DNA of 64,000 nt, from assembly GCA_003557725.1 (NCBI GenBank), contig PWNQ01000041.1, forward strand, positions 8,481 to 72,480. The letters are read 5' to 3'. Source of the stretch: Bacteroidales bacterium. GTDB lineage: Bacteria > Bacteroidota > Bacteroidia > Bacteroidales > PWNQ01. This document shows, piece by piece, positions 1 through 64,000 of the stretch. Each line of letters starts with the position of its first letter. Within the stretch, counting starts at the first letter, position 1. A program made the translations under genes and the position numbers. The notes under the pieces are model-generated. The model was given only the letters and a program-made list of their open reading frames with translations, was not told where the DNA came from and did no database searches.

Positions 1-965
1 TGTCCATTGTAAACCCCAACGACCTTTACCAAATAGCACAGGCTATTCGCGACGCTATTTATATGCCCGTTCACGAGCAAATAAAGAGAAATACCCCGGT
101 TATTAAAAGACTGAAAAGGTATAATGTGGAGCACTGGGCCAATGACTTTATGAAGGTATGGCAGGAAGTGAAAAGCATGCAAGAAGCCAAGCGTACCTGG
201 GAGGTTAACGCTCATATTACAGATCAGATAAGCCAGTCATTTGTGGGCGCCCGGGACCGGCTGCTTATGCTTGACTACGACGGAACTCTGGTGCCCTTTT
301 ATGAAGACCCCGATGATGCTGTTCCGGAAGAGCATATCAGGCAGCTTATTGAAAAAATAAGCAATATCCCCAACACCCGGGTTTATATAATCAGCGGGAG
401 GAATAAGGATTTTTTAGAGCGTATTTTTGAAAATACCGGCACAGGCCTAGTGGCTGAACATGGAGTATGGATCAGGAATTCGGGCCATAAGTGGGATAAG
501 GTGCAGGAATACAGTAATGCATGGAAGAAGGAGATTTCGGATATCCTTCAGATATATGCTGACCGCACCCCAGGGTCATTTATTGAGGAAAAGCACCACT
601 CTTTGACCTGGCATTACCGGCGGGCCGACCCTGATCTGGGAAATAAGCGGGCGTGGGAGCTTAATGACGAGCTGAGAGACCTGTGCAGTAATCTGAATTT
701 GGAAGTGCTGGAAGGGAAAAAAGTGCTGGAAGTGAAACAAATGGGAATAAATAAGGGGACGGCGGCCCAGCGGTTGATGAAGCATTATAAAAGCCAGTTT
801 GTACTGGCAGTGGGGGACGACTGGACCGATGAATACATGTTCAGGGCAATAGGCCATAACGGCGTTACCGTGAAAGTGGGACTGGAACACTCCGATGCGG
901 ATTACTACCTTGATACCAGTGAAAAGGTGCCGGACTTTCTAAAGAAGATTGTTCGCCAGGGCTGA
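1..965 (+). CDS. otsB: Bifunctional trehalose-6-phosphate synthase/phosphatase, 3' part (gene begins upstream of the window; frame is open from base 3)
   Basis: The frame is open from base 3 (SIVNPNDLYQIAQAIRDAIYMP, which resembles the end of a GT20 OtsA domain). It continues into a HAD trehalose-phosphatase domain (LLMLDYDGTLVP, IISGR, GINKG, GDDWTDE). Stop TGA at 963-965. Confidence 0.85.
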   Translation, partial: SIVNPNDLYQIAQAIRDAIYMPVHEQIKRNTPVIKRLKRYNVEHWANDFMKVWQEVKSMQEAKRTWEVNAHITDQISQSFVGARDRLLMLDYDGTLVPFYEDPDDAVPEEHIRQLIEKISNIPNTRVYIISGRNKDFLERIFENTGTGLVAEHGVWIRNSGHKWDKVQEYSNAWKKEISDILQIYADRTPGSFIEEKHHSLTWHYRRADPDLGNKRAWELNDELRDLCSNLNLEVLEGKKVLEVKQMGINKGTAAQRLMKHYKSQFVLAVGDDWTDEYMFRAIGHNGVTVKVGLEHSDADYYLDTSEKVPDFLKKIVRQG

Positions 966-1034
966 TTTTTTGTATTTTCGCCGGGCAGGAAGGGGTATGT
1001 ATTTTTACCTGCTCCATAGAGTAAATTTGAGGAT

Positions 1035-1121
1035 ATACTATTGAGTCCAGTCTAAAAAGGTCACATTTGATTCTTCAGCGGCTCCGATTAATTAGTATTT
1101 TTAAACCGGACGCAATAGTAT
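1035..1121. repeat. Short internally deleted derivative of the same repeat family (imperfect 87-bp palindrome)
   Basis: The left arm atactattGAGTCCAGTCTAAAAAg matches the reverse complement of the right arm (atttttaaaccggacgcaatagtat) at about 21 of 24 positions. The interior ttgattcttcagcgg matches the TGATTTTCAGCGG box. Confidence 0.5.
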
Positions 1122-1135
1122 TTAACAACGGGCCC

Positions 1136-2662
1136 ATGAAGATGGTTTTTGGAATTTGGTTTTTGCTTCTTTCTTTGCTTTTATTTGCCCGGGGCGATGA
1201 CCCTTTAAGGGTGGAGTTTCCCGCTTCGGGCAGGAGTGAAGGCTACCATCTCATACTTGCCGGCCAGCAGGGCTTTATTGTTTTGCGTAAAGAGGGAGGA
1301 AGCGATAACAACAATACAGTTTGGAGGGTGTTTGGCTACTCTCCCTTTTTGGAACAGCGATGGGAGGACTCATTGGAGCTCCCGGAAGACCTGGAGCTGG
1401 CGGCAAAGGATTACCACCAGGGCGTGGCAGGCTTAGTTTTTCTACATAGCAGTAACCGGGGCTCCAGCCTTCGGGAGGTGTGGGTGGAAATGAGACAGGG
1501 GGTTGTGGGACAGTATGGATTTCATGTGGAGGAACCACTTATCATCAGGGATTATAAAACCGCCGGGCAACAAAGCTTCCTTCTGGCACAGCAGGAAAGT
1601 GATTCCCGCGGGGTGATTGGTCGCATTTTTCAATCAGGAAAGGATGATGACCGGCAGTTGAAAGTTATTCGTCTGGACCGGAAAGCACGGAAACACGAAT
1701 ATATATGCGACCACATTAAGATGGGGATGCGCCCCTCGCGAATGGATGTTTTTCATTACGAACAAACCATTGACGTCTATACGGTGCATGCACCCCCGGA
1801 GGGCCATCACCAAATTTACATGCATTCATTCTCCATGAGTGGTGAGATTATGAATATCCGCCGGATTGCCATATCAGAGGGGAAAAGTGTAGTAGATGTT
1901 GCCGTTACTTCCAGGGACAGTATGCGCTTTATTGCCGCAACAGTGAGTGGAGTAATAAACAGATATAATCGCTATGAGGACTATACCGACGGAATATTCT
2001 TCTGCTCCATAACACATAACGGAGAAATCAATGCCAGGTTATATACCTTGTCTAATATTACTTCCTTTTACCGGAAAGCACACGCAGAAATGTTTCAGTT
2101 TTTTCCCGGCAGGAGAGACTCCCCCGGGTCGGCAGGATACCCTTTGCAGATCCACCCCGTGCTCAAAGGTCGTGAAAATGAAATGATCTTATTGGCAGAA
2201 GCCTATTATCCGGAATACCTTACTCAAATTTACTATGATGCATATGGCATGTCACGAACCCGGCGTGTCTTTAACGGCTATAAATACACCCATGCCCTGG
2301 CACTGGCATTTAATGATGAAGCAGGCCTGTTGTGGCATGAGGCAATGGAAATCAGAGATATAAAGACATATAGCCGGAAAATAAGAACGGATATCATTTC
2401 CGATGGCACTCAGGCCGGAATTATTTATAGCCTGAATAATAAATTGCGTTATCAGATTGTTTCCAATGGAAAGGCAATCGGAGACGTGGGTTCAGCATCA
2501 CTGCCCCTTAAATACCGCAACGATATGGTGAAACGGTCCAGAGATAACCAGGTTGTGGTCTGGCATGGAGATTATTTGTTAGCATATGGATATCAAGATA
2601 TTGAAAATCGATCTGAGGGAAACAGAAGCGTATTTTTTGTACAAAAGATCGCCTTTCACTAA
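1136..2662 (+). CDS. Secreted hypothetical protein (no family recognised)
   Basis: Long ORF. ATG at 1136 gives a good signal peptide (MKMVFGIWFLLLSLLLFARG). The upstream TTG extension to 1067 lies inside a palindromic repeat, so it is unlikely to be coding. Confidence 0.6.
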   Translation: MKMVFGIWFLLLSLLLFARGDDPLRVEFPASGRSEGYHLILAGQQGFIVLRKEGGSDNNNTVWRVFGYSPFLEQRWEDSLELPEDLELAAKDYHQGVAGLVFLHSSNRGSSLREVWVEMRQGVVGQYGFHVEEPLIIRDYKTAGQQSFLLAQQESDSRGVIGRIFQSGKDDDRQLKVIRLDRKARKHEYICDHIKMGMRPSRMDVFHYEQTIDVYTVHAPPEGHHQIYMHSFSMSGEIMNIRRIAISEGKSVVDVAVTSRDSMRFIAATVSGVINRYNRYEDYTDGIFFCSITHNGEINARLYTLSNITSFYRKAHAEMFQFFPGRRDSPGSAGYPLQIHPVLKGRENEMILLAEAYYPEYLTQIYYDAYGMSRTRRVFNGYKYTHALALAFNDEAGLLWHEAMEIRDIKTYSRKIRTDIISDGTQAGIIYSLNNKLRYQIVSNGKAIGDVGSASLPLKYRNDMVKRSRDNQVVVWHGDYLLAYGYQDIENRSEGNRSVFFVQKIAFH

Positions 2663-2720
2663 GTATAAAAACCCGGGAGCATAAAACCCCCGGAAAAAAT
2701 AGGTAATTTTGGCAGCGTTT

Positions 2721-5075
2721 ATGAAGAATAAGTGGTATATATACATAGCATCCATTTTGATGGTCCCATTCATAATGGGGTCTTGCAATAATGCACGCCG
2801 GCTCCCTGAAGGGTCCTGGTTGCTTACTAATAATGATGTGCGCGTCCATAATGAACACCTGGACCCTGATGCCAGAGTAGACCGCCATATCAGGCAAAAG
2901 CCCAACCGGACCACTTTGGGCTTTATACGGTGGCACCTGACTCTGTATACCCTGGGAGAGGGAATGAAAAGAGACACACGGGTAAAAAACTGGCTGATGG
3001 AAAGTGTTGGGGAGTCACCCGTAGTTCTGGATACAGCCATGGCAGATCATTCTACCCGCCAAATGGAATACTATCTGGAAAATATAGGTTTTTTTGACGC
3101 TAATGTGGAGTATTCGGTTGATTATAACAACAATAATAAAGCCACGGTAATATATCATATATATGGTAACAGGCCTTATCGGATTAGAGAAGTTACCTAT
3201 CTTGCCGAAGACACTTTATTGTTGCCGGTGATCAAAGAGACCATGGAAAACACCCTCCTGGAACCGGGAAGCGTATTTGATACCGACCGTTTTGATAAGG
3301 AGCGTAATCGCATTACCGGCTATCTCCGTAATAACGGATACTATTATTTCAATAAGAATTTTATTACCTTTCGGGTGGATTCAACCATGAAAGGCAGGAA
3401 TCTGGATGTTCAGCTCCAGGTCAATAACAGGGTATTCAGGTCACAGTTGGATAATGACAGCCTTATACCATTGCCACACCGGAAATATACGGTGGGCAAG
3501 GTGTATGTGTATCCCGAATATGATCCATTGAAAGATGAAGAGTTGGTTTATGATACATTGATTATTAGTACATCAAAAGGGGATTATCACTTTTTATTCA
3601 CGGATGACCTTCCTTACAAGCCCAATTTTTTGACCCGGTTTATCTTTGTCAGGCCCGGGGAGTATTATAATCTGGAGGACGTTCAAATGACCAACAGTCG
3701 GCTGGCCTCTTTAAGGCAGTTTCGTTATGTCAATGTGGCTTTTAGCGAGCGAAATACCCAAATGAGGCCGTGGCACAGAGACACTTTACCTCATGTGTTG
3801 GATTGCCATATCCGGCTTACAAGATCAGAACCACAGCATTATACCATTGAATGGTTGGGGAAAAATACGGCCAGGGATCTGGGAACGGAATTTAGTCTTA
3901 CCTATGGCAACAGTAACCTGTTCCGGGGGGCGGAGTTGTTCAATGTGAGTGCAAACCTTTCTGCTGAGATGCAGCAAATTATGGGGGAAATGGATAGCAG
4001 GCTTATTGGCGACCTGCTCCCTTTTAACACCCTGGAGCTGGGGGGAAATGCTACCCTGGAGCTGCCAAAGTTTCTTATTCCCGTCGACCAAAGCAGGTTG
4101 CCACACTATTTTAAACCTCGTACCACCCTGTTTGCAGGATATAGCTACCGGGAAAGGCCCGATTACCGGAGGCATCTGTTTAATGTTTCTTTCGGATACC
4201 GGTGGGATGAGTCGCAAACCAAACAGCATCAACTCACCCCTATAGACATCAGCGCCATTAAGCTACATCCGGACGCCGCCTTTCAGGAGCGACTGGAGAG
4301 TATCGATAATCAAAGACTTACAGCGGCATATCAGGACCATCTCATCGTTGGCATGAAGTATACATTCTTGCTAAATACCCAGGCTCAGCGAAGTAACTAT
4401 CCTGACTTTTGGTTCCTTAGAGCCAATGCAGAGTTGGCGGGAAACACCCTGCACCTTGCCAGGTCGTCCCTGGGGGGAGAGAAAAATGAAGAAGGAAGTT
4501 ATGAGGTTTTTAATATCCGATATGCTCAGTATTTTAGAGTTGATCTGGACTTCCGGTATCACTACCGTTTAAATGATTATAGCACTGTGGCAACCCGTTT
4601 TGCTGTTGGAGCAGGGTTTCCCTATGGGAACCTTAATGTGCTCCCTTTTGAAAAAGGGTTCTTTGTGGGAGGGGCTAATGGGATCAGGGCATGGCCCGTG
4701 AGATCACTGGGCCCCGGTGCCTACAGCGGAGCGGGGACTTTTATGGACCGAATCGGTGACCTGAGCCTGGAGACAAGCCTGGAGTACCGATATCCCATTT
4801 ATAACTTCTTTCATGGAGCACTATTCCTGGATGCGGGAAATATCTGGCTGAAAGATAAAAATGAAGACTTTCCTCTGGGGCACTTCCAGGCCCAGCGCTT
4901 TTTTAAACAACTGGCAGTGGGAACCGGAACAGGAGTGAGGCTGGACTTCTCCTTCTTTGTGATCCGGGTGGATATGGGAGTGAAAATGATTGACCCCGCT
5001 CAACCGGAGGGACAGAGATGGGTGCTGGGGGACTTTAATACCAACTTTAACTTTGGGATCGGATACCCATTTTAA
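2721..5075 (+). CDS. Omp85/BamA-family outer-membrane lipoprotein (TamL-like)
   Basis: Lipoprotein signal MKNKWYIYIASILMVPFIMGSC. C-terminal Omp85-type barrel with a G/aromatic-rich end (GANGIRAWP, LDAGNIW, terminal GIGYPF). ATG at 2721 is preferred over TTG at 2709. Confidence 0.7.
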   Translation: MKNKWYIYIASILMVPFIMGSCNNARRLPEGSWLLTNNDVRVHNEHLDPDARVDRHIRQKPNRTTLGFIRWHLTLYTLGEGMKRDTRVKNWLMESVGESPVVLDTAMADHSTRQMEYYLENIGFFDANVEYSVDYNNNNKATVIYHIYGNRPYRIREVTYLAEDTLLLPVIKETMENTLLEPGSVFDTDRFDKERNRITGYLRNNGYYYFNKNFITFRVDSTMKGRNLDVQLQVNNRVFRSQLDNDSLIPLPHRKYTVGKVYVYPEYDPLKDEELVYDTLIISTSKGDYHFLFTDDLPYKPNFLTRFIFVRPGEYYNLEDVQMTNSRLASLRQFRYVNVAFSERNTQMRPWHRDTLPHVLDCHIRLTRSEPQHYTIEWLGKNTARDLGTEFSLTYGNSNLFRGAELFNVSANLSAEMQQIMGEMDSRLIGDLLPFNTLELGGNATLELPKFLIPVDQSRLPHYFKPRTTLFAGYSYRERPDYRRHLFNVSFGYRWDESQTKQHQLTPIDISAIKLHPDAAFQERLESIDNQRLTAAYQDHLIVGMKYTFLLNTQAQRSNYPDFWFLRANAELAGNTLHLARSSLGGEKNEEGSYEVFNIRYAQYFRVDLDFRYHYRLNDYSTVATRFAVGAGFPYGNLNVLPFEKGFFVGGANGIRAWPVRSLGPGAYSGAGTFMDRIGDLSLETSLEYRYPIYNFFHGALFLDAGNIWLKDKNEDFPLGHFQAQRFFKQLAVGTGTGVRLDFSFFVIRVDMGVKMIDPAQPEGQRWVLGDFNTNFNFGIGYPF

Positions 5076-5092
5076 TTTTCCGGGAGGTTATT

Positions 5093-5680
5093 GTGAACAG
5101 TGAAAAATTTAATATCTGCTTTCTTCGTTCTTACCCCTATGAGCCTACTCAGGATCAGGTAAAGGCCATATACATTCTATCCCGTTTTATTTTTACGCTC
5201 AGGGAGCGGCCGCTTTTTGTTCTTAAAGGGTATGCGGGAACGGGTAAAACGTCTATAGTCAGTACATTGGTTAAGGTTCTCCCTGTAGCCGGGCAGAAAT
5301 CCGTTTTGCTGGCACCTACAGGAAGGGCTGCTAAAGTGCTAAGCAGCTACTCCGGAAAGCCGGCAACCACTATTCATAAACGAATCTATTATACTGCACC
5401 AACCCCCGAGGGAGGGATGCAGGTAAGCCTTCAGGTCAACCGCTTTAAAGACACTATCTTTGTAGTGGACGAGGCATCCATGATCCATGATAACAGCCAT
5501 GAATCCGGCGGCTTTGAGGGAAGGAGTCTGCTGGATGACCTTATCCGCTTTGTTTATAATGGACCAAATTGCAAGCTGGTCCTTATCGGCGACGAAGCCC
5601 AGTTGCCTCCGGTAGGGGCAGAGCTTAGCCCTGCCCTGGATATGGAATGGCTTAAACGATCCTTTTCACTCACCGCATGA
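5093..5680 (+). CDS. RecD-like SF1 helicase, N-terminal fragment (Walker A domain), ends at an in-frame TGA
   Basis: GYAGTGKTS Walker A and VVDEASM Walker B (AAA_30-like). Ends at TGA 5678-5680, in the same frame as the next ORF. Confidence 0.7.
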   Translation: MNSEKFNICFLRSYPYEPTQDQVKAIYILSRFIFTLRERPLFVLKGYAGTGKTSIVSTLVKVLPVAGQKSVLLAPTGRAAKVLSSYSGKPATTIHKRIYYTAPTPEGGMQVSLQVNRFKDTIFVVDEASMIHDNSHESGGFEGRSLLDDLIRFVYNGPNCKLVLIGDEAQLPPVGAELSPALDMEWLKRSFSLTA

Positions 5681-6529
5681 ATGGCACAAATGAGGAATGT
5701 GGTCAGGCAGGCGAAGGAGTCGGGAATACTTATGAATGCTACCGGGTTGAGAGAAAAACTGGAGAACCAGGACGTGGAACTGCCCCTGTTTAACACACAA
5801 AACTATACCGATATTGAACGCGTACCCGGGTATGACCTGCAAGAAGTAATGGAGCAAGCATTTAACTCCCCGGACATGGCCAATGACGCAGTGATGATCA
5901 CCCGGTCCAACAAACGGGCCAATCGCTTTAACCAGGAAATTAGAACCCGAATTTTGTTCCGGGAAGAGCAAATTGATGCCGGCGACCGGCTAATGGTGGT
6001 GAAAAATAATTACTTTTGGCTGCAAGGACATGAGCAAGAGGAAGCTGGATTTATTGCCAACGGGGATATGATCCAGGTACTGAAAATTAACGGATACGAT
6101 ATGCATGCCGGATTCCGGTATGTGAATGCGGTTATACAAATGCTGGATTATCCCGCAATTAAGCCCTTTAATGTGATTATGCTTACAGATACCCTGGATT
6201 CACCGTCGGCAGCACTAACCCGGGAGCAGCAACTGGAGCGGTATAATGCCTTTATGGATGACCTGGACTATATACAATCCAAAGGGGAAAAAAGAAAAGT
6301 GCTCCGAAAAAACCCTATGTATAACGCCTTGCAAGTAAAGTTTGGCTATGCTTTAACTTGTCACAAAACACAGGGTGGACAGTGGAAGCATGTTTTTGTA
6401 GACCAGGGGTATATCACGGAAGATGCATTGGACCAAAATTACCTGAGGTGGTTGTATACGGCGGTGACACGGGCTACGGAAAAATTGTATCTGGTTAATT
6501 TCCGGGATGAGTTTTTTCCTGATGAATGA
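5681..6529 (+). CDS. RecD-like SF1 helicase, C-terminal fragment
   Basis: Starts at the ATG directly after the TGA. Carries helicase motifs: VVRQAKESGIL, the SF1 C-terminal motif ALTCHKTQGGQWKHVFV, and YTAVTRATEKLYL. Confidence 0.7.
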   Translation: MAQMRNVVRQAKESGILMNATGLREKLENQDVELPLFNTQNYTDIERVPGYDLQEVMEQAFNSPDMANDAVMITRSNKRANRFNQEIRTRILFREEQIDAGDRLMVVKNNYFWLQGHEQEEAGFIANGDMIQVLKINGYDMHAGFRYVNAVIQMLDYPAIKPFNVIMLTDTLDSPSAALTREQQLERYNAFMDDLDYIQSKGEKRKVLRKNPMYNALQVKFGYALTCHKTQGGQWKHVFVDQGYITEDALDQNYLRWLYTAVTRATEKLYLVNFRDEFFPDE

Positions 6530-7001
6530 GAACGGTCGCTTGTGCATGCATCCCTTCCTCACGTCCGATGAATCCTATTTGCTCTCCTGTTTTGGCTTTA
6601 ATATTGATCTGTTGGGGTGAGATCTTCAAATGACCTGCCAGGATATCCACCATATGGGGGATATGAGGAGCCAGCTTTGGCCTTTGGGCATGAATTGTAC
6701 AGTCCAGGTTTACGATGGAAAAGCCTGCGTGGTGCAACAGCGACATAACGGCTTGCATCATCACCGTGCTTTTTACATTTTTCCACCGGGGGTTGGTATC
6801 GGGGAAGTGTGTGCCGATATCTCCTTTTCCCATGGCCCCCAGCAAGGCGTCAATGATGGCATGAATGAGAATGTCTCCGTCGGAGTGGGCCTGGAATCCC
6901 TTGCTGTGACGGATGGTAACGCCGCCAATAACCAGAGGCAGCCCAGGCCGCAGCCGGTGAGTATCTGATCCAGTGCCGATACGCATCATAAGGGTGTTCA
7001 T
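6495..7001 (-). CDS. ispF: 2-C-methyl-D-erythritol 2,4-cyclodiphosphate synthase
   Basis: MRIGTGSDTHRL, HSDGDILIHAIIDALLGA, GDIGTHFPDT. The ATG at 6999-7001 overlaps the porV stop as TAATG. An alternative start is M6 at 6986. Confidence 0.9.
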   Translation of the reverse strand: MNTLMMRIGTGSDTHRLRPGLPLVIGGVTIRHSKGFQAHSDGDILIHAIIDALLGAMGKGDIGTHFPDTNPRWKNVKSTVMMQAVMSLLHHAGFSIVNLDCTIHAQRPKLAPHIPHMVDILAGHLKISPQQINIKAKTGEQIGFIGREEGMHAQATVLIHQEKTHPGN

Positions 7002-8197
7002 TAGCCTTCCCGTTGTTGGTTGGCAAACGCTTCAAAATCAAAAAGCATGGAAAAGCGAAGCGTGTTTTCCATGGGGTTACGTTGTTCTACAGGAACCAGA
7101 TAGGAGAAATCAATGCCAAACACATTATATTTAAAGCCAACGCCCAGAGTAAAATATTTCCGGTTTCCTTTGGTTTGGTGTTCATGAAAGTATCCTCCCC
7201 GGATGGCAAATTGCTGGTCGTACCAATATTCTACCCCTAACGATGCCGTAACCTCCCGGATCTCTTCTTCCAGTCCTCCCGGGGCATCCGAGAAAGAACC
7301 CAGCATTCCTGCTACCACTCCCCGGTCAGGGTCCTGCCCGCTCACTATAAAGTATTGGCCTGTGGCGGTATCATGGCCATATATGGGGGGTGTGGGAACC
7401 AGCAACTTGTTGAAATCAGCCATTACACTAATAGTGTTATGGCGGTCCAGTTCGGTGGTATATGCTGCACCTATGCGCATATTAATAGGGATAAAATCCC
7501 GTTCCAGAGTTTCCGAGTATGATATTTTGGCTCCAATGTTGGAGATATTCATGCCAAAGGCCAGCAGGCCACTACGATCAAAGATGTCCACATTGTCCTG
7601 GTAGTATACGGCAACATCGGCAGCTACCGATTGGCCCACTTGTGTTTCTGCTCCACCCACATATTGGCCGCTGGTGAGGTTGGAGTTGATGTAACGAACC
7701 GCAACGGCACCGCTCCAGTTTTCTGAGAACAAACGGGCATACGCCGCATCCAGAGCAAACTCACTGGGACGGTATTGACCGATATTTTCACCTACCCGGT
7801 TGGTAAAAGTGATCTCTCCAAGGGAAAAGTAGCGCAATGACATGGATAGCGTTTGCATATTATCCAAACGATAATATCCTGCCAGGTAAGAAAGGTTGAT
7901 GTCATCCACCAGGTTTCGCAACCAGGGGCTATACGATAATGAGATGCCCATTTCATCCTCCACAAATGCGTACTTTGCCGGGTTCCAGTGCTGGGAATTG
8001 GCATCCGGGGTGGAAGCTACCCCCGCATCTCCCATGGAGCCCGCGCGGGAATCGGGCGCAATCATTAAAAAGGGAACCGCTGTAGTGATGGTGTTGATAT
8101 TGTCTTCTTGTCCCAGGATTTGTCCAATAGTCTGGCCATATAATACTGAGGGTGCAGCCAGAGCGATTGACAGGATGGTAATGAGGGCTCTTTTCAT
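7001..8197 (-). CDS. porV: T9SS outer-membrane shuttle protein PorV (LptO)
   Basis: Signal peptide, then the PorV-type N-terminal motif TAVPFLMIAPDSRAGSMGDAGVASTPDANSQHWNPAKYAF. About 400-aa beta-barrel, directly downstream of porU. Confidence 0.85.
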   Translation of the reverse strand: MKRALITILSIALAAPSVLYGQTIGQILGQEDNINTITTAVPFLMIAPDSRAGSMGDAGVASTPDANSQHWNPAKYAFVEDEMGISLSYSPWLRNLVDDINLSYLAGYYRLDNMQTLSMSLRYFSLGEITFTNRVGENIGQYRPSEFALDAAYARLFSENWSGAVAVRYINSNLTSGQYVGGAETQVGQSVAADVAVYYQDNVDIFDRSGLLAFGMNISNIGAKISYSETLERDFIPINMRIGAAYTTELDRHNTISVMADFNKLLVPTPPIYGHDTATGQYFIVSGQDPDRGVVAGMLGSFSDAPGGLEEEIREVTASLGVEYWYDQQFAIRGGYFHEHQTKGNRKYFTLGVGFKYNVFGIDFSYLVPVEQRNPMENTLRFSMLFDFEAFANQQREG

Positions 8198-8330
8198 TTT
8201 TGTTGTCTGTTTAAATGCTTAATTGTCAGAAATTAAATAATTTTTCCAAGGGTAAAAAGTGCCATAACAGAATCTTTCATTTATTTATTACCTGACAAAA
8301 AATATTGCTTGCTTTGCTTTTTTTAAAGTG

Positions 8331-8338
8331 CAAAGATA
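8331..8338 (-). promoter_or_regulatory. Bacteroidota -7 promoter box TATCTTTG upstream of porV
   Basis: The reverse complement of caaagata is an exact match to the TAnnTTTG consensus and is followed by CAC. It lies 134 nt upstream of the porV ATG. Confidence 0.4.
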
Positions 8339-8355
8339 ACGCAATTTGCTATTTA

Positions 8356-10221
8356 TTATTGTGATTTATAGATGACCAATTTGCCACTTTGGCTTTTACT
8401 TATTCCTGAATCAGTGCGAATGGTGGCTCTGTATATATACATGCCTCCTTTTACAGGTGTTCCGGAAGCGCTTCGCCCGTTCCACTTTAGGGGGGACACG
8501 GAGTATCCGTCAGGAGCCACATCTGTTTCAAGGGTTTCTATAAGTTGCCCATCCAGGCTGTATATTTCAACCTGGAATGTCACTGTGCTCCGTGCCTGGT
8601 TATGGTCAAAGGTAAACCATACTTCCCCGTCGGAAGGGTTGGGGTAAGCGGTAAGGTTTTTCAGGGCCACCTCTTCAGAGTGTGTTACCACAAACTGGAT
8701 GGTGGCTTCATTGGAGTTATTATAGATATCCCACACCTTGAGGCGAAGTTGATGTTGTCCACGGGGAAGGTTATGAAAAGGGTAGCGGATGGTCCCCCGG
8801 GTAAAGTCATCCAGGTCTGCTTCATAATAGTCATTCAGCACAAACTGTTTCAGGGTGTTATCTTCAAGGATAAGCGTGGCAACAATATCATGGCCTATGC
8901 CACTGCCCACGGCATTGATGCCATGTTCATCAAAAACCCGGGCCAGTAATATGGGGTTTTGGTCGGTAATGCCTCCGGAGATAAAAGAAAAATCGTTCAT
9001 ATATAATTCGATACCTGGACCGGTGGTGTCAACAACGGCACTGTCGCTGGTTCCCCCAACAATGAAGTTATTATAATACCCGTTGGCATCACTCACTCCA
9101 TCCTCAGCATAATAGCTTATGCGCCCGTGACCATAATTATAGGAAATGTCTTTGGGCACAATAAATGAAAAAGTGAACCGGCCATCGGTAACACTGGCCT
9201 TGCCCTTAAAGAGAATATTGTCGTACTGTTCAAATTCAAAAGGGGAGCTGCCGGGGTCCTGTCCCATGGTGGTATGTCTGCTTTTTTTATCATAGACGGT
9301 AGGATAAAGGTAGCCATTAAAGCTGCTGTCAATGCTCCCGTCGTTCCGGGTGATCTTTCCTGAAACGGTAACGTGTGCCAATGCCTTTAAGGTGTCCGTA
9401 ATGCTGGTATCCAGTCCGTTGATGGAAGTGGTGACCACTTTTTTATCCGGGATGGCGATGGGCAGGGCAGGGTTTCCCAGTAAAACATAGTTGCGCAGAC
9501 CGGAAATGGAAGGGGCTTCCGTTTTGGTGAGGCGCATAATGTCCCCCATTCGGAGGTGGCTTCCCTTTTTTCTCCGGAAAAGGTTATTATAAAAGGCATT
9601 GGAAAAATTCATGTTATTGCCGGTGTGGGTAACTCGGGTAGAGGAGATCAGGGTGATGGGTCCGCCACCGGGTTGATGAAATGCAATCTCTCCAGCCGAT
9701 ATACGGGCCGGGTTATCAAAAGGAGAAAACTCGCAGGTGGCAGTAAAAATGATGGGCATGCTGTACGTATTAGACCAGTTGCGAATGTCCTGAATGCGCA
9801 ACACTTCTTCATGGGCCCAGCCCGCCGGCCCGCCATGCCCAAAATAGTGCATTACCAGGGCCCCCCTTTGCATCTGCTCATTTATGGCATTGTTCACGCC
9901 GGGATAACGTTGTCCCCCGGGGGTGGTGACTTGCTGATAGGCATCGAAATAAATCTTTCGCACATTGATCTCCGGCTGGTGGATGTTTAGCTTGTCTGCC
10001 AGTTGCTCTGCAGAAATAACATGAATATTATTGTCTTCATCATCTGCAACCAGGCACACCACATTGCGCCAGTCGGCCAGAGGCTTCTGCAGGGAAGGGT
10101 CCATACGGATATCCGCACTTATGGAAGCAGTATCCATATTCAGATATCGCCTCATCTTGGTGATGGCCTGACGGGCTTGTGATACCGTTCCCGCAGGAAT
10201 ACGCCCAACTCCAATGTCCAC
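8356..10221 (-). CDS. porU: T9SS C-terminal signal peptidase PorU, C-terminal fragment (downstream of the in-frame TAG)
   Basis: Same frame as ORF 10243-12249. Contains the second half of the C25-peptidase-like region (VGRIPAG, HYFGHGGPAGWAHE, FTATCEF) and a C-terminal CTD-like beta domain (LTAYPNPSDGEVWFTF...GMYIYRATI). Confidence 0.75.
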   Translation of the reverse strand: MDIGVGRIPAGTVSQARQAITKMRRYLNMDTASISADIRMDPSLQKPLADWRNVVCLVADDEDNNIHVISAEQLADKLNIHQPEINVRKIYFDAYQQVTTPGGQRYPGVNNAINEQMQRGALVMHYFGHGGPAGWAHEEVLRIQDIRNWSNTYSMPIIFTATCEFSPFDNPARISAGEIAFHQPGGGPITLISSTRVTHTGNNMNFSNAFYNNLFRRKKGSHLRMGDIMRLTKTEAPSISGLRNYVLLGNPALPIAIPDKKVVTTSINGLDTSITDTLKALAHVTVSGKITRNDGSIDSSFNGYLYPTVYDKKSRHTTMGQDPGSSPFEFEQYDNILFKGKASVTDGRFTFSFIVPKDISYNYGHGRISYYAEDGVSDANGYYNNFIVGGTSDSAVVDTTGPGIELYMNDFSFISGGITDQNPILLARVFDEHGINAVGSGIGHDIVATLILEDNTLKQFVLNDYYEADLDDFTRGTIRYPFHNLPRGQHQLRLKVWDIYNNSNEATIQFVVTHSEEVALKNLTAYPNPSDGEVWFTFDHNQARSTVTFQVEIYSLDGQLIETLETDVAPDGYSVSPLKWNGRSASGTPVKGGMYIYRATIRTDSGISKSQSGKLVIYKSQ

Positions 10222-10242
10222 GTTCCCACTGGCATTAGAACC

Positions 10243-12249
10243 CTACCCAGGGGCATATAAACCAAAAAAATCATCCGAAACAAAACTGCCTATGGGGGAA
10301 AGTGAACTGGAAGACTGAAAGGTAAGAATGGTGGCCTTATCATAATTGTTCCGGTTTTTTGGATCATAATTGCCGTCACCCAGCAGCAGCAGATACCCCG
10401 GCATTTCATCCGGAGTGGTAGCACGATCATAAAACATGCGCATGAAATTGCGGATGGCTGAGATATCTTGCTGGCCGGAGGAAAACTCATTGTAAATTTC
10501 TGAAGGAGTAACCACATGTACCACCATGTCGTCCATGTCTCTATGTAAATCAGCAATCTCCTCTGCAGGATCCAGCAGGTCGGGGTGGGTAACGATCACC
10601 ATTTCAGGTTGCGGAAGCCCGTGAAGGTTTTGATTCTTTACAGTGCCTGTATGGTGCGGGCTATGATAGCTGTTTTTATGTGCAATAAACTCCCGAAGGG
10701 TATCTGCAGATGCCACAAAGGAAAAGGTGCTTCCGGATACCTGTCCGTTAATTGCCTCAGGAAGCACCGGATTGGTAATATCCCAAACCTGTAAACCCGG
10801 TGATGCTCCGGAGATGGAGTACTGTGCGATATTGCCATCACCTGTGACTGAAACATCCCGGAACTGAAGTTGTTTGTTATTGAAAAACAGATTTTCACGG
10901 GCGTGAACCTGAATAAAATCCATCCAGCCAACGGCAGAGGGCTGAGGCTTTTGATAAGATACATTCATATTGATACTCCCCGGGCTGAGAGATAGTGAAA
11001 AAGTATCTGTCACACTTTGGGCATAAAGGGAGGTATAAGTATCGGTGATGGAACTAACCAAAAAGGTACGGGTGTTTCCCTGGATATCCACTTTAAAAGC
11101 AGAAGCTTGTGTAGATCTGGCTGCCATGGATACGCGAAACTTTACGGGGTGGGATGGATCCAGATCCGGAAAATAAAAAGGGTAGGCATAACTGGTGATG
11201 ATATCAAATACATCCCCGAAAAAGCGCCGCCCACTATTTAGCAGATTGATGGAATCCTTTTCGTGGAAACGGTAACTGTCATATGTGTGGGTGGTTACAT
11301 TGGGAGGCCCCGGAGCAGAAGGCTTTTGTGATATCCGCTTACCCGGGCTTTGGTTGTAGGTAAGATAGTAATACGCATGGTCGTCATATTCATGCTTATG
11401 GTGCAAAAAACGCTCCAGGTTTTCATCGTAGGTCCATTCTACAGGACCCTGGGCATAAAACAACAAGTAATCCCCCGGGCTAAAGGTCCCGGGAGTAGAC
11501 GTGGACACATAAATGGCATTTTCCAGCAGATCATCAGCATGAGGTTCTGAATTATTGTAGGGCAACTGATTCCCTCCATTTCCAAAAATCTGCAGTTGGG
11601 AAGGATCCAGGCCGGAAGCATCAATGCCATAGCCTTCCAGATCACCATAGGTGATTTGGTAAACCCCCGATTGGGATATCCGAAGCTTATGCCAGGGTCC
11701 TTTGGCCAGAACCGACTCATCCACATATTGATAGATATTGCGCTGGGCAACTATTTCATCCGGATTAAAAATAATCTGATAGCTGAAAGACTGTAATAGC
11801 TTAACCGAGTCGCCGCAAAGAGATAGCTTAGCGGGGGCAAGCATAAAATAACCAAAAGCTTGCTTGCGAATGGAGTGGGTTTCTGTAGTGAGCTGAATAC
11901 CATAGGTGAGCTCCTCAACTCCGCGGATGCTGGAGAAATGCTTAATGGGTATGGATTGAAATACCGTATCGCTTAGGATCACCTCCATGGAAAAATCGGA
12001 TGACGGCAGGGGAAGCCGCTCTGAATAGTAGGGAAGATGATGGTTGTCAAAGTCATAATCCGACCCCTTGAAGGATAATACATCAAATGAGGCCAGGGTA
12101 TCATCACCCGGAGTAATTGTTTTTACCGGGTCCCAGTTAAAAGATTTATAGGAAGCGTTTTGCCCGTGTAGAAAAAACGGAGCCAGGAAAAAGAAGGCAA
12201 ACAAAATAGCTGAGGTCCCAAATGCAGGGATATTGTTTTTTTCTCTCAT
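10243..12249 (-). CDS. porU: T9SS C-terminal signal peptidase PorU, N-terminal fragment (ends at the in-frame TAG 10243-10245)
   Basis: Signal peptide MREKNNIPAFGTSAILFAFFFLAPFFLHGQ. PorU-type N-terminal region and the start of the gingipain/C25-like domain (YLLLLGDGNYDPKN, SDDFFGL). Stop TAG is followed in frame by GSNASGNVDIGVGRIP. Confidence 0.75.
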   Translation of the reverse strand: MREKNNIPAFGTSAILFAFFFLAPFFLHGQNASYKSFNWDPVKTITPGDDTLASFDVLSFKGSDYDFDNHHLPYYSERLPLPSSDFSMEVILSDTVFQSIPIKHFSSIRGVEELTYGIQLTTETHSIRKQAFGYFMLAPAKLSLCGDSVKLLQSFSYQIIFNPDEIVAQRNIYQYVDESVLAKGPWHKLRISQSGVYQITYGDLEGYGIDASGLDPSQLQIFGNGGNQLPYNNSEPHADDLLENAIYVSTSTPGTFSPGDYLLFYAQGPVEWTYDENLERFLHHKHEYDDHAYYYLTYNQSPGKRISQKPSAPGPPNVTTHTYDSYRFHEKDSINLLNSGRRFFGDVFDIITSYAYPFYFPDLDPSHPVKFRVSMAARSTQASAFKVDIQGNTRTFLVSSITDTYTSLYAQSVTDTFSLSLSPGSINMNVSYQKPQPSAVGWMDFIQVHARENLFFNNKQLQFRDVSVTGDGNIAQYSISGASPGLQVWDITNPVLPEAINGQVSGSTFSFVASADTLREFIAHKNSYHSPHHTGTVKNQNLHGLPQPEMVIVTHPDLLDPAEEIADLHRDMDDMVVHVVTPSEIYNEFSSGQQDISAIRNFMRMFYDRATTPDEMPGYLLLLGDGNYDPKNRNNYDKATILTFQSSSSLSPIGSFVSDDFFGLYAPG

Positions 12250-12356
12250 GGTTCTGCTAATATTATGCCTGTGGTATTCAGGCGCAGATTAAAAAATACC
12301 TAAACCGGATGGTTGATAAATATAATATTTGCTGTAAAATTTCGGTTGTTATTATT

Positions 12357-12507
12357 GAGTCCAGTCTAAAAAGGTTACTTTTGATTTTCAGCGGCTTTTT
12401 GCCCCAGACCCTAAAGGGTGAAGCCGCTGAAAATCAGCCACCCTTTAGGGATGGGGCAAAGCTGATTTTCAGCGGATGTGAAAAATGTGTGTTTTTAGAC
12501 TGGACTC
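12357..12507. mobile_element. Complete copy of a MITE-like palindromic intergenic element (~151 bp)
   Basis: Perfect 16-bp terminal inverted repeats: GAGTCCAGTCTAAAAA (12357-12372) and TTTTTAGACTGGACTC (12492-12507). Flanked on both sides by ATTATT. The interior has a long hairpin (GCCCCagaCCCTAAAGGGTG / CACCCTTTAGGGatGGGGC) around CCGCTGAAAATCA, and TGATTTTCAGCGG occurs twice as its complement. Confidence 0.6.
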
Positions 12508-12766
12508 ATTATTTGATTTAATGGGTTGTTAACAATTGGCTGACGGTGCTGGTCAAACAGGAAACAACACCGGAGGTAGTCAGCGCTTAATAAAAAGCAA
12601 GATGTTAAAAAATGACTATTCTATTGTACCGGGTTGTGTCTGTATTTTGCACATTATACTAATAACCATCGAGACGGTTTTTTTATTGTATATCACTGAA
12701 AAAACCTGGTGGCAGCCTTTTTGTAACATTTTTGTTTGGGTGCAAGTATAAGTGAGATAAAATGCT

Positions 12767-12774
12767 TATTTTTG
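12767..12774 (+). promoter_or_regulatory. -7 box TATTTTTG upstream of the PorP/SprF-gldJ genes
   Basis: Exact TAnnTTTG match 81 nt upstream of ATG 12855. Confidence 0.4.
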
Positions 12775-12854
12775 TGGGGTAAAAAAGGGTGTTTTTTATC
12801 CCGTTATCAAAAAATGTTGTATTTTTGGAGTTTGAAAAATCATGGGTAAATAAT

Positions 12855-13844
12855 ATGCCACAAAAAGCACGTTTATTAATACCAATAATAGTAATTTTAT
12901 TGGCAGGACAAGAGGTTCGGGGGCAGGATCCGCATTTTTCCCAGTTCTATGCCAACCCGTTGTATCTGAATCCGGCATTTGCGGGGAGCAATATTTGTCC
13001 CCGATTGACTACCAACTACAGGAATCAATGGCCGGCCATTTCAGGTGCTTATGTAACCTATAATGCAGGGTTTGACATGTATTTTGATGCTATTTCCGGG
13101 GGATTGGGGCTTTTAGCTTACTCGGACCGTTCAGGTGAGGGGGTGCTTAGCTCCTCTCAGTTTAGCTTTATGTATGCTTACCGGCTGAAAGTGTCCCGAA
13201 CCTTCAGCATAAATGCGGGGCTGCAGGCCAGCTATTTTCAGAAGTCGGTGGACTGGACCAAGCTTACATTCGGTGACCAGATTGACCCCCAGTGGGGATT
13301 TGTGAATCAAACCAGTGAAGTGGGCGGCACCTACGAATCCAGTGGAGCAGATTTTTCTGCAGGATTATTGGGGTATACCAATAACTTTTTTATTGGAATT
13401 GCTGCCCATCACCTGACAGAACCAAATGAAGGGTTTAGAAATTACAGTGAGTTGCCCCTTAAGCTTACCGTGCATGGAGGATACGACATTGAACTGGGGG
13501 GTGGGCCGGCAAGACAATATCGGGCTGGAGACTTGGTGCTGTCGCCGAATATAATGTATATGCAACAGGGACAGTTTCACCAGCTAAACTATGGATTGTA
13601 CCTGAACATGAAGCCTATCCTGGCAGGACTATGGTACAGGCAATTCTTTGAAGGCTCCGATGCACTTGTTGTAATGGCTGGATTTGAATATGAAAAGTAT
13701 AAGTTTGGATATAGTTATGATATTACCGTTTCCAGGCTGAGTAATGCCTCCGGCGGAGCGCATGAAATATCGATGATGTTGAAATTCAACTGCCCTCCGG
13801 AACGCGTCAGACTACGGGAAATCGAATGTCCATCCTTCTTCTGA
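12855..13844 (+). CDS. PorP/SprF-family T9SS outer-membrane protein
   Basis: Signal peptide, then the family signature QDPHFSQFYANPLYLNPAFAG. About 330-aa barrel. ATG at 12855 is preferred over GTG at 12789. Confidence 0.85.
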   Translation: MPQKARLLIPIIVILLAGQEVRGQDPHFSQFYANPLYLNPAFAGSNICPRLTTNYRNQWPAISGAYVTYNAGFDMYFDAISGGLGLLAYSDRSGEGVLSSSQFSFMYAYRLKVSRTFSINAGLQASYFQKSVDWTKLTFGDQIDPQWGFVNQTSEVGGTYESSGADFSAGLLGYTNNFFIGIAAHHLTEPNEGFRNYSELPLKLTVHGGYDIELGGGPARQYRAGDLVLSPNIMYMQQGQFHQLNYGLYLNMKPILAGLWYRQFFEGSDALVVMAGFEYEKYKFGYSYDITVSRLSNASGGAHEISMMLKFNCPPERVRLREIECPSFF

Positions 13845-13896
13845 TACTGATAATAATTATTTATAATCTGATTGAGAAACAATTAAAGCTTGAATT

Positions 13897-15753
13897 ATGA
13901 AATATATGGGATTTCTTAAAAGCTTCATGTTATTGACAACAGCAATCCTCATGGTGGCCTGCGGGTATGAGCGCTCACCCACAACCGGGTGGAACTACAA
14001 TGACCCTCAAAGCGGTGGCTTTGAAAAGCAGCCATTTATGGAACAAGTGACTGGCCCGGGGCTGGTGCTTATTGAGGGTGGACGCTTTACCATGGGACGA
14101 ACGGAGCAGGATGTAATGTTCGATTGGGATAATATCCCCAGAACAGTTACCGTGCCTTCCTTTTACATGGACCAGACCGAGGTGAGAAACTTTGACTATC
14201 TGGAATATCTTTACTGGTTAAAGAGAATCTTTGGCGATCGGTACCCCACCGTTTATGAAAGGGCACTGCCGGATACCAATATCTGGAGAGAAAAATTGGG
14301 CGAAAGAGAACAGTATGTGAGGTATTATCTGAGGCATCCTGCTTACAGGGACTATCCTGTGGTGGGGGTAAACTGGATACAGGCATCCAACTATGCGGCC
14401 TGGCGGACCGACCGGGTCAATGAAATGATCCTGGTGGAATTGGGCTTTATGGAGCGAATTCCCGATCAGGCCAATGAAGAACATTTTAATACGGAGGCCT
14501 ATCTGGCAGGACAGTATGACCTGGGGGTGATCCGGGAAAGCATGGTTAACCTTGACCCCAATGCTCCGGATGACCGGCTGGTGCGTATGGAGGACGGAAT
14601 ACTGCTCCCCGCATACCGCCTCCCAACAGAAGCCGAATGGGAGTTTGCTGCCCTGGGGCTTATTGGAAACACCATCTATGAAAGAGTGGTGGAAAGAAGA
14701 ATTTATCCCTGGAATGGGCATATCACCAGAACTAGTGCTAAAGAAAGCTATGGCGACTTCGTGGCCAACTTCCGCAGAGGAAGAGGAGATTATATGGGTA
14801 CTGCCGGATATCTTAATGATGCAGCCTCCATTACGGCTCCCGTTTATGCCTACTGGCCTAACGATTATGGCTTGTACAATATGGCAGGAAACGTGTCTGA
14901 ATGGGTACGCGATGTATACAGACCTCTCTCTCACGAAGACATGAGCGACTTCGCTCCTTTTAGGGGGAATGTGTATACGGTGCAGGCACGAAGCAGCTTT
15001 GGAGGATTGCAGCCCAAGCTGGGGTTTGTTATGTGGGACTATAGCGCTATTATTGACTACCTGAACGACTATCAGCAAATCTCCCGAGAACTTAACGATA
15101 TCAATGAGCATGAAGAAATGCTGATCACATATTTGAAGCAGTTTGCCATTGGTGCCGATAGCATGGCAGACATCAGCCGACATGAAGATGCGTCTATCCT
15201 TATGGAGGACGGATTGCTGGACTTTACCGGAAAAAGCCCCAGACCCAATACGGATGAAGCCAACGCTACAGAAGCAGAACTGGGGGTTAATATGGCCAAT
15301 GACTTTGATGAAATGCAGGTGAGGGATGAGAATATTATCACCATCCAGGCGGTTATAGCACAATATATCGAGGCTAGCCCCGGGGAAATTCAAACCAGAG
15401 CCGTTACGGTTCAGGAAAACCTTGACCGCCGAAACTATCGCAAAGCTGATAATATCAACTACAAAGATGGAACCTATACCACGGCTCCAGGCGCCACATG
15501 GGACCAGCGATCTGATGTGGCTGACCCCGACAGAAGCTACACCGACCAAATGTATGACTATCCTGAAGAAGAAAATATTGGAAGCTCCCTGATCAACGAC
15601 CGGGTGAGGGTTAGAAAAGGCGGATCATGGCGTGACGGAGCCTACTGGATGAGCCCGGGAACACGACGGTTCCTCCTGGAAACGCAACGAAGAGACGACC
15701 TGGGTTTCCGCTGCGCAATGGATCGCGTGGGAAGCCCCATCGGAACCTATTAA
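13897..15753 (+). CDS. gldJ: Gliding motility lipoprotein GldJ (FGE-sulfatase-like fold)
   Basis: Lipobox LMVACG. GldJ-like sequence (MVLIEGGRFTMGR, FYMDQTEVRNFDY, YPVVGVNWIQASNYAAWRTDRVNE, RKGGSWRDGAYW, FRCAM). It sits next to murF, an adjacency I recall from other Bacteroidota. Confidence 0.85.
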   Translation: MKYMGFLKSFMLLTTAILMVACGYERSPTTGWNYNDPQSGGFEKQPFMEQVTGPGLVLIEGGRFTMGRTEQDVMFDWDNIPRTVTVPSFYMDQTEVRNFDYLEYLYWLKRIFGDRYPTVYERALPDTNIWREKLGEREQYVRYYLRHPAYRDYPVVGVNWIQASNYAAWRTDRVNEMILVELGFMERIPDQANEEHFNTEAYLAGQYDLGVIRESMVNLDPNAPDDRLVRMEDGILLPAYRLPTEAEWEFAALGLIGNTIYERVVERRIYPWNGHITRTSAKESYGDFVANFRRGRGDYMGTAGYLNDAASITAPVYAYWPNDYGLYNMAGNVSEWVRDVYRPLSHEDMSDFAPFRGNVYTVQARSSFGGLQPKLGFVMWDYSAIIDYLNDYQQISRELNDINEHEEMLITYLKQFAIGADSMADISRHEDASILMEDGLLDFTGKSPRPNTDEANATEAELGVNMANDFDEMQVRDENIITIQAVIAQYIEASPGEIQTRAVTVQENLDRRNYRKADNINYKDGTYTTAPGATWDQRSDVADPDRSYTDQMYDYPEEENIGSSLINDRVRVRKGGSWRDGAYWMSPGTRRFLLETQRRDDLGFRCAMDRVGSPIGTY

Positions 15754-15886
15754 TATTGCCTGTATAATAAGGTGTATATAATATAAGGTGCACCATGAAC
15801 TCCGAAAATGCAGGTTATGGGAATGACTCCTGGAGGGCATGGCTAAGATGGCCGGAAGAAATGGAAAAGATTAAGAACAATTGTAA

Positions 15887-15925
15887 AGAGGCACTTCGAA
15901 ACCCGTTTTCAAGTGCCTCTTTTTA
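15887..15925 (+). terminator. Rho-independent terminator downstream of gldJ
   Basis: AGAGGCACTT(c)GAAA cccg TTTTCAAGTGCCTCT followed by TTTTT. The core stem is 10 bp and perfect. Confidence 0.7.
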
Positions 15926-15951
15926 TATAACATAATCAGAGGAACCCAATT

Positions 15952-17244
15952 ATGAAGGTGGGAAAACTGTATAATGCCTTTAAATTATCCACAGGAGTGT
16001 CTACCGATACCCGTGCTATCCGCAAAGGAAGCATGTTCTTTGCCCTCAAAGGGGAACGGTTTAATGGAAACCTATTTGTCGGGCAGGCTTTTGAAAATGG
16101 TGCCCAATATGCTGTGGTGGATGAAGCAAGGGGAGTGATCAATAACAACTGTATTAATGTAGACAGCTCTCTGGAAATGCTTCAAAAACTGGCCCAATAT
16201 CATCGGGCAAAGTATTCAGTACCCATGTTGGCCATCACCGGATCTAACGGAAAAACAACTACCAAAGAGCTAATCATAAGCATACTGAACAAAAAATTCA
16301 ACACCCACTACACCCGGGGAAATTTAAATAACCACATTGGATTGCCCCTTACTCTATTAGACCTCAATGAACACCACCATATTTCCGTGGTGGAGATGGG
16401 GGCCAACCATCAGGGAGAGATCGCACGACTGGCAGAATTGGCAGACCCGGATTATGGATTGATCACCAATATCGGGAAAGCCCACCTGGAGGGGTTTGGA
16501 GGAATTGAAGGAGTGATTAAAGGAAAAACCGAACTATTCCGCTGCCTTAAAGCCAAAAACAGACCCGTGTTTGTGGACGAAAAGGACCCAATACTCATTC
16601 AGCATAGCCAGGAAATGGTAAATATACCCTATGGAGCTCAATCATTACAGGTTGAGATGGTTAGTGAGTTCCCAACTTTGTCTTTTCAGTGGAAAAAAAA
16701 CTCAATAAACACCCATCTTGCCGGAAAGTACAACATGCAAAATATATGTGCAGCCATTGCAGTGGGTAATTACTTCAATGTGCCGGAAAAGGATATATGC
16801 AACGCGGTGGAATCTTATATTCCCCAGAATAGCCGCTCACAGGTGGTGAAACATAAACCAAACACCATTATTTTAGATGCATATAATGCAAACCCTACCA
16901 GTGTGGCTGCTGCTTTGGACAACCTCTACAGGTATCCTTCCAGCCATAAATCCAAAATGGCAGCTCTGGGAGACATGCTTGAACTGGGTGAAGAAAGTGA
17001 TAAGCACCACCAGGAGACTGTGAATGAGCTGAAAAGGTATGACTTTGACAGGGTGTTGCTGGTGGGGAGTTGCTTTTCCCGAGTTAAAGTCCCGGAAGAT
17101 TTTCATGTTTTTAATAATGTTGAGGAAGCCTCCCAATGGATCGAAGATCAGCCTGTGGAAGATTCTGTAATACTCATAAAAGGGTCCAGAGGGATTCGCA
17201 TGGAGAAGGTCTTTCATGCCATAACCGGGGAAAAGGATACGTAG
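15952..17244 (+). CDS. murF: UDP-N-acetylmuramoyl-tripeptide--D-alanyl-D-alanine ligase
   Basis: ITGSNGKTTTKE P-loop, VVEMGANHQGEI and DAYNANPTS motifs. Length is typical of the Mur ligase family. Confidence 0.9.
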   Translation: MKVGKLYNAFKLSTGVSTDTRAIRKGSMFFALKGERFNGNLFVGQAFENGAQYAVVDEARGVINNNCINVDSSLEMLQKLAQYHRAKYSVPMLAITGSNGKTTTKELIISILNKKFNTHYTRGNLNNHIGLPLTLLDLNEHHHISVVEMGANHQGEIARLAELADPDYGLITNIGKAHLEGFGGIEGVIKGKTELFRCLKAKNRPVFVDEKDPILIQHSQEMVNIPYGAQSLQVEMVSEFPTLSFQWKKNSINTHLAGKYNMQNICAAIAVGNYFNVPEKDICNAVESYIPQNSRSQVVKHKPNTIILDAYNANPTSVAAALDNLYRYPSSHKSKMAALGDMLELGEESDKHHQETVNELKRYDFDRVLLVGSCFSRVKVPEDFHVFNNVEEASQWIEDQPVEDSVILIKGSRGIRMEKVFHAITGEKDT

Positions 17245-17317
17245 AGAGCACGCTGTAAGGTGTTGCCAGGAGCCAGGGTGCTTCTGCACACGGGCTAAAT
17301 GGATAAAATGGTATATT

Positions 17318-18409
17318 ATGGAATCCGGAAACTTCAGGGTAATTGGGCTAATGTCCGGGACTTCTCTTGACGGGCTGGATATAGCTTGCTGTGACTTCAG
17401 CAAGTCATCCGGTAAGTGGACATTCAGCCTCCTTAAAGCTTGCACCAGAGAGTATTCAGACGATTGGCGCAGAAAGTTAACAGATGCACACCTTATGAGT
17501 GCAGAGGGCTTATTGAAGCTGGATGTGGAGTATGGAAGGTTTTTGGGTCAAAGGGTTAATGATTTTTTGGAGGGCGGCAGTCTTAATGTTGAGTTGGTTG
17601 GCTCTCATGGACACACTGTGTTTCATTCACCCCAACAAGGCCTATCGTATCAGCTGGGTTTTGGGAAAGCCATAGCCTTCCGGTGTGGGTTGCCCGTTGT
17701 TTCTGACTTTCGGATGGATGATGTGCTGGCTGGCGGGCAGGGCGCCCCTTTGGTGCCGGCCGGAGATTATTACCTGTTTGGCGATTACCCGTATTGCCTT
17801 AATCTGGGAGGATTTGCCAATATTTCTGAAAAAAAACACCAGGGGATCACCGCCTTTGATATATGCCCGGTGAACTTTGTGATGAATAGGCTGGCGGCCA
17901 AAAAGGGACAAAAAATGGACCGGGATGGGGCTCTGGCGAAAGAGGGAAAAACCCATCCCAAGCTTTTAAAAGCATTGAATGCACTGGATTACTATAAACA
18001 AACACCACCCAAGTCTCTGGGAAGAGAATGGGTGGTGCGGTTTGTGGATCCTTTGCTTTCCAGGTTTTGTATGTCCGCAGAGGACGCATTATCCACTTAT
18101 GTGGAGCATGTTAGCCACCAGATCGCGGCAGTGCTGAATCAACAAAAGCAGAATAAGCAGGTGCTTGTTACCGGAGGTGGCGCAAAAAATGGATATCTGG
18201 TACAACGGATCACTGAAAAAACCAGGCATCAGATTATTATTCCGGACCAAAAGGTTATTGACTACAAGGAGGCTGTGGTTTTTGCTTTTCTTGCTCTCCT
18301 CAGGCATTTAGGGGAGATCAATATTTTTTCCTCAGCCACCGGCGCCGGCAGGGATACTTCAGCCGGCACTCTGTTTATGCCCGGCAAGGGGCATTCCAGG
18401 TTGCCTTGA
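17318..18409 (+). CDS. anmK: Anhydro-N-acetylmuramic acid kinase
   Basis: VIGLMSGTSLDGLDIA N-terminus, DFRMDDVLAGGQGAPLVP and NLGGFANIS motifs. Confidence 0.9.
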   Translation: MESGNFRVIGLMSGTSLDGLDIACCDFSKSSGKWTFSLLKACTREYSDDWRRKLTDAHLMSAEGLLKLDVEYGRFLGQRVNDFLEGGSLNVELVGSHGHTVFHSPQQGLSYQLGFGKAIAFRCGLPVVSDFRMDDVLAGGQGAPLVPAGDYYLFGDYPYCLNLGGFANISEKKHQGITAFDICPVNFVMNRLAAKKGQKMDRDGALAKEGKTHPKLLKALNALDYYKQTPPKSLGREWVVRFVDPLLSRFCMSAEDALSTYVEHVSHQIAAVLNQQKQNKQVLVTGGGAKNGYLVQRITEKTRHQIIIPDQKVIDYKEAVVFAFLALLRHLGEINIFSSATGAGRDTSAGTLFMPGKGHSRLP

Positions 18410-18420
18410 GATAGGGAATG

Positions 18421-18918
18421 TTATCTTCTGCGGCCTCCTCTTGGGCTGCCGTAGTCACAACCCCGACTGCCCGGCTTGTTGCCTCTTCCCATTCTGGATT
18501 TATTGCCTTGCCGGGAATCAAAAAACACCTGTTGCTCTTTGGTTAGCAGCTCACGGATTTGCTCCCGGTGCCGCAATGAACTTTTCATCATCTCTGCTTT
18601 TACTGCAGCCAACTCATCCGTTAGCGCTTCAGCCCTGGATGGGTTTCTGTTTTCTCCGGTGGTTAATGCACGGATTTCCATGCGTAGTTGGTCAACCCGG
18701 TTACGGTAGTTGGTGCGCTCTTCCATATGCACCAACCGTAAGGCACGGATCTTTTCCGTTTGCTCTTCCGATAAATCCGGAATATTCATGCATGTCCCCC
18801 GGGGTTCTCCGGAAAATGATGCTCCCTGGGGATTGCCTCGCTGTGCCATTGCGCTTACAGAGAATATCATGAGCGTTAGCAAGGTTAAAAATACTTTTGC
18901 TTTTGATTTCATAATCAT
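18421..18918 (-). CDS. Periplasmic Spy/CpxP-like (LTXXQ) stress protein
   Basis: Signal peptide. Helical protein with LSEEQ and LTKEQQ (LTXXQ-type) motifs and a basic G/R tail. Last gene of the ECF sigma operon. Confidence 0.6.
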   Translation of the reverse strand: MIMKSKAKVFLTLLTLMIFSVSAMAQRGNPQGASFSGEPRGTCMNIPDLSEEQTEKIRALRLVHMEERTNYRNRVDQLRMEIRALTTGENRNPSRAEALTDELAAVKAEMMKSSLRHREQIRELLTKEQQVFFDSRQGNKSRMGRGNKPGSRGCDYGSPRGGRRR

Positions 18919-18964
18919 ACTTTTTTTGAGGTTATTAAAATATTAGTGAGTTGGTTAATTCTGG

Positions 18965-19528
18965 TTACTGTTGTTTGGGTCTTTGGCTCCTTTGGTCATG
19001 GCGGTGTTTACGCCGGTCACCTTTACTTCTATTTTTATGCATGGCCGCACTCCGGAGAAATTCATTGACAGCTTCCACTTGTTGGGGGCTATTAGCCAAA
19101 TCTTTGATCTTCTGAAAGTGGTCCATAGTATGGATATGGATCTGGCTGTACAGGGTGCCAATCTCATGGGCATATTCATACACCTGTTCCTGATTTTCTT
19201 CATGGTTTGCTACCAGTTCAGTTTGCCTGGTTCTGAGTTGCCTGATGGAATCGGTGAGTCTTCTCATGATGGCATGGTGTTGGACCCTTAGCTCTTCCAT
19301 TTGTTGCATTTGTTCATCATCAAATCCAAAGCGGTTTTGAAGCCGGTCTGCCCTGTATGGCCTTTCCGACCGCAGGCTGTCCGTGGTGGGTTGAGGGGCG
19401 GTGACCTCCTCTATCTTAGTGGAAGGGCTGACCTTATCGTACAACAGGTAGCCGATCATCCCCAGGTTTAATATGGCCAGGATAATCACAAGGGCCAGTA
19501 ATAGTTGCTTTTGTCTGTATATTTCCAT
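18965..19528 (-). CDS. Membrane-anchored periplasmic helical protein (LTXXQ-like, heavy-metal-sensor-like)
   Basis: N-terminal TM helix LLLALVIILAILNLGMIGYLL. Helical body with FDDEQMQQMEELR. Lies in the operon between the anti-sigma gene and the Spy-like gene. Confidence 0.5.
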   Translation of the reverse strand: MEIYRQKQLLLALVIILAILNLGMIGYLLYDKVSPSTKIEEVTAPQPTTDSLRSERPYRADRLQNRFGFDDEQMQQMEELRVQHHAIMRRLTDSIRQLRTRQTELVANHEENQEQVYEYAHEIGTLYSQIHIHTMDHFQKIKDLANSPQQVEAVNEFLRSAAMHKNRSKGDRRKHRHDQRSQRPKQQ

Positions 19529-19532
19529 GAGT

Positions 19533-19970
19533 TTAGTGGGTTGCTGTTAAAAAATAATAGTCATTGTCTGCCAATTCTTCATCCAGTTCATGGAAGTAGC
19601 GTTCAAAAAAAGGCTCTTCTCCGGCATATTGCGTGGGTTGCTTCTGGCCGGAAGTATACAGTAGTGTAAGGGATGTGCTTGCGAGCATGAAAAGGATTAC
19701 TGCGGCAATACGACGGACAAAACTTATGAAGTGAAGGCTGTGCCTGACAGGGTATTTTTCGCCGGGCGGAAGGCTGGAAAGACGTTCAAAAAAGCCATCC
19801 GAAGGAGAAACGGGCTCTCCGGCCTGCTCATAAACCGGCTTGATCTTTTCCATCAGCGATTTGCAGGATGAGCACTGCCCCAAATGTGTCTCCAGACCCT
19901 CCTTTTCGCCAGGGGATATCTCCTGGTCCAGGTAGAATAACAGGTGTGTATGTACAAAATGGCAATTCAT
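19533..19970 (-). CDS. Anti-sigma factor (zf-HC2 type, single TM)
   Basis: Starting at ATG 19968-19970: MNCHFVHTHLLFYLDQEISPGEKEGLETHLGQCSSCKSL (H-x3-C-x2-C zinc motif) with a TM helix AAVILFMLASTSLTLL. Directly downstream of the ECF sigma gene. Confidence 0.65.
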   Translation of the reverse strand: MNCHFVHTHLLFYLDQEISPGEKEGLETHLGQCSSCKSLMEKIKPVYEQAGEPVSPSDGFFERLSSLPPGEKYPVRHSLHFISFVRRIAAVILFMLASTSLTLLYTSGQKQPTQYAGEEPFFERYFHELDEELADNDYYFLTATH

Positions 19971-20018
19971 AGTTGATAGGTTATATAGGTATGACAATAA
20001 CAATGAATAAAACTTGCT

Positions 20019-20582
20019 CTAAGTGGTGTAATAGTGGATCAATTTTTTCTGAAGGTTTATTTTTGCCCTGTGAATCAATGACTCTACGGAAGAAAGGGAG
20101 GTGTTCATCACCTGTGCTATTTCTTTATAGGGCAGCCCGTCATATTTATGCAGGATAAATGCCGTCTTTTGCAACTCCGGGAGGGTATCCATAGCGGTAT
20201 GCAGAATATGGCGTCTTTCCAGGTTTTCGCTGATGGCATCCGGGCTCTTTGCATGACCCCACATGGTTCTTTCCCCCCCGGGTATTAGTGAACCGGAAAG
20301 CTGTTCCCTTTTTTTATTCTTTTTAAGCTGGTTAATGGATTTATTTACGGTGATCCGGTATAGCCAGGTAGAAACGCTTGAGTCTCCCCTGAATTTATTA
20401 ATGGAATGGAATGCCTCCAGGAACACTTCCTGTGTCAGGTCTTCAGCGTCTGTGCGGTTATTAAAAAACCCAAAAGCAGTTGAATAGACCATTTGGCCAT
20501 AAGTCTTTACAAGTGTGGCATATGCTTTTTCATCACCCTGTTGCAGGGCGTGGATCAATTCTCCCGGGGCTTGCATAATCAA
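20019..20582 (-). CDS. ECF-type RNA polymerase sigma-70 factor
   Basis: Region 2 (DAEDLTQEVFLEAF, STWLYRITVNKSIN) and region 4 (YKEIAQVMNTSLSSVESLIHRAK). Confidence 0.9.
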   Translation of the reverse strand: MIMQAPGELIHALQQGDEKAYATLVKTYGQMVYSTAFGFFNNRTDAEDLTQEVFLEAFHSINKFRGDSSVSTWLYRITVNKSINQLKKNKKREQLSGSLIPGGERTMWGHAKSPDAISENLERRHILHTAMDTLPELQKTAFILHKYDGLPYKEIAQVMNTSLSSVESLIHRAKINLQKKLIHYYTT

Positions 20583-20696
20583 AATTGGGTTTTTATGTAT
20601 GACAAGTTGGGGAAAGATAACTTGTGCCCCAATGCAAAATTACCCGTGTTATTAAAACCGGCGTTGGCAAGCGGACGGCTAACAGTCCATGGGTTA

Positions 20697-21131
20697 TCAG
20701 TTGGAGATGTATAAGTTGTTACCAGTATAATGGGTTCGGTAGGTTTTTAATCCGCGGGTGGCCGGCCCCTCAAAAACGGAACCATCCAGCAGCAGGTAAC
20801 GGGATAAACAGGTGGAGTCAATCATGGTAAGACCGTTATCCTCCACGACAACACGGGCATGCTGCTTGTGATGGTCGTAAGGACAGGCTCGCTCATATGC
20901 CCTGAAATCATCCTGTGACATACGATATACAATGATCCCCCGGTACCCACCGGTAATATAAATGTGGTTCCCGATAATGCTGAGATCTCCATATAACGTT
21001 GAGGACAGATCTAGGTTTATGCTCACATGTACATTGGGAACAGGATCCTGAAACTCCTTGTCACAGTGTGGAAGAAGCACGGCAAGAAGAATAATCGCCG
21101 GTTTAAAAAAATATTTGTATCTTTCAGCCAT
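20697..21131 (-). CDS. Hypothetical lipoprotein
   Basis: ORF with the signal/lipobox-like region AILLAVLLPHCD. No confident family assignment. Confidence 0.5.
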   Translation of the reverse strand: MAERYKYFFKPAIILLAVLLPHCDKEFQDPVPNVHVSINLDLSSTLYGDLSIIGNHIYITGGYRGIIVYRMSQDDFRAYERACPYDHHKQHARVVVEDNGLTMIDSTCLSRYLLLDGSVFEGPATRGLKTYRTHYTGNNLYISN

Positions 21132-21239
21132 GAAACCGATGGGTTTTTATGGAGTCTGCTTGTAAAGGAGTATGCTTATATGGCAACCCCTGATTACCTA
21201 TAGGGTACCTGGGTGAGCCGTTAATGTAAATAAGGCGTA

Positions 21240-21256
21240 ATGAAATCATATTTCAT
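21240..21256. promoter_or_regulatory. Perfect palindrome ATGAAAT-CAT-ATTTCAT upstream of the lipoprotein/kinase/regulator operon
   Basis: 7-bp arms with a 3-bp centre, 80 nt upstream of ATG 21337. A CCGTTAATG box lies at 21218-21226. Confidence 0.25.
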
Positions 21257-21336
21257 TGGGTAAGCAAACACTAATTACTGAACGACACGGCGAAAATATT
21301 ATTTTAGCATAGCCGTTTAAAAGAAAATATATATTT

Positions 21337-21681
21337 ATGTTACGCATATTGTTAAAGTCCATGCTCCTGTTTATTATTTGCTTGCCACTGGTTACATACA
21401 CCGCTTGCAATGCCACACGGCAATCCAGTAGTGCCAGGGAGAAAACAGAGCAAAGACAAAGGGAGCAGGCCGAGAGGCAGAGGCAGGAGTATCAGGAGCG
21501 AAAAGAGAGACACCTGGAAATTCAAAGCGATGATTCCCGGGCACGAATGAAAGACATGCAGAAAAAATCGGAGCGGTATAACTATAATAAGAAGCGATTT
21601 TTTCTGGCCCGCTGGTGGGATCAGGTGGTCCATAAAATACGGATAAGGCAGGGAAGAAGGCCGCAAAGAGGACATTTATAG
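21337..21681 (+). CDS. Small charged lipoprotein (hypothetical)
   Basis: Lipobox VTYTAC followed by an E/R/Q-rich helical region. Ends 19 nt before the sensor kinase gene, so it is probably co-transcribed. Confidence 0.5.
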   Translation: MLRILLKSMLLFIICLPLVTYTACNATRQSSSAREKTEQRQREQAERQRQEYQERKERHLEIQSDDSRARMKDMQKKSERYNYNKKRFFLARWWDQVVHKIRIRQGRRPQRGHL

Positions 21682-21699
21682 AGGTTTAAACAAAATAAT

Positions 21700-24600
21700 A
21701 TGAGCAGATTCCTGCTGCTTACGTTTTATTTGGTGTATGCTTTTACACCATGGCTTCATGCACAGGAGGGGCCGGTATACTCACAACACTACGCTACGGA
21801 AGTGGTTAAGAGTGAGCAAGGCCTTTCTCAAAACTCCGTGAGAAGCATTTTTCAGGATTCCAGAGGGCTTATGTGGTTTGGCACCTGGGACGGGCTGAAC
21901 CGGTTTAACGGACTTTCATTTCATATTATCCGTTCAGACTTCTGGGGAGAACCGGGACATTTATCCAATCATACTATTAATGTAATCTATGAAGATCACC
22001 ATAATTATTTGTGGATTGGAACGGATTATGGTCTGAATCGACTTGACCCAAAGACCATGGCGTTTAAGGCCTATTTTCATGAGCCAGGCAACCCTGAAAG
22101 CCTTCCCAGTGACACAATAAAAGCCATTGCCAGCGACCGGCAGGGTAATCTGTGGATTGGAACACAGCAGGGACTGGTTAAGCTTGTAGATGAGACGGGA
22201 AAATTCCTGCGGGTCGTTCCCGGTGAGGGAAATGATGCTCGCTCTGCCCAGGTGAGAACACTGTTCTCAGACTCCCGTGGCAGGCTATGGATAGGTACCG
22301 CTAAAGGACTGTTTTTGAAGGAAAAGAATAACCATGGCATTGGTCGTATTACAGACCCTCACAGCAATGAATGCCCTTTGATATCACCGGGAATTAACGT
22401 GGTGAGGCAAGTGGGAAGTCAGTTGATTATGGTGGGAACGGAAGAAGGTATATCCATTTTAGATTTTCAAGGGGCCTGCCAGGGGCATATTACTCCTCAA
22501 AACTCAAAAGGACAGCTTAAAGACCCATATATCATGGACCTTTGCCCCGACCAGAGTGGCAAGGTGTGGATTGCTACCTCCGGTGGAGGAATATCCTTTT
22601 ATTATCCCCAGACAGGTAAGGTGCGAAGCCTGGACCAGGTTCCCGGGTATGCCGCCGTTAATGAAGCTTTTGTCAATAGAATATATGAAGATGAGCAAGG
22701 GATTATTTGGATTGGATATGCCTGGAAAGGTCTGGCGAAAGTGGTACCCGCACGAAAGTTCTTTAATCGTTATTCTAAAGGCGAACTGCCGGGAGAAGGA
22801 CTGGTCGGAAGCTCCGTTTGGGCTGTAAATGAGGTGGCACCCAATACATTCTATGTGGCAACAGACAGAGGAATTAGTGTGCTGGAAAGCGGAAAAGGGA
22901 TAGTTAACAACCTTACTACATATGACGGTTTGAGCACTAATCATATACGAAGCTTATTGAAGTGCAGGAATGATGCAATATGGGTGGGAACCAATGACAG
23001 AGGACTGATCCGGATTAGCCGGGAAAAGGGAGATACTACACTGGAATTCTTTGGAAATAAAGCTAATGGAAGGTATAAAGAGTTGTATAATAACGTTATC
23101 ACCGGATTGCTTCAGGATGGACCTGGCTACATATGGGCTGCTACCAATTATGGTCTTTACCGATTTCATCCCGACAGTATGAGTGAATCGTTTACGGCTT
23201 TCCTGCATGAACCCAATAATACGGCTTCTATCAGCCATAATATGGTATATAGCGTTTTTGAAGATGACAGAAATACCATCTGGCTGGGAACCTATAACGG
23301 ACTCAATAAATACAATAGAGAAACGGGGGTGTTTACAGCCTATAAACATATTACCGGGGATCCTAATAGTATATCAACCAATAGGATATTTGGAATCAGC
23401 CAGGATGAAAGCGGCACCCTGTGGGTGGGAACCATGGGAGGAGGCCTTAATAAAATGGATCCCATAACAGAAAAATTCAGCCACTATGTGCATACCCACG
23501 GGCTTGCCAATAACGTGGTCTATAATATTATCCCCGATGAAATGGGGTACTTGTGGCTCAGTACCAACAGGGGACTTTCCAGATTCTCCCCGGGAAATGA
23601 GCAGTTTGTAAACTTCGATGTTAATGATGGCATCCAGGGATATGAGTTTAACCTGGGAGCAGCATTTAAAAGCAGCGATGAAAAGATCTTTTTCGGGGGA
23701 ATGAACGGACTGAACTCCTTTTATGCGCTGGAAGTAAAAAGAAACCAGTACATCCCCAAGCTGGTGATCACCAATGTAAGTGTTTATAATCAAAAACTCA
23801 ATAAAACGCTGGAGGATGGGGATACCATTATTTTGTCTCATAAAGATAATTTTATATCATTGGAATTTGCTGCTTTGGATTATACCAACCCGGTGAAAAA
23901 CCAGTATAAATACCGGTTAAAGAATGTTTCCCGTCAATGGATCCATGTCTCACCGCCAAAAAATACGGCAGAGTTTACCAAGTTGCCTCCCGGGGAATAT
24001 GAGTTTTTTTTAAAAGGCAGCAATAGTGACGGAATATGGAATGAACAGGGCATGCGGGTGTATATCATTATCGAGCCGGCCTGGCACCAGACCAGACTTT
24101 TTCGGTTTGGCAGTGCAACATTGATCCTATTGCTGGTGCTTTTTGCTGTTGCCTGGAGGATCGGACAAATCAGAAAAGAACAGCAAGCCGAAAGGCAAAT
24201 CTTTGAGCTGGAGAGAAAAGCGCTAAGGCTTCAAATGAACCCCCATTTTATTTTTAATACCCTGAACTCCATCCAAAGCTTTGTTTTGAAACGAGAAAAG
24301 AAAGCCGCCGTATCTTATCTGAATAAGTTTTCCAAAATGATACGGCAGGTATTATATAACTCTGATAAAAGCTTTGTGCTGTTATCCGACGAGATGGTAT
24401 TGCTGAAGAATTATATAGAGCTGGAGAGGCTACGCTTTGATTCAGGATTCGATTATGAATTTTATGTGGACCCCGGTGTGGATGATGACTTTATATCTAT
24501 TCCACCCATGCTTATTCAACCGCATGTGGAAAATGCCATCCTTCATGGGCTTATCCCCCTAAGGGACAAAGGTGGCGTGCTCACCGTTTCTTTTTTGCAA

Positions 24601-24849
24601 AATAGCCGGCAAACCATTAAATGCGTGGTGGATGACAATGGCATCGGAAGAGAAGCGGCAGGGAAAATAAAAAAACAATCCAAAAACAAATACCGGTCAA
24701 GGGGTATTAGTATCACCAGGGAACGCCTAAACAGAATTAATGAGATGTACAACCATGAGTTGTCGGTGGACATAGAGGATAAATACCATAGGGACGGCAC
24801 CCCGGCCGGCACAAAAGTGACGCTGATCATACCGGTGAAAAATGAATAA
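21700..24849 (+). CDS. Sensor histidine kinase with periplasmic two-component-regulator propeller/Y_Y_Y domain and a LytS-type His_kinase core
   Basis: Repeated beta-propeller motifs (LWIGT, GLNRF, GLSRF). TM helix ATLILLLVLFAVAW. NPHFIFNTLNSIQSF (LytS-type histidine kinase motif) and a C-terminal HATPase region (DDNGIG). Confidence 0.9.
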   Translation: MSRFLLLTFYLVYAFTPWLHAQEGPVYSQHYATEVVKSEQGLSQNSVRSIFQDSRGLMWFGTWDGLNRFNGLSFHIIRSDFWGEPGHLSNHTINVIYEDHHNYLWIGTDYGLNRLDPKTMAFKAYFHEPGNPESLPSDTIKAIASDRQGNLWIGTQQGLVKLVDETGKFLRVVPGEGNDARSAQVRTLFSDSRGRLWIGTAKGLFLKEKNNHGIGRITDPHSNECPLISPGINVVRQVGSQLIMVGTEEGISILDFQGACQGHITPQNSKGQLKDPYIMDLCPDQSGKVWIATSGGGISFYYPQTGKVRSLDQVPGYAAVNEAFVNRIYEDEQGIIWIGYAWKGLAKVVPARKFFNRYSKGELPGEGLVGSSVWAVNEVAPNTFYVATDRGISVLESGKGIVNNLTTYDGLSTNHIRSLLKCRNDAIWVGTNDRGLIRISREKGDTTLEFFGNKANGRYKELYNNVITGLLQDGPGYIWAATNYGLYRFHPDSMSESFTAFLHEPNNTASISHNMVYSVFEDDRNTIWLGTYNGLNKYNRETGVFTAYKHITGDPNSISTNRIFGISQDESGTLWVGTMGGGLNKMDPITEKFSHYVHTHGLANNVVYNIIPDEMGYLWLSTNRGLSRFSPGNEQFVNFDVNDGIQGYEFNLGAAFKSSDEKIFFGGMNGLNSFYALEVKRNQYIPKLVITNVSVYNQKLNKTLEDGDTIILSHKDNFISLEFAALDYTNPVKNQYKYRLKNVSRQWIHVSPPKNTAEFTKLPPGEYEFFLKGSNSDGIWNEQGMRVYIIIEPAWHQTRLFRFGSATLILLLVLFAVAWRIGQIRKEQQAERQIFELERKALRLQMNPHFIFNTLNSIQSFVLKREKKAAVSYLNKFSKMIRQVLYNSDKSFVLLSDEMVLLKNYIELERLRFDSGFDYEFYVDPGVDDDFISIPPMLIQPHVENAILHGLIPLRDKGGVLTVSFLQNSRQTIKCVVDDNGIGREAAGKIKKQSKNKYRSRGISITRERLNRINEMYNHELSVDIEDKYHRDGTPAGTKVTLIIPVKNE

Positions 24850-24868
24850 TCCATAAACCTGGAAACAA

Positions 24869-25618
24869 ATGATAATTAATGCTGTAATTATTGATGATGA
24901 AAAGCACTCCCGGGCCACTTTGCAAGACATGATCCAGGAGTATTGCCCTGAAGTTCACATCGCCGGAATGGCTGATGGTTGTGAATCAGGAGTAGAGATC
25001 ATTGAAAAATGTAAACCCGGACTGGTGTTTCTGGATATCCAGATGCCTGATGGAAGCGGTTTTCGTGTGCTGGAGCAAACCAAAGAGAGAAACTTTGAGG
25101 TGATCTTTACCACTGCATACGACTCCTTTGCCATTAAAGCATTTAAATATAGTGCGCTGGATTACTTGCTAAAGCCAATTGACGGAATAGAACTGCAGAA
25201 TGCCGTGGAAAAAGCCGTGCAAAGAAAAACCAACTCCTCAGGAGCCGCCGTGGAAATGCTACTGGAAAACCTCAAACGGAAAGAAAAACCCGGAAAGATC
25301 GTGCTGTCCACCTTTAAAGGCCTGCACGTAGTGGAAATCAGTCAGATTGTCCGGTGTAAAAGTGAAGATTATTATACCCGGTTCTTCTTTAAAGATAAAA
25401 CAGAACTGCTTGTATCCAAAACACTTAAAGAGTACGAAAGCATCCTGGAAGATCATCAATTTATCAGACCACATAAATCACACCTTATTAATATAGAGTT
25501 TGTAAAAAACTATATGAAATCTGACGGAGGGTATATCCTGCTTGCCGATGGTTCCAGAATACCTGTGGCCCGTAGAAAAAAGGACGGGATAGTTAAGTTG
25601 CTTAAAGAGCTTGAGTAA
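24869..25618 (+). CDS. LytTR-family response regulator
   Basis: Receiver domain (IIDDE, LVFLDIQMPDGSG, DYLLKP) with a C-terminal LytTR DNA-binding domain (FIRPHKSHLINIEFV, RIPVARRKK). Starts 20 nt after the kinase gene. Confidence 0.9.
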   Translation: MIINAVIIDDEKHSRATLQDMIQEYCPEVHIAGMADGCESGVEIIEKCKPGLVFLDIQMPDGSGFRVLEQTKERNFEVIFTTAYDSFAIKAFKYSALDYLLKPIDGIELQNAVEKAVQRKTNSSGAAVEMLLENLKRKEKPGKIVLSTFKGLHVVEISQIVRCKSEDYYTRFFFKDKTELLVSKTLKEYESILEDHQFIRPHKSHLINIEFVKNYMKSDGGYILLADGSRIPVARRKKDGIVKLLKELE

Positions 25619-25637
25619 CAAGGTGGCGGTTGCTGCT

Positions 25638-25742
25638 CCCAACGATAAAGGGTGAATCCGCTGAAAATCAGATGCAAATAAGGGTCCGGGGCAAAGTTTA
25701 TCTTCAGTAGATGTGAAAAATCTGTGCCTTTAGACCGGACTC
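25638..25742. repeat. 5'-truncated copy of the repeat family (right two-thirds, retains the right terminal repeat)
   Basis: TAAAGGGTGAAtCCGCTGAAAATCAG...GGGGCAAAG...CTTCAGtaGATGTGAAAAATcTGTGccTTTAGACcGGACTC aligns base by base with 12412-12507. Starts 20 nt after the LytTR gene stop. Confidence 0.55.
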
Positions 25743-25783
25743 AAGAGTAATAAGGTCAGTATGGAAGAGGACCATTTAATAAA

Positions 25784-25848
25784 CCCGGGGTGTTTTTTCT
25801 CAAATACTCTGGATAGATTTATATCTTTGCCGGGTGTTTTTTCAAATA
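25784..25848 (+). repeat. About 20-bp direct repeat CCGGG(G)TGTTTTTT(C)TCAAATA, two copies
   Basis: cccggggtgttttttctcaaata (25784-25806) and ccgggtgttttttcaaata (25830-25848). The copies flank the TATCTTTG box at 25822-25829. Confidence 0.4.
25822..25829 (+). promoter_or_regulatory. -7 box TATCTTTG between the LytTR gene and the acidic-protein gene
   Basis: Exact TAnnTTTG match. A weaker TATTTTTA at 25913-25920 lies closer to ATG 25952. Confidence 0.35.
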
Positions 25849-25849
25849 G

Positions 25850-25902
25850 ACCGTTAACTGATTGAAAAGGCCCGTTAACTGGATTTAATACCATTTAACG
25901 GG
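25850..25902 (+). promoter_or_regulatory. LytTR-type operator candidate: two direct CCGTTAACTG repeats plus one inverted copy
   Basis: The 9-mers ACCGTTAAC (25850-25858) and CCCGTTAAC (25871-25879) are separated by a 12-bp spacer. The 10-mer CCGTTAACTG is identical in both copies. An inverted near-copy, CCATTTAACGGG (25891-25902), is the reverse complement of CCCGTTAAaTGG. Located 230 nt after the LytTR regulator gene and 50-100 nt before ATG 25952. Confidence 0.45.
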
Positions 25903-25951
25903 AAGTTCGTTGTATTTTTACACCAAAATTCAGGCGTTGTTATGCGCCATC

Positions 25952-26437
25952 ATGCTTATGGAAGATCTGCTACTGTTACTTTTGGGGTTAGTCTGGCTGG
26001 GAGCGAGTTACTACCAGTCGCAAAGGAAAAAGAAGGCCGAAGAAGAGCGCCGGAGCGCCGCTGTGACCAAATCCGGTGATCATAATGAAATGGATGATGA
26101 GGAGCCTTCAGGAAAAGAGTCTTTTCTGGATAAAATGATGGAAACCATTGATCAGGAAGGGTCAGGACTGCTTCAGGACCTGGAAAAGCAGGCAAGTAAC
26201 CAGTTCTCCAGCGGGGAAATAGATGACAAGAATGGGGAGATAGCAGAGAATGAAGAGGTGGGAAGTAATAGCCAGGCAGAAGAGAGCGAAGAATCATTAA
26301 CGGCTTCGGCAGGGTTAACCAATTTATCCCGGAGGAAAAAACAAGTCAAAAATCAACAATGGGCAAGAAATCTGGTGCGGGATTTTGACGGTAAAAAGGC
26401 CGTTATTTATTCTGAGATCCTCAACAGGCCTTACTAA
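25952..26437 (+). CDS. Small acidic membrane-anchored protein (hypothetical)
   Basis: ATG at 25952 or 25958 gives an N-terminal TM helix (LLLLLLGLVWLGASYY). This is followed by an E/D/S-rich low-complexity region and a C-terminal motif KAVIYSEILNRPY. The TTG start at 25910 lies in promoter-like sequence. Confidence 0.5.
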   Translation: MLMEDLLLLLLGLVWLGASYYQSQRKKKAEEERRSAAVTKSGDHNEMDDEEPSGKESFLDKMMETIDQEGSGLLQDLEKQASNQFSSGEIDDKNGEIAENEEVGSNSQAEESEESLTASAGLTNLSRRKKQVKNQQWARNLVRDFDGKKAVIYSEILNRPY

Positions 26438-26533
26438 TATAAAAAAATGCATTTTTGATTCCCGGCTGTTAAATCTTTTATATTTTTACAGCCCCTAAAA
26501 AGCACATAAAAAAAACAACATAAAATTACAGGT

Positions 26534-29500
26534 ATGTTTCGAAAGTTAATGACAGTAGTTGTCCTGTTATTCGCCACATTTTATTGGGCGTATGGACAAT
26601 CAGGAGCCTTAAGAGGTAAAGTAATCGATGCCGAAACAGGAGAACCGGTACCTTTTGCCAACGTAGTAGTTGAGGCAGGAGGAAGTCAGGCCGGTGGAGC
26701 CACTTCAGACTATGATGGGAACTATACCATCAGGCCCCTTTCTCCGGGAAGGTACGATGTGAAAGCGTCTTACGTAGGATATAAGCCGTTGATGATACGT
26801 GGTGTGATCATTAATGCCGACCAGGTGCGCTTTATGGATATAGAAATGGAGCCCACCGCGGAAACCCTGGAAACCTTTGAAGTGAGGGACTACAGGGTGC
26901 CCCTTATTGATAAAGACCAGACTACCACCGGAGAAACCGTAACACGGGAAGACATTGCCAAGCTGCCCGGACGGTCTGCCACTGCTGTGGCCGCTACTGT
27001 GGGGGGTGTGTTCTCACAGGATGGAGAAATGGGAAGCATCCGGGGAGCACGGTCTGAAGGAACGGTAATGTATATCGATGGAGTAAGGGTTAGAGGAACT
27101 TCATCCGTACCACAGTCGGCCCTGGAGCAAGTCTCTGTTATTACCGGAGGAACCCCGGCACAATACGGCGATGCAACCGGGGGGATCGTTAACATTACCA
27201 CCAGAGGCCCTTCCCGGCAATTCGGAGGTGGAGGAGAACTGATTACCTCTCAATTCCTGGATAACTGGGGCTATAATATGCTCGGATTTAATGTCCAGGG
27301 CCCGATCCTCAGAGATAAAGAAACCGAAAGATCATTGCTGGGCTTTATGCTTACCGGTGAGGTGAGCTACCAGGAAGACCCCAGACCGTTTGCCGTACCT
27401 TACCACCAGGCCACGGATGAAAGAATTGAGTACCTGGAAAACAACCCCTTCCGGCCTACGGGCACAGGGTTTGGCGCTTTTTACAATGCCACTTATACCC
27501 GTATGGAAGACCTGGAAGCCACCAGAACAAAACAATATGCTGAAAATTACTCCATCAACCTCAACGCCAAAGTTGACGTGGGACTGGATTTAAACACCAA
27601 CCTTACATTTGGCGGGTCTATGCACCACCGGGGCGGATATAACTGGAGTATGGCCAATGCCATGTTCAACGCCGGAAATAACGGAGTGTATGAAGATAAT
27701 ACCTACAGATTCTATGGCCGCTTTACCCAAAGATTCCCCACCGACCGCGACAGCCCTTCGCTGATACGCGATGTGAACTATACCATTCAGGCCGACTTCT
27801 CCCATTATGACCGCGTATTACAGGACCGTGACCACCAGGATAACTTGTTCAACTACGGATATATTGGAGATTATAAAACCTATAAAGTGAATTCCTTCGA
27901 GCGGGGCGATGACACTATCCTGGGATTCTCCGACGTATGGATACATAATGGATTTAGAGATACCCTGGTAACTTTTACCCCCGGAGATGTTAATGAGCAA
28001 ATAGCTGCTTATACATCTGATTATTACAACCTCTACGACCTGCACTCCGGAATGTACTCCAATAAAGTGCTGATCCAGCAGGGACAAGGCCTCCTTAACG
28101 GAATGAACCCCCAGTCGGTGTATGGGCTCTATACCAATGTGGGATCCCCATACGGGTCTTATCAGAAAATCCAAAACCAGCAATACAGTATTAATGCCAG
28201 TGGCTCGGCAGGCATCGGGAACCATGAGATTCGTTTTGGCCTTTTGTACGAGCAGCGCATTGACCGGGCCATTACTTATAACGCAACCGGCTTGTGGAGG
28301 TTGATGCAGCAGGTGACCAACCGGCATATCGAACAGTTGGACCTGAATAACCCCATCGCTGTGTATGACGCCTATGGCGTTTTCCAGGATACGGTAATGT
28401 ACAACCGCTTGTATGATGAGGGATTCCAGACGGCTTTTGATGCTGCAGTTAGAGAAAAACTGGGACTGCCGGTGGACGGACTGGACTGGATTGACGTGGA
28501 CAACCTGGACCCCTCATTCTACTCCATAGATATGTTCAGCGCCGATGAGTTGCTGAATGCCGGAGACCAGTACGTAAACTACTATGGGTACGACCACACC
28601 GGAGAGACCTATGGAACCCGACCCAGCTTTGAAGAGTTTTTTACAGCCACTGATGAGAACGGAAACTTTACCAGACCCATCGCCCCTTTTGAACCCATTT
28701 ATATGGCCGGATATATCCAGGATCGCTTTACTTTTGATGACCTGGTATTTAATATAGGAATAAGGGTGGACCGCTATGACGCCAACCAGAAAGTGCTCAA
28801 AGACCCATTCCTCCTGTATGAAGCAAGAACCGTTGGCGAAGTGGATGACCTGGGACCACACCCGGGGAACATGGGCGATGATTATGTGGTGTATGTGGAT
28901 GACTACAACAACCCTAACGCTATTCTGGGATATCGTAGCGGAATGGAATGGTTTGATGCACAGGGCACTTCAGTGCAGAACCCTTCTTCTATTGAAGCCG
29001 GAACAGGAATTAACCCCTATCTGGTTAACCCCGATCAAACCGCAATCAATGCCAGTGCATTCGAAGATTATGATCCTCAGGTAACGGTAATGCCCAGAAT
29101 CTCATTTTCTTTCCCAATATCCAGAGAGGCTCTGTTCTTTGCTCATTATGATGTACTTACCAAGCGACCCACCTCAGGGGCACGACTGGATATCCTGGAC
29201 TACTACTTTATTGAAAGCCGGGGGCAAAGCACCCTTAACAACCCTAACCTGAAGCCGGAAAGAACCACCGATTACGAGGTAGGATTCCAGCAAGTTCTGG
29301 GGCCCACTTCTTCTCTTAAGCTTTCTGCCTATTACCGGGAGATGAGAGATATGGTTCAGGCCTTCCCATTTACCGGAGCTTATCCTGTTCCTTATATTTC
29401 TTACAGCAACATGGACTTTGGTACCGTTAAAGGACTAACGGTTGCTTATGACCTGCGAAGAACGCGCAACATGCGCCTGAGAGCAAACTATACACTGCAG

Positions 29501-30163
29501 TTTGCTGATGGAACCGGCTCTTCTGCCACCACTTCCCTCTCACTGATTCGCGCGGGACAGCCCAACCTTAGAACCACCAACCCGCTGAGTTTTGACCGTC
29601 GTCATGCCGTCAACGTGGTGGCCGATTATCGATTCAGAGGAGGAACCGATTATGACGGTCCATCCATTAGCAGAACCGTTGTGGATGACGATGGAGAACG
29701 CAGAGTAAGAACATACCGAATCCTGGAAAATACGGGAATAAACCTCACCATGAGAGGCGGGTCAGGAACACCTTATACAGCCCACTCTCAAATTTATTCT
29801 GCCGTACTGGGTGGCGGAGCTCAATTGATCGATGGATCTATAGGCGGTTCCAGACTCCCGTGGTCATTCTCTATGGATGCACGCATTGACAGGGATATCC
29901 AACTGGGCGAAGAGGGAAGAACCCACCTGAATATCTACCTTACTGTTCTTAATGTGCTGGACAATAAAAATGTACTCAACGTATACAGCGCTACCGGAAG
30001 CCCCGATGATGATGGATTCCTTGCAGCTCCTGAATTTCAGCAACAAATTGCATCTCAAAACGACCCACAGGCCTTTTATGACCTGTACACAACGCGCATT
30101 CAAAGCCCGTATAACTACAGCCTGCCCAGAAGGATCAGACTGGGTGTAGCGTTCAATTTTTAA
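26534..30163 (+). CDS. TonB-dependent-receptor-like outer-membrane barrel with an N-terminal carboxypeptidase-regulatory-like domain (1209 aa)
   Basis: Signal peptide. CarboxypepD_reg-like region (GKVIDAETGEPVPFANVVV...DGNYTI). Plug region (TVTREDIAKLPGRSATAVAATVGGV, IRGARSEGTVMYIDGVRV, AQYGDATGGIVNITTRGP). Long barrel ending in RLGVAFNF with a terminal Phe. Confidence 0.85.
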   Translation: MFRKLMTVVVLLFATFYWAYGQSGALRGKVIDAETGEPVPFANVVVEAGGSQAGGATSDYDGNYTIRPLSPGRYDVKASYVGYKPLMIRGVIINADQVRFMDIEMEPTAETLETFEVRDYRVPLIDKDQTTTGETVTREDIAKLPGRSATAVAATVGGVFSQDGEMGSIRGARSEGTVMYIDGVRVRGTSSVPQSALEQVSVITGGTPAQYGDATGGIVNITTRGPSRQFGGGGELITSQFLDNWGYNMLGFNVQGPILRDKETERSLLGFMLTGEVSYQEDPRPFAVPYHQATDERIEYLENNPFRPTGTGFGAFYNATYTRMEDLEATRTKQYAENYSINLNAKVDVGLDLNTNLTFGGSMHHRGGYNWSMANAMFNAGNNGVYEDNTYRFYGRFTQRFPTDRDSPSLIRDVNYTIQADFSHYDRVLQDRDHQDNLFNYGYIGDYKTYKVNSFERGDDTILGFSDVWIHNGFRDTLVTFTPGDVNEQIAAYTSDYYNLYDLHSGMYSNKVLIQQGQGLLNGMNPQSVYGLYTNVGSPYGSYQKIQNQQYSINASGSAGIGNHEIRFGLLYEQRIDRAITYNATGLWRLMQQVTNRHIEQLDLNNPIAVYDAYGVFQDTVMYNRLYDEGFQTAFDAAVREKLGLPVDGLDWIDVDNLDPSFYSIDMFSADELLNAGDQYVNYYGYDHTGETYGTRPSFEEFFTATDENGNFTRPIAPFEPIYMAGYIQDRFTFDDLVFNIGIRVDRYDANQKVLKDPFLLYEARTVGEVDDLGPHPGNMGDDYVVYVDDYNNPNAILGYRSGMEWFDAQGTSVQNPSSIEAGTGINPYLVNPDQTAINASAFEDYDPQVTVMPRISFSFPISREALFFAHYDVLTKRPTSGARLDILDYYFIESRGQSTLNNPNLKPERTTDYEVGFQQVLGPTSSLKLSAYYREMRDMVQAFPFTGAYPVPYISYSNMDFGTVKGLTVAYDLRRTRNMRLRANYTLQFADGTGSSATTSLSLIRAGQPNLRTTNPLSFDRRHAVNVVADYRFRGGTDYDGPSISRTVVDDDGERRVRTYRILENTGINLTMRGGSGTPYTAHSQIYSAVLGGGAQLIDGSIGGSRLPWSFSMDARIDRDIQLGEEGRTHLNIYLTVLNVLDNKNVLNVYSATGSPDDDGFLAAPEFQQQIASQNDPQAFYDLYTTRIQSPYNYSLPRRIRLGVAFNF

Positions 30164-30195
30164 ACCAAGTTAATAACATAAAACGCCATAAAGAT

Positions 30196-33100
30196 ATGAG
30201 TTACTTATTAAGAATTTCAGTATTGGCCATTATTGCCGTGCTGATGCTTCCCCAAGACGGACTGGCATACAAAGTCCCGCGTGATAAGGAGAGGACGCCC
30301 AATAAACAACAAAAAAGCGTTGCCTCCGCCGGATGCCTTCCCGGGACTGCACATATAGACTTGGACATTAACAACGTTCGTGCAAGGATTAACCAAAGTG
30401 GAGATATGTGGTGGGACCTGCAGGGTAACCCACGATATGAGGTGCCCAAAGGTTCAGGAAAACACTCCATGTTCTCCGCCGCCCTTTGGATGGCCGGAGT
30501 GGATGTAAATGGGCAATTGAAAGCCGCCGCACAGAGATACCGGGGGTCGGGAGTGGACTTCTGGCCGGGACCCCTATCTACGGATGGGAAGGCCACGGTG
30601 GACGCTGAAACATGTAAAGCCTACGACCGCCACTGGGTTATGACAAGAGCCATGGTGGAAGAGTTCCTGGCCTGGAGAGATGACCCGGACGAATTCCCGG
30701 AATATGTTATCCCACAGGAAATATTGAACTACCCGGCTCACGGTGACGTGTCAAAAAATCAAGCCTATTATCTGGCTCCTTTTTATGATTATACCGGTGA
30801 CGGAACTTATGACCCTACATCCGGAGACTATCCATACTATGACTTCGATAACGAACTGTGTAAAAACTATGTCCCTACCATGGAAGGAAATGGTATCCTG
30901 GAAGACCAGGTGCTTAAAGGGGACCAGACCATCTGGTGGGTGTTTAACGACAGAGGAAACGTACATGCTGAAACAGAAGCTGCACCTATAGGTGTGGAAA
31001 TCCGGGCTCAGGCGTTTGCTTTTCTTACCAACGATGAGATCAACAACTCTACATTTTATTCTTACGAGATCATTAACCGCTCTACCCATCGGCTCACCAA
31101 TACCTATTTTAGCCAGTGGGTGGATATGGATATTGGAGACCCTTATGACGACTATGTGGGCTGTGATGTGGGCCGTGGACTGGGGTATGCCTATAACGGG
31201 GAAGCTGTTGATGGTAGTGGCGGACCTAATCACTATGGAGCACAGCCACCGGCTATTGGGGTAGACTTTTTTCAGGGACCATATATAGACCCTGACGGAC
31301 TGGATAACCCAAGATTTCAGAGAGTTATTTCCTATGATATAGATACTGTCATTGTGGGAGTGGACACCATTCTGGATACATTAAGCATTGATACTGTTTC
31401 CAGGCAAATTGTTGACGCCAGCATCAATGGCGTGAACTTCGCCGATGGTATTGTGGACAATGAGCGATTTGGAATGCGCAGGTTCGTTTACCATAACAAT
31501 GTTGGTGGAGGTACCAACCCAGCTATGACTGACCCCCAGACCGGCAGTGAATACTATCAATTGCTCCGGGGAATCTGGAAAGATGGTACCCGAATGCTTT
31601 ATGGTGGTAATGCCCACCAGAACTCAGGTGCCTATGGCCCTGAGTGTGACTTTATGTTTCCCGGAGATACCGATCCGTGGAACTGGGGTACCGGAGGACA
31701 ACCACCTAATGGACCAACCTACTGGACCGAAGAGACAGCAGGGAATGTTCCTTACGACCGCCGGTTTATGCAATCTGCCGGACCATTTACCCTGGAAGCC
31801 GGTGCAGTGAATTACATCACTGTGGGTATTCCATGGGCAAGAGCTTCTTCCGGAGGCCCATTCGCCTCTGTGGAACTGCTCAGGGAAATTGATGATAAAC
31901 TCCAACGATTGTTTGATAACTGCTTCCAGGTAATGGATGGCCCGGATGCACCGGACCTGACCATTAGAGAAATGGACAGAAAACTGATCCTGTATCTTTC
32001 CAACAGGCCCACTTCAAATAACTACAAAGAGCAGTACGAAGAGTGGGATCCCACCATTATTACTCCGGACAGCATTACCGATGATTCTCTCAGGTATGAC
32101 TCCATGTATCGCTTTGAGGGATATCAGATTTTCCAGCTAAGAGATGCCTCAGTGTCTGTCACCGACATCCGTGACCCCGACCTGGCCCGGGAAGTGGCAC
32201 AAGTGGATATTAAAAACGGAGTGGGACAACTGGTTAATTTTGAGAGAAGCCAACGTCTGGATGCCAATGTGCCTATGGAAATGGTGATGGGCGGCGATGA
32301 AGGCATCAAGCACTCGTTTGTTATTACGGAAGACGCTTTTGCTTCCGGGGACAGAAGACTGGTTAACCACAAAAAATATTATTTCGTAGCTATTGCCTAT
32401 GCATATAACGAATATATGCCGTATTCACAGGAGCCCGGGGTTGTTAATGGTCTCTATGGCCAGCAGCAACCATACCTGGCAGGGCGAAAGGGTGCTACAG
32501 GAGCCATTACCCCGGTTACTGCGATCCCCCATCTCGTCCAACCTGAAAGAGGCGGAACGGAAGTGCGCTCTGAGTACGGAGACGGGCCTATGATTACCAG
32601 AATAGAAGGACAAGGTAACGGAGGGTTGAACCTTCAGCTTACCGAGGAAAGTATCCAGGAGATACTGAACTCTCCACAACACAGGACTAAGCATCCAGTG
32701 TATGAACATGGAAAGGGACCCATTGATGTGAAAGTAGTTGACCCCGTTCGAGTAAAACCGGGCAATTATACCCTGATGCTCACAGTGAGTAACGACAGCA
32801 TTGACTACGCCGGATGGGTGCTGCTCAACACCAATGACCTTACAGATACCATCGCAGTTAGTCAGCATACCATTGATATTAATAATGAACAGCTATTGCT
32901 GGACTTAGGTCTGTCCATTACCATTAACCAGGTAGGGAAACCAGGCGATGCTAACCTGCAGAACAGCGGCGTAATCACCTCTTCCATCAGCTTTGCTGAC
33001 AGCTCTAAGCGCTGGCTCTCCGGCGTACCCAATAACGATGCCTCCATAGCCCTTAACTGGATCCGGTCAGGTACCATGGACGACCCCGCAAATCAGGATA

Positions 33101-34263
33101 ATAACGATTATTCTACAGGGCCGTCACACAGCAGAATTTTCCTGGATCCCAATGAGAATTTTGAGAAGATCATTGGAGGAACCTGGACGGCCTACCGAAT
33201 GGCTGCACATACCAACTTGCTGGATCACGGGCCTGCCTTGGGAGGAGCTTTTCATCAGCAAAATGATATGGGTAAGTTGTCCAGTGTGGACATCGTGTTT
33301 ACCGATGATAAGAGCAAATGGACCCGTTGCCCTGTAATTGAAATGGGTGATGATCAGGCTCTTACCGAAGGGAACGCACAGCAATGGAGACTGCGCGAAG
33401 CGGCTTCGGTGGATAAAAATGGAAACCCCGACAACAGCGGAACAACCGGCATGGGCTGGTTCCCCGGATATGCCATCAATGTGGAAACCGGAGAAAGACT
33501 GAACATGATCTTTTCTGAAGATTCCTGGCTCGTTGGTGAAAATGGCAGAGACATGAAGTGGAACCCAACAGGAAGATACTTTACCGACCTGGGAGTGCCT
33601 CTTCTTGGCGGAAAACACTATGTATATGTGCTTGATCATGATAATCAAAGCCCTGCATATGATGAGGGAAAATGGGCTTACGATCAGCTCCGGACTGAAA
33701 GCCCTGCGCTTATCGGCCTTATGACCCGTAGCATAATGTGGGTGGGCATGCCCATGCTTAATCCACAATTTGAACTGCTGGAGACGGAAGCCACCATCAG
33801 CATACGCGTTCAGCGACCTTATGAACGGTATTACTCCACTCCTGACTTCCAGGAAAACAACCCCATTAATGACAATTATCCGGTTTATCAATTCTCTACC
33901 GATGATATTTCTGCTCGCAGAGGGGTGACATCTATTGCTAAAACCATGTTGGACACCATCCGGGTGGTTCCCAACCCCTATTATGGTTACTCCCAGTATG
34001 AAACCAGCCAGCTGGATAACCGGGTAAGGATCACTAACCTGCCTGAAGTCTGTACTATCACCATTTACAGCCTGGATGGCACATTGGTGAGAAGGTTTAC
34101 CAAAGACTCCTATCTTACCAGCATTGACTGGGACCTGAAGAACCATGTGGGCATCCCCATATCCAGCGGTATGTACCTGGTTCATGTTAATGCACCGGGA
34201 ATAGGCGAAACGGTAATTAAATGGTTTGGCTCTATGCGCCCCGCTGACCTGGAGGCATTCTAA
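30196..34263 (+). CDS. 1355-aa secreted protein of unrecognised family with a T9SS C-terminal sorting domain
   Basis: Signal peptide MSYLLRISVLAIIAVLMLPQDGLA. The last ~100 aa (nt 33958-34260) look like a T9SS CTD (VVPNPYYG, ITIYSLDGTLVRRF, SSGMYLVHV). I recognise no catalytic motif. It starts 33 nt after the receptor-like gene. Confidence 0.8.
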   Translation: MSYLLRISVLAIIAVLMLPQDGLAYKVPRDKERTPNKQQKSVASAGCLPGTAHIDLDINNVRARINQSGDMWWDLQGNPRYEVPKGSGKHSMFSAALWMAGVDVNGQLKAAAQRYRGSGVDFWPGPLSTDGKATVDAETCKAYDRHWVMTRAMVEEFLAWRDDPDEFPEYVIPQEILNYPAHGDVSKNQAYYLAPFYDYTGDGTYDPTSGDYPYYDFDNELCKNYVPTMEGNGILEDQVLKGDQTIWWVFNDRGNVHAETEAAPIGVEIRAQAFAFLTNDEINNSTFYSYEIINRSTHRLTNTYFSQWVDMDIGDPYDDYVGCDVGRGLGYAYNGEAVDGSGGPNHYGAQPPAIGVDFFQGPYIDPDGLDNPRFQRVISYDIDTVIVGVDTILDTLSIDTVSRQIVDASINGVNFADGIVDNERFGMRRFVYHNNVGGGTNPAMTDPQTGSEYYQLLRGIWKDGTRMLYGGNAHQNSGAYGPECDFMFPGDTDPWNWGTGGQPPNGPTYWTEETAGNVPYDRRFMQSAGPFTLEAGAVNYITVGIPWARASSGGPFASVELLREIDDKLQRLFDNCFQVMDGPDAPDLTIREMDRKLILYLSNRPTSNNYKEQYEEWDPTIITPDSITDDSLRYDSMYRFEGYQIFQLRDASVSVTDIRDPDLAREVAQVDIKNGVGQLVNFERSQRLDANVPMEMVMGGDEGIKHSFVITEDAFASGDRRLVNHKKYYFVAIAYAYNEYMPYSQEPGVVNGLYGQQQPYLAGRKGATGAITPVTAIPHLVQPERGGTEVRSEYGDGPMITRIEGQGNGGLNLQLTEESIQEILNSPQHRTKHPVYEHGKGPIDVKVVDPVRVKPGNYTLMLTVSNDSIDYAGWVLLNTNDLTDTIAVSQHTIDINNEQLLLDLGLSITINQVGKPGDANLQNSGVITSSISFADSSKRWLSGVPNNDASIALNWIRSGTMDDPANQDNNDYSTGPSHSRIFLDPNENFEKIIGGTWTAYRMAAHTNLLDHGPALGGAFHQQNDMGKLSSVDIVFTDDKSKWTRCPVIEMGDDQALTEGNAQQWRLREAASVDKNGNPDNSGTTGMGWFPGYAINVETGERLNMIFSEDSWLVGENGRDMKWNPTGRYFTDLGVPLLGGKHYVYVLDHDNQSPAYDEGKWAYDQLRTESPALIGLMTRSIMWVGMPMLNPQFELLETEATISIRVQRPYERYYSTPDFQENNPINDNYPVYQFSTDDISARRGVTSIAKTMLDTIRVVPNPYYGYSQYETSQLDNRVRITNLPEVCTITIYSLDGTLVRRFTKDSYLTSIDWDLKNHVGIPISSGMYLVHVNAPGIGETVIKWFGSMRPADLEAF

Positions 34264-34374
34264 GGATATATGGCACGTGAGCCCGGAAGGGTGCTAACAC
34301 CATTTTGGCTACAGCACTTTTCCGGGTTCATAAAACCAACAACTAATTATGAATACCAGACAAAATTCAGAACA

Positions 34375-35436
34375 ATGAGACATAAAGTAAAGAGTTTGAT
34401 TTCAATGGCCTTGGGAGGAATAATCCTTTTTTCCGTCCTTAATGCCAGTGCCGGTAACAAAGACCGGGCCGGACAAGCGGGAGCTGATGAGTTATTGATT
34501 AACCCATGGGCTAAATCATCAGGATGGGCCTGCGCCAATACCGGAGGGGTCAGAGGAATGGAAGCCCAATACATCAATGTTGCCGGACTGGCTTTTACAG
34601 AAACCACCCAAATCGGGTATACACACACCAACTATCTGGCTGGGACAGGAATTAGTATTAATACGCTGGGACTGGCACAAAGGGTGTCGGAAACAGGAGG
34701 GGTCCTGGGCCTGGGAATTATGTCTATGTCCCTGGGCGATATTGACCGCACCGAAGTAGATATGCCCGAAGGAGGTATTGGAACTTTTGCCCCAAGCTTC
34801 CTGAATGTTAACCTCTCTTATGCCAGAGCCTTTTCCAATAGCATCTTTGGTGGCGTTAATGTTAAAATTATCTCCCATCAAATTGCGGATATCAGCGCCA
34901 GTGGTATGGCTATCGATGTTGGGGTGCAATATGTCACCGGACGTACCGATAATATTAAGTTTGGAGTTGCCCTGAAAAATGTGGGAGCACCTATGAAGTT
35001 TACAGGCGATGGAATGTCGCTGAGGACGATAATCACTGAAACAAGGCACACCATGACTGTGGAACAGCGCTCTGATGCATACGAATTGCCCGCATTGCTC
35101 AGAATTGGAATCACCTATGATATCGATCTGGCTGATAACCACATCCTTTCTCTGGCCGGAAACTTCCAGTCCAACTCTTTCAGGAAAGATATATTCTCCC
35201 TGGGAGCACAATACCAGTTTAGTGACTACCTTGAAATCAGAGGTGGATACAACTACGAGGAGGGACTGCTTAATGAGGGAGACCGTACCACCGTATTCAC
35301 CGGTCCTACTGCCTGCCTTTCTCTGAAAGTGCCCATTGACCGCGAAGAAAATAGCTTTTTTACCATAGATTATTCATACAGGGCTACGCATCCGTTTGAT
35401 GGGGTTCATGCTTTTGGAACTTCCATCGCACTGTAA
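34375..35436 (+). CDS. PorV/PorQ-like outer-membrane beta-barrel (second PorV-like gene in the window)
   Basis: From ATG 34375: signal peptide MRHKVKSLISMALGGIILFSVLNASA. Then AGQAGADELLINPWAKSSGWACANTGGVRGMEAQYINVAGLAF, which has the same pattern as the PorV N-terminal motif at 7001-8197. About 350-aa barrel ending in an aromatic-rich strand. Confidence 0.6.
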   Translation: MRHKVKSLISMALGGIILFSVLNASAGNKDRAGQAGADELLINPWAKSSGWACANTGGVRGMEAQYINVAGLAFTETTQIGYTHTNYLAGTGISINTLGLAQRVSETGGVLGLGIMSMSLGDIDRTEVDMPEGGIGTFAPSFLNVNLSYARAFSNSIFGGVNVKIISHQIADISASGMAIDVGVQYVTGRTDNIKFGVALKNVGAPMKFTGDGMSLRTIITETRHTMTVEQRSDAYELPALLRIGITYDIDLADNHILSLAGNFQSNSFRKDIFSLGAQYQFSDYLEIRGGYNYEEGLLNEGDRTTVFTGPTACLSLKVPIDREENSFFTIDYSYRATHPFDGVHAFGTSIAL

Positions 35437-35493
35437 TTAATAATTGTTGCGCCTGTATAATTAATGTAGTATCTTTATGCACGATTACAAGGG

Positions 35494-35527
35494 GACCCTT
35501 TCCCAAAGGGTCTTCTTGTATTTTGTT
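35494..35527 (+). terminator. Hairpin with T-rich tail after the PorV-like gene
   Basis: GACCCTTT ccc AAAGGGTC followed by ttcttgtattttgtt. It lies 58 nt after the stop at 35436. It could instead belong to the greA leader. Confidence 0.4.
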
Positions 35528-35540
35528 GTATGTTAAATAA

Positions 35541-36032
35541 ATGAAAATTATAGACATGGCTAATGTAAAATACTATAACAAGGAGGGGTTGGAGAAGCTA
35601 AAAAATGAGCTGAACCAACTGGAAAAGGTGGAAAGACCCAAAATATCACAGCAAATTTCGGAGGCCCGAGATAAGGGGGACTTATCTGAAAATGCAGAAT
35701 ATGACGCCGCAAAGGAAGCTCAGGGATTACTGGAAGCTAAAATCTCAAAACTGAAGGAGATTATCAATAACGCCAGAATAATTGATGAGTCCAAACTGGA
35801 TGATAGCAAGGTGTTATTGTTTTCCACCGTGGTGATCAAAAATATGAAAAACAACCAAAAAATGACCTATACCCTCGTCCCCGAAAAGGAGGCCAACCTT
35901 AAGGAGGGAAAAATCTCAGTGGATTCGCCCATCGCAAAGGGACTGCTGGGCAAAGAAGTGAATGAAAAGGCCGATATACAGGTTCCTGCCGGAAAGTTCA
36001 CCTTTCAAATAATGGATATTACCAGAAAATAG
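35541..36032 (+). CDS. greA: Transcription elongation factor GreA
   Basis: GreA coiled-coil (AREKGDLSENAEYDAAKEAQ-like: ARDKGDLSENAEYDAAKEAQ) and C-terminal domain (ISVDSPIAKGLLGK). Alternative start at ATG 35556. Confidence 0.9.
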   Translation: MKIIDMANVKYYNKEGLEKLKNELNQLEKVERPKISQQISEARDKGDLSENAEYDAAKEAQGLLEAKISKLKEIINNARIIDESKLDDSKVLLFSTVVIKNMKNNQKMTYTLVPEKEANLKEGKISVDSPIAKGLLGKEVNEKADIQVPAGKFTFQIMDITRK

Positions 36033-36056
36033 ATAAACTTTTACCCTTTTCCTGCC

Positions 36057-36449
36057 ATGAGTAGCATTTTTACCAAAATCGTTAATAAGGAAATCCCTTG
36101 TTATAAGATTGCCGAAGACGATTCCTTTTTGGCTTTTCTGGATATTAACCCGCTGGCTAAAGGCCATACGCTGGTTATACCCAAAAAGGAGGTGGATTAT
36201 ATCTTCCATTTGGATGATACATTGTATAAGGAGCTATTTGCTTTTGCCAAAAAAGTGGCACCAGCCATTGAAAAGACCATTAAATGTGAGCGTATTGGCA
36301 TTACAGTGATTGGCCTGGAGGTGCCTCATGCCCACATCCATCTTATTCCAATTAACTCTTTGTATGATATGGACTTTAAGCAGCCAAAGCTGAAGCTGAC
36401 CCAGGAGGAGTTTGCTGCCATGGCTGAGAAGATCCGGGGCAACCTCTAA
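36057..36449 (+). CDS. HIT-family (histidine triad) hydrolase
   Basis: IFTKIVNKEIPCYKIAEDD, NPLAKGHTLVIPK, and the HAHIHLIP histidine triad. Confidence 0.9.
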   Translation: MSSIFTKIVNKEIPCYKIAEDDSFLAFLDINPLAKGHTLVIPKKEVDYIFHLDDTLYKELFAFAKKVAPAIEKTIKCERIGITVIGLEVPHAHIHLIPINSLYDMDFKQPKLKLTQEEFAAMAEKIRGNL

Positions 36450-36458
36450 TAGAATGGT

Positions 36459-37022
36459 TTACCGGGATATGCGCCCCGGGTTGTTTTTTAGGAATGATTT
36501 CCAGTTGCCATCTTTTTTTCCTGTTGGGGCTGTTGCATCGCGCTGAAAAAAGTGGCATACGGCTACGGCCAGCCCGTCGGTAGCATCCAGATACTCCGGT
36601 GGCTCTTTGATTTTTAACAGTCGTTCCAGCATGCCCGCCACCTGTTCCTTGGAAGCCCCGCCCCGACCGGTTATGGACTGCTTTATGCGGCGAGGAGAAT
36701 ATTCGAATACCGGAATATCCCGGGATAATGCCGCCGCCAGAATCACCCCCTGGGCTCGACCCAGCTTTAACATGGACTGAATATTCTTGCCATAAAACAG
36801 GGCTTCGATGGCCAGACTGTCTGGATGGTGCTCGTCTATTATGGATAGCGTACGGTGAAAAATCTTTTTTAACTTTGACGCCGGATCGGTCAACCCGCTT
36901 AATTTTAAAACCCCCATATTAAGCAGAGAAATATGATTGCCACGGGCCTCTATTAGACCATATCCCATTATATTTGTGCCCGGGTCAATACCCAAAATAA
37001 TCTGTTCATTTTTCAAAACCAT
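36459..37022 (-). CDS. ruvC: Crossover junction endodeoxyribonuclease RuvC
   Basis: ILGIDPGTNIMGYGLIE, AIEALFYGKNIQS, ITGRGGASKEQV, DATDGLAVAVCH. Confidence 0.9.
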   Translation of the reverse strand: MVLKNEQIILGIDPGTNIMGYGLIEARGNHISLLNMGVLKLSGLTDPASKLKKIFHRTLSIIDEHHPDSLAIEALFYGKNIQSMLKLGRAQGVILAAALSRDIPVFEYSPRRIKQSITGRGGASKEQVAGMLERLLKIKEPPEYLDATDGLAVAVCHFFQRDATAPTGKKDGNWKSFLKNNPGRISR

Positions 37023-37031
37023 GATATCATT

Positions 37032-38102
37032 TTGTCCGCAACAAAACTATACAAATCTTTTAACCGGGGAATTAAAATAATCGTCTTTGTCCTTGCTTAT
37101 TATTTTATTTTTAAGCAACTGACAGAAAGAGAAGTCCATTTTAATACCCTCGCAGAGATGTTCCGGGGTGCACACTTTTCTCTGTACTTTACTGGCGCTA
37201 TGGTTTTGGTGCTATTGCTTATGCTTGTAAACTGGGGCGTGGAAAGTCGGAAATGGCAGTTTTTAATAGGGAAAAATGAAAAGATCAGTTGGATGACCAG
37301 CCTCACCGGAGTGTTTGGAGGGGTGACCATTAGTTCTATTACACCCAACCGCACCGGAGAATACCTGGGACGGGTATTTATCCTTAAAAAAACCCACCCG
37401 GTAAGAGGAATACTCATCACCATGGTGGGCAGCATTAGTCAGTTGTTTGCCACTCTTCTGGCGGGTACAGCAGCCATGGTATATTTGTTTGTAAAATTCC
37501 CTGTGGATACTTTAGTCTGGCCTCCCGTCTACGTTATTGCAGCTATCGGTTCGGTTGTTCTGTTAACCGTTATCCTGGCTGCATTTTACTTTAATATTCC
37601 TGGATTATATGGGAAAATAGAAACATGGATACAGAGAAGACCCCTTGTACACCGCTTTTTTAACGTATTTTTAAAGTATAACCGAAAGGACCTTGCCCTG
37701 GTATGGGGGTGGAGCATGGTGAGGTATGGCGTGTTTAGCTTTCAGCTTTATATTTTGCTCCGTGTTCTTCAGATCAACTTCCCCTTTGCCGACATGATGG
37801 CCATAATTGCACTTATATTTCTGGGTATTACCCTCATCCCTTCCATAGCTTTGGCCGAACTCCCTGTCAGGGGGTCCGTTGCTATCTTTGTGCTTAGTAT
37901 ATATGCGCAACTAAGCCATGTGCAAATTCCTGAAGATGCTCAGATGAAGATGCTTGCTGCCACAAGTATATTATGGCTAATTAATATCGTGTTGCCCACT
38001 ATCATTGGCTCTTTTGTTATTTCTAAATTGTCATTCTTTAAAATAAAAAAACATCATAAACGCACAGCCGGGGGAACCTGGGAAGGCATGAAAGATCAGT
38101 AA
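37032..38102 (+). CDS. Flippase-like / lysylphosphatidylglycerol-synthase-TM-region (UPF0104) membrane protein
   Basis: Polytopic membrane protein with about 8 TM helices and a PNRTGEYLGRVF motif. The only in-frame start available is TTG at 37032, so the start is uncertain. Confidence 0.65.
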   Translation: MSATKLYKSFNRGIKIIVFVLAYYFIFKQLTEREVHFNTLAEMFRGAHFSLYFTGAMVLVLLLMLVNWGVESRKWQFLIGKNEKISWMTSLTGVFGGVTISSITPNRTGEYLGRVFILKKTHPVRGILITMVGSISQLFATLLAGTAAMVYLFVKFPVDTLVWPPVYVIAAIGSVVLLTVILAAFYFNIPGLYGKIETWIQRRPLVHRFFNVFLKYNRKDLALVWGWSMVRYGVFSFQLYILLRVLQINFPFADMMAIIALIFLGITLIPSIALAELPVRGSVAIFVLSIYAQLSHVQIPEDAQMKMLAATSILWLINIVLPTIIGSFVISKLSFFKIKKHHKRTAGGTWEGMKDQ

Positions 38103-38134
38103 AACGAAAAATGATGTTTCCAAAATAAGACAAT

Positions 38135-39280
38135 ATGACGGTTACTTTTTTCCAGGCTGCCGGTCTATTTATTCTTCTGATATACTCCCTGCTCATTCTG
38201 GCTTTTTTCAAAGGCTGGAGGAAACTGCCGGTATATGAATTGCGTAAGCATACCCTTCCGGCTTATATGAGTATTGTTGTTCCCGTACGAAACGAGGCCA
38301 TAAACATCATTAAGCTGCTTTATGCTTTAAAAAGGCAGAATTATGATCAGCGTTGCTTTCGTGTTATTATTGTTGATGACCACTCTACAGACTCCACCCG
38401 GGAGCATATAAAGATTTTCAGGGGCAAACATCCTCAGATGAACATTATTCTGAAGTGGTTACCCGATGGAAAGACCTCCAAAAAGCAGGCTTTAAAGGCC
38501 GGTGTTGCTCAGGCTAAAGGGGATGCTTTGATCTTTATGGATGCAGACGGCCTGCCGGGTCCCGATTATTTAAGGATAATGAATGAATACTACCGCAAGG
38601 ATCGGCCTGCCATGCTGCTGGGCCCCATAGCTGTTCACGGTGGCAGCAACTTGTTTGACCGACTGCAGGCCCTGGAGTTTTTATCTCTTATCTTTTCAAC
38701 TGCCGGTGCAGCAGGAATGCAAAAGCCTATAATGGCCAACGGTGCCAGCTTGCTTATGGATATGCAGGTGCTTCAAGAGTATCACAATGATGACCCTTTT
38801 AAGGATGACCTGGCTTCAGGAGATGATATGTTCTTATTGCACCATGTGAAAAAATACCTGGGAAGCAAGCGAATATCCTTTGTCAGACACCCGGGAGCCA
38901 TTATTAAGACCTGCGGGGCCATTACCCCGGCCGCTTTCCGGGAACAACGAAAACGTTGGGTCTCCAAAAGCACAGCCTACAGGGACCCGTTCCTTATCTT
39001 CGTGGCAATCACTGTGTGGTTAATGGCAGTGGTGCAGGCCACCAGCCTGGGTGCTGGAGCCATAAATCCAAACCTTTTGTACTATACCGCTATCATATGG
39101 GGAGTAAAGATCATTGTGGATATTGTCGCACTCCTTCCTGTTACTCGTTTTACCGGACAAAAAAACCTGAGAAAGTACATACTGCTCCTTACCCTAATGC
39201 ATCCCTTTTACATACTCTTTACTTCTTTTTCCGGATGGTTGTTTCCATACCGATGGAAGGGCCGGAAGCATAAACGTTGA
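38135..39280 (+). CDS. Family 2 glycosyltransferase (membrane-bound)
   Basis: SIVVPVRNEA, VIIVDDHSTDST and FMDADG (GT2 DxD region), plus C-terminal TM helices. Adjacent to the UPF0104 gene. Confidence 0.8.
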   Translation: MTVTFFQAAGLFILLIYSLLILAFFKGWRKLPVYELRKHTLPAYMSIVVPVRNEAINIIKLLYALKRQNYDQRCFRVIIVDDHSTDSTREHIKIFRGKHPQMNIILKWLPDGKTSKKQALKAGVAQAKGDALIFMDADGLPGPDYLRIMNEYYRKDRPAMLLGPIAVHGGSNLFDRLQALEFLSLIFSTAGAAGMQKPIMANGASLLMDMQVLQEYHNDDPFKDDLASGDDMFLLHHVKKYLGSKRISFVRHPGAIIKTCGAITPAAFREQRKRWVSKSTAYRDPFLIFVAITVWLMAVVQATSLGAGAINPNLLYYTAIIWGVKIIVDIVALLPVTRFTGQKNLRKYILLLTLMHPFYILFTSFSGWLFPYRWKGRKHKR

Positions 39281-39313
39281 CTTAGGGGCAGCCTGACTAT
39301 TTGTAGAGGGAGG

Positions 39314-39991
39314 TTACCGTGTAGGTTTGTCAGCCAGCATGATGGCAATTTTCAGGTCCAGGGGGGTAGTCACTTTAAGGTTTTCTTCATCACCGGGCAC
39401 CAGGTGAATTTTTATGCCCATTTTTTCCACCACGCTGGCATCATCGGTAAATGACCTTTGCCATGGTTGCAAGTATGCCTTTTTAATCAACCGGGTATGA
39501 AATACCTGTGGGGTTTGGATCCTTTTTATCTGGTCCCGGGGGGCAACTGTTGAGCCATTATTGTCCGTTATTCTAATGGAATCGGGTGTGCTCAGGCAGG
39601 GGATGGCGGCTTTATGTACCTGGGCAGCATCGAAAATGCGGCGTATCATTGGGGCTGGTGGGAAAGGCCTTACTCCGTCATGCACAGCGGTTAAGCCCTG
39701 GTCTTCTTGGATGATATTGCAGGCGTTTTTTACGGATTCAAACCGTGTTTCGCCGCCCGGCACTATTTCATGCGCGGTGGTAAACTGAAATTGTTGGCAC
39801 AGCGACTTCCAAAAATCTATATGATCCCTGGGCAGGGCCACAATTTTCTTCAGCTCAGGGTCAAAGGCCTCAAAAGCCAGAATGGCATGCATAAGCAGTG
39901 GACGATCGCCAACCGGGATAAACTGCTTGGGGATCTCCCGCCCCATTCTGCGGCCAATACCTCCGGCAACAAAGATCACGTGGTTTGTCAC
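39314..39991 (-). CDS. ispD: 2-C-methyl-D-erythritol 4-phosphate cytidylyltransferase
   Basis: VIFVAGGIGRRMG...PKQF, VHDGVRPF, QTPQVF motifs. Confidence 0.9.
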   Translation of the reverse strand: MTNHVIFVAGGIGRRMGREIPKQFIPVGDRPLLMHAILAFEAFDPELKKIVALPRDHIDFWKSLCQQFQFTTAHEIVPGGETRFESVKNACNIIQEDQGLTAVHDGVRPFPPAPMIRRIFDAAQVHKAAIPCLSTPDSIRITDNNGSTVAPRDQIKRIQTPQVFHTRLIKKAYLQPWQRSFTDDASVVEKMGIKIHLVPGDEENLKVTTPLDLKIAIMLADKPTR

Positions 39992-40002
39992 AGCTTTATA
40001 CG

Positions 40003-41055
40003 TTAATCAACAATAAGCATGGCATCGCCATAGGTGAAAAAGCGATACTTTTCTTTGACAGCTACTCTATAGGCCTCCATTAATAATTCATAACCGGCAA
40101 AGGCAGATACCAGCATCATCATGGTGGATTGTGGCATGTGGAAGTTGGACACCATAGAGTTGGCCACACCAAACTCATAGGGGGGGAAGATAAACTTGTT
40201 GGTCCAGCCGTTGTAAGGCTTTACATATCCTGTGATAGAAACACCTGACTCCAGCGCCTTCATGGTGGTGGTGCCAATAACACAGATGTTCTTGCCTTTG
40301 TCTTTGGTTGCATTTATAAGGTCGGCAGTGGGCTTTTCAATATGCATTTCCTCGGAGTCCATCTTGTGCTTGGACAGATCCTCCACGTCTATTTTTCTAA
40401 AGTTGCCCAGGCCGGCATGTAAGGTGACCTCGCCAAAGTTTACGCCTTTGATCTCCATCCTTTTTATAATCTCCCGGCTAAAGTGAAGGCCGGCGGTGGG
40501 GGCTGCAACAGCACCCTCATGTTTGGCGAAAATGGTTTGATAGCGCTCTTTGTCTTCCGGCTCAACAGGACGGTTAATGATGCGGGGTAGCGGAGTCTCT
40601 CCCAGCTTTTGAACCAGCTTGCGAAACTCCTCGTTGGTCCCATCATGTAAAAAACGAAGCGTCCGACCACGGGAGGTGGTGTTGTCAATCACTTCGGCTA
40701 CCAGATCATTGTCCTCACCAAAATATAGCTTGTTGCCAATACGTATTTTACGCGCCGGATTAACCAGCACATCCCATAAGTGGGTCTCCCGGTTGAGCTC
40801 ACGCAGAAGGAAAACCTCAATCTTTGCCCCTGTCTTTTCTTTTATACCATATAACCGGGCAGGAAAAACCTTTGTGTTATTGAGCACCAAAGTGTCCTGG
40901 TCATCAAAGAAGTTTAAAATGTCCTTAAATGACTTGTGTTCTATTTTGCCACTTTTTCTGTGCAATATCATTAAACGCGACTCATCACGATAACGGGGAG
41001 GATGGGTCGCTATCAGATCAACAGGGAGATCAAATTTAAACTGAGATAATTTCAT
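40003..41055 (-). CDS. queA: tRNA preQ1(34) S-adenosylmethionine ribosyltransferase-isomerase
   Basis: [50 protein letters not shown]-like end ([11 protein letters not shown]). Confidence 0.95.
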
Positions 41056-41216
41056 GTGTTTAAAAAATTTTGAAGACCATATATTTTGCTTTTATGCCCC
41101 GGATATACCAAATGGGCATGAAACAACCCAAAGGACACGCCAAGGCCATTGGCTATGCCATATACATCCCCGGTAAAAAGGGGATTAACATTTTGGACCC
41201 TTAGGGAAATGGCGTG

Positions 41217-41224
41217 CAAAGATA
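41217..41224 (-). promoter_or_regulatory. -7 box TATCTTTG upstream of queA
   Basis: Exact TAnnTTTG match on the minus strand in the same extended context (TTATCTTTGCAC) as the porV box. It lies about 160 nt upstream of the queA ATG. Confidence 0.4.
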
Positions 41225-41351
41225 ATACATTAAGGAGGCCATGTCCAGTGTTTTCTTATAATAATGAACCAATTAAGGGGAAAGAGCTGTGTATGAGTGG
41301 GTAACAAATTCTTTGGCCGGGTTTCCCAATCCGGGGCTCCGGCGCAATAAA

Positions 41352-44144
41352 TCAATTGGCAACCACTACGTTGACGATACGTTTGGGGACGACTATCACT
41401 TTTTTGGGCGGTTTGCCTTGCAGGTATTTTTCACTACGCTCGTCATCAAGTACGGCTTGTTCAATTTCCTCTTTGTTCAAATCCAAAGGCAACGCTTTTT
41501 TAAAGCGCATTTTTCCATTGAAAGAAACGGGGTACTCAAAGCTATATTCTTTGAGGAAGGATGAGTCCAGTGGGGGTATTGGGGCATAGGCAATACTATC
41601 CCGGTGGCCCATTTTGCTCCATAGTTCTTCCGCAATATGGGGCGCAAAAGGGGCTATCAGGGTGGTGAGCGGTTCCAGGATGGCCCTTTTCCGGCAGTTT
41701 ATATCGGTGAGTTCATTTACACAGATCATAAACTGGCTCACAGTAGTATTAAATGCCAGGCGTTCCATATCATCCTTAACCTTTTTTATGGTTTGATGCA
41801 GTACCTTAAGTTCTTTTTCTGAAGGCCGGGCATCCTCTACTGCAAAGGTGCCCTGGTCATCGTGAAACAGCCGCCAGAGTTTTTTTACAAAGCGAAAAAC
41901 ACCTTCAATCCCCTGTGTATCCCAGGGCTTATGGCTTTCCAGGGGGCCCAGAAACATTTCATATAGCCGGAAGGTGTCTGCGCCATATTGCTCCATAAGG
42001 TCATCGGGGGCTTGAACATTATATTTGGACTTGCTCATTTTCTCCACCTCACGGCCGCAAATATATCTTCCATCTTCTTCAGTGATAAACTGGGCATCCT
42101 TATACTGAGGCCACCACTTTTTAAACGCTTCCGTATCAAGGACGTCGTTATCTACCAGGTTAATGTCCACGTGAATTTTCTGTGTTTTGTGCTTTTTGCG
42201 CTGGTGATAAGATACAAAGGTGTTGGTTCCCGGAATTCGGTATACAAAGCTGGAGCGACCCTGGATTTTTCCCTGGTTGATCATTCTTTTGTAGGGCTCT
42301 TCTTCTGTGGTCATTCCCAGATCATATAAAAACATGGCGCAAAACCGGGAGTATATGAGGTGTCCGGTAGCATGCTCATCGCCACCCAGGTACAGATCCA
42401 CGTCTTTCCAATAGGCGTTGGCATCTTTAGAGAAAAACTCCTTTTCATTGTGGGGGTCCATGTATCGGTAGTAGTAGGCATTGGATCCGGCAAATCCGGG
42501 CATAGTATTTGTTTCCAGCGGGTATCCTTCTTTGGTTTTCCAGTTTTTTGCTCTGGCCAGTGGCGGTTCTCCTTTTTCTGTGGGCTGGTATTTATCCACT
42601 TCAGGCAGCTTAAGGGGCAGTTGGTCATCATCCAGTGCGTAAGGCATGCCATTTTTATAGTATATGGGGAATGGTTCGCCCCAATACCGTTGGCGGCTAA
42701 AGATGGCATCCCTGAGCCGGAACTGAACCGTATCATGGCCCAGACCTTTCTCTTTCAGTATCTCAATGGTTTTATTGATGGCCTGGTCTACGGGTAACCC
42801 GTTGATGTCTTTTGAGTTGATTAGATGGCCTTCTTTGGAGTCGTAGGCATTTTCCCAGGTATCCGTATTTTCCAGAACTTCTCCGGGGCGGGACACCACC
42901 TGAACAATGGGCAAGTGATAGTGCCGTGCAAAGAGGAAGTCTCTGGCATCATGAGCCGGAACAGACATAATGGCGCCGGTACCGTATCCGCTGAGCACAT
43001 AGTCCGCAACCCATACGGGTATTGGCTTGCCGTTAAGAGGATTAATAGCATAAGAGCCGGTAAAAACACCGCTTACTTCTTTGGTATCTGCCATCCGCTC
43101 GCGTTCACTTCTCATTTTAGCCTGCTGAACATAAGCTTCCACCTCTTTTTGTTGCCCCGGTGTAGTGAGAGACTCCGTAAGTTCATGCTCCGGTGCAAGC
43201 ACCATAAAAGTAGCTCCGTAAAGGGTGTCGGGGCGTGTGGTAAATACTTCAATGCTTTGATCGCTGTCTTTAACAGGAAAATGCACGGTGGCCCCCTGTG
43301 ATCGTCCAATCCAGTTGCGTTGCACTTCTTTTACAGACCGGGGCCAGTTGAGGTGATCCAGGTTGTCCAGCATCCGTTGGGCGTAAGCACTGATCCTTAA
43401 AGACCATTGCATCATCTTTTTCTGTTCCACCGGATGGCCGCCACGTTCCGAAAACCCGTCCTTTACTTCATCGTTGGCCAGCACTGTACCCAGAGCTGGG
43501 CACCAGTTGACCATGGTCTTTGAAAGATAGGCCAGACGATAGTTCATAAGCATCTTTTGCTGCCTAACCTCATCCCAGCTGTTCCACTGTTGGGCAGTAA
43601 ATGGATCATGAGGGTGGGAATGAGCAGAAATATCCTTACTACCACTATCATAAAATAACTCAACAAGGGCGCTAATGGGACGAGCGGTATTTCTTTTGCT
43701 ATCATACCAGTGATCAAAAAAACGCAAAAAAGTCCATTGTGTCCATTTGTAATACGACGGGTCGCTGGTCCTTACCTCACGGGTCCAGTCAAAAGAAAAC
43801 CCGATACGATCCAGTTGCTTACGGTATCGTTTGATGTTACGCTCGGTGGTTACTGCCGGATGGGTGCCCGTTTGTATGGCATACTGCTCTGCAGGAAGAC
43901 CAAACGAGTCGAAACCCATGGGATGAAGTACATTGTAACCCTCCATTCGCTTATAGCGGGCCACAATATCCGAGGCAATGTAACCCAGTGGATGACCCAC
44001 ATGCAAACCTGCTCCGGAGGGATAAGGAAACATGTCCAATACATAATACTTCCTCTTGTCGCTTGGCTCTTCCACCACAAAGGTGTTATGCTCTGCCCAG
44101 TACTGCTGCCACTTCTTTTCGGTGGCTAAAAAATTGTAATCCAT
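41352..44144 (-). CDS. leuS: Leucine--tRNA ligase
   Basis: [18 protein letters not shown] (HIGH-type motif), KMSKSK (KMSKS motif), 930 aa. Confidence 0.95.
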
Positions 44145-44262
44145 GATCTTTCGTTCTTTCTGGTATGACTTCCTTTCAGCCTGCGAATTTAATTAAACGG
44201 TTTTTATTAGAGGGTAAATAAGAACATGCAAAAAAGTATTATTTTAGCCCATTGAAAACCCT

Positions 44263-45144
44263 ATGGCAAAAAAAGAAGAAAAATTGAGCAACCGAAGGCT
44301 CACAACCTCGGTACTAACCACAGTATTAAGCATATCACTGGTTCTTTACATGCTTGGACTGGTGGGGTTGATTGTATTGAATGCGAAAAATATCGCCGAT
44401 ACCGTGAAGGAAAATATTATGGTATCGGTGATCATGGATGAAGAGGTGAGTGAAGCGGATATCATTTTGCTTCAAAGAGCGATCGACCATAAACCATATC
44501 GGAAAAGAACACGATATGTGACACGGGAACAGGCTACAAGGGAATTAACCCAAGACCTGGGAGAAGACTTTGTGGAATTCCTGGGATATACCCCACTGTT
44601 GCCATCTATTGAAGTATATGTGAATGCAGAATATGTCAATAACGACTCCCTGGCAGTTATTTATGAACAACTCTCAGGAAAACCCGGAGTAAAAGAGGTG
44701 GACTATGAGAAATCATTGGTGGAACAGGTGAATAAAAACCTGCACCGGGTCTCTGTGATCATCCTTGCATTTAGTATTGTTTTGATCCTGATAGCCATTG
44801 CATTGATAAACAATACCATCAGGCTTTCTGTGTTTTCCAAACGCTTCCTTATTAAAAGCATGCAACTGGTAGGAGCTACCCAACGGTTTATCCGAAGGCC
44901 CTTCCTGCTTAAAGGTATGCTCCACGGGCTGGTTGCAGCGCTGCTTTCCATCGCTTTGCTAACAGGAACAATGGTTATCCTCAATGATTACTTCCCGGAC
45001 TTTATACATATGGATGACCTGGACTTGTATTTGTCCCTGTTCCTGGGGGTAATCATCTTCGGACTGCTGTTTACCTGGATAGCTACCTACTTTGCAGTTC
45101 GTAAGTACTTGAAAATTAAAACGGACCATTTATATTATTATTAA
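44263..45144 (+). CDS. ftsX: Cell division protein FtsX-like permease
   Basis: N-terminal TM helix, periplasmic loop domain and three C-terminal TM helices (FtsX topology), with the conserved MQLVGAT motif. Confidence 0.8.
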   Translation: MAKKEEKLSNRRLTTSVLTTVLSISLVLYMLGLVGLIVLNAKNIADTVKENIMVSVIMDEEVSEADIILLQRAIDHKPYRKRTRYVTREQATRELTQDLGEDFVEFLGYTPLLPSIEVYVNAEYVNNDSLAVIYEQLSGKPGVKEVDYEKSLVEQVNKNLHRVSVIILAFSIVLILIAIALINNTIRLSVFSKRFLIKSMQLVGATQRFIRRPFLLKGMLHGLVAALLSIALLTGTMVILNDYFPDFIHMDDLDLYLSLFLGVIIFGLLFTWIATYFAVRKYLKIKTDHLYYY

Positions 45145-45159
45145 AATTCGTGTGTTGGC

Positions 45160-45486
45160 ATGAAAAAAGAGCAAAAGAAGAACAAATCGGGTAATGAGCC
45201 TGCAAAAAAACCCGCAGGCAGAAAAAAAGAGGCTGTCTTGTACGAAGACTTTACTTTTGGAAGACAAAGCTACCGGTTGCTGATTATTGGCCTCATACTG
45301 ATTGGGGTAGGATTTGCCCTTATGGTAGGTGGAGGATCCGGTGACCCCGAAGTGTTTAGCGAGGATATCTTTAGTCACAGACGGATCACCTTAGGGCCCA
45401 TATTGGTCCTGGCAGGATATGTGGTGGAAGTCTTTGCCATTATGAAACGGCCACCCAGGAAAAAACAGAGTGACCCACCCGCTTAA
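45160..45486 (+). CDS. DUF3098-like small membrane protein
   Basis: Lys-rich N-terminus and two TM helices. It follows ftsX, which is the arrangement I recall for DUF3098 in Bacteroidota. Confidence 0.6.
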   Translation: MKKEQKKNKSGNEPAKKPAGRKKEAVLYEDFTFGRQSYRLLIIGLILIGVGFALMVGGGSGDPEVFSEDIFSHRRITLGPILVLAGYVVEVFAIMKRPPRKKQSDPPA

Positions 45487-45634
45487 CCTCACCATCTCAT
45501 ATATTCCTCCCTTTGCAAACTGTAACAAAATTCCCGGTGCTTTGGGACTTTGTTTTTTATTCATTATTATCCAGTCATCCCTCAGGGGGTGAAAGCTGTG
45601 TTCTTATTGCGGGTTCAATCATTAAATTTAAACT

Positions 45635-46426
45635 ATGAGTTGGTTAGAGGCATTGATTTTAGGGGTTATTCAGGGATTGACCGAGTTTTTACCGGTAAGC
45701 AGCAGTGGCCATCTGGAGCTGGCGGGAGCTATTTTAGATGACTCCATGCTCCCCGAGGAAGGGCTGCTTATGTCCATTATTCTTCATGGGGCTACGGCGC
45801 TAAGTACCATCGTAGTTTTTCGTAAGGATGTGATGGAAATGCTCCGGGGCATTATAAAATGGCAGTGGAATGAGGAGATGAAGTTTGCCTTTAAGGTGGG
45901 GATTTCAATGATCCCCGCAGGAATAATCGGGCTGTTCTTTGAAGAGCAGATCCAGCAGTTGTTTGGAGGGCAGGTTCTTCTGGTAGGCTTTATGTTGCTG
46001 GTTACCGGAACTTTGCTTTTTATTGCCGATTTATCCAAAACCACAGATAAAGGGGTGGGCTTCAGGCATTCGTTTATTATCGGGGTGGCTCAGGCGGTGG
46101 CTTTGTTGCCGGGCATTTCCCGGGCAGGGGCCACCATCTCCATGAGCGTTATGCTGGGCATAGACCGTGCCAGAGCTGCCCGGTTTTCTTTCCTTATGGT
46201 AGTACCCCTAATACTGGGGAAGGTGGTCCTGGACCTCTTTAGTGGTAACGTCAGCGACTCTACCCTGGAGGCGGGCCCGCTGGCAGTGGGGTTTGTTACC
46301 GCTTTTGTCTTTGGAGTGATGGCCTGTAAGCTTATGATCGCACTGGTGCGCAAAGCTAAACTAAAGTACTTTTCCTTCTATTGCTATGCCGTAGGACTCA
46401 CTGCCATAGCTCTGATGGTGTTTTAA
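45635..46426 (+). CDS. uppP: Undecaprenyl-diphosphate phosphatase
   Basis: GVIQGLTEFLPVSSSGHL, PGISRAGATI motifs. Polytopic, 263 aa. Confidence 0.9.
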   Translation: MSWLEALILGVIQGLTEFLPVSSSGHLELAGAILDDSMLPEEGLLMSIILHGATALSTIVVFRKDVMEMLRGIIKWQWNEEMKFAFKVGISMIPAGIIGLFFEEQIQQLFGGQVLLVGFMLLVTGTLLFIADLSKTTDKGVGFRHSFIIGVAQAVALLPGISRAGATISMSVMLGIDRARAARFSFLMVVPLILGKVVLDLFSGNVSDSTLEAGPLAVGFVTAFVFGVMACKLMIALVRKAKLKYFSFYCYAVGLTAIALMVF

Positions 46427-46444
46427 TTCTGACCTCTTACCATT

Positions 46445-47200
46445 ATGATTAAGCCATTAAAGGAGATTGATAAAAATACGGACTTCCGGGAAGGGAAAAT
46501 GCTATTGCTGGATAAACCCTACGGAATTACATCATTCAAGCTGGTCAGGAATGTTCGCAACTGGGTGAAAAAAAATTACCGCATCCGGGAAAAACTTAAG
46601 GTGGGACATGCCGGAACACTGGACCCGCTGGCCAGCGGATTAATGATCATATGTACCGGAAAAATGACCCGAAAGATACAGGAACTGCAGGATACACACA
46701 AAACCTATGAAGGATGTTTCACCTTTGGTGCCACCACACCGTCTCTGGATCTGGAAACGCCCGTTGATCAATCATTTCCCACAGCGTATCTGACAGAAAA
46801 TACATTGAAAGAGGCTTTTAAAGAATTTACCGGGGAACAAAAACAAACTCCACCGGTTTATTCTGCCGTAAAAATCAAAGGGCGAAGGGCATATGATTAT
46901 GCCCGTACAGATACCCATGTGATATTACGGGAAAAAGATATTGTTATCTATAGCCTGGAGCTGTTATCTTTTAAAGAGAATATGGCAGAATTTCGCATTA
47001 AATGCAGCAAGGGCACTTACATACGGTCTTTAGCTCGTGACCTTGGAGCGCATCTTCAATCGGGGGCTTACCTGAGCCGCCTGGTGCGAACGGAGGTGGG
47101 CCCTTATAAGCTGGAAGAGGCTTTTTCCCCGGAGGAACTGGAGCAGAAGTTAATCCTGGGGAACCAGTCCGGTTTGGATATAATCCGCCCCCAGGGATAG
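46445..47200 (+). CDS. truB: tRNA pseudouridine(55) synthase
   Basis: KVGHAGTLDPLASGLMII catalytic Asp motif, PPVYSAVKIKG, GTYIRSLARDLG. Confidence 0.9.
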   Translation: MIKPLKEIDKNTDFREGKMLLLDKPYGITSFKLVRNVRNWVKKNYRIREKLKVGHAGTLDPLASGLMIICTGKMTRKIQELQDTHKTYEGCFTFGATTPSLDLETPVDQSFPTAYLTENTLKEAFKEFTGEQKQTPPVYSAVKIKGRRAYDYARTDTHVILREKDIVIYSLELLSFKENMAEFRIKCSKGTYIRSLARDLGAHLQSGAYLSRLVRTEVGPYKLEEAFSPEELEQKLILGNQSGLDIIRPQG

Positions 47201-48013
47201 CGCTTTTTCCATAGCTTCCTCATCATACAACGACCAAAGCTGTACTTTTAACCCTTTAGCTCTGACTGCTGCTATGGCGGCCGAGTCCAGCTCCGGGTTG
47301 GCATAATTGTAGGAAATGCCATGGTATGACTTTTTTAATGCCTTTTTTGACAGCTCATTCAGGTCTTCATAGCCCAGCAGGTAACACTCTACCCCCTCAA
47401 GCCGGCCCTTTGCCTGGTCAAGAAAATACTGGTAATCCGTTTCTACCATCACCCGGTTATGCAGGCCATATTTGTTTAGCAATGCCTCCAGGCTGGTAAG
47501 CAGGCGGTCGAAGTATTCATGGGGAGCATTATTTTGGGAAAAACAACCATTGGGAAAATATCCTTTAATATCCAACGAAACCACAGGCCTAAATTGGCTG
47601 AGGGTCATCAGGATAAACACTTCCTCCAGGGTGGTCAGGGTAAATGCACTGTCCTTATGGCCCAGAGCTTTTAATTGGGCATCCGTTGAAGCGGGGATGC
47701 ACAAAAGCTCTTCCGGATTGTGCGGAAGACCGGCGTCATGGTAAAGCCATAAGGTGCCGTCTCTACTGCATTGAATGTCAATCTCAACTCCATCAAGGTG
47801 CTTAAAAGCTTGCTTAACAGAGGTGTAAGTGTTCTCCTGAAGGCCCGATACAGCGGTTTTGCCACTTCCGCGATGACCCAAAACTTTGGTCTCTGCCGGA
47901 CCAAGGGAGGCCTTCTCCCCAGGAGAACATCCCGGTGCAAGAAAAACAATAGCAAATAATAGGCCTGTTAAAAAACCTGGCAAAAACCCTTTAGCTCTTA
48001 ACGCATAATCCAT
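47150..48013 (-). CDS. Glycerophosphodiester phosphodiesterase family lipoprotein
   Basis: Lipobox LAPGCS. GDPD motifs VLGHRGSG...ENT and GVEIDIQCSRDGTLWLYHD. ATG at 48011-48013 is preferred over TTG at 48022. The 3' end overlaps truB by 51 nt. Confidence 0.75.
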   Translation of the reverse strand: MDYALRAKGFLPGFLTGLLFAIVFLAPGCSPGEKASLGPAETKVLGHRGSGKTAVSGLQENTYTSVKQAFKHLDGVEIDIQCSRDGTLWLYHDAGLPHNPEELLCIPASTDAQLKALGHKDSAFTLTTLEEVFILMTLSQFRPVVSLDIKGYFPNGCFSQNNAPHEYFDRLLTSLEALLNKYGLHNRVMVETDYQYFLDQAKGRLEGVECYLLGYEDLNELSKKALKKSYHGISYNYANPELDSAAIAAVRAKGLKVQLWSLYDEEAMEKALSLGADYIQTGLVPQD

Positions 48014-48080
48014 ATCTTTCAATTATTAATTCTTACTCATTCTCTTCATCTCCTCAATCACCCCCGGTGCTGAATCTGCT

Positions 48081-50087
48081 TTATAGCAAGCGCGGCTGCT
48101 TGCTCAGTATGTTAAATGCCTCAAGCATTTCCTGAAGCTTTTTCTTCTTTTCCGGGTCGTTACATATGGTGATCTTCATGCCGTCATGTATCCTGAATAG
48201 CCTTCCCTCCGACAGAAAGAACTCCCCATATACCAGTTCATCAACATCCCGGTTTATTCTCATAAACGGGATGAATGCTGTACTTTGAAAGGTTGTGGAA
48301 GTATCAATGGGCTCTCCAAGCCAATGTACCCACTGCGGGGTTTGTATATTATAGTGTGCTTTCATCATCCCCAAAATGGAAGGGGTGATATCCGCTACGG
48401 AAGAAACACCGGAAAAAATGCGAGGCTCCTTCACCATGGGTGAAAAAATGATCAAAGGCACATGGTACTTTTCTAGGGGAGTGTAAGAAGACATGGGCAA
48501 ATGATGGTCTCCAAAAATAAAGAAAATGGTTCTGGAATATTCCGGCCTTCGGGCATATTGGTCAAAGAGCAGACGAATGGCATGGTCAGCATAAAGGATG
48601 GTGGAGAACTGGTCCTTTCGCCGCTCATAAAATGTCCTTTCCAATTTCAGGGATGCAGAGGTGTCCAGCATTTTCAAAAATTTTCTCTTCCATTTTTCCG
48701 GTGACGGAGGGCTGAACGGGTCGTGAGTGCTTAGTGTAAGATATATATCTGTGCGCAGGGGGTGGTCTAAAGAGTCCAGAACTTCCATAGACCGTTCAAA
48801 TACAGCATGGTCAGGATACCCCCAGCTAAAGCCTTCATCACACTCTTCAATTGGCCGGTAGGACTTTCCAAACCTCTGGTCGCCAAGAATATAGTCTATG
48901 CCTGTTTCTTTCAGAAAGGTGCTCATATGGTCAAATTGGGGCCAGCCACCATAAAAGAAGTGACTTTTATACCCGGCCTCCTGCTTCAGGATTTCGTTTA
49001 AAGAGAAAAAGTCAGGATAAGGGTCTTCTTCCGCCAGGCTGGCAAACCCCTTCTCTCCATAGGGCAGGGAGGCTAATGCCGAAGGAAGTGCATTGAAAGT
49101 TCGCTCTGATGTGGAAAGGAAGTTGCTCCAATATAACCCCTGTCGGGCCAGTGAATCCAAAAAAGGGGTGAAGCTGCCCCAGCGGGCACCCGGACCGGAA
49201 AAGTCACGGCCCAGACTCTCCACAATTATAAAAACAAAATTGGGCTCCTCTTCCGGTAAATCAAAAAAGGAACCTAATACATCCTTTTGCAACTCCTCCC
49301 GGAGAAAAGGTAAATGGAGAAACGGATAATGACGGTGAGGAAGCATGGAGTGAAAAGCCCGGGAAACAGCAGGAAGGTCCTGGTCAGTATAATGTGATCG
49401 GCGATGCAGGTTGCCGGATAGCTCCTTTATCAGATATGAGGTCTTGTTAACCTGTTGGTAGTAATGCTGATTTCTCTTGAAATCCTGAATGTTGGGAGTA
49501 ATATTGTTGAAGATGGTCATGGAAAGGAGTACAGGAATAAAAGCAATGACGGTGACCACAAGGGATGACTTGCATCTATATAGCAACAGCCAGGGGGTGG
49601 CAAAAGAAAAACCGATGATAATGAAGATCTTGAGAAAATCTGAAAAGGTAAAGGATGCGGAGGTGGACGCAATATAGAGCACATCGCTCACACTGTATAC
49701 CATCAGTGAATGATCCAAAGGAATAAAGGTGGTAAGATAATATTCCGATAAGAAGTAAGTTAGCAGCCCGGCGGATACTGCAACTATAATGCCCGCCCAT
49801 CTTATTGAATACCAAAGTCTGTGTGGAAGAAAAATATACAAAGGGAAAAAAATAAGCCCTGCAAAAGACGCAAATGTAAGGTCATACCGCCAGCCGGCAA
49901 GGTAACTGCCCAGGTCTGCATGGCTGTACCGGGAAGTATAAGAGAAGTACTCCAACAGGCGGACCAGCAAAAAGATAAAAAACAGCGACCAGATAACCTT
50001 AACGGCCGGGCCTGATTTTGCCAAAATCGGTTTTATTATACGCCAAACAATATGATGATCCCCTTTATTAGAAAATACTCCCCGCAT
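48081..50087 (-). CDS. LTA-synthase/phosphoglycerol-transferase-like sulfatase-family membrane protein
   Basis: N-terminal multi-TM region and an extracytoplasmic sulfatase-fold domain (FIIVESLGRDF, STSERTFNALPS, FGDHHLP). ATG at 50085-50087 is preferred over TTG at 50216. Confidence 0.75.
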   Translation of the reverse strand: MRGVFSNKGDHHIVWRIIKPILAKSGPAVKVIWSLFFIFLLVRLLEYFSYTSRYSHADLGSYLAGWRYDLTFASFAGLIFFPLYIFLPHRLWYSIRWAGIIVAVSAGLLTYFLSEYYLTTFIPLDHSLMVYSVSDVLYIASTSASFTFSDFLKIFIIIGFSFATPWLLLYRCKSSLVVTVIAFIPVLLSMTIFNNITPNIQDFKRNQHYYQQVNKTSYLIKELSGNLHRRSHYTDQDLPAVSRAFHSMLPHRHYPFLHLPFLREELQKDVLGSFFDLPEEEPNFVFIIVESLGRDFSGPGARWGSFTPFLDSLARQGLYWSNFLSTSERTFNALPSALASLPYGEKGFASLAEEDPYPDFFSLNEILKQEAGYKSHFFYGGWPQFDHMSTFLKETGIDYILGDQRFGKSYRPIEECDEGFSWGYPDHAVFERSMEVLDSLDHPLRTDIYLTLSTHDPFSPPSPEKWKRKFLKMLDTSASLKLERTFYERRKDQFSTILYADHAIRLLFDQYARRPEYSRTIFFIFGDHHLPMSSYTPLEKYHVPLIIFSPMVKEPRIFSGVSSVADITPSILGMMKAHYNIQTPQWVHWLGEPIDTSTTFQSTAFIPFMRINRDVDELVYGEFFLSEGRLFRIHDGMKITICNDPEKKKKLQEMLEAFNILSKQPRLL

Positions 50088-50273
50088 AACCGTTTCAATT
50101 AATGGGGCCGGCGCAAATGCGCAGGCAACTGTTCCTTGCACAAGGGCTGGCCTTTGTGCCAAATCAAAATGCTCCCGACTAAAATAAAAGAGAATACAGC
50201 CGGAAAGGCAGTGCAATTATACTGAAAAATTTAGATTAACAAGCATATTTCAATGTAGGTGCTCATGTTTCAG

Positions 50274-50281
50274 TATTTTTG
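50274..50281 (+). promoter_or_regulatory. -7 box TATTTTTG upstream of the lipid kinase gene
   Basis: Exact TAnnTTTG match followed by CAC, 24 nt upstream of ATG 50305. Confidence 0.5.
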
Positions 50282-50304
50282 CACATATTTATTAAACTTC
50301 TTTT

Positions 50305-51216
50305 ATGGAAGACCCATCATACAAGCTCAGGACACTGGTGGTTGTGAACCCGGTTTCAGGCACCCGTGAGAAACAGAAGATATTGAGCGTTCTTTATCGC
50401 CGGCTCCATAAGAGCAAGTTCAATATTGATGTGGAAAAAACCCAATACCCCGGCCATGGCAGAGAACTGGCGCGTAAAGCCGCCCATGATGGATATCACC
50501 TGGTGATTGCCGTCGGGGGAGACGGCCTGATCAATGAAGTGGCCGGAGCTTTGGTATATAGCCAAACCATCTTGGGGATCATCCCGGCAGGTAGCGGTAA
50601 CGGACTGGCCAGACATTTGAAAATTCCACGGAAGCCGGAAAAAGCTGCAGAGGTAATTAATAACTTCAAAGTGGCGGTTATGGACTCTTTTGCCGTGGGA
50701 GAAGACCGGTTTTTTTGTAATATGGCCGGAGTGGGCTTTGATGCCCACGTGGCAAAGCTGTTTCACAGCGGAAAACAACGAGGCTTTTTTACATATTTGA
50801 AAATCAGCCTGATGGAGGTGGTGCGGTTTCGACCAGAAAAATATACCCTGGTAATCAATGACAAAACATGGGAATACAATGCCTTCCTTATCGCTTTCGC
50901 CAACTCATCTCAGTTTGGCAGTAATGCAATAATCGCTCCCCATGCATCACTCACCGACGGACAAATGGATGTGTGCATCGTGGAGAAAATGCCCCTCTAT
51001 AAGGTGCCAATGGCCGGACTGGCTCTGATTACCGGACAAATACATAAACTGTCAATGGTGAAGTATTTTAGAACAGCTCAGGCTGAACTAATCCCTCATA
51101 ACCAAAACTCCTGCTGCCAACTGGACGGAGAACCATACCCGCTGAATGAGAATATGACAATCACAGCGAAAAGACACTCCCTTAGCGTGGTAGTGCCCCA
51201 AAAAACAGATATGTAG
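50305..51216 (+). CDS. Diacylglycerol-kinase-family lipid kinase (YegS/BmrU/DgkB-like)
   Basis: VVNPVSGT, AVGGDGLINEV, IIPAGSGNGLAR (DAGK catalytic domain motifs). Confidence 0.85.
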   Translation: MEDPSYKLRTLVVVNPVSGTREKQKILSVLYRRLHKSKFNIDVEKTQYPGHGRELARKAAHDGYHLVIAVGGDGLINEVAGALVYSQTILGIIPAGSGNGLARHLKIPRKPEKAAEVINNFKVAVMDSFAVGEDRFFCNMAGVGFDAHVAKLFHSGKQRGFFTYLKISLMEVVRFRPEKYTLVINDKTWEYNAFLIAFANSSQFGSNAIIAPHASLTDGQMDVCIVEKMPLYKVPMAGLALITGQIHKLSMVKYFRTAQAELIPHNQNSCCQLDGEPYPLNENMTITAKRHSLSVVVPQKTDM

Positions 51217-51285
51217 AAAGCTTGTCGCAGACTGTTTCGGGTTCGCTCTTCGCAGACTGTGGCAGGTGGGTGTTTAGTTGTTTGA

Positions 51286-51315
51286 GGATGATTTCCAGCG
51301 AATGTGAAAAATTCG
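51286..51315. repeat. Possible fragment of the repeat family
   Basis: GGATGATTTCCAGCGAATGTGAAAAATTCG compared with GCTGATTTTCAGCGGATGTGAAAAATGTG (12461-12489). The match is about 30 nt only. Confidence 0.3.
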
Positions 51316-51479
51316 CCATAACTGACGTTTAAAATTGGCATAAAATCACGGATCCCCGGATGGGTTAGCATGGCAACGGCAGCATTTTGCCATTTTGGCC
51401 CAAAATTTGAATATAAAAGAGATACACTTAAAAATTTTCAGCCATGGATCATTACATAAGCCGGCTTGATAAGACAGCC

Positions 51480-52298
51480 ATGCACAGTATCTCCCTTTTG
51501 TTATTGCTTCTTATTCCCTTTTCCCTGTTTTCTCAGGATGGGCTCCGCCATGAAGCCAACCGTGCATATAGCCCTGGAGAGTCGTTAAAGTTCCGGGTGT
51601 ATTATCATTCTACGGTCACAGGTCGTGTCACTGCCGGCTATATCACCTTTGATGTAAAGGAAGACCTGGAGAGCATGTACGGCCGGGAGACCATGCACGT
51701 GGTGGCCCATGGAACCACCAGCAGGGTTTTCGGGTGGTTCTTCAAGGTGGATGACCGCTATGAGTCCTACATTGACACCCGTACCCTGGCGCCCTGGAAA
51801 GCGGTGCGAAGGGTAAATGAGGGGGGATATATCATCGATCATGACTACTACTTTGACCAAAGGGCGGCAAAAGGCTTTATGAGAAACAACCTGACCAGTG
51901 CCCGCAAGGAGGTGCAAACCAGTCAATATGCCCAGGATATCCTTTCTCTATTCTATTATGCCCGAACCCTGGATTACGATAATGCTCAGCCCGGAGATAT
52001 ACAGGAGGTGGATTTTATGATCGATGACACCACATACACAGCCCGCATACGGTATGACGGCAAAGAAGAGATCAGCACCCGGCTGGGGAAATTCCGGTGT
52101 ATTAAGATCACCCCGCTAATGGATATTAAAGGGGTCTTTGATGAGGAAGACCCCATGGTACTATATGTTACCGACGACCGCAACCGGTTGCCCATTTTTG
52201 GGAAAAGCCAGATCAGTGTGGGATCTGTACGCTTGGAACTAATGGAGTATGAGGGTGTTACAAATTACTTCAATGCAGCCATACAGCTCAACCAGTGA
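51480..52298 (+). CDS. DUF3108-like secreted protein
   Basis: ATG at 51480 gives the signal peptide MHSISLLLLLLIPFSLFSQ (ORF opens at 51444). GESLKFRVYY...AGYITFDV resembles the pattern I recall for DUF3108. Confidence 0.55.
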   Translation: MHSISLLLLLLIPFSLFSQDGLRHEANRAYSPGESLKFRVYYHSTVTGRVTAGYITFDVKEDLESMYGRETMHVVAHGTTSRVFGWFFKVDDRYESYIDTRTLAPWKAVRRVNEGGYIIDHDYYFDQRAAKGFMRNNLTSARKEVQTSQYAQDILSLFYYARTLDYDNAQPGDIQEVDFMIDDTTYTARIRYDGKEEISTRLGKFRCIKITPLMDIKGVFDEEDPMVLYVTDDRNRLPIFGKSQISVGSVRLELMEYEGVTNYFNAAIQLNQ

Positions 52299-52412
52299 AT
52301 TTGTATCTTCGTCACCAAATAATGAGGTGGATGCTTTCCACTCACAGCGTAAATTATCCAATATCAAACAGAAAAGACCATTAAACGTTATCATCATAAA
52401 AATTATAAACAT

Positions 52413-55400
52413 ATGAAAGCCTTCCTTACCACCCTGGTGGCGATCTTCATAACCACCGTCCTGGTACTCTCTGCCATGGCCCCGGCTCAGGACAAAAATG
52501 AAGAAAAAACTATGGAGTCTTTATGGAAAAGAGTGGAAAAGTTGGAGAAGGCGGGAAAGCCCCGGGCAGCATTGGAGGTGGTGGCAGAGATCAGGCAGTT
52601 GGCGAGGAGTAAAATGCTTAACGCTCAATGGATAAAAGCGGTTTCTTATGAGATGTTGCTGACCATGAGCTATGAGGAAGAGCCCTGGAAAAAGGGGATA
52701 AAAATTCTTGAGAAGGCATTGGAGGAGGCTCCGGATAAAGAGATCCGGGCGGTTATCCATTCACAACTGGGCCATCAATACTATCATTATTATAACAACA
52801 ACCGGCATATTATAAGCGATCGCACTCAACTGCTGGAGGATACGGTTATGGATATAGGGCAATGGACCGCCCACAGGGTTATCCGGGAGTCGGTAAAGCA
52901 CTTTCAAAAGTCGCTGGAAGAAAAAGAATTGCTGGCCCGGGCATCGCTGGAAGACTATGAGGATCTGATCATACGGCCGGATGAAGAGGAGAAAGTGCTT
53001 AGCTCACTATATGAGCTGCTGGCATTGCAAGCCCTGCGCTTCTATGCCCGTGAACCTGCGCCATTGGTCAAAGCAGGGGGAATGACCCGGCTGGAGAACG
53101 CCCGCTACTTTAAAACAGACAGCGAGTTTCTGAACCTCCCAATCCCTGTGGACCATGAAGACTTCCGCCTGATGTCCATGGCCATCTATCAAAGCCTGGC
53201 AGAATTGCACCGAAAGCAGGATAATCAGTTCCTGCAGTTGTGGTTTACCCTGGAAAGGCTGGATTATGCCAGGGAGAAGTCATCAAGAACAGACCGGGAT
53301 GAGCTGTACCTCTTTGCACTGGAGTCCCTCCGGGAAGAAAACCAGGGAAGGGAGACTGTTACCAGAGTGCATTACAGGCTGGCCAAATATTGGGAGCAGC
53401 AAGGGGGGAAGTATAGCCCCCTGTTGAGTGATGACCACAAGTGGGATAAAGTAAAAGCCAAAGATTATTGTGAAGCCGCTCTGGAGCAATTCCCCCGGTC
53501 CTATGGAGCTAAGCAGTGTCGTGTATTGCTGGAAGACCTGCTTAAACCCAATATCTCCCTGGATAATGACCGGATGGTCATACCTCAACAGCCTTCCCTT
53601 GCCTCTATCCGATATAAAAATACGGACAGGTTGTTCTTCACCCTGTACAAAATGGACTACAGGGAATGGAGAAATATAGACAGAAGAGAGCCATCCACCT
53701 TCTTTAGGCGCCTGGCACGGGAAGAAAAGGTAAGCACCTGGCAGGTGAACCCGGAAGATGACGGCGACCTGCAGTATCATCGCGTGGAAGTGGAAATTCC
53801 CGAACTGCCGTCCGGGCACTACGTTTTGGTGGCCTCCAACACGGAATCACCGGTAAAAGATACAGCCCATACTGTTTACAACAACTTCTTTGTCACACCA
53901 ATGTCTGTGATTTTACGTTCACAGTCCAAAAATATTCACCAGGGATATGTGACCTGCCATAAAACGGGAGCCCCCATGAGCGACGTGGACGTGGAGGTGG
54001 TGGAGCGCTATTATGATCGTGCACAACGAAGTTATGGGTACCGGACGGTGGATAAATTACAAACAGGGAAGGACGGTGGTTTTAAATTTGCCAATAACAG
54101 CAAATCCTTCCGCCGGTATATGTTGGAGTTGAGAAAAGGAAGCCACCACTTTACTTATCCGTTGCAGTTTTCTCAGTCACCCTATTCCCGGCAGGAGCAA
54201 ACCCGGGAAAGGATAAGGACCTATCTGTATACGGATCGCGCCATTTACCGCCCGGGGCAGGTGGTCTACTTCAAGGGCATCACCCTGGGATTTGAGGGAG
54301 ATAAGCAGAATATCAAAGAAGGCCTGGACAGCCGGATAACCCTTTATGATGCAAACCACCAGGAGGTGGAACACCTGGAGGTGCGCACCAATAAATACGG
54401 GTCGTTTAACGGGTCCTTTGTGCTTCCATCCACCGGACTCACCGGCATTTTCCGGTTGAGATGCCAGCATGGAACCACCACCATCCGGGTGGAAGAATAT
54501 AAACGGCCACGGTTTGAAGTGGAGCTGAAACAGGTGGAAGACCCCTTCCGGCTGGGGGAGCAGGTGGTGATGAAAGGACAGGCCAGAGCATATGCAGGAA
54601 GCAATGTGAGTAATGCCAGGGTGCGCTATGAAGTGAAGCGTAAAGCAAAATACCGCCCACAAGGGCACAGGTACCGGTATTTCTTTCCCATACCATCCGG
54701 AGAAGAAACCACTATCGCCCAGGGAGAAACTCAAGCCGACCAGCAAGGGAATTTTGAGATCCCATTCCATGCCATTCCCGGTGAACAGAAAGGCGCACAC
54801 ATCCAATCAATCTTCCGGTACACAGTAGAAGCCCATGTGACCGATATCTCCGGCGAAACACGATGGAACAGCAGAACCGTTTCCGCCGGAGACAAAGCAT
54901 TGACCCTGGATGTGAACATCCCGGAGCAGGTGAACCAGACCAGACCCATGGAATACAGGGTTATTACTGAGAACCTGGACGGAGCTAAAGTGCCTGCCTC
55001 CGGCGAAATTACCGTTCAAAGACTGAAACAACCTCAACGACTGCTGAAAGAAAGAGCCTGGCAAGAGCCCGACAGATTTGTGATGGACAAAGAAACGTTT
55101 GAAGAGAAGTTCCCCCATGAGCAGTATCATATAGAGCTTGTCAAAGAGGAATGGGAAGTGGAAGAACAGGTCTTCCATTGTGAATTCAGCACGGAAAAGA
55201 CTGACTCCCTCAGCCTCAATTGTGCTGCCGGGTGGGATGAAGGGGTGTACCGGATAACCATTACTTCACAAGACGTTTTTGGACAACAGGTGGAAACGGT
55301 GAAACACTTTAGCCTGTTTGACCCTTCCAAAAAGAATATGCATGAAAATACCTGGTTCTGGACTCACCTGGAGAAAGCCAGCGTTCTGCCCGGAGAAGAA

Positions 55401-58400
55401 GTGGAACTGGTGATCGGTACGGCAGCCAAAAAGGCATCCATTCAGTTTGCCTATGGCATGAATGGAGAATTCCTTAAGGATGAATGGGTAAACCTTTCCA
55501 ATGAGAAAAGGAAAATCACCATCCCGGTAACGGAAGATCACCGGGGAGGGTTTTATATCTATCTGAACATGACAAAAGAAGGAGTAACCCACCGAAAGCA
55601 GTATCATGTCTCCGTCCCTTTTACCAACAAGAAATTGAGCACACAACTGGTCACCTATCGTGATATTATGGAGCCGGGGAGTAATGAGAAGTGGAAGATC
55701 AAGCTGGAGGGACCGGAAGGGGAGGCCGTGGCGGCAGAAATGCTGGCCAGTATGTATGATGCATCCCTGGATCAGTTCATTAGCCATGGCTGGAGCTTCG
55801 ATTACTTAAGCAAAAATAGGGCCGGAATACAATACCTCTCGCCGGGAAAACGGGTGAGTTCCTCCGCCGCCACCCTTCTTTCCCCACCGAATATATACAG
55901 AATGCCCAAAGAAACCACACTGGAGTCGTTTATCCATGAAACAGGAATGAGCGAAAGGTGGGGGTATGGACGCTTAATCTACCGGTCATATGATAGAAGG
56001 GATAGGGGTGAGGAGGTACACCTGGAAATGATGGAAGTGCTTGATGACGTTGAGACTGATGGGGTGCGGGGAACACAAGAAGTAAGAGGAAGGATTTCCA
56101 AGCCGTTTATAGACAGGGATGATGAGCCCCATTCAGCTAAAATTCAGGAGGATGCATCCCATTCTTCGCTGCCTGGTGAAGCACCGGGCGATCAGATACA
56201 GGTTCGTACCCACTTTTCCGAGACAGCCTTTTTCTATCCCACGCTGGAAACGGATAAAGAGGGGAATATCTTGCTGGACTTTGCCATGCCCGAGGCGGTA
56301 ACCCGCTGGAAACTTATGGCTTTATCCCATACCAGCGATTTAAAAAGCCATATTTTCACCCATTCCGTCCAAACACAAAAAGAGCTTTTGGTGATGCCCA
56401 ATATGCCGCGTTTTCTGCGTGAGGGGGATACCATTTTGGTAAGTGCTGCCATTAGCAACCTGTCGCAGGACACCTTATCCGGTGAAGCGGCCATAACGTT
56501 GTTTAAGGCTGCCAACCGGCAAGTGGTTACCGGAGCGTTTGGTGTGGATGACCAGCAAATGCAGCCATTTTCCCTGGAGCCCCAAGCTACCGAAGCGGTA
56601 ACCTGGAGGCTGGTGATCCCGGAGGGATATCCGGCCGTAATCTGGCAGATCACCGCCCAAACGGAAACCCACTCCGACGGCGAAGAAAAATTGATCCCCA
56701 TATTGCCCAACCGCATGCTGGTTACCGAGTCTTTACCTATGTCCGTGAGAAAAAACAGCTCTAAAGAATATACCTTTGACAAATTGCTGGGATCCGGGCA
56801 GTCGCAAACCCTTTCCCACCACCGGTATACATTGGAAGTGACGCAGAATCCTGCCTGGTATGCGGTGCAGGCATTGCCTTACCTGGCTGACTTTCCCCAT
56901 GAGTGCTCCGAGCAGATATTCAGCCGCTATTATGCCAACGCACTGGCAACACACATTGCCAATGCCCATCCAAAGATACAGCAGGTGTTCAATACCTGGC
57001 GGGATATACAGCCCGACGCCCTGCAAAGCCAACTGGAGAAAAACGAAGAGCTTAAATCGCTGGTGCTTAGTGAAACCCCATGGGTGATGGAGGCTAAAAG
57101 TCAGGCCCAGCAAAAACGACGCATCGCACTGCTGTTCGACCTGAACACCATGAGCCGAAAGAAACAGGAAACCATACGCCAGCTGGAAGAAATGCAGCTG
57201 AATAACGGGGGATGGCCATGGTTCGCCGGAGGATACCCCAACCGCTATATCTCACAACATATTGTGGCCGGGTTTGGACACCTGCAAACACTGGCAGTGG
57301 ATGAGAATGAGCACAGGGTGACAAGAATGATGGAAAAAGCCCTGGGGTACATGGATGACCAAATGGCCAGAGATCTGAAGCGGCTGAAAGAGAGAAATGT
57401 GGACCTGGAAAAGAATAACCTGGGCAGTGTCCATATCCATTACCTGTATGCACGTTCATTCTTCAGTGATGAAATACCTGTAAAGCCGTCGGCTAAAGAA
57501 GCCTTTAACTATTATACACAACAGGTAAAAGACCACTGGCAAGGGCAAAGCATTTACCTTCAGGGTATGATGGCACTGGCCCTGCATAGATACAATGATG
57601 CTGCCGCTGCTAAAGCCATTATGGCATCCATAAAGGACAGAGCCCTGTATGATGAAGAAATGGGAATGTACTGGCGTAAAGACCGGGGATACTTTTGGAC
57701 ACAGGCTCCCATCGAAAGGCAAGCTTTGCTCATTGAAGCCTTTGATGAAATCACCAATGACACGGAAAGCGTGGAGGAGATGCGACTATGGCTGCTTAAG
57801 CAAAAGCAAACCCAGGACTGGGGAACCACCAAAGCCACTGCTACGGCAATATATGCCCTTCTGTTAAGAGGAACGGACCTGTTATCCACAGAGAATACCG
57901 TAACTATTACCGTGGGAGAGCAAGTGATAGACCCGGAGACAGACCATCCCTCGCACACAGAAGCCGGAACCGGCTATTTTAAAAAGACCTGGGACAGCGT
58001 AACCCCGGAAATGGGAAATGTCTCCTTTCAAAACCGGGGAGAAAGCGTGGCCTGGGGAGCAGTCTACTGGCAGTACTTTGAACAACTGGACAAAATCACC
58101 GGACATGAAACATCCCTGAATCTCAGTAAAGAACTGTATAAAGAAGTGCAAACCCCCACAGGGAAACAACTGGAAGCAGTGAGTGAAACCACCCCATTGA
58201 CACCGGGAGACCGCATCATGGTAAGGATCGTCCTTAAAACAGACCGCGATATGGAGTTTGTCCACTTGAAAGATATGAGGGCCGCAGGGCTGGAGCCCGT
58301 AAATGTGATGTCAGCAATGAAGTATCAGGACGGACTGAGATACTATGAAAGTACACGGGACGCCGCAACTCACTTCTTTATGGACTACCTGCACAAAGGG

Positions 58401-58535
58401 ACATACGTGTTTGAATACCCGCTGGTGGTGGCTCAGAAAGGGAACTTCTCCAACGGGATAACCACCATACAGTGTATGTATGCCCCGGAATTTACTTCTC
58501 ATTCACGCGGCGTGCGACTGAATGTGGAAAAATAG
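52413..58535 (+). CDS. Alpha-2-macroglobulin family protein (2040 aa, thioester type)
   Basis: Signal peptide. Macroglobulin-domain repeats (RAIYRPGQVVYFKG, RVEEYKRPRFEV). Thioester motif CSEQ at nt 56904-56915 within PHECSEQIFSRYYAN. C-terminal receptor-binding-like domain. Confidence 0.9.
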   Translation: MKAFLTTLVAIFITTVLVLSAMAPAQDKNEEKTMESLWKRVEKLEKAGKPRAALEVVAEIRQLARSKMLNAQWIKAVSYEMLLTMSYEEEPWKKGIKILEKALEEAPDKEIRAVIHSQLGHQYYHYYNNNRHIISDRTQLLEDTVMDIGQWTAHRVIRESVKHFQKSLEEKELLARASLEDYEDLIIRPDEEEKVLSSLYELLALQALRFYAREPAPLVKAGGMTRLENARYFKTDSEFLNLPIPVDHEDFRLMSMAIYQSLAELHRKQDNQFLQLWFTLERLDYAREKSSRTDRDELYLFALESLREENQGRETVTRVHYRLAKYWEQQGGKYSPLLSDDHKWDKVKAKDYCEAALEQFPRSYGAKQCRVLLEDLLKPNISLDNDRMVIPQQPSLASIRYKNTDRLFFTLYKMDYREWRNIDRREPSTFFRRLAREEKVSTWQVNPEDDGDLQYHRVEVEIPELPSGHYVLVASNTESPVKDTAHTVYNNFFVTPMSVILRSQSKNIHQGYVTCHKTGAPMSDVDVEVVERYYDRAQRSYGYRTVDKLQTGKDGGFKFANNSKSFRRYMLELRKGSHHFTYPLQFSQSPYSRQEQTRERIRTYLYTDRAIYRPGQVVYFKGITLGFEGDKQNIKEGLDSRITLYDANHQEVEHLEVRTNKYGSFNGSFVLPSTGLTGIFRLRCQHGTTTIRVEEYKRPRFEVELKQVEDPFRLGEQVVMKGQARAYAGSNVSNARVRYEVKRKAKYRPQGHRYRYFFPIPSGEETTIAQGETQADQQGNFEIPFHAIPGEQKGAHIQSIFRYTVEAHVTDISGETRWNSRTVSAGDKALTLDVNIPEQVNQTRPMEYRVITENLDGAKVPASGEITVQRLKQPQRLLKERAWQEPDRFVMDKETFEEKFPHEQYHIELVKEEWEVEEQVFHCEFSTEKTDSLSLNCAAGWDEGVYRITITSQDVFGQQVETVKHFSLFDPSKKNMHENTWFWTHLEKASVLPGEEVELVIGTAAKKASIQFAYGMNGEFLKDEWVNLSNEKRKITIPVTEDHRGGFYIYLNMTKEGVTHRKQYHVSVPFTNKKLSTQLVTYRDIMEPGSNEKWKIKLEGPEGEAVAAEMLASMYDASLDQFISHGWSFDYLSKNRAGIQYLSPGKRVSSSAATLLSPPNIYRMPKETTLESFIHETGMSERWGYGRLIYRSYDRRDRGEEVHLEMMEVLDDVETDGVRGTQEVRGRISKPFIDRDDEPHSAKIQEDASHSSLPGEAPGDQIQVRTHFSETAFFYPTLETDKEGNILLDFAMPEAVTRWKLMALSHTSDLKSHIFTHSVQTQKELLVMPNMPRFLREGDTILVSAAISNLSQDTLSGEAAITLFKAANRQVVTGAFGVDDQQMQPFSLEPQATEAVTWRLVIPEGYPAVIWQITAQTETHSDGEEKLIPILPNRMLVTESLPMSVRKNSSKEYTFDKLLGSGQSQTLSHHRYTLEVTQNPAWYAVQALPYLADFPHECSEQIFSRYYANALATHIANAHPKIQQVFNTWRDIQPDALQSQLEKNEELKSLVLSETPWVMEAKSQAQQKRRIALLFDLNTMSRKKQETIRQLEEMQLNNGGWPWFAGGYPNRYISQHIVAGFGHLQTLAVDENEHRVTRMMEKALGYMDDQMARDLKRLKERNVDLEKNNLGSVHIHYLYARSFFSDEIPVKPSAKEAFNYYTQQVKDHWQGQSIYLQGMMALALHRYNDAAAAKAIMASIKDRALYDEEMGMYWRKDRGYFWTQAPIERQALLIEAFDEITNDTESVEEMRLWLLKQKQTQDWGTTKATATAIYALLLRGTDLLSTENTVTITVGEQVIDPETDHPSHTEAGTGYFKKTWDSVTPEMGNVSFQNRGESVAWGAVYWQYFEQLDKITGHETSLNLSKELYKEVQTPTGKQLEAVSETTPLTPGDRIMVRIVLKTDRDMEFVHLKDMRAAGLEPVNVMSAMKYQDGLRYYESTRDAATHFFMDYLHKGTYVFEYPLVVAQKGNFSNGITTIQCMYAPEFTSHSRGVRLNVEK

Positions 58536-58591
58536 TGTATTTTTGCCTGATAACAGAAAAACCGGCAAGTGATCCACTAAACCCAGCAGTT

Positions 58592-59689
58592 ATGAGCACC
58601 GACTACCGACGATGGCTGATTGTTGTCCCCGTACTGTTGATCCTGGGCTTTGTCGTCTGGTCATTCTCTAGTATTATTACCTATATTTTGATTGCTGCCG
58701 TGATCGCCTTTGTAGGGCATCCCTTGATGGACCTGCTGCAACGTATTCGTATAGGAAAGTACAGAATGCCGCGCTTTTTGGGAGCATTGATCACATTATT
58801 AACCCTGGTGGGGGTGGTGGTGGGGTTTTTCTATGCATTTGTCCCCATACTGGTAAGACAGGCTGCTTTTTTTGCTGAGATAGATGTGGTGGAGCTCATC
58901 GAAGGACTGGAAGAACCCATTCAGCAGTTTCAGCTATGGGCCATCGAAAGGGGATTTATTGCAGAAGGTGAATCCGTTGAGCAAATTATTGCCACCCAAC
59001 TTTCCTCTGTCTTTAGCTATGCTAATGTTTCTGACTTGTTTGGCCGGATCATTGGCATTGCCGGATCCCTGTTTATCGGGGTCTTCGCCGTTTTGTTTAT
59101 CAGCTTCTTCTTTATTAAAGATGAGCATTTGTTTACCAATGCCATCTTGCTGTTTGTCCCTGATGCCTACCACGAAAAAATCACCACCATTATCAAGGAT
59201 ACCCGCTACCTGCTTAGTCGTTACTTTATTGGTGTGCTGGGAGAGATAATCTTTATGATCACATTGCTTACTTTGGGGGGGATGATTATTGGAGTGAAAA
59301 ATGCATTTTTTATTGGTTTTATAGGTGGGCTGATGAACATTATACCCTACCTGGGGCCCGTGATCGGGGCTTCACTGGGAGCACTGTTTGTGGCTTCTGC
59401 CAACCTGGATGCCAGCTTTTATGATGTAACCCTTCCCCTGATGTTCTCCATCGTCATCGTGTTTATTGTGTGTAACCTGCTGGATAACATCTTTATTCAG
59501 CCGGCCATATATTCTACCAGCGTGAAATCCCACCCGGTGGAAATCTTTCTGGTGCTGCTGGTGGGAGGATCACTGGCGGGAATATTGGGCATGTTCCTGG
59601 CCATCCCAACCTATACCTTCCTGAGAGTGATCGCTAAACAGTTCTTTAGCGGGTTTAAAGTCATACGCAAGATCACAGAGAGGATATGA
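58592..59689 (+). CDS. AI-2E (PerM/YdiK) family transporter
   Basis: ATG at 58592 (MSTDYRRWLIVVPVLLILGF). Polytopic, with the IPYLGPVIGA motif typical of the AI-2E family. The upstream extension to 58472 overlaps the A2M gene. Confidence 0.85.
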   Translation: MSTDYRRWLIVVPVLLILGFVVWSFSSIITYILIAAVIAFVGHPLMDLLQRIRIGKYRMPRFLGALITLLTLVGVVVGFFYAFVPILVRQAAFFAEIDVVELIEGLEEPIQQFQLWAIERGFIAEGESVEQIIATQLSSVFSYANVSDLFGRIIGIAGSLFIGVFAVLFISFFFIKDEHLFTNAILLFVPDAYHEKITTIIKDTRYLLSRYFIGVLGEIIFMITLLTLGGMIIGVKNAFFIGFIGGLMNIIPYLGPVIGASLGALFVASANLDASFYDVTLPLMFSIVIVFIVCNLLDNIFIQPAIYSTSVKSHPVEIFLVLLVGGSLAGILGMFLAIPTYTFLRVIAKQFFSGFKVIRKITERI

Positions 59690-60705
59690 GAGGCTCCATT
59701 ATCAGGAACGGATTATGTGTTGTGTCAGGGCTGTCTTTCCGACGGGCTGTCAACTATTTGAAGATCGCCCTCAGCTACCGGATCAGTGCGGTAATAAATA
59801 AACCCCTGATGTGGGGGTATCCGGTATCCTTCGCCATAGAGCCCACCAACCGTTGTAACCTTTCCTGTCCCCAATGTCCCTCCGGAAGCGGACAAGATCA
59901 AAGATACAAAGCCGACCTGGATGAGAAAACCTTTGCAAAAGCCCTGGAAGAAATGGCCCCACACGCCATGTACCTCACCCTTTACTTCCAGGGAGAACCG
60001 TTTTTGCATCCCAATATGGCTCAATTGGTGAAGGAAGCGAAAAAGCACAACCTTTATGTGGCCACCTCTACCAACGGACATTTTCTTGACCAGGGGAATG
60101 CCCGGGAAATAGTGCAATCCGGTTTGGATAAACTTATTGTTTCGGTGGACGGAACCAATCAGAAAACCTATGAAAGCTACCGGAAAGGAGGCCAGCTGGA
60201 TACGGTTATCCGGGGGATTAAGGCCGTTATAGAGGCTAAAATTGAGAATGAATCTAAAAAACCAATGGTTGAAGTGCAATTTCTGGTTATGGGGATCAAT
60301 GAACATCAAACCGGTGAAATAAAAGTGCTTTGTGAAAACCTGGGCGTGGACCGCCTGGAGCTGAAATCAGCACAGATATATGACTACGGGAAAGGGAGCC
60401 CGCTCATCCCGGAAGACCCAAAATACGCCCGGTATAAAAAAATGCAAAATGGACAGTACGTGCTGCAAACTAATTGGAAAAACCGATGCAAACGAATGTG
60501 GGAAAGTTGTGTTATCACCTGCACAGGAGATGTTTTGCCTTGTTGCTTTGATAAACATGCACAGTATGTTATGGGAAATATTGCCAATGAAAAGCTGACG
60601 GAGATATGGCACAACTCCCGCTATAATGCGTTCAGAAAAAAAATACTTAATGACCGGCAAACCATCCCCATGTGCCGGAATTGCACCGAAGGACTTCGCG
60701 TGTGA
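59686..60705 (+). CDS. Radical SAM / SPASM-domain protein
   Basis: CNLSCPQC (CxxxCxxC) radical SAM cluster motif. C-terminal Cys-rich SPASM-like region (CKRMWESCVITCTGDVLPCCFD...CRNC). The start ATG overlaps the transporter stop as ATGA. Confidence 0.85.
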   Translation: MRGSIIRNGLCVVSGLSFRRAVNYLKIALSYRISAVINKPLMWGYPVSFAIEPTNRCNLSCPQCPSGSGQDQRYKADLDEKTFAKALEEMAPHAMYLTLYFQGEPFLHPNMAQLVKEAKKHNLYVATSTNGHFLDQGNAREIVQSGLDKLIVSVDGTNQKTYESYRKGGQLDTVIRGIKAVIEAKIENESKKPMVEVQFLVMGINEHQTGEIKVLCENLGVDRLELKSAQIYDYGKGSPLIPEDPKYARYKKMQNGQYVLQTNWKNRCKRMWESCVITCTGDVLPCCFDKHAQYVMGNIANEKLTEIWHNSRYNAFRKKILNDRQTIPMCRNCTEGLRV

Positions 60706-60752
60706 GCCAAATAGATACACTGCAAGAGGGTAAATGGGAGAAGCTTTCCGGG

Positions 60753-61316
60753 TCAGACGGTCATAATGTCCTTTTCCTTGGCTTCCAAAAACGTGTCAAT
60801 GTTTTCTCCAAATTCCTGAGTGAGCTTTTGGATATCGTTTTCCAGTCGCTTGGCTTCATCTTCCGGAAGCCCTTCCTTTTCCAGCTTCTTGGTCATGTCA
60901 TTGCCGCTTTTACGTATGGTGCGAAGACTGACCCGGGCCGTTTCAGCCACCTCTTTGGCCTGCTTAACCAAATCCTTACGCCGCTCTTCTGTCAATGCTG
61001 GCACCGTAATGCGTATCAACGCACCATCATTCTGAGGGTTAAAACCCAGATTAGCGGACATGATTGCCTTCTCAATGGGCTCAATATTGTTCTTGTCCCA
61101 CGGCTGAACTACAATGGTGCGCGCATCCGGCGTGCTGATGCTGGAGACTTGATTCAAAGGCATTAAGGTGCCATAACTCTCTACCTTTACATTGTCCAGC
61201 ATGGAAGGATTGGCCTTCCCGGCACGAATGTGTAATAGCTCCCGCTCAAGGTGCTTAATGGTGCTCTCCATTTGCTTCTTCGTCTGTGCGTAAATAGCTT
61301 GGGTGTCTTGACTCAT
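60753..61316 (-). CDS. frr: Ribosome recycling factor
   Basis: HLERELLHIRAGKANPSMLD, ITVPALTEERRKDLVK. The ATG at 61314-61316 is preceded by a TATTTTTG box, and the TTG at 61343 lies inside that promoter box. Confidence 0.95.
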   Translation of the reverse strand: MSQDTQAIYAQTKKQMESTIKHLERELLHIRAGKANPSMLDNVKVESYGTLMPLNQVSSISTPDARTIVVQPWDKNNIEPIEKAIMSANLGFNPQNDGALIRITVPALTEERRKDLVKQAKEVAETARVSLRTIRKSGNDMTKKLEKEGLPEDEAKRLENDIQKLTQEFGENIDTFLEAKEKDIMTV

Positions 61317-61340
61317 ATCTGTAACTTTTTCTGTGGCTCG

Positions 61341-61348
61341 CAAAAATA
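61341..61348 (-). promoter_or_regulatory. -7 box TATTTTTG upstream of frr
   Basis: The reverse complement of caaaaata is an exact match, 25 nt upstream of the ATG at 61316. Confidence 0.5.
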
Positions 61349-61473
61349 CGACAATTCTGAAAATAATTAAGGTGATGGATAATTTACAACAATACGAAAA
61401 TATTTCCCGCAGGTTACAGAGAATAACAAAACATAATGCAATTTCGCCATCTCTACCACTTCATCTTTTTAAC

Positions 61474-61481
61474 TATTTTTG
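61474..61481 (+). promoter_or_regulatory. -7 box TATTTTTG upstream of the DUF4197-like gene
   Basis: Exact match followed by CAC, 35 nt upstream of ATG 61516. Confidence 0.5.
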
Positions 61482-61515
61482 CACTCTTACATTTATGCCT
61501 TAATACTCCGAGCTG

Positions 61516-62223
61516 ATGAAAAAGTTGATTTTTCCCTTACTTGCCGGTATATTCTTTTTCTCCTGCGATATTCTTCAGGAGTTGAATTTGCCTGAGGTTG
61601 CTGTTACTGGTGATGGGCTGACCCGTGAGGAGATCGCTATGGGCCTGAAAGAGGCATTAGAGGTTGGTACCGGCAATGCTTCACAGCGGTTGGGCCGCGA
61701 GGATGCCCTGTATGGTAACCCGCAGCGAAGGATCCCTTTTCCTCCGGAGGCTCAGGTAGTAGAGGAGCGCTTGCGACAGGCCGGCATGGGCGACCTGGTG
61801 GATGAGTTTATCCTGGAGATGAATCGTGGCGCCGAAAAGGCCATGGTAAAGGCCAGACCCATCTTTGTGGATGCCATTAAACAGATGACCATCCGGGATG
61901 CCACAGAGATCCTTCGTGGCGCAGATAATGCAGCCACCGAATATTTTAGAAGAAATACAGAGGATCAGTTGTATGAAGCCTTTAGGCCACCAATAGAGCA
62001 GACCATGGACGAAATGAGGGTGACCAGCATCTGGGCCACCGTAATGCGTACCTATAACCGCTTGCCCTTCCAAACCAAGGTAAATCCGGACTTGCCGGAC
62101 TATGTGACCCGGCAGGCCATGGACCGGCTTTTTATGGAGATTGAAGTGGAAGAGGCCAAAATCAGGAATAACCCGGCTGCCCGGGTGACGGAACTGCTCA
62201 GAAGGGTGTTCGCCGCACAATAA
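61516..62223 (+). CDS. DUF4197-like lipoprotein
   Basis: Lipobox [32 protein letters not shown] and [10 protein letters not shown] resemble the DUF4197 pattern. Confidence 0.65.
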
Positions 62224-62238
62224 GAAACAATATACTGT

Positions 62239-62754
62239 CTATTTCTGCCACTCTTCATAATGAATGCGCACCGGGTCGAATCGATCCGGACGGGGCTTGC
62301 GCTCATCAGGATAGCCTAATGCAATAAGGGATACGGGCAAAATGTGTCCCGGCAAACCCAGATATTCCCCGATTTCTTTCATGCGCTGCTCACGTGGGTA
62401 AACCCCGAGCCAGCAGCTCCCAATACCCATGCCGAAGGCACTCAGTAAGATATTCTGTGTGGCAGCAGAGCCGTTAATAGCATTATACGCATCCATGCTC
62501 TCCTTTTGCTGGTCGCCACATACAAGAATGGCCGCAGTTGCCGTATTTAACATGGAGGCATAAGGATGGATCTCTGCCAAACGGTCCAGACGGGAACGAT
62601 CAGTGACTACCACAAAATGCCATGGCTGATAATTCCGGGCCGAAGGAGCATACATGGCCGCTTCTAACATGGCTTCCAGATGGTTCTTATCCACGGGCTT
62701 GCTGCTAAACTTGCGAATGGATCGACGGTCTAATAAAGCTGTTGTAATGTCCAT
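62239..62754 (-). CDS. Nitroreductase family protein
   Basis: LLDRRSIRKFSSKPV and APSARNYQPWHFVVV motifs. 171 aa. Confidence 0.85.
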   Translation of the reverse strand: MDITTALLDRRSIRKFSSKPVDKNHLEAMLEAAMYAPSARNYQPWHFVVVTDRSRLDRLAEIHPYASMLNTATAAILVCGDQQKESMDAYNAINGSAATQNILLSAFGMGIGSCWLGVYPREQRMKEIGEYLGLPGHILPVSLIALGYPDERKPRPDRFDPVRIHYEEWQK

Positions 62755-62865
62755 AAACTTTTTTTTATGTTGCGAAGATAATATATCCCAAACAATTAGA
62801 TCGTGAAACCCCGGCTAAATGATCCGGAGGATACGTTTTATAGACGGACATATTCCAAAACAGTA

Positions 62866-62873
62866 TATTTTTG
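62866..62873 (+). promoter_or_regulatory. -7 box TATTTTTG upstream of the SatP-like gene
   Basis: Exact match 38 nt upstream of ATG 62911. Confidence 0.5.
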
Positions 62874-62910
62874 CCGGTTTAATTTTAACCCTGATAAAGC
62901 GTATATCTCG

Positions 62911-63501
62911 ATGCAAAAAAATGAAGTTTTGGAAATTAAAGACACCTACGCCAACCCGGCTCCTTTGGGACTGTCCGGGTTTGGCTTGACAACCGTGCTG
63001 CTGAACATCCATAATGCAGGCGTTTTTCCGCTGGATATGATGATCGTGTCCATGGGAATATTTTATGGCGGACTGGCCCAGGTGCTGGTTGGAGTGATGG
63101 AATTTAAAAAGAATAATATCTTTGGAACTACCGCCTTTACCTCGTACGGATTTTTCTGGATCAGCCTGTCTTTTATCTGGCTCGCTCCGGCCACAGGTAT
63201 TGTTGAACCCCCATCCCCCATTAGTATGGCATACTACCTGGGTATCTGGGGCGTTTTTACTATCTTTTTGTTTATTGCGACCCTGAAAATGTTGCCCATA
63301 CTCAGGTGGCTCTTTGGCTCTGTGGTGGTCTTGTTTGCCCTGCTTACCATAGCTAATGCCACCGGAAACCATTTTATCCACACACTGGCAGGCATTGAAG
63401 GAATATTCTGCGGTGGATTGGCTATCTATATAGGCCTGGGGCAAATGGTTAATCATTATCATGAGAAACCGGTAATGCCAATGGGGGCCATGAAAGGGTA
63501 G
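62911..63501 (+). CDS. GPR1/FUN34/YaaH-family acetate/succinate uptake channel (SatP-like)
   Basis: NPAPLGLSGFGLTT family signature and six TM helices. ATG at 62911 sits 38 nt after a TATTTTTG box, and the GTG at 62803 lies upstream of that box. Confidence 0.85.
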   Translation: MQKNEVLEIKDTYANPAPLGLSGFGLTTVLLNIHNAGVFPLDMMIVSMGIFYGGLAQVLVGVMEFKKNNIFGTTAFTSYGFFWISLSFIWLAPATGIVEPPSPISMAYYLGIWGVFTIFLFIATLKMLPILRWLFGSVVVLFALLTIANATGNHFIHTLAGIEGIFCGGLAIYIGLGQMVNHYHEKPVMPMGAMKG

Positions 63502-63502
63502 T

Positions 63503-63630
63503 CATAGCCCCAAAGAAAACAAGAGTGAAAAGCTGAAAATCATTGCTTTATAATAAGAAGAGGCGCTGATTTTCAGCTTTTTGTTGCGTAGGCCGGCCTT
63601 GAATACTAAATTTACTTCCGCTGAAAAACT
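63503..63630. repeat. Degenerate copy of the repeat family
   Basis: GCCCCaaagaaaacaagaGTGAAaaGCTGAAAATCA ... GCTGATTTTCAGC ... CCGCTGAAAA shares the core boxes with 12401-12475, but the terminal repeats are not recognisable. Confidence 0.35.
63528..63585 (+). terminator. Repeat-derived hairpin with T tract after the SatP-like gene
   Basis: AAAGCTGAAAATCA ... TGATTTTCAGCTTT followed by TTGTT. The loop is about 24 nt, which is long for a canonical terminator. Confidence 0.4.
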
Positions 63631-63702
63631 ATGGTGGTTTTTTTTGAACAGCCTCAGTTGTTACCCTGTGACAAGGATGATGATAGTAACGGAAATGATG
63701 AT

Positions 63703-63732
63703 AATGGTAATGGTAATGGTAATGGTAATGGG
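63703..63732. repeat. Hexanucleotide microsatellite (AATGGT)x4 plus an imperfect fifth unit
   Basis: aatggt aatggt aatggt aatggt aatggg read directly from the sequence. The flanks gataat and gctaatggg are related. Confidence 0.85.
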
Positions 63733-63733
63733 G

Positions 63734-63991
63734 CTAATGGGGGAATAATGTTTGAGATGGTCCTACCTCTTTGGACAATATTTTATTAATATAAATTACA
63801 TATACATATTTTGATATGAGAGGTGGGGGAGACTCATAACTTTGTGTTTTTGTTAACAAGTTATGCTGCTCCTCTGTAAGTAGCACCTGGCGTATCATAT
63901 GCCAATGATGAATGGATCCTCTCATTGTTATAATAAATGTGAAAGGATTATATTTGCATATGCATGAGATGACAAGCTCATTAACCGGCAT
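63734..63991 (-). CDS. Hypothetical ORF in an AT-rich window end (doubtful)
   Basis: The only evidence is an 85-aa ORF in a region that is visibly more AT-rich than the rest of the window. No motif recognised. Confidence 0.2.
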   Translation of the reverse strand: MPVNELVISCICKYNPFTFIITMRGSIHHWHMIRQVLLTEEQHNLLTKTQSYESPPPLISKYVYVIYINKILSKEVGPSQTLFPH

Positions 63992-64000
63992 TTTATGGCC

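Follow-up and report, generated by a model that had tools for sequence, protein, structure and literature searches.

An in-frame TAG in the porU gene of a Bacteroidales contig is probably an artefact or a minority allele

The window, that is the whole stretch of 64,000 nucleotides analysed here, contains a minus-strand frame which runs from the ATG at 12249 to the terminal stop at 8358..8356 and comprises 1297 sense codons and a single internal TAG. The translation bears out the earlier note, in which the ORFs 10243-12249 and 8356-10221 were taken as one frame for a PorU-like protein of about 1300 aa, broken only by an in-frame TAG at 10243-10245 and free of frameshifts. On the minus strand the junction reads GCC CCT GGG TAG GGT TCT AAT; the start of the ORF 8356..10221 is only its first GTG, and the frame is already open right after the TAG. 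In the NCBI record (a 72,536-bp contig) the halves are separate proteins of 668 and 621 aa. The features of the locus are as follows.

5678..5680, plus strand: private in-frame TGA in a RecD2/PIF1-like helicase gene at 5093..6529 (homolog comparison)
7001..8197, minus strand: porV, intact, directly downstream of porU (NF033710, 512 bits)
8356..12249, minus strand: porU, long form (translation, NF033707, and the same 3894-nt length as in L001, a Logan contig of the nearest other species)
8404..8646, minus strand: C-terminal T9SS sorting domain of PorU (TIGR04183, 25.5 bits, cut-off 23; aligns with the C-terminal domain of 6ZA2)
9460..10602, minus strand: Peptidase C25 catalytic domain, residues 550-930, with the TAG after about one third (PF01364)
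9634..9636, minus strand: sortase-like conserved Arg872, corresponding to P. gingivalis Arg722 (alignment to 6ZA2)
9733..9735, minus strand: predicted catalytic Cys839 in an ATC motif, corresponding to P. gingivalis Cys690 (alignment to 6ZA2)
9835..9837, minus strand: predicted catalytic His805 in a GHGG motif (alignment to P. gingivalis PorU, PDB 6ZA2)
10243..10245, minus strand: internal TAG, codon 669, inside a conserved G-E-G motif (sequence)
11776..12207, minus strand: N-terminal domain of long-form PorU, residues 15-158 (NF052318, T9SS_sortase_N, 44.5 bits, cut-off 40)
12163..12249, minus strand: Sec-type signal peptide, residues 1-29, ending ...FFLHG/QN, on the upstream piece only (read by eye from the translation)

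The NCBIfam model for PorU (NF033707, equivalog domain cut-off 420 bits) scores 504 bits on the upstream piece, over model positions 1-482, and 746 bits on the downstream piece, over 492-1094, so the conservation described earlier for both sides of the TAG is found again. The Pfam model Peptidase_C25 (PF01364, model length 374) is divided in the same way, with 1-113 on the upstream and 122-373 on the downstream piece. Since both models are split across the TAG, the two halves are one gene and not chance in-frame neighbours. Judged by its family models and aligned catalytic motifs, this gene is a long-form PorU, the T9SS sortase. The PorU of P. gingivalis (PG0026 / PGN_0022; 6ZA2) shares with it the C25-type domain, the GHGG His, the ATC Cys, the conserved Arg, the retained C-terminal T9SS domain and a porV directly downstream. 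It is a distant homolog (phmmer gives E = 1e-94 with the downstream and 3e-43 with the upstream half) of 1158 aa, whereas the window protein has 1297 aa and is the long form with the extra N-terminal NF052318 domain; the window contig also differs by the stop at codon 669. Replacement of Cys690 by Ala abolished the cleavage activity of P. gingivalis PorU, and Arg722 of that protein is conserved (PMC4560394). In both proteins the Arg follows the Cys by about 32 residues (33 from Cys839 to the aligned Arg872).

The organism's normal enzyme would be a one-piece PorU, the product of a selectively maintained gene. It would be exported by Sec, pass the T9SS by means of its own C-terminal domain, be held by PorV, and cleave the C-terminal domains of cargo via the predicted His805/Cys839 dyad. 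The signal-like N-terminus and the TIGR04183 domain are parted by the TAG in the deposited contig, and are joined in one 1297-aa product in an independent contig of the same strain (L083). An active enzyme assembled from two pieces, one of 668 aa and one of roughly 621 aa restarted at the GTG at 10221, is scarcely credible. An in-frame GTG does lie 8 codons past the TAG; however, the downstream piece starts MDIGVGRIPAGTVSQARQ... and has no signal peptide, so that it would presumably remain cytoplasmic while the upstream piece is exported. His805, Cys839, Arg872 and the C-terminal domain are all on this downstream piece, and the break falls within the C25 catalytic fold (Pfam position 113/122 of 374). 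Moreover, the same strain has a one-piece gene, and among the 119 homologs listed, nearly all of about 1000-1400 aa, there is no half-gene starting or ending at the TAG junction.

The porV gene starts 158 bp downstream of porU, and 66 of 82 related loci have a porV match in the flanks fetched around porU (<=10 kb). The conserved gene order at the locus is porP / gldJ / murF <> porU-porV-ispF. PorV, PorP/SprF and GldJ, all named in the earlier note, are present in the window by profile matches. Its claim of cargo bearing C-terminal domains is weakly supported: a 1355-aa protein stays below the threshold at 20.1 bits, and PorU's own domain reaches 25.5 (cut-off 23). No second porU is present among the ORFs scanned in the window; the 1355-aa protein, which lies beside a PorV/PorQ-family gene, was considered for this role and rejected, as it matches neither PorU nor PorU2.

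Glutamate occupies the position of codon 669 in 77 of 81 homologs, and the codon is GAG in both L001 and L002, Logan contigs of the nearest other species. The alignment with PorU orthologs, which had been proposed as a check, therefore gives GAG (Glu) as the ancestral codon; by this comparison TAG stands in its place because of one G-to-T change. The PorU of the nearest relative has 1297 aa and 3894 nt, 76% amino-acid identity and no indels. That species (P0001; L001, L002) has the same order as the window, murF-gldJ-porP <> porU-porV-ispF-helicase-tamL, but differs in having GAG at codon 669 and a helicase in one piece, in which GGA stands at the site of the window's TGA. The protein search returned no PorU closer than 76% identity, the best PorU match in the species-representative genomes scanned was only 62-66%, and JGI metagenomes scanned for exact patterns spanning the TAG junction gave no match. 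A decaying pseudogene was considered and rejected: rather than several lesions, the comparison with L001 gives one substitution and 0 indels over 3894 nt, and synonymous codon differences outnumber non-synonymous ones in both the upstream half (207 and 185) and the downstream half (223 and 122). The window PorU deviates from conserved columns at 18 of 185 positions, compared with 15 of 185 in the relative's PorU.

The stop codons at gene ends in the window are TAA (27), TGA (11) and TAG (10). That TAG is a normal stop here had been stated for murF (17242-17244) and the ORF ending at 21681; both cases are confirmed and eight other genes join them, the TAG-ended genes stopping at positions which match those of their homologs. 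The window contains no tRNA genes and, in a test for programmed recoding, no Rfam matches. The RNA fold of 141 nt around and after the TAG is no better than that of shuffled sequence (z = -0.14). A conserved or recurring in-frame TAG was not found either, the same strain and the nearest relative both having GAG at this codon and the window holding no second case. The ten TAG-ended genes, the lack of a tRNA gene in the window, the ordinary RNA fold and the missing signal peptide of the downstream piece make recoding, programmed readthrough and a two-piece enzyme very unlikely. Of the four origins proposed at the outset, two survive, namely an error of sequencing or assembly and an inactivation by very recent mutation; a two-piece PorU and readthrough are rejected.

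Functional readthrough would mean that a real TAG is decoded by a suppressor or near-cognate tRNA, with less full-length PorU as the outcome. The frame and all functional motifs past the TAG are intact, and spontaneous low-level UAG readthrough is known from bacteria in general. Even so we regard this reading as most improbable, given that the TAG is unconserved (GAG in the same strain and nearest relative), that the fold (z = -0.14) and the window without a tRNA gene offer nothing for it, that ten window genes are terminated by TAG at homolog-matching positions, and that the stop is followed by G, which is not known as a leaky context. Reassignment of TAG in the organism, whether to pyrrolysine or by a changed genetic code, has a practically negligible probability. 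It has the in-frame TAG itself in its favour and nothing more; in a six-frame scan the porU TAG is the only one inside a gene, and the other same-frame TAG junctions part unrelated genes (sigma factor / anti-sigma, nitroreductase, greA, and a 114-aa ORF by a histidine kinase). Ten genes end in TAG, and the ancestral Glu is one base change away. Known decoded amber codons (pyrrolysine, TAG-recoded phages) likewise place a TAG within the frame of a conserved gene; the window differs from them in that the in-frame TAG is unconserved and stands alone among about 50 genes, that TAG otherwise serves as a normal stop, and that no decoding machinery was seen in the window.

Sequence from the same strain is available in Logan contigs. 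L083 (SRR490128_337110; run SRR490128) is 99.964% identical to the window over 5508 bp and differs from it at 2 positions. Codon 669 is GAG in this contig, the porU of 3894 nt is called as an intact 1297-aa PorU (protein P0121), and the PorV protein is identical to that of the window. As the change is missing from this separate same-strain assembly, the stop is either a sequencing slip or a very recent private mutation. The further differences from the same-strain contigs are these.

10869, minus strand: codon 461 of porU, CTT (Leu) in the window and GTT (Val) in L083
42539, minus strand: codon 536 of leuS, AAA (Lys) in the window and CAA (Gln) in L087
43215, minus strand: codon 310 of leuS, GGA in the window and GGC in L087, synonymous

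In total there are 4 differences within the 18.4 kb covered by independent same-strain contigs. At 10869 the window is ancestral, because Leu is the family consensus at codon 461; the polarity of leuS codon 536 is ambiguous (Lys in 36 of 60 homologs, His in the nearest). All 4 differences are transversions, three of the four exchange A with C or G with T, and three of the four variant bases sit right after GG, although these statistics are based on 4-5 sites only. The base after GG is a known context of Illumina miscalls.

The helicase gene carries a second stop, absent from the earlier note, 4.6 kb away from the porU TAG. The TGA splits the gene into 195 and 282 aa. Each of the 11 closest homologs has LTAGM at this site, the ancestral codon being GGA (Gly), and the helicase homologs listed are all single proteins. 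Exact look-ups of the 668-aa PorU half, ispF and tamL (two start codons) gave no match, nor did those of the 282-aa helicase half, gldJ and a guessed partial ispF product; the helicase TGA consequently has no independent sequence cover. Other same-frame stop junctions in the window were considered as split genes, and all but that of the helicase part unrelated genes or lie in non-coding frames.

We computed that random G:C-to-T:A changes in the window coding sequence produce a stop in 8.5% of cases. With some 10 such differences per 64 kb, roughly 1 stop is expected, and the 2 seen are compatible with this. We infer that 2 stops in an estimated ~14 differences far exceed what natural polymorphism filtered by selection would leave; the differences look like changes unfiltered by selection. 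The stops themselves drew attention to the region, however, which introduces an ascertainment bias. A general excess of damaging changes was not found: the window proteins are off-consensus at 70 of 884 conserved columns and those of the relative at 75 of 884, a comparison of low power which covers ~4% of the window.

We consider it probable that the TAG is an artefact or a minority allele in the deposited contig. Its most likely source is a wrong base call or consensus, or else a minority variant among the reads that the assembler took up, and it would be one of several unselected transversion differences along the contig. We infer that the T is such an artefact or minor allele and not the dominant allele of the source sample, the comparison at 10245 being one of assembled contigs. 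The deposited contig has 72.5 kb, compared with 2-6 kb for the Logan contigs; being much longer, it may stem from deeper or different data, which would make consensus errors in it less likely. Since 10869 is derived in the Logan contig and 42539 is ambiguous, the differences are not all errors of the window, and the two assemblies could represent two real haplotypes.

A real, very recent loss-of-function allele, porU-E669* (G to T), in the source population or strain is possible, though we hold it with some doubt. The 668-aa secreted fragment would lack the catalytic residues, so that the C-terminal domains of cargo would not be removed by PorU. The deposited record itself contains the TAG, with the halves called as separate proteins; the divergence of 2e-4 per base could be that of two natural haplotypes, one change being derived in the Logan contig. 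Loss of the gene can be tolerated elsewhere, growth being normal after porU deletion in C. hutchinsonii (PMC11611037) and gliding normal after porU deletion in F. johnsoniae (PMC8564354). Both stops are G:C-to-T:A changes. Such changes are a hallmark of defective oxidised-guanine repair, and the allele may share a haplotype with the helicase G196*, for example in a sub-lineage with this repair defect. On the other hand, the allele is missing from the independent same-strain assembly, the rest of porU shows no decay, porV, porP and gldJ are intact, there is no excess of column deviations (70 vs 75 of 884, with low power), and differences which are all transversions and rich in nonsense changes are unusual for natural polymorphism. 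It is improbable that a genuine sub-lineage in a natural sediment population of uncultured Bacteroidales combines E669* and G196* with an oxidised-guanine-repair defect, having lost the T9SS sortase and kept the rest of the system. Phage pressure might maintain such a sub-lineage, as might the exploitation of neighbours which still display surface enzymes.

A real allele may likewise have been selected by phage or by the loss of surface proteins, as phage-resistant Flavobacterium mutants are often mutated in gliding/T9SS genes (bioRxiv 10.1101/2020.10.02.323337; PMC9804748). A genuine TAG would be an event of the type seen in the spontaneous Flavobacterium T9SS/gliding mutants, including those selected by phage, namely a knock-out by point mutation in part of a population. 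Those mutants are cultured isolates with phenotypes, whereas here there is one contig, contradicted by an independent assembly. A real allele would be a modest case of a T9SS component lost in nature and would bring no new mechanism. With the artefact or minority allele as the preferred reading, the main value lies in quality control of the deposited record, the strain's gene being intact according to the independent assembly. The record splits the helicase (195 + 282 aa) as well as PorU (668 + 621 aa), and automatic surveys would score this genome as one without a complete T9SS sortase.

The gene at 12249..8356 on the minus strand is an ordinary porU that carries a private single-base nonsense difference. 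Its translation gives 1297 sense codons, one internal stop and a normal terminal stop; the internal TAG (codon 669) is located at 10245..10243, minus strand, in the context GGT TTA TAT GCC CCT GGG TAG GGT TCT AAT GCC. The ORF finder divides the gene into two pieces:

10243..12249, minus strand, upstream piece of PorU, 668 aa
8356..10221, minus strand, downstream piece of PorU, 621 aa

The frame is open immediately past the TAG, and the start of the second ORF is merely the first GTG. Both pieces match NF033707 (NCBIfam: type IX secretion system sortase PorU; cut-off 420 bits): model positions 1-482 are covered by the upstream piece with 504 bits, and 492-1094 by the downstream piece with 746 bits. 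This match and the translation confirm the PorU-like gene with a single in-frame TAG described in the earlier note.

The long-form N-terminal domain (NF052318) and the C-terminal T9SS domain (TIGR04183, 25.5 bits) are also found in this PorU, and the TAG breaks Pfam Peptidase_C25 at model positions 113/122 of 374. In the alignment with the P. gingivalis PorU structure (PDB 6ZA2), the upstream piece corresponds to chain residues 21-531 and the downstream piece to 555-1153. His805 (the GHGG histidine), Cys839 (the ATC cysteine, equivalent to Cys690) and Arg872 (the sortase-like Arg, equivalent to Arg722) are all located in the downstream piece; the roles of Cys690 and Arg722 in P. gingivalis PorU have been described (PMC4560394). 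The gene porV lies 158 bp downstream of porU, and porP/sprF and gldJ are found on the opposite side; the earlier note had named all three as encoded in the window. This neighbourhood recurs across related Bacteroidales loci: in the fetched porU flanks (≤10 kb), porV is present in 66 of 82, porP in 61, murF in 60 and ispF in 63.

All 119 homologs found are PorU-like and nearly all are about 1000-1400 aa long; none of the 119 is a half-gene ending or starting at the TAG junction. The best homolog (76% identity) has exactly 1297 aa, and its gene, on Logan contigs L001 and L002 of the nearest other species, is 3894 nt long, aligns with the window without indels and has the same gene order. Codon 669 is GAG in both contigs and the column of the G-E-G motif contains Glu in 77 of 81 homologs; the ancestral codon, which the earlier note had proposed to read from aligned orthologs, is therefore GAG (Glu), and the TAG is a single G-to-T change in its first position. 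Compared with the nearest relative, the upstream half has 207 synonymous and 185 non-synonymous codon differences, and the downstream half 223 and 122. Synonymous differences thus predominate in each half, and porU was under selection over its whole length until very recently. A long-standing pseudogene was rejected: there is one lesion only, and conserved columns are retained as well as in the relative.

Anything programmed (readthrough, a two-piece enzyme or recoding) is highly improbable. Window genes end in TAA (27), TGA (11) and TAG (10), so TAG is a normal stop here, as had been claimed; together with the other same-frame TAG junctions, which part unrelated genes, this speaks against codon reassignment. 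Programmed readthrough fails because conservation of the TAG is lacking even in this one strain, shuffled sequence folds as well as the RNA at and following the stop (z = -0.14), and the window scan gave no tRNA genes and no Rfam matches. The two-piece PorU fails as well: of the two products only the upstream one has a signal peptide (the downstream one would start MDIGVGRIPAG...), so that they would reach different compartments, and the cut falls inside the C25 catalytic fold.

Independent contigs of the same strain bear on the two remaining origins. An exact look-up of the window PorV found SRR490128_337110 (L083, Logan, 5508 bp), which matches window 12381..6874 at all but 2 positions (99.964% identity) and whose PorU is called as one 1297-aa protein, with GAG at codon 669. 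The other mismatch is at 10869 (porU codon 461: GTT, Val, in L083; CTT, Leu, in the window; family consensus Leu). L084 (4516 bp), L085 (2351 bp) and L086 (1584 bp; JGI metagenome 3300000563) are 100% identical to the window, and L087 (6006 bp) has two mismatches, both in leuS (minus strand): codon 310 at position 43215 (GGA in the window, GGC in L087; synonymous) and codon 536 at 42539 (AAA, Lys, in the window; CAA, Gln, in L087). The strain thus occurs both in run SRR490128 and in metagenome 3300000563; contig names of the latter start with SL_3KL_010_SED, a style of naming similar to that of the Siberian soda-lake sediment metagenomes. Genome bins from those metagenomes were assembled with MEGAHIT from Illumina HiSeq 2000 reads (PMC6146748). 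In cluster look-ups, both porU halves are on record as separate NCBI proteins from the 72,536-bp contig, and the intact form comes from the Logan assembly only.

We consider the TAG to be probably an artefact or a minority allele in the deposited contig. A real, very recent loss-of-function allele is possible but less likely, given the intact PorU of L083. A porU-null sub-lineage would be plausible, because deletions are tolerated in some Bacteroidota and phage-selected mutations of T9SS and gliding genes are common in Flavobacterium; it would be an already known kind of event. Deletion of porU leaves growth normal in C. hutchinsonii but impairs cellulose use and gliding (PMC11611037), and leaves gliding unaffected in F. 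johnsoniae (PMC8564354); inactivation in P. gingivalis blocks cargo processing (PMC4560394).

A second in-frame stop is found in the window:

5093..6529, plus strand, RecD2/PIF1-like helicase gene with TGA at 5678-5680 (195 + 282 aa)

The codon is GGA (Gly) in the nearest relative, LTAGM occupies the site in 11 of the 11 closest homologs, all homologs listed are one-piece proteins, and an ATG (the conserved Met) follows immediately 3' of the TGA. Judged from these, the TGA is probably a second private stop and, like that of porU, would be a sense-strand G-to-T change.

The same-strain contigs differ from the window at 4 positions in 18.4 kb; all four are transversions, three of them A/C or G/T, and at three the variant base comes right after GG. 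Extrapolated to 64 kb, this suggests about 10 differences of the A/C-G/T type. Random G:C-to-T:A changes in the window coding sequence create stops in 8.5% of cases (4.2% for all substitutions), so about one stop is expected and the two seen are compatible. With an estimated total of about 14 differences, two of them stops, and no transitions among those seen, the pattern looks like changes unfiltered by selection and unlike ordinary standing polymorphism, both on small numbers subject to ascertainment bias. Such changes would be artefacts of base calling or consensus building, or else mutations of very recent date. There may also be real micro-heterogeneity between two haplotypes, since the Logan contig has the derived base at one site and the polarity of another is ambiguous.

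Other features of the window are as follows:

12353-12511, porU-porP intergenic region, palindromic element of about 160 bp with 20-nt terminal inverted repeats (TATTGAGTCCAGTCTAAAAA) and nested internal hairpins; no Rfam match was found for it, its first ~45 nt are present again at 1040-1085, and L083 ends within it (12381), which fits a multi-copy repeat
26534-35436, plus strand, three successive genes, which may be a T9SS cargo-plus-anchor module: a 1209-aa protein that resembles TonB-dependent receptors and contains a CarboxypepD_reg domain, a 1355-aa protein without a Pfam family whose last ~90 residues weakly resemble (sub-threshold) the PorZ/T9SS C-terminal domain, and a 388-aa PorV/PorQ-family outer-membrane protein
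18421-20582, minus strand, ECF sigma factor, zf-HC2 anti-sigma factor, 187-aa protein of unknown family and Metal_resist/LTXXQ periplasmic protein; the cluster is kept in the nearest relative and contig L084 is 100% identical
52413-58535, plus strand, 2040-aa bacterial alpha-2-macroglobulin-like protein with MG2, A2M and bMG10 domains

Follow-up and report, generated by a model that had tools for sequence, protein, structure and literature searches.

A probable IS1182-related MITE in the divergent porU/porP region of a Bacteroidales genome

Short non-coding repeats of the MITE type are well known from bacteria, examples being the Correia elements of Neisseria, RUP of Streptococcus pneumoniae and the ERIC/IRU elements of enterobacteria. 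Correia and RUP elements duplicate the dinucleotide TA. REP elements, another kind of dispersed repeat, are not known to have terminal inverted repeats or a target duplication and depend on Y1 (RAYT) transposases. Among autonomous insertion sequences (ISs), the IS1182 family is listed in ISfinder with target duplications of 0-60 bp. For Bacteroidota, MITEs have already been catalogued in bulk surveys by the tens of thousands, and a large survey of that phylum makes no mention of IS1182 (bioRxiv 10.1101/2024.01.18.576219). MITEs are also described from Porphyromonas gingivalis (PMC4596501). The terminal repeat of the element described here occurs in no paper of the literature searched.

The element lies in the window, i.e. 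the complete 64-kb stretch of DNA that was analysed, between the divergent genes porU, which starts at 12249 on the minus strand, and the PorP/SprF gene (12855-13844), with gldJ at 13897-15753. The original prediction had placed it in a gap of 605 bp between the start codons of porU (12249, minus strand) and porP (12855), which is correct. Its constituents are as follows:

12351-12356, no strand: left target-site duplication ATTATT, 6 bp, read from the sequence, a 6-bp duplication being the rule of the family
12357-12507, plus strand: complete MITE of 151 bp, running from the left end (IRL, GGT side) to the right end (IRR, CAC side), matched over its full length by the family profile (nhmmer, E = 2.5e-46)
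12357-12372, plus strand: left terminal inverted repeat GAGTCCAGTCTAAAAA, the presumed end for recognition and cleavage by the transposase, found by repeat search and the same as the IRL of the ISs in L074, L071 and L027
12382-12397, plus strand: box X1 TGATTTTCAGCGGCTT, able to pair with X2 (repeat search; 89.6% of cells paired in 42 copies, with compensatory changes)
12398-12420, plus strand: arm A of the internal hairpin (repeat search, minimum-free-energy fold and pair counts)
12421-12438, plus strand: central box X2 AAGCCGCTGAAAATCAGC, complementary to both X1 and X3 (repeat search and pair counts)
12439-12460, plus strand: arm A' of the internal hairpin (repeat search, minimum-free-energy fold and pair counts)
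12461-12475, plus strand: box X3 GCTGATTTTCAGCGG, a direct repeat of X1 located 81 nt downstream (repeat search; 90.4% of cells paired with X2)
12464-12507, plus strand: IS-derived right-end segment of 44 nt with box X3 inside (blastn against the L071 IS)
12492-12507, minus strand: right terminal inverted repeat (repeat search)
12508-12513, no strand: right target-site duplication ATTATT, 6 bp (sequence; rule of the family)

The layout is thus X1-A-X2-A'-X3 (X-A-X'-A'-X), enclosed by terminal arms of 16 nt (GAGTCCAGTCTAAAAA) with perfect complementarity between 12357-12372 and 12492-12507. The sequence TGATTTTCAGCGG occurs as direct copies at 12382 and 12463, 81 nt apart from start to start, and as its complement at 12424-12436. 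These features bear out the original prediction of a 151-bp element whose 16-bp terminal inverted repeats are perfect and which contains an internal hairpin of about 20 bp and a core box with a choice of two flanking partners, the terminal repeats being evident both in the sequence and from the repeat search. The hairpin arms 12398-12420 and 12439-12460 pair over 20 nt at 75% (12398-12417 with 12441-12460) and contain a perfect core of 12 nt (12409-12420 with 12439-12450). Box X2, in turn, pairs perfectly with either partner, namely over 16 nt with X1 (12382-12397 with 12421-12436, 100%) and over 15 nt with X3 (12424-12438 with 12461-12475, 100%). With up to 3 mismatches the terminal repeat is found 6 times in the window as compared to 0.52 occurrences expected, and none of 100 shuffles reached 6.

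An ORF of 70 aa (12309-12521) spans the element, has no match in Pfam and begins outside of the element, hence it cannot be a feature of the family. Moreover, copy lengths of 148-156 bp and frame-breaking indels identify the family as non-coding, so that the lack of coding capacity and the artefactual nature of this ORF, both proposed from the sequence, hold.

The family was delineated by a profile, built from an alignment of 42 members and searched by nhmmer, with additional use of blastn. Besides the complete element, the window contains the following candidates:

1043-1113, plus strand: short-form copy of 71 bp with a deletion between X1 and X3, a degenerate right terminal repeat and no intact duplication (blastn and nhmmer)
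25630-25742, plus strand: 5'-truncated copy covering profile positions 40-152, adjoining the 3' end of a LytTR response-regulator gene directly after the stop codon (nhmmer, E = 4e-17)
63528-63655, minus strand: degenerate, doubtful relic of a copy (nhmmer only, E = 0.0023)

This amounts to three solid copies and one doubtful copy in 64 kb, every one of them between ORFs. Of the related copies listed in the original prediction, those at 1043-1113 and 25630-25742 stand, the region 63503-63630 is retained as a weak match only (63528-63655, E = 0.002) and the one at 51286-51315 is not supported. In the latter case the similarity is confined to 24 nt (51289-51312), was not reported by nhmmer at E values up to 10 and is, on present sequence comparison, best treated as a chance resemblance.

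Many further copies are present in the window genome and in related genomes, as the original prediction of a mobile repeat demanded of a copy count. Orthologous loci were reached via the closest protein relatives of GldJ. The MAG BLK3-3.bin.221 (GCA_046484255.1, L001), whose GldJ is 74% identical, carries a copy upstream of porP inside which the contig breaks, as well as three further family fragments within 13 kb; altogether 80 copies or fragments were counted in 234 kb of its contigs, these contigs having been chosen for holding a copy. Scanning 185,579 species-representative genomes for GAGTCCRGTCTAAAAASRY yielded at least 105 matching stretches, while we estimate that about 70 matches would arise by chance across the whole collection. 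The matches listed concentrate in uncultured Bacteroidales, Lentimicrobiaceae, Ignavibacteriales, Calditrichota, Cloacimonadota, Chlorobiota and related MAGs. Many of the listed matches lie about 100 nt from contig ends, as is typical of a repeat that interrupts assembly, and contigs frequently end within the element. The terminal-repeat scan of viral contigs returned 9 single matches without any terminal-repeat pair; since none of the 9 was paired, these are treated as chance matches.

From genome to genome, the same termini enclose several interiors that are unrelated to each other, the lengths including 99, 110, 112, 131, 132 and 153-233 bp. The X-A-X'-A'-X type of about 150 bp was encountered in the window genome, BLK3-3.bin.221, Lentimicrobiaceae and several other Bacteroidota MAGs, and versions of 173-192 bp feature additional GC-rich hairpins. 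A recurrent short form of 71 bp (n=12, including 1043-1113) corresponds to the 152-bp form minus exactly 81 bp between the direct repeats X1 and X3, with the junction ...TGATTTTCAGCGG|CTGTGATA..., and constitutes a clean example of deletion between internal direct repeats. In a single copy (L099:4995-5148), segment A has the opposite orientation between X1 and X2, which are inverted relative to each other. A terminal-repeat pair spaced by 1.6 kb in L086 was considered as an IS and rejected, as two separate MITEs flank a thioredoxin-like gene there.

Target-site duplications were assessed in 78 terminal-repeat-bounded copies with both flanks readable, which come from about 30 MAGs and were drawn from the window and 119 further loci. 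Of the 78 copies, 49 are flanked by an exact direct duplication of 6 bp or more (47 with 6 bp, 2 with 7 bp), as opposed to 1.2 on average and never more than 6 in the control with randomly re-paired flanks, and 56 of 78 show no more than one mismatch at 6 bp. The duplicated hexamer of the 47 exact 6-bp copies has A as its first letter in 40 cases and T as its last in 42 and is AT-rich throughout, approximating A-W-N-W-W-T. The identical ATTATT flanks at 12351-12356 and 12508-12513, at first only a candidate duplication, fit this pattern and have the length that is the rule in the family (49/78 copies). From these statistics we infer transposition by staggered cuts 6 bp apart.

Four complete ISs with the same terminal repeats were found, as had been proposed as a check on the element:

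L074 (Omnitrophota MAG), 307-2290: IS of 1984 bp
L071 (Ignavibacteriaceae), 150-2109: IS of 1960 bp
L027 (Bacteroidota), 3650-5621: IS of 1972 bp
L120 (Lentimicrobium), 128-2101: IS of 1974 bp

These ISs and the MITE have in common not only the terminal repeats but also the left/right asymmetry of the ends: AAAAAGGT marks the end that lies 5' of the transposase gene, AAAAACAC the opposite end, and the MITE is arranged alike. As its asymmetry equals that of the ISs, the window copy reads from left to right end on the plus strand. Furthermore, blastn aligns the last 44 nt of the MITE (positions 108-151, including X3) with the terminal 44 nt of the L071 IS on the right at 79.5% identity (E = 1e-6), and similarity at the left ends reaches about 26-40 nt. 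Duplications at the four complete ISs amount to 5/6 and 5/6 matching positions in two cases and none in a third, whereas the fourth is cut off by the contig end.

Each of the four ISs contains a single ORF of 572-597 aa. In L074, L071 and L027, where the DDE domains were established by scan, the ORF matches Pfam PF05598 (DUF772) and PF13751 (DDE_Tnp_1_6) above the gathering score, and DUF772 and DDE_Tnp_1_6 are likewise the recorded Pfam hits of the L120 ORF. The same three ORFs align to the NCBIfam IS1182 profile (NF033551) with E = 1e-33 to 1e-40, from profile positions 35-38 to 487/488, at scores of 116-137 bits, which lie far below the curated cut-off of 270 bits and do not reach the family threshold. 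Because of this score, the partner is termed IS1182-like rather than a certified member. Among annotated plasmid sequences, the best relatives are transposases of the IS1182 family and of haloarchaea with 23-28% identity, and no solved structures related to the transposase by sequence were found. Judged by these sequence comparisons, the partner IS is a distant, unnamed branch related to IS1182. The IS of 2 kb is common in Bacteroidota and neighbouring phyla. In metagenomes, this transposase family comprises 1,757 clusters at E <=1e-20, mostly on stand-alone contigs of about 2 kb. A tblastn search with the transposases against the window and the loci then collected hit only L027, L071, L074 and a fragment in L037; neither the window nor the contigs examined of BLK3-3.bin.221, the closest MITE-rich relative, yielded a transposase of the IS1182-like type by tblastn.

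The presence or absence of the element at orthologous positions, suggested beforehand as a test for insertion polymorphism, could be read from the second member of the GldJ 90% cluster, represented by the contigs L121 and L122 (Logan SRR32456884 and SRR32456895). These are collinear with window positions 3549-25885 at 74-83% nucleotide identity and contain no family copy detectable by nhmmer at E values up to 10; the element is accordingly missing from the orthologous locus of a collinear relative. Window positions 12250-12677 (427 bp, with the MITE inside) correspond to 93 bp in L121, and positions 25618-25813, which comprise the truncated copy, to 66 bp. About 100 bp on each side of the 12357-12507 site are also non-homologous in L121; as the immediate flanks cannot be aligned at either of the two sites, the comparison tells presence from absence but does not provide an empty site exact to the base. 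A precise empty site at 12357-12507 would read ...GTTGTTATTATT joined directly to TGATTTAATGG, and the exact pattern TCGGTTGTTATTATTTGATTTAATGG had 0 matches in JGI metagenomes. The element is furthermore absent from the porU/porP locus of L002, L003 and L005 (GldJ 71-74% identical), and the L003 MAG has a 70-bp family member on another contig (L115:1116-1185). The copies upstream of porP in L001 and in the window are probably independent insertions.

Taken together, the element is short and non-coding, possesses terminal repeats and a fixed duplication, occurs in dispersed copies, has its termini in common with ISs and is polymorphic between relatives, though not in the form of a clean empty site. 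The original reading as a MITE-like mobile repeat, which is multi-copy, duplicates 6 bp, has a partner IS and differs in presence between relatives, is thereby sustained. Very probably, the element is a MITE with IS1182-like ends that moved in trans into AT-rich sites and that is likely a near-neutral passenger. According to the mechanism we propose, its ends would derive from an IS1182-like IS of 2 kb, which would have contributed about 26 nt on the left and about 44 nt on the right, while the interior would be a non-coding, highly self-complementary X-A-X'-A'-X stretch with box X taken from the subterminal right end of the IS. The DDE transposase of the IS would act in trans, binding the terminal inverted repeats of 16-19 bp and inserting the MITE at AT-rich A-W-N-W-W-T sites, and repair of the 6-bp staggered cuts would give rise to the 6-bp duplication, which is ATTATT at 12357-12507. 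The window copy would have landed in a variable, AT-rich part of the porU/porP divergent region, where it adjoins the putative core promoter of porU on the upstream side and leaves the porP core promoter intact; in all likelihood it has little or no effect on fitness. The anatomy, the membership in the family, the statistics of the duplications, the termini in common with transposase-bearing ISs and the presence or absence at orthologous loci are shown by the data, and mobilisation in trans by an IS1182-like transposase, the staggered cuts and neutrality at the porU/porP locus are the parts of this reading that we infer.

Two promoter elements are relevant for the effect that the insertion might exert on its neighbours, both resembling TAnnTTTG, the -7 promoter consensus of Bacteroidota:

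12317-12324, minus strand: putative -7 box of porU (TATATTTA, 7/8 positions), predicted at 75 nt before the ATG, with the edge of the MITE 32 nt away, outside of the element
12820-12827, plus strand: -7 box of the porP promoter (TATTTTTG), 35 nt before the ATG at 12855, outside of the element, at the same distance in L001, L002 and L003

In L002 and L003, the exact motif TAnnTTTG precedes the ATG of porU by 73 and 76 nt, respectively. The porP box falls in the sole well-conserved stretch of the porU/porP intergenic region, and the distance from the end of the MITE to this box is 313 nt in the window as compared to 53 nt in L001. The most probable of the alternatives is that the MITE has been co-opted, and that the window copy or the structured core of the family acts in cis on neighbouring genes: it could block or terminate transcription, stabilise an RNA or offer a site for its processing, or have displaced upstream promoter DNA of porU. 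The left edge of the element, only 32 nt upstream of the putative porU box, is in keeping with such a role, as is the second, probably independent copy upstream of porP in L001, and by its position the MITE may have displaced upstream promoter DNA of porU, though not the core. On the other hand, the conserved porP promoter is 313 bp distant and close relatives do without the insertion. The element ends showed no canonical terminator, and a scan of these ends for sigma-70 promoters produced nothing above shuffles, with a model that is ill-suited to Bacteroidota promoters.

The fold of the element, which had been named as a point to check, also speaks for co-option, as it is very stable on both strands, with -75.3 kcal/mol (z = -9.2) for the plus strand and -71.4 kcal/mol (z = -10.2) for the minus strand. 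Over 42 aligned copies, pairing is maintained in 95.8% of cells for the terminal repeats, in 89.6% for X1:X2, in 90.4% for X2:X3 and in 73-90% for the three segments of A:A'. The BLK3-3/window type and the Lentimicrobiaceae type exhibit compensatory differences, e.g. GCGGCTT/AAGCCGC to GCCACTT/AAGTGGC. Since these changes represent 1-2 events at the level of lineages, they are modest evidence for selection on structure, and they could also stem from an origin of the boxes by inverted duplication.

As regards the interior in its own right, its pairing has been kept between lineages, which counts against a purely selfish, decaying element, since the latter need not keep pairing.

The distribution of copies, too, bears on co-option. 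An intergenic location applies to 75 of 77 copies, and divergent, tandem and convergent gaps hold 18, 25 and 12 copies, following the respective shares in intergenic length of 29, 50 and 21%. Orientation in tandem contexts (9 vs 2) reveals no significant bias in what is a small sample. Thus distributed, the copies do not appear to favour a selected role. In sum, there is no sign of a selected cis-regulatory role, a local side effect is conceivable, and co-option of the MITE is considered unlikely. Quite unlikely as well is a more specific proposal, by which the X-A-X'-A'-X core would be a selected bistable structure preserved by compensatory changes between lineages of Bacteroidales, either a DNA cruciform or single-strand fold that the transposase needs to mobilise it efficiently or an RNA serving as bidirectional barrier or switch, and by which the insertion next to the porU core promoter would have altered the expression of the T9SS sortase in this lineage.

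The strong fold and the conserved pairing would also be expected if the copies were genes for small structured RNAs with no more than a resemblance to a transposon. Nevertheless, the fold is equally good on either strand, truncated copies and deletion derivatives are numerous, and no conserved TAnnTTTG is apparent in the majority consensus as judged by eye, given that TACTTTTG occurs in the window copy only and CACATTTG in most copies. Moreover, a scan of positions 12000-13000 against Rfam at E values up to 10 assigned no family and gave only generic hairpin matches to miRNA models, the best being a eukaryotic miRNA model with 25 bits versus a gathering score of 93. Small RNA genes are hence very improbable.

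A non-mobile, locus-specific regulatory hairpin or riboswitch-like leader for porU/porP, to which the divergent control region and the attenuator-like alternative pairings might have pointed, is refuted by the multi-copy distribution of the sequence in the window and many genomes together with its absence from the locus in L121, L122, L002, L003 and L005, and is further at odds with the 6-bp duplications, the missing Rfam match and the position of the element upstream of both promoters instead of in a leader. An equally negligible probability is assigned to a REP/BIME-type repeat moved by a RAYT (IS200/IS605-like Y1) transposase, which would be likewise short, intergenic, highly palindromic and high in copy number, in view of the long terminal inverted repeats, the regular 6-bp duplication and the termini in common with DDE-transposase ISs.

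The preferred reading, a MITE with IS1182-like ends, makes the element an unnamed representative of a well-known class and a piece of ordinary selfish DNA, with no evidence of a dedicated role as regulator. It explains a conspicuous structured repeat that should not pass for a conserved porU/porP control element, allows the spurious 70-aa ORF to be removed from the annotation and explains contig breaks in MAGs of these Bacteroidales, which occur inside the repeat. It further links a very abundant, unnamed IS1182-like IS of 2 kb to diverse MITEs with near-identical termini, MITEs with these termini being present in Bacteroidota, Ignavibacteriota, Calditrichota and other phyla. The points of moderate interest are the short form that arose by deletion between internal direct repeats, an abundant environmental IS paired with many MITE types and termini that are near-identical across phyla, the last of which suggests strong constraint on the ends or horizontal spread.

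In comparison with known systems, the element resembles other bacterial MITEs in that all of them measure 70-230 bp, are non-coding and intergenic, have terminal repeats in common with an autonomous IS, a target duplication of fixed length and strong secondary structure, and occur in high copy number with internal deletion variants. It differs from them by its terminal repeat GAGTCCRGTCTAAAAA, by its IS1182-like partner and by the presence of the same termini across several phyla of uncultured bacteria, and from Correia and RUP elements in particular by duplicating 6 bp at A-W-N-W-W-T. With REP/BIME repeats it shares abundance, intergenic location, palindromic character and modular variants, whereas terminal repeats, a target duplication and a DDE partner set it apart from these. 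The partner, in turn, agrees with the IS1182 family in matching the profile end to end, in the combination of DUF772 with DDE_Tnp_1_6, and in having one ORF, terminal repeats and a length of about 1.97 kb, while it deviates from that family by scores below the cut-off and by a more uniform duplication of 6 bp.

The 151-bp miniature element (MITE) between the divergent porU and porP genes is flanked by sequence without counterpart in the collinear close relative L121: this holds for about 170 bp on its right-hand side (window 12508-12677) and for 107 bp on its left. In the porU/porP intergenic region, the upstream half is hypervariable independently of the MITE. Within the element, TACTTTTG at 12376-12383 is a perfect fit to the Bacteroidota -7 consensus and is directed into the MITE, toward porP. 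Since most other family copies carry CACATTTG at the same place, this match looks like a chance outcome of two substitutions.

Immediately 5' of the porP start lies GATTGAAAAATCATGGGTAAATAATATG (window 12832-12857), which is near-invariant in L121 and in the relatives L001, L002 and L003, all compared at a GldJ identity of 71-74% or closer. It contains a mini-ORF of three codons (ATG GGT AAA TAA) that terminates shortly ahead of the porP ATG, and the stretch may constitute a conserved leader or a translational-coupling feature.

On the other side, one in-frame TAG at 10243-10245 (...LYAPG*GSNASG...) interrupts porU (8356-12249, - strand), the gene of the T9SS sortase. Because the PorU of L121 is intact (1297 aa) with Glu at the corresponding position (LYAPGEGSNASG), and because the 621 codons past the TAG are still open, the stop codon is either a nonsense mutation of very recent date, a variant within the population or an error of the assembly.

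Family variants and an adjoining ORF at other loci
L077:6980-7168, longer variant with added GC-rich hairpins
L102:5071-5243, longer variant with added GC-rich hairpins
L103:1597-1788, longer variant with added GC-rich hairpins
L067:3960-4192, longer variant with added GC-rich hairpins
L021:7626-7920, 295-bp element of BLK3-3.bin.221 with degenerate family termini and unrelated interior
L086:292-690, - strand, 132-aa ORF adjoining a 71-bp MITE copy

The extra hairpins of the longer variants consist of CCTGCCTGCC / GGCAGGCAGG-type motifs. Since MITEs from different genomes share them, they may represent a separate nested repeat. In a Lentimicrobiaceae copy (L099:4995-5148), segment A, which lies between X1 and X2 (boxes inverted relative to each other), has the opposite orientation; this would fit a recombination event involving the inverted repeats of the element itself. 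The 295-bp element adjoins two copies of 151-152 bp and has no match of at least 30 nt to the four IS1182-like insertion sequences (1.96-1.98 kb).

At L001:4880-4940, also in BLK3-3.bin.221, GGAACACGGAACAA-like units form a tandem array flush against a 5'-truncated MITE copy, both located between Mur-ligase and AnmK genes. The sole domain of the 132-aa ORF is an IS1595-type transposase zinc-ribbon (PF12760; 20 bits, under the cut-off), a DDE domain being absent from this ORF, and its product could be an IS1595-like protein that has been truncated or domesticated.

Follow-up and report, generated by a model that had tools for sequence, protein, structure and literature searches.

A conserved direct-repeat pair downstream of a LytTR response regulator gene as a candidate operator for outer-membrane and T9SS-type genes in Bacteroidota

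Two identical copies of the 10-mer CCGTTAACTG, pointing in the same direction and 21 bp apart from start to start, lie between a LytTR response regulator gene and an outer-membrane gene module in a stretch of 64,000 nucleotides from a Bacteroidales genome (the window). This pair is probably bound by a dimer of that regulator (24869-25618), which would activate the operon 25958-35436 and is likely to control a wider regulon as well. We infer from the sequence the identity of the binding protein, the direction of the effect, that is, activation rather than repression, and the position of the transcription start.

The elements on which this reading is built are collected in Table 1, together with the genes on either side. 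The best NCBIfam match of the regulator is BtsR-like, and a PDB sequence search with it returned receiver-domain matches only and nothing on DNA-contact residues. The small protein that heads the presumed target operon has no Pfam or NCBIfam family; judged from the starts of its orthologues (ATGGAAGAT and ATGGATGAT), its own start is likelier to be at 25958 than at the alternative ATG at 25952. The sole match of the 1355-aa protein is a sub-threshold T9SS type A sorting domain at its C-terminus (20.1 bits, below the cut-off of 23).

Table 1. Genes and predicted regulatory elements around the repeat pair, in window coordinates
Feature	Position	Strand	Remarks
Sensor kinase with Reg_prop beta-propellers, Y_Y_Y and LytS-type His_kinase (PF06580)	21700-24849	+	Domain matches; presumed partner of the regulator
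Response regulator, receiver and LytTR domains	24869-25618	+	Pfam Response_reg 1.3e-18, LytTR 5.8e-16; presumed binder
GATTTATATCTTTGCC, holding a perfect sigma-A -7 consensus TAnnTTTG (25822-25829)	25816-25831	+	21 nt 5' of the distal half-site
Distal half-site CCGTTAACTG	25851-25860	+	Extended form aGA-CCGTTAACTG-ATTg; predicted at about -73 to -64
Inter-repeat spacer	25861-25871	+	11 nt; length kept, sequence free (26 loci compared ungapped, and alignment)
Proximal half-site CCGTTAACTG	25872-25881	+	Predicted at about -52 to -43
Inverted near-copy CCGTTAAATG	25892-25901	-	Takes the place of a -33 element; confined to the window's lineage
GTATTTTTAC, -7-type box (TAnnTTTa)	25911-25920	+	About 31 nt past the proximal repeat; TA at 32-33 nt
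Small protein, N-terminal membrane helix and acidic middle	25958-26437	+	Heads the presumed target operon
CarboxypepD_reg/Plug/TonB-dependent barrel protein (receptor-like)	26534-30163	+	Pfam; presumed target operon
1355-aa protein	30196-34263	+	Presumed target operon; probable T9SS cargo
PorV/PorQ-family protein	34270-35436	+	139.9 bits against a cut-off of 90; presumed target operon

The pair had been picked out in an earlier reading of the same DNA made without database searches (the sequence-only reading), and its positions were confirmed. Read as the 9-mers ACCGTTAAC (25850-25858) and CCCGTTAAC (25871-25879), the copies are separated by exactly 12 bp, as that reading had said. It had also put the array about 230 nt past the stop of the regulator gene and 50-100 nt before the gene for the small acidic protein; the stop codon ends at 25618 and the array begins 232 nt downstream, and the proximal copy lies 70-76 nt from the start of the small-protein gene. 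The proposal of a LytTR-type geometry agrees with published sites, which consist of two repeats of 9-11 nt with spacers of 11-13 nt and have no common consensus (PMC4847170). Repeats of 9-11 nt, a spacer of 11-13 nt with a period of 21-22 bp and a LytTR regulator encoded nearby are all found in the window. Likeness in base sequence is a weaker feature: the family is credited with a loose consensus around a GTT core, [TA][AC][CA]GTTN[AG][TG], which reportedly goes back to Nikolskaya and Galperin in 2002, and ACCGTTAAC agrees with it at 8/9 positions and CCCGTTAAC at 7/9. The consensus of AgrA, as quoted in the sequence-only reading, is ACAGTTAAG, and ACCGTTAAC shares 7/9 bases with it.

It is the spacing of the pair, rather than the number of copies of a single repeat, that departs from expectation within the window. 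A single 8-mer occurs twice in the 64 kb against 1.18 occurrences expected, and at least two copies turned up in 36 of 100 shuffles, so that this count is not significant. With up to three mismatches allowed, the pair at its fixed spacing has a single match in the window, and 100 dinucleotide-preserving shuffles gave none. When up to five mismatches and spacers of 10-12 nt were allowed, no second credible intergenic pair was seen in the 64 kb. Nor does a pair with up to five mismatches stand 5' of the kinase/regulator operon (21337-25618), so that there is no sign here of the positive autoregulation that many LytTR systems show.

Conservation at orthologous loci, whose absence the sequence-only reading had named as one refutation of its proposal, is complete among the loci compared. 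An unbiased sample was drawn by a protein search with the regulator, from which the contigs of matches with 57-89% identity and one metagenome contig at 53% gave nine independent loci. The gene order of kinase, regulator, small protein, receptor and approximately 1355-aa protein is kept in eight of them, the remaining one (L008) being a short contig that ends soon after the small-protein gene. All nine carry two CCGTTAACTG-like 10-mers directly 3' of the regulator gene, with 0-3 mismatches over 20 positions and an 11-nt spacer. A further 17 syntenic loci, in which the identity of the regulator goes down to 47%, were contributed by the motif scan described below. Over the resulting total of 26 loci (regulator 47-100% identical), the pair is kept in 26/26 with at most three mismatches per pair and at most two in the distal half-site, the 10-mers are always 11 nt apart, and the kinase adjoins the regulator in every case. 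When ten orthologous regions were aligned, the only conserved blocks were the two 10-mers and a promoter-type box, the spacer and the flanks having diverged. A metagenome scan with the regulator, which returned mostly matches of 38-50% identity, served as negative control only; none of the 78 paralogous LytTR loci so obtained, which all lack the receptor synteny, has a pair with fewer than five mismatches. The repeat pair is specific to this orthologous regulator group.

The sequence-only reading had also suggested a search of the whole genome for the paired pattern. A scan for exact CCGTTAACTG-N11-CCGTTAACTG was run across 185,579 species, with one genome per species. It returned 117 matches, where about one would be expected by our own arithmetic (1.2e12 positions / 4^20). 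About 25 of these, from cyanobacteria, Lactobacillaceae, Zoogloea and other members of unrelated phyla, were set aside by eye as tandem repeats of short period or coding repeats, and about 20 are orthologous kinase/regulator/receptor loci. The largest group, about 64 matches, consists of other, non-orthologous sites in metagenome-assembled genomes (MAGs) of Bacteroidota and in MAGs labelled Chlorobiota; 62 of the 64 fall outside long open reading frames. These other sites share an extended half-site consensus, tA-CCGTTAACTG-ATTt (16-17 nt with flanks), and often have a third direct copy another 21 bp upstream. Exact pairs can be numerous in a single genome, the top counts being 8 (ELA706), 7 (Chlorobiota M_MetaBat.92), 5, 5, 5 and 4.

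Gene families downstream of the other sites were counted among 46 first downstream open reading frames, each of at least 120 aa. T9SS sorting domains are found in 18/46, as the type A domain (Por_Secre_tail / TIGR04183) in 15 and the type B domain (CHU_C) in 3, and the further families are adenosine deaminase (4/46), the TonB C-terminal domain (3/46), ExbB (2/46) and SusC or TonB-dependent-receptor-like proteins (2/46). At three loci that have no regulator gene (L129, L170 and L209), homologues of the window's own 1355-aa protein are encoded directly 3' of an exact site. These families suggest that the targets are mostly cell-surface and secreted proteins, like the window's own module. Because the site recurs at many promoters in related genomes, we favour a regulon over control of the adjacent module alone. 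The earlier proposal that the kinase/LytTR pair governs the module downstream of it is supported by the conserved repeat pair, absent from paralogues, with the correction that the site is not private to the locus.

Almost none of the other sites has a LytTR gene nearby (any LytTR gene lies within the 8-kb stretch at only 2 of about 80), so that the regulator would have to act in trans. That some 64 sites are far from any LytTR gene can also be taken to mean that the site is real and is read by a different regulator, either another LytTR protein, for example a stand-alone one, or an unrelated global factor, the adjacent two-component system being a mere neighbour. A 112-aa LytTR-only protein is indeed encoded right beside the site at L132, and no orthologous locus is among the exact matches in the two genomes with 7-8 sites (ELA706 and Chlorobiota M_MetaBat.92). 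We nevertheless think this alternative unlikely, though worth keeping in view, since the pair stands directly 3' of this particular regulator gene at each of the 26 syntenic loci, has the geometry of a LytTR site and is missing beside paralogous regulators. In five genomes further sites occur alongside the orthologous regulator locus, and the orthologous site of CAIOJS01 (L203) is built of three repeats in the extended form, as are the other sites of this genome.

A promoter box at constant distance accompanies the pair. The orthologues carry a box identical or nearly identical to GTATTTTTAC, TAyTTTTAC, which lies 31-33 nt past the proximal repeat and has its TA at 32-33 nt. The flavobacterial sigma-A promoter box, TAnnTTTG, occupies -12 to -5 (PMC9723704), and GTATTTTTAC is this box with its final G replaced by A. 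If the TA is set as -12/-11, transcription is predicted to start near 25924, which would put the repeats at -73/-64 and -52/-43, with the pair centred at about -58. Among the 64 other sites, TAnnTTT[G/A] starts at +29 to +35 in 43, compared with 0-4/64 at five control offsets, and the single positions are strongly biased (T at +36 in 83%, T at +37 in 94%, A at +33 in 69%); the window's box is at exactly the same offset. A TTG follows the proximal 10-mer of these sites after about 8 nt, at +9 to +11, and in the range +7 to +13 it is present in 24/64 as against 3-8/64 at control offsets.

In characterized LytTR systems the direct repeats have a separation of 12 (11-13) bp, and 4-11 bp lie between them and the -35 element downstream (PMC6193735). 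In the window and its orthologues the distance to the -7-type box is fixed, and at the other sites a TTG lies at +9 to +11. The window's own promoter has no recognisable -33 element, the inverted third copy occupying that place, and its start is a predicted one. A scan for sigma-70 promoters and terminators gave nothing at the repeats, its promoter model being one that does not cover the Bacteroidota type.

A second box complicates the choice between activation and repression. About 21 nt before the distal repeat, a TAnnTTTG box (contained in GATTTATATCTTTGCC in the window) is conserved in the window and nine closer orthologues (L002, L003, L004, L087, L089, L091, L142, L165 and L188). Were this upstream box (25822-25829) the true promoter, the bound regulator would block it, or would work as a mixed switch at which the downstream promoter is activated. 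The repeats would then cover about +15 to +45 of the upstream-box transcripts, a position more typical of repression, and the inverted third copy extends over the -33 position that the downstream promoter would use. Such an arrangement seems to us improbable. The upstream box is missing in the more distant orthologues (L149 and the clade of L095, L107, L138 and L145), where the stop codon of the regulator gene abuts the repeats, and because of this absence it cannot be the conserved partner of the operator. What all clades have in common with 43/64 of the other sites is the downstream box, at about 31 nt, and LytTR proteins that act as activators are described with such a layout. The box in GATTTATATCTTTGCC is possibly a second, clade-specific promoter that is independent of the regulator and reads through the operator, and it may contribute basal read-through transcription.

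The inverted near-copy, which the sequence-only reading had placed at 25891-25902 and counted as part of the array, exists as CCGTTAAATG and forms with the proximal copy a 12-nt inverted repeat that is 92% complementary (25871-25882 / 25891-25902), with 8 nt between the arms. By our own estimate from the single-motif rate, the chance of meeting a further copy so close by (one mismatch, within 50 nt) is about 0.004. It is found in the window and in an identical metagenome copy (L007), is already degenerate in L002, whose regulator is 89% identical, and is absent from the other orthologues compared, including L003, L004, L087 and L089. As it is not kept beyond the window's own lineage, it was rejected as a part of the operator, and a role as a second, inverted binding mode or in self-limitation would be speculation.

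The same inverted repeat invites an interpretation at the RNA level, with the stem at 25871-25902 acting as a terminator or attenuator or with a structured leader, and the 116-nt putative leader of the window does fold with z = -3.85. We regard this as very improbable and rejected it, since RNAalifold found 0 consensus pairs across 10 orthologues and the inverted arm is absent from most of them; moreover, the stem has no T-run after it and was not called by the terminator scan, and an Rfam scan of 25400-26700 with E up to 1 gave no match. A chance or low-complexity repeat without function is scarcely credible: although the single 8-mer is not over-represented in the window and about 25 of the 117 genome matches are tandem or coding repeats, the pair is absent from shuffles and recurs in fixed register with promoter boxes, and its retention at 26 orthologous loci with diverged flanks excludes chance.

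Under the preferred reading, in which the LytTR regulator activates the operon from the repeat pair, the Reg_prop/Y_Y_Y kinase (21700-24849) would phosphorylate the regulator (24869-25618), and two LytTR domains would then occupy the two half-sites on one face of the DNA, two helical turns (21 bp) apart and centred at about -69 and about -48. The bound regulator would recruit or assist RNA polymerase at a weak promoter that combines a good -7-type box, GTATTTTTAC, with the lack of a recognisable -33 element. The operon 25958-35436 would be switched on in this way, and with it the small membrane protein, the TonB-type outer-membrane protein, the probable T9SS cargo protein and the PorV/PorQ-like protein. 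Most likely the regulator would run a regulon, in which the same pair stands at the same distance from the -33/-7 boxes of other genes, often those of T9SS cargo.

LytTR regulators are abundant in Bacteroidota. In the literature consulted, which lies mostly outside subscription journals, we found no published binding motif or regulon for any Bacteroidota LytTR regulator, and the same body of literature yielded no description of the motif string or of a LytTR-T9SS link. The site appears to be a standard LytTR operator in kind; what appears to be new is the motif itself, its assignment to a pair of Reg_prop/Y_Y_Y-LytS-type kinase and LytTR regulator, and its recurrence before T9SS cargo genes. 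A broader proposal, which we consider evenly poised between right and wrong, is that CCGTTAACTG-N11-CCGTTAACTG is the operator of an undescribed regulon, widespread in environmental Bacteroidota and neighbouring Chlorobiota-labelled lineages, in which the kinase/LytTR pair would switch on sets of T9SS cargo, PorV/PorQ-like and TonB/ExbB/TonB-dependent-receptor-like genes together, as a circuit devoted to T9SS cargo and separate from PorXY-SigP.

The proposed operator is precisely defined by its 10-mer core, its period of 21 bp and its fixed place relative to the -7 box, and it comes with a candidate regulator, a candidate kinase and a target list dominated by T9SS cargo. The anonymous intergenic region of the window becomes a predicted promoter and operator with defined parts. 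If the proposal is true, T9SS cargo genes are co-ordinated transcriptionally outside the PorXY-SigP pathway, and the motif could be used to annotate such regulons in metagenome-assembled genomes.

PorXY-SigP of Porphyromonas gingivalis is a two-component system tied to the expression of T9SS-related genes (PMC4800418), and the present system resembles it as a two-component system linked to such genes in Bacteroidota. There is no sequence or mechanistic relationship between the two: PorX has a PglZ effector domain and works via an ECF sigma factor on genes of the T9SS machinery, whereas here a LytTR regulator would use a DNA operator before cargo-type and PorV/PorQ-like genes.

Parallels also exist among LytTR systems of other phyla. 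The sites bound by AgrA have their centre close to -60, and the promoters downstream of them are sub-optimal when the activator is missing (PMC4227749). The operators of AgrA P2/P3, ComE and PlnC/D in Firmicutes are like the present one in being imperfect direct-repeat pairs with a GTT core and a period of 21-22 bp, situated just 5' of a sub-optimal promoter near -60. They differ in that the conserved core here is a 10-mer (16-17 nt with flanks), and in that they belong to quorum-sensing circuits based on peptides, in which the regulator operon is strongly autoregulated in the positive sense, while here no site precedes the kinase/regulator operon. The features of an autoinducing circuit of the AgrA/ComE type were not found in the window, where the neighbours are outer-membrane and T9SS-type genes and not peptide or ABC exporter genes. 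Membership of the LytTR class is not barred by this, because autoregulation defines only the quorum-sensing subclass and not the family.

The spacing of the direct repeats is likewise shared with HdrRM/BrsRM, in which the repeats lie just 5' of -35, as the TTG about 8 nt past the proximal 10-mer at the other sites would have it here, and the site at L132 adjoins a stand-alone LytTR protein. The window's regulator itself is a classical phospho-accepting response regulator, in contrast to the LytTR-only protein with a membrane inhibitor in those systems. YpdB and BtsR (YehT) of Escherichia coli show the same combination of a LytS-type kinase domain (PF06580) with a receiver-LytTR regulator, and work on the yhjX promoter reportedly gives the YpdB site a spacer of 11 nt. 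YpdB binds a direct repeat of the 10-mer GGCATTTCAT 5' of its target promoter (PMC4847170), a half-site unrelated in sequence to CCGTTAACTG. The two also differ in their sensors, outputs and promoters: the kinase here has a large Reg_prop/Y_Y_Y beta-propeller sensor where LytS has its membrane domain, the presumed target genes encode outer-membrane and T9SS proteins and not pyruvate transporters, and the promoter has the -33/-7 form of Bacteroidota.

Three direct repeats with a 21-bp period are common among the non-orthologous sites, i.e. exact repeat pairs found away from the kinase/regulator locus (L106, L108, L130, L133, L144, L158, L160, L164, L175, L182, L185, L194, L201, L203 and L211). 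The most upstream copy in such sites is frequently CCGTTAACTt. The third repeat suggests that more than a dimer binds. In the orthologous locus L091 (6905-6973), the canonical pair is preceded, 27 nt upstream, by an additional direct CCGTTAACTG copy, apparently originating from a local duplication that took in the downstream AATATTACTTTTTAA.

Homologues of the window's 1355-aa protein (34-50% identity) are encoded directly downstream of exact repeat pairs in L129, L170 and L209, which are loci without a regulator gene. Another locus (L132, 3454-6750) has a T9SS cargo gene, next the gene for a LytTR-only protein of 112 aa (6156-6494), and after that an exact repeat pair at 6718; the MAG CAZJDA01 contains both this locus and an orthologous kinase/regulator locus (L196).

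The sensor region of the window kinase matches the NCBIfam model T9SS_PorZ (E = 7e-30) at 104 bits, under the 260-bit cut-off, and this score probably reflects the Reg_prop beta-propellers common to both. Two small ORFs upstream of the kinase gene are positionally conserved in most of the orthologous loci (L002, L004, L089, L091, L093, L111, L145, L165 and L188).

Upstream of the operator, GATTTATATCTTTGCC includes a TAnnTTTG box that fits the Bacteroidota sigma-A -7 consensus perfectly, with the distal repeat starting ~21 nt further downstream. The box is kept in the closer orthologues (L002, L003, L004, L087, L089, L091, L142, L165 and L188) and is missing from the orthologue clade with ~50% regulator identity. 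It may represent a second promoter, whose transcripts would cross the operator. A ~20-nt near-duplicate (CCGGGGTGTTTTTTCTCAAATA / CCGGGTGTTTTTTCAAATA) flanks the box in the window, and its upstream copy was not seen in L002. ACCATTTAA (repeat family D5) occurs twice; the first occurrence is not conserved in L002, and the second belongs to the inverted third copy of the operator repeat.

Features of the window around the kinase gene and the operator
Feature	Position	Strand	Location
Small ORF, 144 aa	20697-21131	-	upstream of kinase gene
Small ORF, 114 aa	21337-21681	+	upstream of kinase gene
Kinase	21700-24849		
ACCATTTAA, first	25771-25779		
CCGGGGTGTTTTTTCTCAAATA	25785-25806		
GATTTATATCTTTGCC	25816-25831		
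CCGGGTGTTTTTTCAAATA	25830-25848		
ACCATTTAA, second	25890-25898		

A metagenome contig (L007, SL_3KL_010_SEDDRAFT_10064253) matches the window at 100% identity over the 3' end of the regulator gene, over the operator and over the beginning of the receptor gene; its name points to sediment as the sampled environment. Two loci of a Thermoanaerobaculia MAG (L102 and L177, DATLWH01) carry 4-5 tandem 21-bp units, GGAGGCCGTTAACTGCCTGTC, located at contig ends. These units share their period and core with the operator, whereas their context, a tandem array, differs.

Follow-up and report, generated by a model that had tools for sequence, protein, structure and literature searches.

PorU on PorV and PorZ on PorQ keep their CTDs, which form the anchor (review PMC10202324), and in type-A CTDs one conserved Lys contacts PorV (PMC10994853). 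For type-B CTD proteins, the gene of a cargo-specific PorP/SprF-like carrier/anchor barrel lies next to that of the cargo (PMC9143113; PMC10994853). In P. gingivalis, the TonB-dependent receptor (TBDR)-like PG0534 is required for T9SS function, and a structural partner role has been proposed for it (PMC5445135). The annotation of the Rhodothermus marinus alginate PUL includes a TonB receptor, a T9SS type A sorting protein (hypA) and a PorV/PorQ family protein (hypB) (PMC9530828). In BamG-BamH, a FadL/PorV-like 14-strand barrel docks a surface-exposed protein via extracellular loops, and a conserved terminal extension threads the barrel wall (PMC12578637).

Here we analyze a gene encoding a large surface protein, X, in a Bacteroidales bacterium. 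The window is the whole stretch of DNA analyzed, 64,000 nucleotides of contig PWNQ01000041.1, and all positions refer to it (Table 1). Its gene is flanked by those for an outer-membrane importer and a PorV-like barrel, which suggests that X is less an ordinary secreted enzyme than the exposed part of an undescribed complex for nutrient uptake.

Table 1. Positions of X, its parts and neighboring features in the window
Feature	Position	Strand	Description
PorP/SprF gene	12789-13844		Separate from the cassette
Sensor histidine kinase	21700..24849	+	Pfam: Reg_prop beta-propeller repeats, Y_Y_Y, LytS-type His_kinase
Response regulator	24869..25618	+	Pfam: receiver and LytTR DNA-binding domain
TonB-dependent receptor	26534..30163	+	1209 aa; Pfam, NCBIfam: N-terminal CarboxypepD_reg, plug, barrel
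X	30196..34263 (including stop codon)	+	1355 aa; one ATG-to-stop ORF
Sec signal peptide of X	30196..30267	+	Residues 1-24; read from sequence; typical n-h-c layout
N-terminal module of X	30328..31929	+	Residues 45-578; mostly beta; model m318eae46805d, pLDDT 81.8
Middle beta-sandwich region of X	31930..32565	+	Residues 579-790; secondary structure in both models
C-terminal body of X	32566..33945	+	Residues 791-1250; model m399a70eb44f3, pLDDT mostly >90
T9SS type-A-like CTD of X	33946..34230	+	Residues 1251-1345; seven-strand beta-sandwich, strands between 1256 and 1345
C-terminal extension of X, SMRPADLEAF	34231..34260	+	Residues 1346-1355; proposed docking peptide
Dedicated PorV/PorQ-family outer-membrane barrel	34270..35436	+	NF033709, 139.9 bits (cut-off 90)
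Intrinsic-terminator-like hairpin	35486..35520	+	16-bp stem and T run; closes the transcription unit

The gene cassette

The cassette consists of the genes for the TonB-dependent receptor, X and the barrel, followed by the terminator, all on one strand. The receptor gene lies directly upstream of X in about 79 of 81 loci and the barrel gene directly downstream in about 77 of 81, the loci without one or the other being truncated contigs. This order spans Bacteroidales and Flavobacteriales, and is kept at ∼43% identity in the Flavobacteriales locus L081. The intergenic gaps are tiny: the receptor and X genes are 32 nt apart here and directly adjoin in L081. The receptor has an Oar-type, not SusC-type, architecture; in the NCBIfam scan it matched generic TonB models only and no SusC/RagA model, and the cassette contains no SusD-like gene. 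The cassette therefore does not fit a SusC/SusD-type PUL, which would have a SusC-type TBDT signature and an adjacent SusD-like lipoprotein gene.

The barrel is an extra paralogue, because a canonical PorV is encoded elsewhere in the window, the cassette barrel scores far under the equivalog cut-offs for PorV (55 vs 250) and PorQ (66.5 vs 220), and it is only 24% identical to that canonical PorV. Its translation probably begins only at Met36 (34375), with a putative signal peptide next. PorV, PorU, PorP/SprF and GldJ are all encoded in the window, so the genome has a T9SS; canonical PorV (512 bits) and PorU (745 and 504 bits) lie ∼20 kb upstream of the cassette.

The histidine kinase encoded upstream (Table 1) is likely to be a regulator of the cassette. 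Hybrid two-component systems of Bacteroides that sense glycans have a periplasmic sensor of this Reg_prop/Y_Y_Y type. Of the 81 loci, 43 have a Reg_prop/Y_Y_Y kinase upstream on the same strand and 42 a LytTR response regulator; the kinase is also present in L082.

Sequence, fold and distribution of X

The N-terminus, MSYLLRISVLAIIAVLMLPQDGLA/YK, reads by eye as a Sec signal peptide, and is poorly conserved in the 85-sequence alignment, as signal peptides are as a rule. X shows ∼55% identity across families, with >300 invariant columns and no internal repeats found. The conserved-looking blocks picked out in the preliminary description are all present, on invariant or near-invariant columns within the N-terminal module: DINNVRARINQSGDMWWD (residues 57-74), YEVPKGSGKHSMFSAALWMAG (81-101), WWVFNDRGNVHAETE (247-261), FYSYEIINRS (287-296) and QWVDMDIGDPYDDYVGCD (307-324), together with the Asp/Tyr-rich stretch DYTGDGTYDPTSGDYPYYDFDN (198-219). 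The suggestion that this stretch is a metal-binding loop is plausible, because acidic DxDxG-type loops of the module are invariant. The module is split by a variable hairpin insert (residues 373-408). The middle region opens at a conserved GPDAPxL, and the C-terminal body has an invariant block at residues 1085-1103, GMGWFPGYAINxETGERLN.

X has at least 6810 homologues over its full length, and the N-terminal module alone matches 6963 representative clusters, 2179 of them at E ≤ 1e-30; clustered at 50% identity, the family comprises about 7000 clusters. X thus belongs to a genuine, very widespread and highly conserved family of Bacteroidota surface proteins, far beyond what chance would give. 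It is essentially single-copy, and the locus is syntenic with greA and HIT. Orphan X paralogues without their own barrel occur (L003 and L084), and in the protein P0384 the N-terminal module stands alongside LRR and PKD domains and a canonical CTD, a different domain setting which indicates that the module is autonomous.

The body of X (∼1230 aa) had been described as lacking any recognizable domain, and sequence and fold searches bear this out. The Pfam scan returned Por_Secre_tail alone (13.4 bits, under the cut-off of 27), and the NCBIfam scan returned only TIGR04183 (20.1 bits, cut-off 23) and a match to the PorZ model at its CTD end. PDB sequences gave no match to the single X sequence, and only the PorZ CTD and noise (E 0.2-0.5) to the family profile, while the CTD is the sole shared Pfam match of 34 diverse family members. 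The AlphaFold models are confident (pLDDT 82 and 90). With these, Foldseek found no PDB or BFVD match to the C-terminal body outside the CTD, Fn3-like matches to the middle region, and low-probability matches of X to an S-layer protein and multi-sandwich proteins. The N-terminal module bears only a weak resemblance to a fold of GH15/GH94/GH116-type enzymes, the beta-supersandwich (TMq ≤0.24, rmsd ∼10 Å); the top fold match, 9ju0 (E 7.5e-5, with TMq only 0.24 and rmsd 9.9 Å), covers the non-catalytic supersandwich.

A clear match to a glycoside hydrolase, protease or adhesin, which would make X an ordinary T9SS substrate, was sought and not obtained: assignment as a glycoside hydrolase, polysaccharide lyase, peptidase or adhesin found no significant Pfam, NCBIfam, PDB-profile or fold match. 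An (alpha/alpha)6 barrel is ruled out by too few helices in the models. X is not the PorU sortase (no NF033707 match, and a Foldseek PorU match confined to the CTD), nor is it PorZ, a protein with two beta-propellers: the NF052228 score is 23.9 bits against an equivalog cut-off of 260 and covers model positions 664-742, the CTD only, and the Foldseek match to 5m11 spans 151 columns only.

The CTD and C-terminal extension

X had been proposed as T9SS cargo with a CTD-like tail, and a type-A-like CTD is well supported. Foldseek matches it to PorZ (5m11), the NucA CTD (8glk_D, TMt 0.68) and PorU (6za2, 6za2_B), and BLASTP aligns it with the PorU CTD of the same genome (26% identity over 90 aa). 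PF18962 (Por_Secre_tail) is matched by 10 of the 34 family members (best E 2e-12), X itself staying under the curated thresholds of both TIGR04183 and PF18962. K1342, the Lys characteristic of type-A CTDs, does not vary in the family and fits the conserved PorV-contacting residue. The enlarged and conserved β1-β2 loop contains invariant Y1268 and E1269. In the 85-sequence alignment, CTD conservation is 0.64, vs 0.42-0.58 for the remaining regions, and the CTD and terminal motif are among the best-conserved parts of X, comparable to the best of the body.

The observation that X runs ∼10 aa past the usual CTD end also holds for the family: TIGR04183 stops near residue 1345, and the tail carries a family-wide motif, [FY]G-x-[ML]-R-P-x-D-L-x-x-[FY]-COOH, conserved up to the final residue. 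The CTD, normally the extreme C-terminus, is therefore not strictly so in X. PorU of the same genome ends 2 residues past ...VIYK, whereas X runs 13 residues past the equivalent ...VIKW. The extension is modelled with low confidence (pLDDT 33-49), as expected of a peptide that would become ordered only when bound, and both CTD-specific additions (the β1-β2 loop and the tail) are conserved yet of low model confidence. The CTD is rigidly joined to the body in the model, with no low-confidence linker ahead of it.

Evolutionary distances of X correlate with those of the TBDR (0.94) and the barrel (0.95). Given GreA and HIT, the partial correlations are 0.82 and 0.81, values that are inflated because GreA+HIT, at ∼290 aa, reflects species divergence only noisily. 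Within X, the CTD follows the barrel more closely (0.76) than it does the TBDR (0.67), and for the N-terminal module the order is reversed (barrel 0.77, TBDR 0.81).

Proposed function and alternatives

Our leading interpretation, which is tentative, is that X, once exported by the T9SS, retains its CTD and binds to its dedicated barrel, forming with the receptor a SusD-free capture/uptake module. Sec would take X across the inner membrane and the T9SS, recognizing its type-A-like CTD, across the outer membrane, with the dedicated barrel probably as carrier. The CTD would stay on, unlike that of ordinary cargo, and together with the β1-β2 loop and the RPxDLxx[FY] peptide would hold X on the cognate barrel and anchor it at the cell surface, in the manner of PorU on PorV and PorZ on PorQ. 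The Ca-loop-rich body may capture, and possibly process, an extracellular substrate (a glycan or other polymer is weakly favored) and deliver it for import to the TonB-dependent transporter next to X. Such a module would be the equivalent of a SusC/SusD-type complex, assembled by the T9SS and without SusD, with expression controlled by the upstream Reg_prop/Y_Y_Y kinase and LytTR regulator where these are present. More doubtful is the broader claim that the TBDR-X-barrel set is a new phylum-wide class of uptake machine, in which a giant, T9SS-delivered X of novel fold, permanently docked on its own PorV/PorQ-type barrel via a specialized CTD and the C-terminal peptide, plays a SusD-like role; if true, the R. 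marinus alginate-PUL triad would be a further case of this design.

We infer CTD retention, a physical complex and coupling to import from several lines of evidence. The uptake module is supported by the TBDR-X-barrel synteny with its tiny gaps and strong terminator after the barrel, by the extra barrel paralogue beside the canonical PorV, and by the correlated distances of X, TBDR and barrel. Conservation of the CTD and terminal motif and the missing linker mark the CTD as a functional domain rather than a disposable tag, and with the CTD-barrel distance correlation they lend indirect support to its retention on the cognate barrel; its closest matches, PorZ and PorU, both keep theirs. The same annotated triad in the R. 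marinus alginate PUL, the glycan-sensing type of the upstream kinase and the weak supersandwich hint in the N-terminal module point the same way. The module reading is weakened by the absence of the regulators from about half of the loci, the weakness of the supersandwich similarity, the inflated partial correlations, the much shorter hypA (727 aa) and the orphan paralogues; that no catalytic or binding site was identified in X also counts against it.

X could instead be ordinary cargo, a secreted or A-LPS-anchored enzyme or adhesin, of a family yet to be named, whose CTD is cleaved by PorU and to which the receptor and barrel are loosely related. This would agree with its signal peptide and type-A-like CTD, with canonical PorU and PorV in the genome, with the N-terminal module in the plainly cargo-like P0384, and with paralogues that lack their own barrel. 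We consider it unlikely, and cargo in this ordinary sense, a passenger with a cleaved CTD, is probably not the right description, because the CTD and the 10-aa motif after it match the best part of the body in conservation, no flexible linker precedes the rigidly joined CTD, and a dedicated PorV/PorQ paralogue follows and a TBDR precedes X in near-absolute synteny across orders; the evolutionary rates of the three are coupled besides. A place in the T9SS or envelope machinery, with X and its barrel as a third attachment-type pair beside PorU-PorV and PorZ-PorQ and the TBDR-like barrel as structural partner (in alternative processing, glycolipid delivery or as a surface assembly factor, for example), seems less likely again. 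The gene pair does mirror porU-porV, a large CTD protein and then a ∼350-aa barrel, PorZ and PorU have the CTDs closest to that of X, the cassette lies ∼12-23 kb from porV, porU, porP and gldJ in the window, and PG0534 is a TBDR-like precedent (PMC5445135). Such a core role would also fit better than a fast-evolving nutrient-capture protein, because X is unusually conserved, single-copy and vertically inherited beside greA and HIT. However, X lacks a PorU sortase domain and, outside the CTD, any match to the PorZ equivalog. The other 80 loci show no T9SS genes among their conserved neighbors within ±8 kb, and a two-component system whose propeller senses a ligand points to an inducible module more than to a constitutive machine; among the matches listed, the family occurs in named orders and in none of the model T9SS organisms.

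Quite improbable is a surface layer, adhesion or protective coat role, with X as a structural array or adhesin tethered by the barrel and taking no part in transport. X is large, beta-rich and multi-domain with Ca-binding-type loops, and has the low-probability S-layer and multi-sandwich matches; the S-layer proteins of T. forsythia, comparable in size, carry T9SS CTDs. Fast evolution is usual for coats and adhesins, in contrast to the >300 invariant columns of X, which moreover lacks internal repeats and is tightly coupled to a TonB-dependent receptor.

Relation to described systems

The uptake module proposed here resembles PorU-PorV and PorZ-PorQ in having a large Sec/T9SS-exported surface protein with a type-A CTD and a PorV/PorQ-family 14-strand barrel partner, encoded adjacently in porU-porV as with X and partnered in PorZ-PorQ; PorZ and PorU are also the closest matches of the X CTD. 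Neither in sequence nor in fold does the body of X detectably resemble the PorU sortase or the PorZ propellers, and the barrel of X, unlike PorV and PorQ, stays below both equivalog thresholds. X further differs from PorU and PorZ in its post-CTD tail and its coupling to a TonB-dependent receptor and two-component system. Type-B CTD/PorP/SprF systems share the principle of a carrier/anchor barrel encoded beside the cargo gene, but the CTD of X is type-A-like and its barrel belongs to the PorV/PorQ family.

As in SusC/SusD, RagAB and BtuB-BtuG, the gene for a TonB-dependent transporter with N-terminal CarboxypepD_reg lies beside that for a surface-exposed partner, and the cassette kinase shares Reg_prop/Y_Y_Y sensor domains with PUL hybrid two-component systems. 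Unlike SusC/SusD, the cassette has no SusC signature match and no SusD-like lipoprotein; X is a T9SS substrate of 150 kDa that comes with its own barrel, in contrast to SusD-type lipoproteins, and its module is single-copy and highly conserved where SusC/SusD-type systems are multiplied and divergent. In BamG-BamH, the barrel serves as docking platform for a surface protein, as proposed for X, but BamH is a lipoprotein, the extension belongs to the barrel rather than its partner, and the X cassette has no link to BamA. The R. marinus hypA product (∼727 aa) is shorter than X (1355 aa); likened by annotation only, the hypA/hypB triad has a three-gene order and annotation classes identical to those of the X cassette, within an experimentally supported PUL.

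Family and architecture of protein X

The gene for the 1355-aa protein X is one unbroken ORF and, judged from sequence, is genuine, because the protein has at least 6810 full-length homologues, which are ∼1340-1400 aa long and 53-92% identical to it. Longer relatives (∼1650 aa) occur in a rumen clade. When only the N-terminal 541 residues are searched, 6963 representative clusters (50% identity clusters) match, 2179 of them with E≤1e-30. The blocks that the preliminary description had picked out as conserved-looking are all found in the ORF, on invariant or near-invariant columns of the family alignments. In locus L085 (9001-13215, in a long-read, pilon-polished contig) the family member appears as two ORFs encoding 649 and 625 aa, probably a frameshift artefact, and the split shows that the counts include fragments among the shorter "family members".

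The structure of X was predicted as two overlapping halves, from 90-sequence alignments covering both clades. Both models are confident and mainly β, with too few helices for an (α/α)6 or α/β catalytic fold, and hhalign does not detect any internal duplication when the N- and C-terminal bodies are compared. The N-module is autonomous; the 946-aa protein P0384 comprises LRR repeats, the N-module, a PKD domain and a canonical C-terminal domain (CTD; E 7e-10), and its gene adjoins that of a 3692-aa PKD/FG-GAP CTD protein (L083, 127-10967). In P0379, one of the long family members, a BNR/Sortilin-like segment is inserted into the C-terminal body.

Features of the window (nucleotide positions) and of protein X (residues)
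Feature	Position	Strand	Details
TamL	2709-5075		
PorV, canonical	7001-8197	-	512 bits
PorU, canonical	8356-12249	-	
In-frame TAG in PorU	10243-10245		between FFGLYAPG and GSNASGNVDIGVGRIP
PorP/SprF	12789-13844	+	
GldJ	13897-15753	+	
Reg_prop/Y_Y_Y/LytS-type histidine kinase and LytTR response regulator			further upstream of receptor gene
Bacteroidota-type -7 box	25822-25829		TATCTTTG
Direct repeat, 20 nt	25841-25902		21-bp register; TTCAAATAGACCGTTAACTG / TTGAAAAGGCCCGTTAACTG, plus inverted arm CCATTTAACGGG
Small ORF	25910-26437	+	∼150-175 aa
TonB-dependent receptor	26534-30163	+	1209 aa; CarboxypepD_reg, plug, barrel; ends 32 nt upstream of X
X	30196-34263	+	1355 aa
PorV/PorQ-family barrel	34270-35436	+	directly downstream of X; NF033709, 139.9 bits (cut-off 90)
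Terminator		+	16-bp stem, 3' of barrel gene
GreA and HIT genes	35541-36449		
Alpha-2-macroglobulin	52413-58535	+	2040 aa; MG2, A2M, bMG10 domains
X: signal peptide	1-24		Sec type, typical; read from sequence
X: variable linker	25-44		
X: N-module	45-578		many invariant Asp/Asn/Glu in DxDxG-like loops
X: block	57-74		DINNVRARINQSGDMWWD
X: block	81-101		YEVPKGSGKHSMFSAALWMAG
X: block	198-219		DYTGDGTYDPTSGDYPYYDFDN
X: block	247-261		WWVFNDRGNVHAETE
X: block	287-296		FYSYEIINRS
X: block	307-324		QWVDMDIGDPYDDYVGCD
X: variable hairpin insert	373-408		within N-module
X: β-sandwich region	579-790		
X: C-terminal body	791-1250		invariant block GMGWFPGYAINxETGERLN
X: CTD	1251-1345		seven strands
X: tail	1346-1355		10 aa, SMRPADLEAF
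X: N-half model	26-800		pLDDT 81.8, pTM 0.79
X: C-half model	575-1355		pLDDT 90.5, pTM 0.86

Searches for known domains

No known domain was found in the body of X. The sole Pfam match is a sub-threshold Por_Secre_tail (13.4 bits vs 27), and NCBIfam returns a sub-threshold TIGR04183 (20.1 vs 23) and, for PorZ, a match to the final 80 model positions. A PDB sequence search gives no match, and a PDB search with a 53-sequence profile yields, apart from noise, only the CTD of PorZ (E 0.48); C-type lectin matches of the profile (E ∼0.2) were dismissed as noise. Pfam searches of 34 diverse members at a lax threshold (E≤0.5) show no common family besides the CTD, with a clear Por_Secre_tail in 10 of the 34 (best E 2e-12).

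Foldseek searches with the predicted structures add a weak resemblance. Against the PDB, the N-half has matches at E ∼1e-4 only, with TMq≤0.24 and rmsd ∼10 Å, to a GH15-like dextran dextrinase, GH94, GH116 and GH149, enzymes that have in common a non-catalytic N-terminal β-supersandwich; at such scores we do not accept X as a member of the GH15/94/116 supersandwich enzymes. Matches of the C-half are confined to the last 90-150 residues: PorZ (5m11), the translocon-bound NucA CTD (8glk_D, TMt 0.68) and PorU (6za2). Those remaining in PDB and BFVD are generic sandwich arrays, and BFVD gives nothing further for the C-half. Among the invariant residues, no Ser-His-Asp or carboxylate-pair catalytic signature is supportable from sequence columns alone. 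Thus the known glycoside hydrolase, protease or adhesin match that would make X an ordinary substrate did not turn up.

The C-terminal domain and tail

X narrowly misses the curated CTD model thresholds; fold and relatives nevertheless confirm the predicted assignment to type A despite these sub-threshold scores. In an 85-sequence alignment of representatives, mean conservation is highest in the CTD (0.64), followed by the N-module (0.58) and the C-terminal body (0.42-0.47); across the 64-locus set, distances are 0.54 for the CTD, close to the N-module value (0.45) and half the value for the C-terminal body (1.03). The extension of ∼10 aa noticed beyond the CTD is borne out, with a conservation of 0.57 in the 85-sequence alignment and the end motif [FY]G-x-[ML]-R-P-x-D-L-x-x-[FY] in nearly every member.

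Two elements set this CTD apart from ordinary ones, namely the terminal peptide and a β1-β2 loop in which Y1268 and E1269 are invariant. Both are conserved, yet of low model confidence, the usual signature of partner-binding elements, as which we would read them. In translocon structures, type-A CTDs touch PorV via a single conserved Lys (PMC10994853), a residue that the invariant K1342 of X would fit by analogy. PorU and PorZ keep their CTDs, bound to PorV and PorQ respectively, and cognate PorV-like barrels have been suggested to shield CTDs from cleavage (PMC10202324). Type-B CTD proteins use PorP-like partners (PMC9143113).

The cassette and its neighbourhood

Gene order was compared across 81 loci, the window and 80 drawn from species genomes in GTDB. 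The receptor gene lies upstream of X in 79 and the barrel gene downstream in 77, the exceptions being truncated contigs, while the kinase/LytTR regulators are present in 42-43. The cassette is followed by GreA in 74 of the 81 loci and by a HIT protein in 69, an unusually deep synteny of an outer-membrane cassette with housekeeping genes that includes a Flavobacteriales genome. There (L081, a 3.48-Mb contig) the receptor-X-barrel-GreA-HIT order is kept at ∼43% identity, and this order is also kept in L082. Order kept across orders and with GreA/HIT thus indicates a cassette that is ancient, vertically inherited and essentially single-copy. The same synteny (greA 74/81, HIT 69/81, across orders) rules out a mobile island or PUL-like hypervariable locus. 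L082 (GCA_042576465.1) is labelled candidate division KSB1; its X is 57% identical and its gene order equals that of the Bacteroidales-like window from the kinase through the GT2 gene, and the label may reflect wrong binning or taxonomy.

Additional "orphan" X copies in two loci (L003, 14109-18080; L084, 9001-13110) sit a few genes downstream of the canonical cassette, without a receptor or barrel of their own, and these paralogues might use the single barrel jointly. Between the regulator and receptor genes lies a small ORF whose product has a hydrophobic N-terminal segment and a very acidic body; it has no family match, and 22 loci, as well as L082, have a counterpart at the equivalent position. 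A direct repeat, also between the LytTR regulator and receptor genes and just downstream of a -7 box, has a geometry that fits candidate LytTR binding sites; as a conserved LytTR site it is not established, being present in the window and L016 only. Rfam detects no RNA family in the window. The alpha-2-macroglobulin encoded further downstream has no relation to X.

A T9SS/gliding cluster (7001-15753) lies ∼12-23 kb upstream of the cassette. The cassette barrel, only 24% identical to the PorV of the window, scores far under the PorV and PorQ equivalog cut-offs of NCBIfam, and since canonical PorV and PorU are encoded separately it is an additional paralogue. In the other loci no T9SS genes are conserved neighbours within ±8 kb, so their proximity in the window is probably incidental. 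A single in-frame TAG divides the PorU gene into two ORFs, one covering positions 1-482 of the PorU model and the other 494-1094. A sequencing error, read-through or a nonsense mutation may explain the stop, and if it is real the sortase of this strain would be broken.

Pairwise distances over 64 loci correlate strongly between X and the receptor (r 0.94; partial r given GreA+HIT 0.82) and between X and the barrel (0.95; 0.81), which we treat as supportive only, because the GreA+HIT proxy is short and noisy. By partial r, the CTD tracks the barrel (r 0.92, partial r 0.76) better than the receptor (0.89, 0.67), and the N-module tracks the receptor (0.94, 0.81) slightly better than the barrel (0.95, 0.77).

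Proposed role and alternatives

We propose that X would be exported by Sec and then by T9SS and would retain its CTD, which together with the special loop and the C-terminal peptide would fix X on its own PorV/PorQ-type barrel; there it would act as an extracellular capture or processing subunit serving the adjacent TonB-dependent transporter. Where the LytTR regulator and the propeller-sensor kinase are present, they would control the cassette. T9SS-dependent export is very likely and association with the cognate barrel reasonably probable, while coupling to the transporter stands at about even chances, a glycan substrate is a rather doubtful suggestion, and the model as a whole is offered tentatively. 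The Rhodothermus marinus alginate utilisation locus has the same annotated triad (TonB-dependent receptor, T9SS type A sorting domain protein, PorV/PorQ family protein) beside alginate lyases (PMC9530828), which lends independent support to a nutrient-uptake reading. Our literature search found only this annotation, and no published characterisation of the X family or of a TBDR/CTD/PorV-like cassette.

X could instead be plain cargo whose CTD is cleaved, which we consider unlikely: the C-half model has no low-confidence linker ahead of the CTD (preceding blocks pLDDT≥93), and conservation and modelling suggest that the tail is more than an export signal to be discarded. A role of the cassette as a T9SS or envelope component would suit its extreme conservation and single-copy, core-genome character; these features weigh most against the transporter model, and because of them we retain that role as an improbable alternative. 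Of the initial view of X as a giant T9SS cargo, the T9SS-type protein without known domain stands and the simple cargo probably does not; X would most likely be permanently anchored, as one subunit of a conserved transporter module.

Significance and comparison with known systems

If the anchored-subunit model is true, T9SS also assembles permanent partners of TonB-dependent transporters, besides secreting enzymes and adhesins, and "extra" PorV/PorQ paralogues gain a defined role as cargo-specific anchors. Besides the BAM dome and the export of lipoproteins such as SusD and BtuG, this would be a third route to surface-exposed Bacteroidota transporter complexes. With ∼7000 clusters at 50% identity the family is very large; it is strongly conserved and confidently modelled, without a solved or annotated relative, so one structure or knockout would annotate thousands of proteins from gut, rumen, digester and marine metagenomes, and the conserved RPxDLxx[FY]-COOH tail is an easy experimental handle.

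X is neither PorU nor PorZ, since its matches to these are confined to the CTD, and canonical PorU is separate in the window. A SusCD-type PUL is likewise ruled out, with no SusC signature and no SusD. The cassette is nonetheless like SusC/SusD in joining a transporter to a surface partner, and the anchoring principle most like that proposed for X is found in PorU/PorV and PorZ/PorQ.
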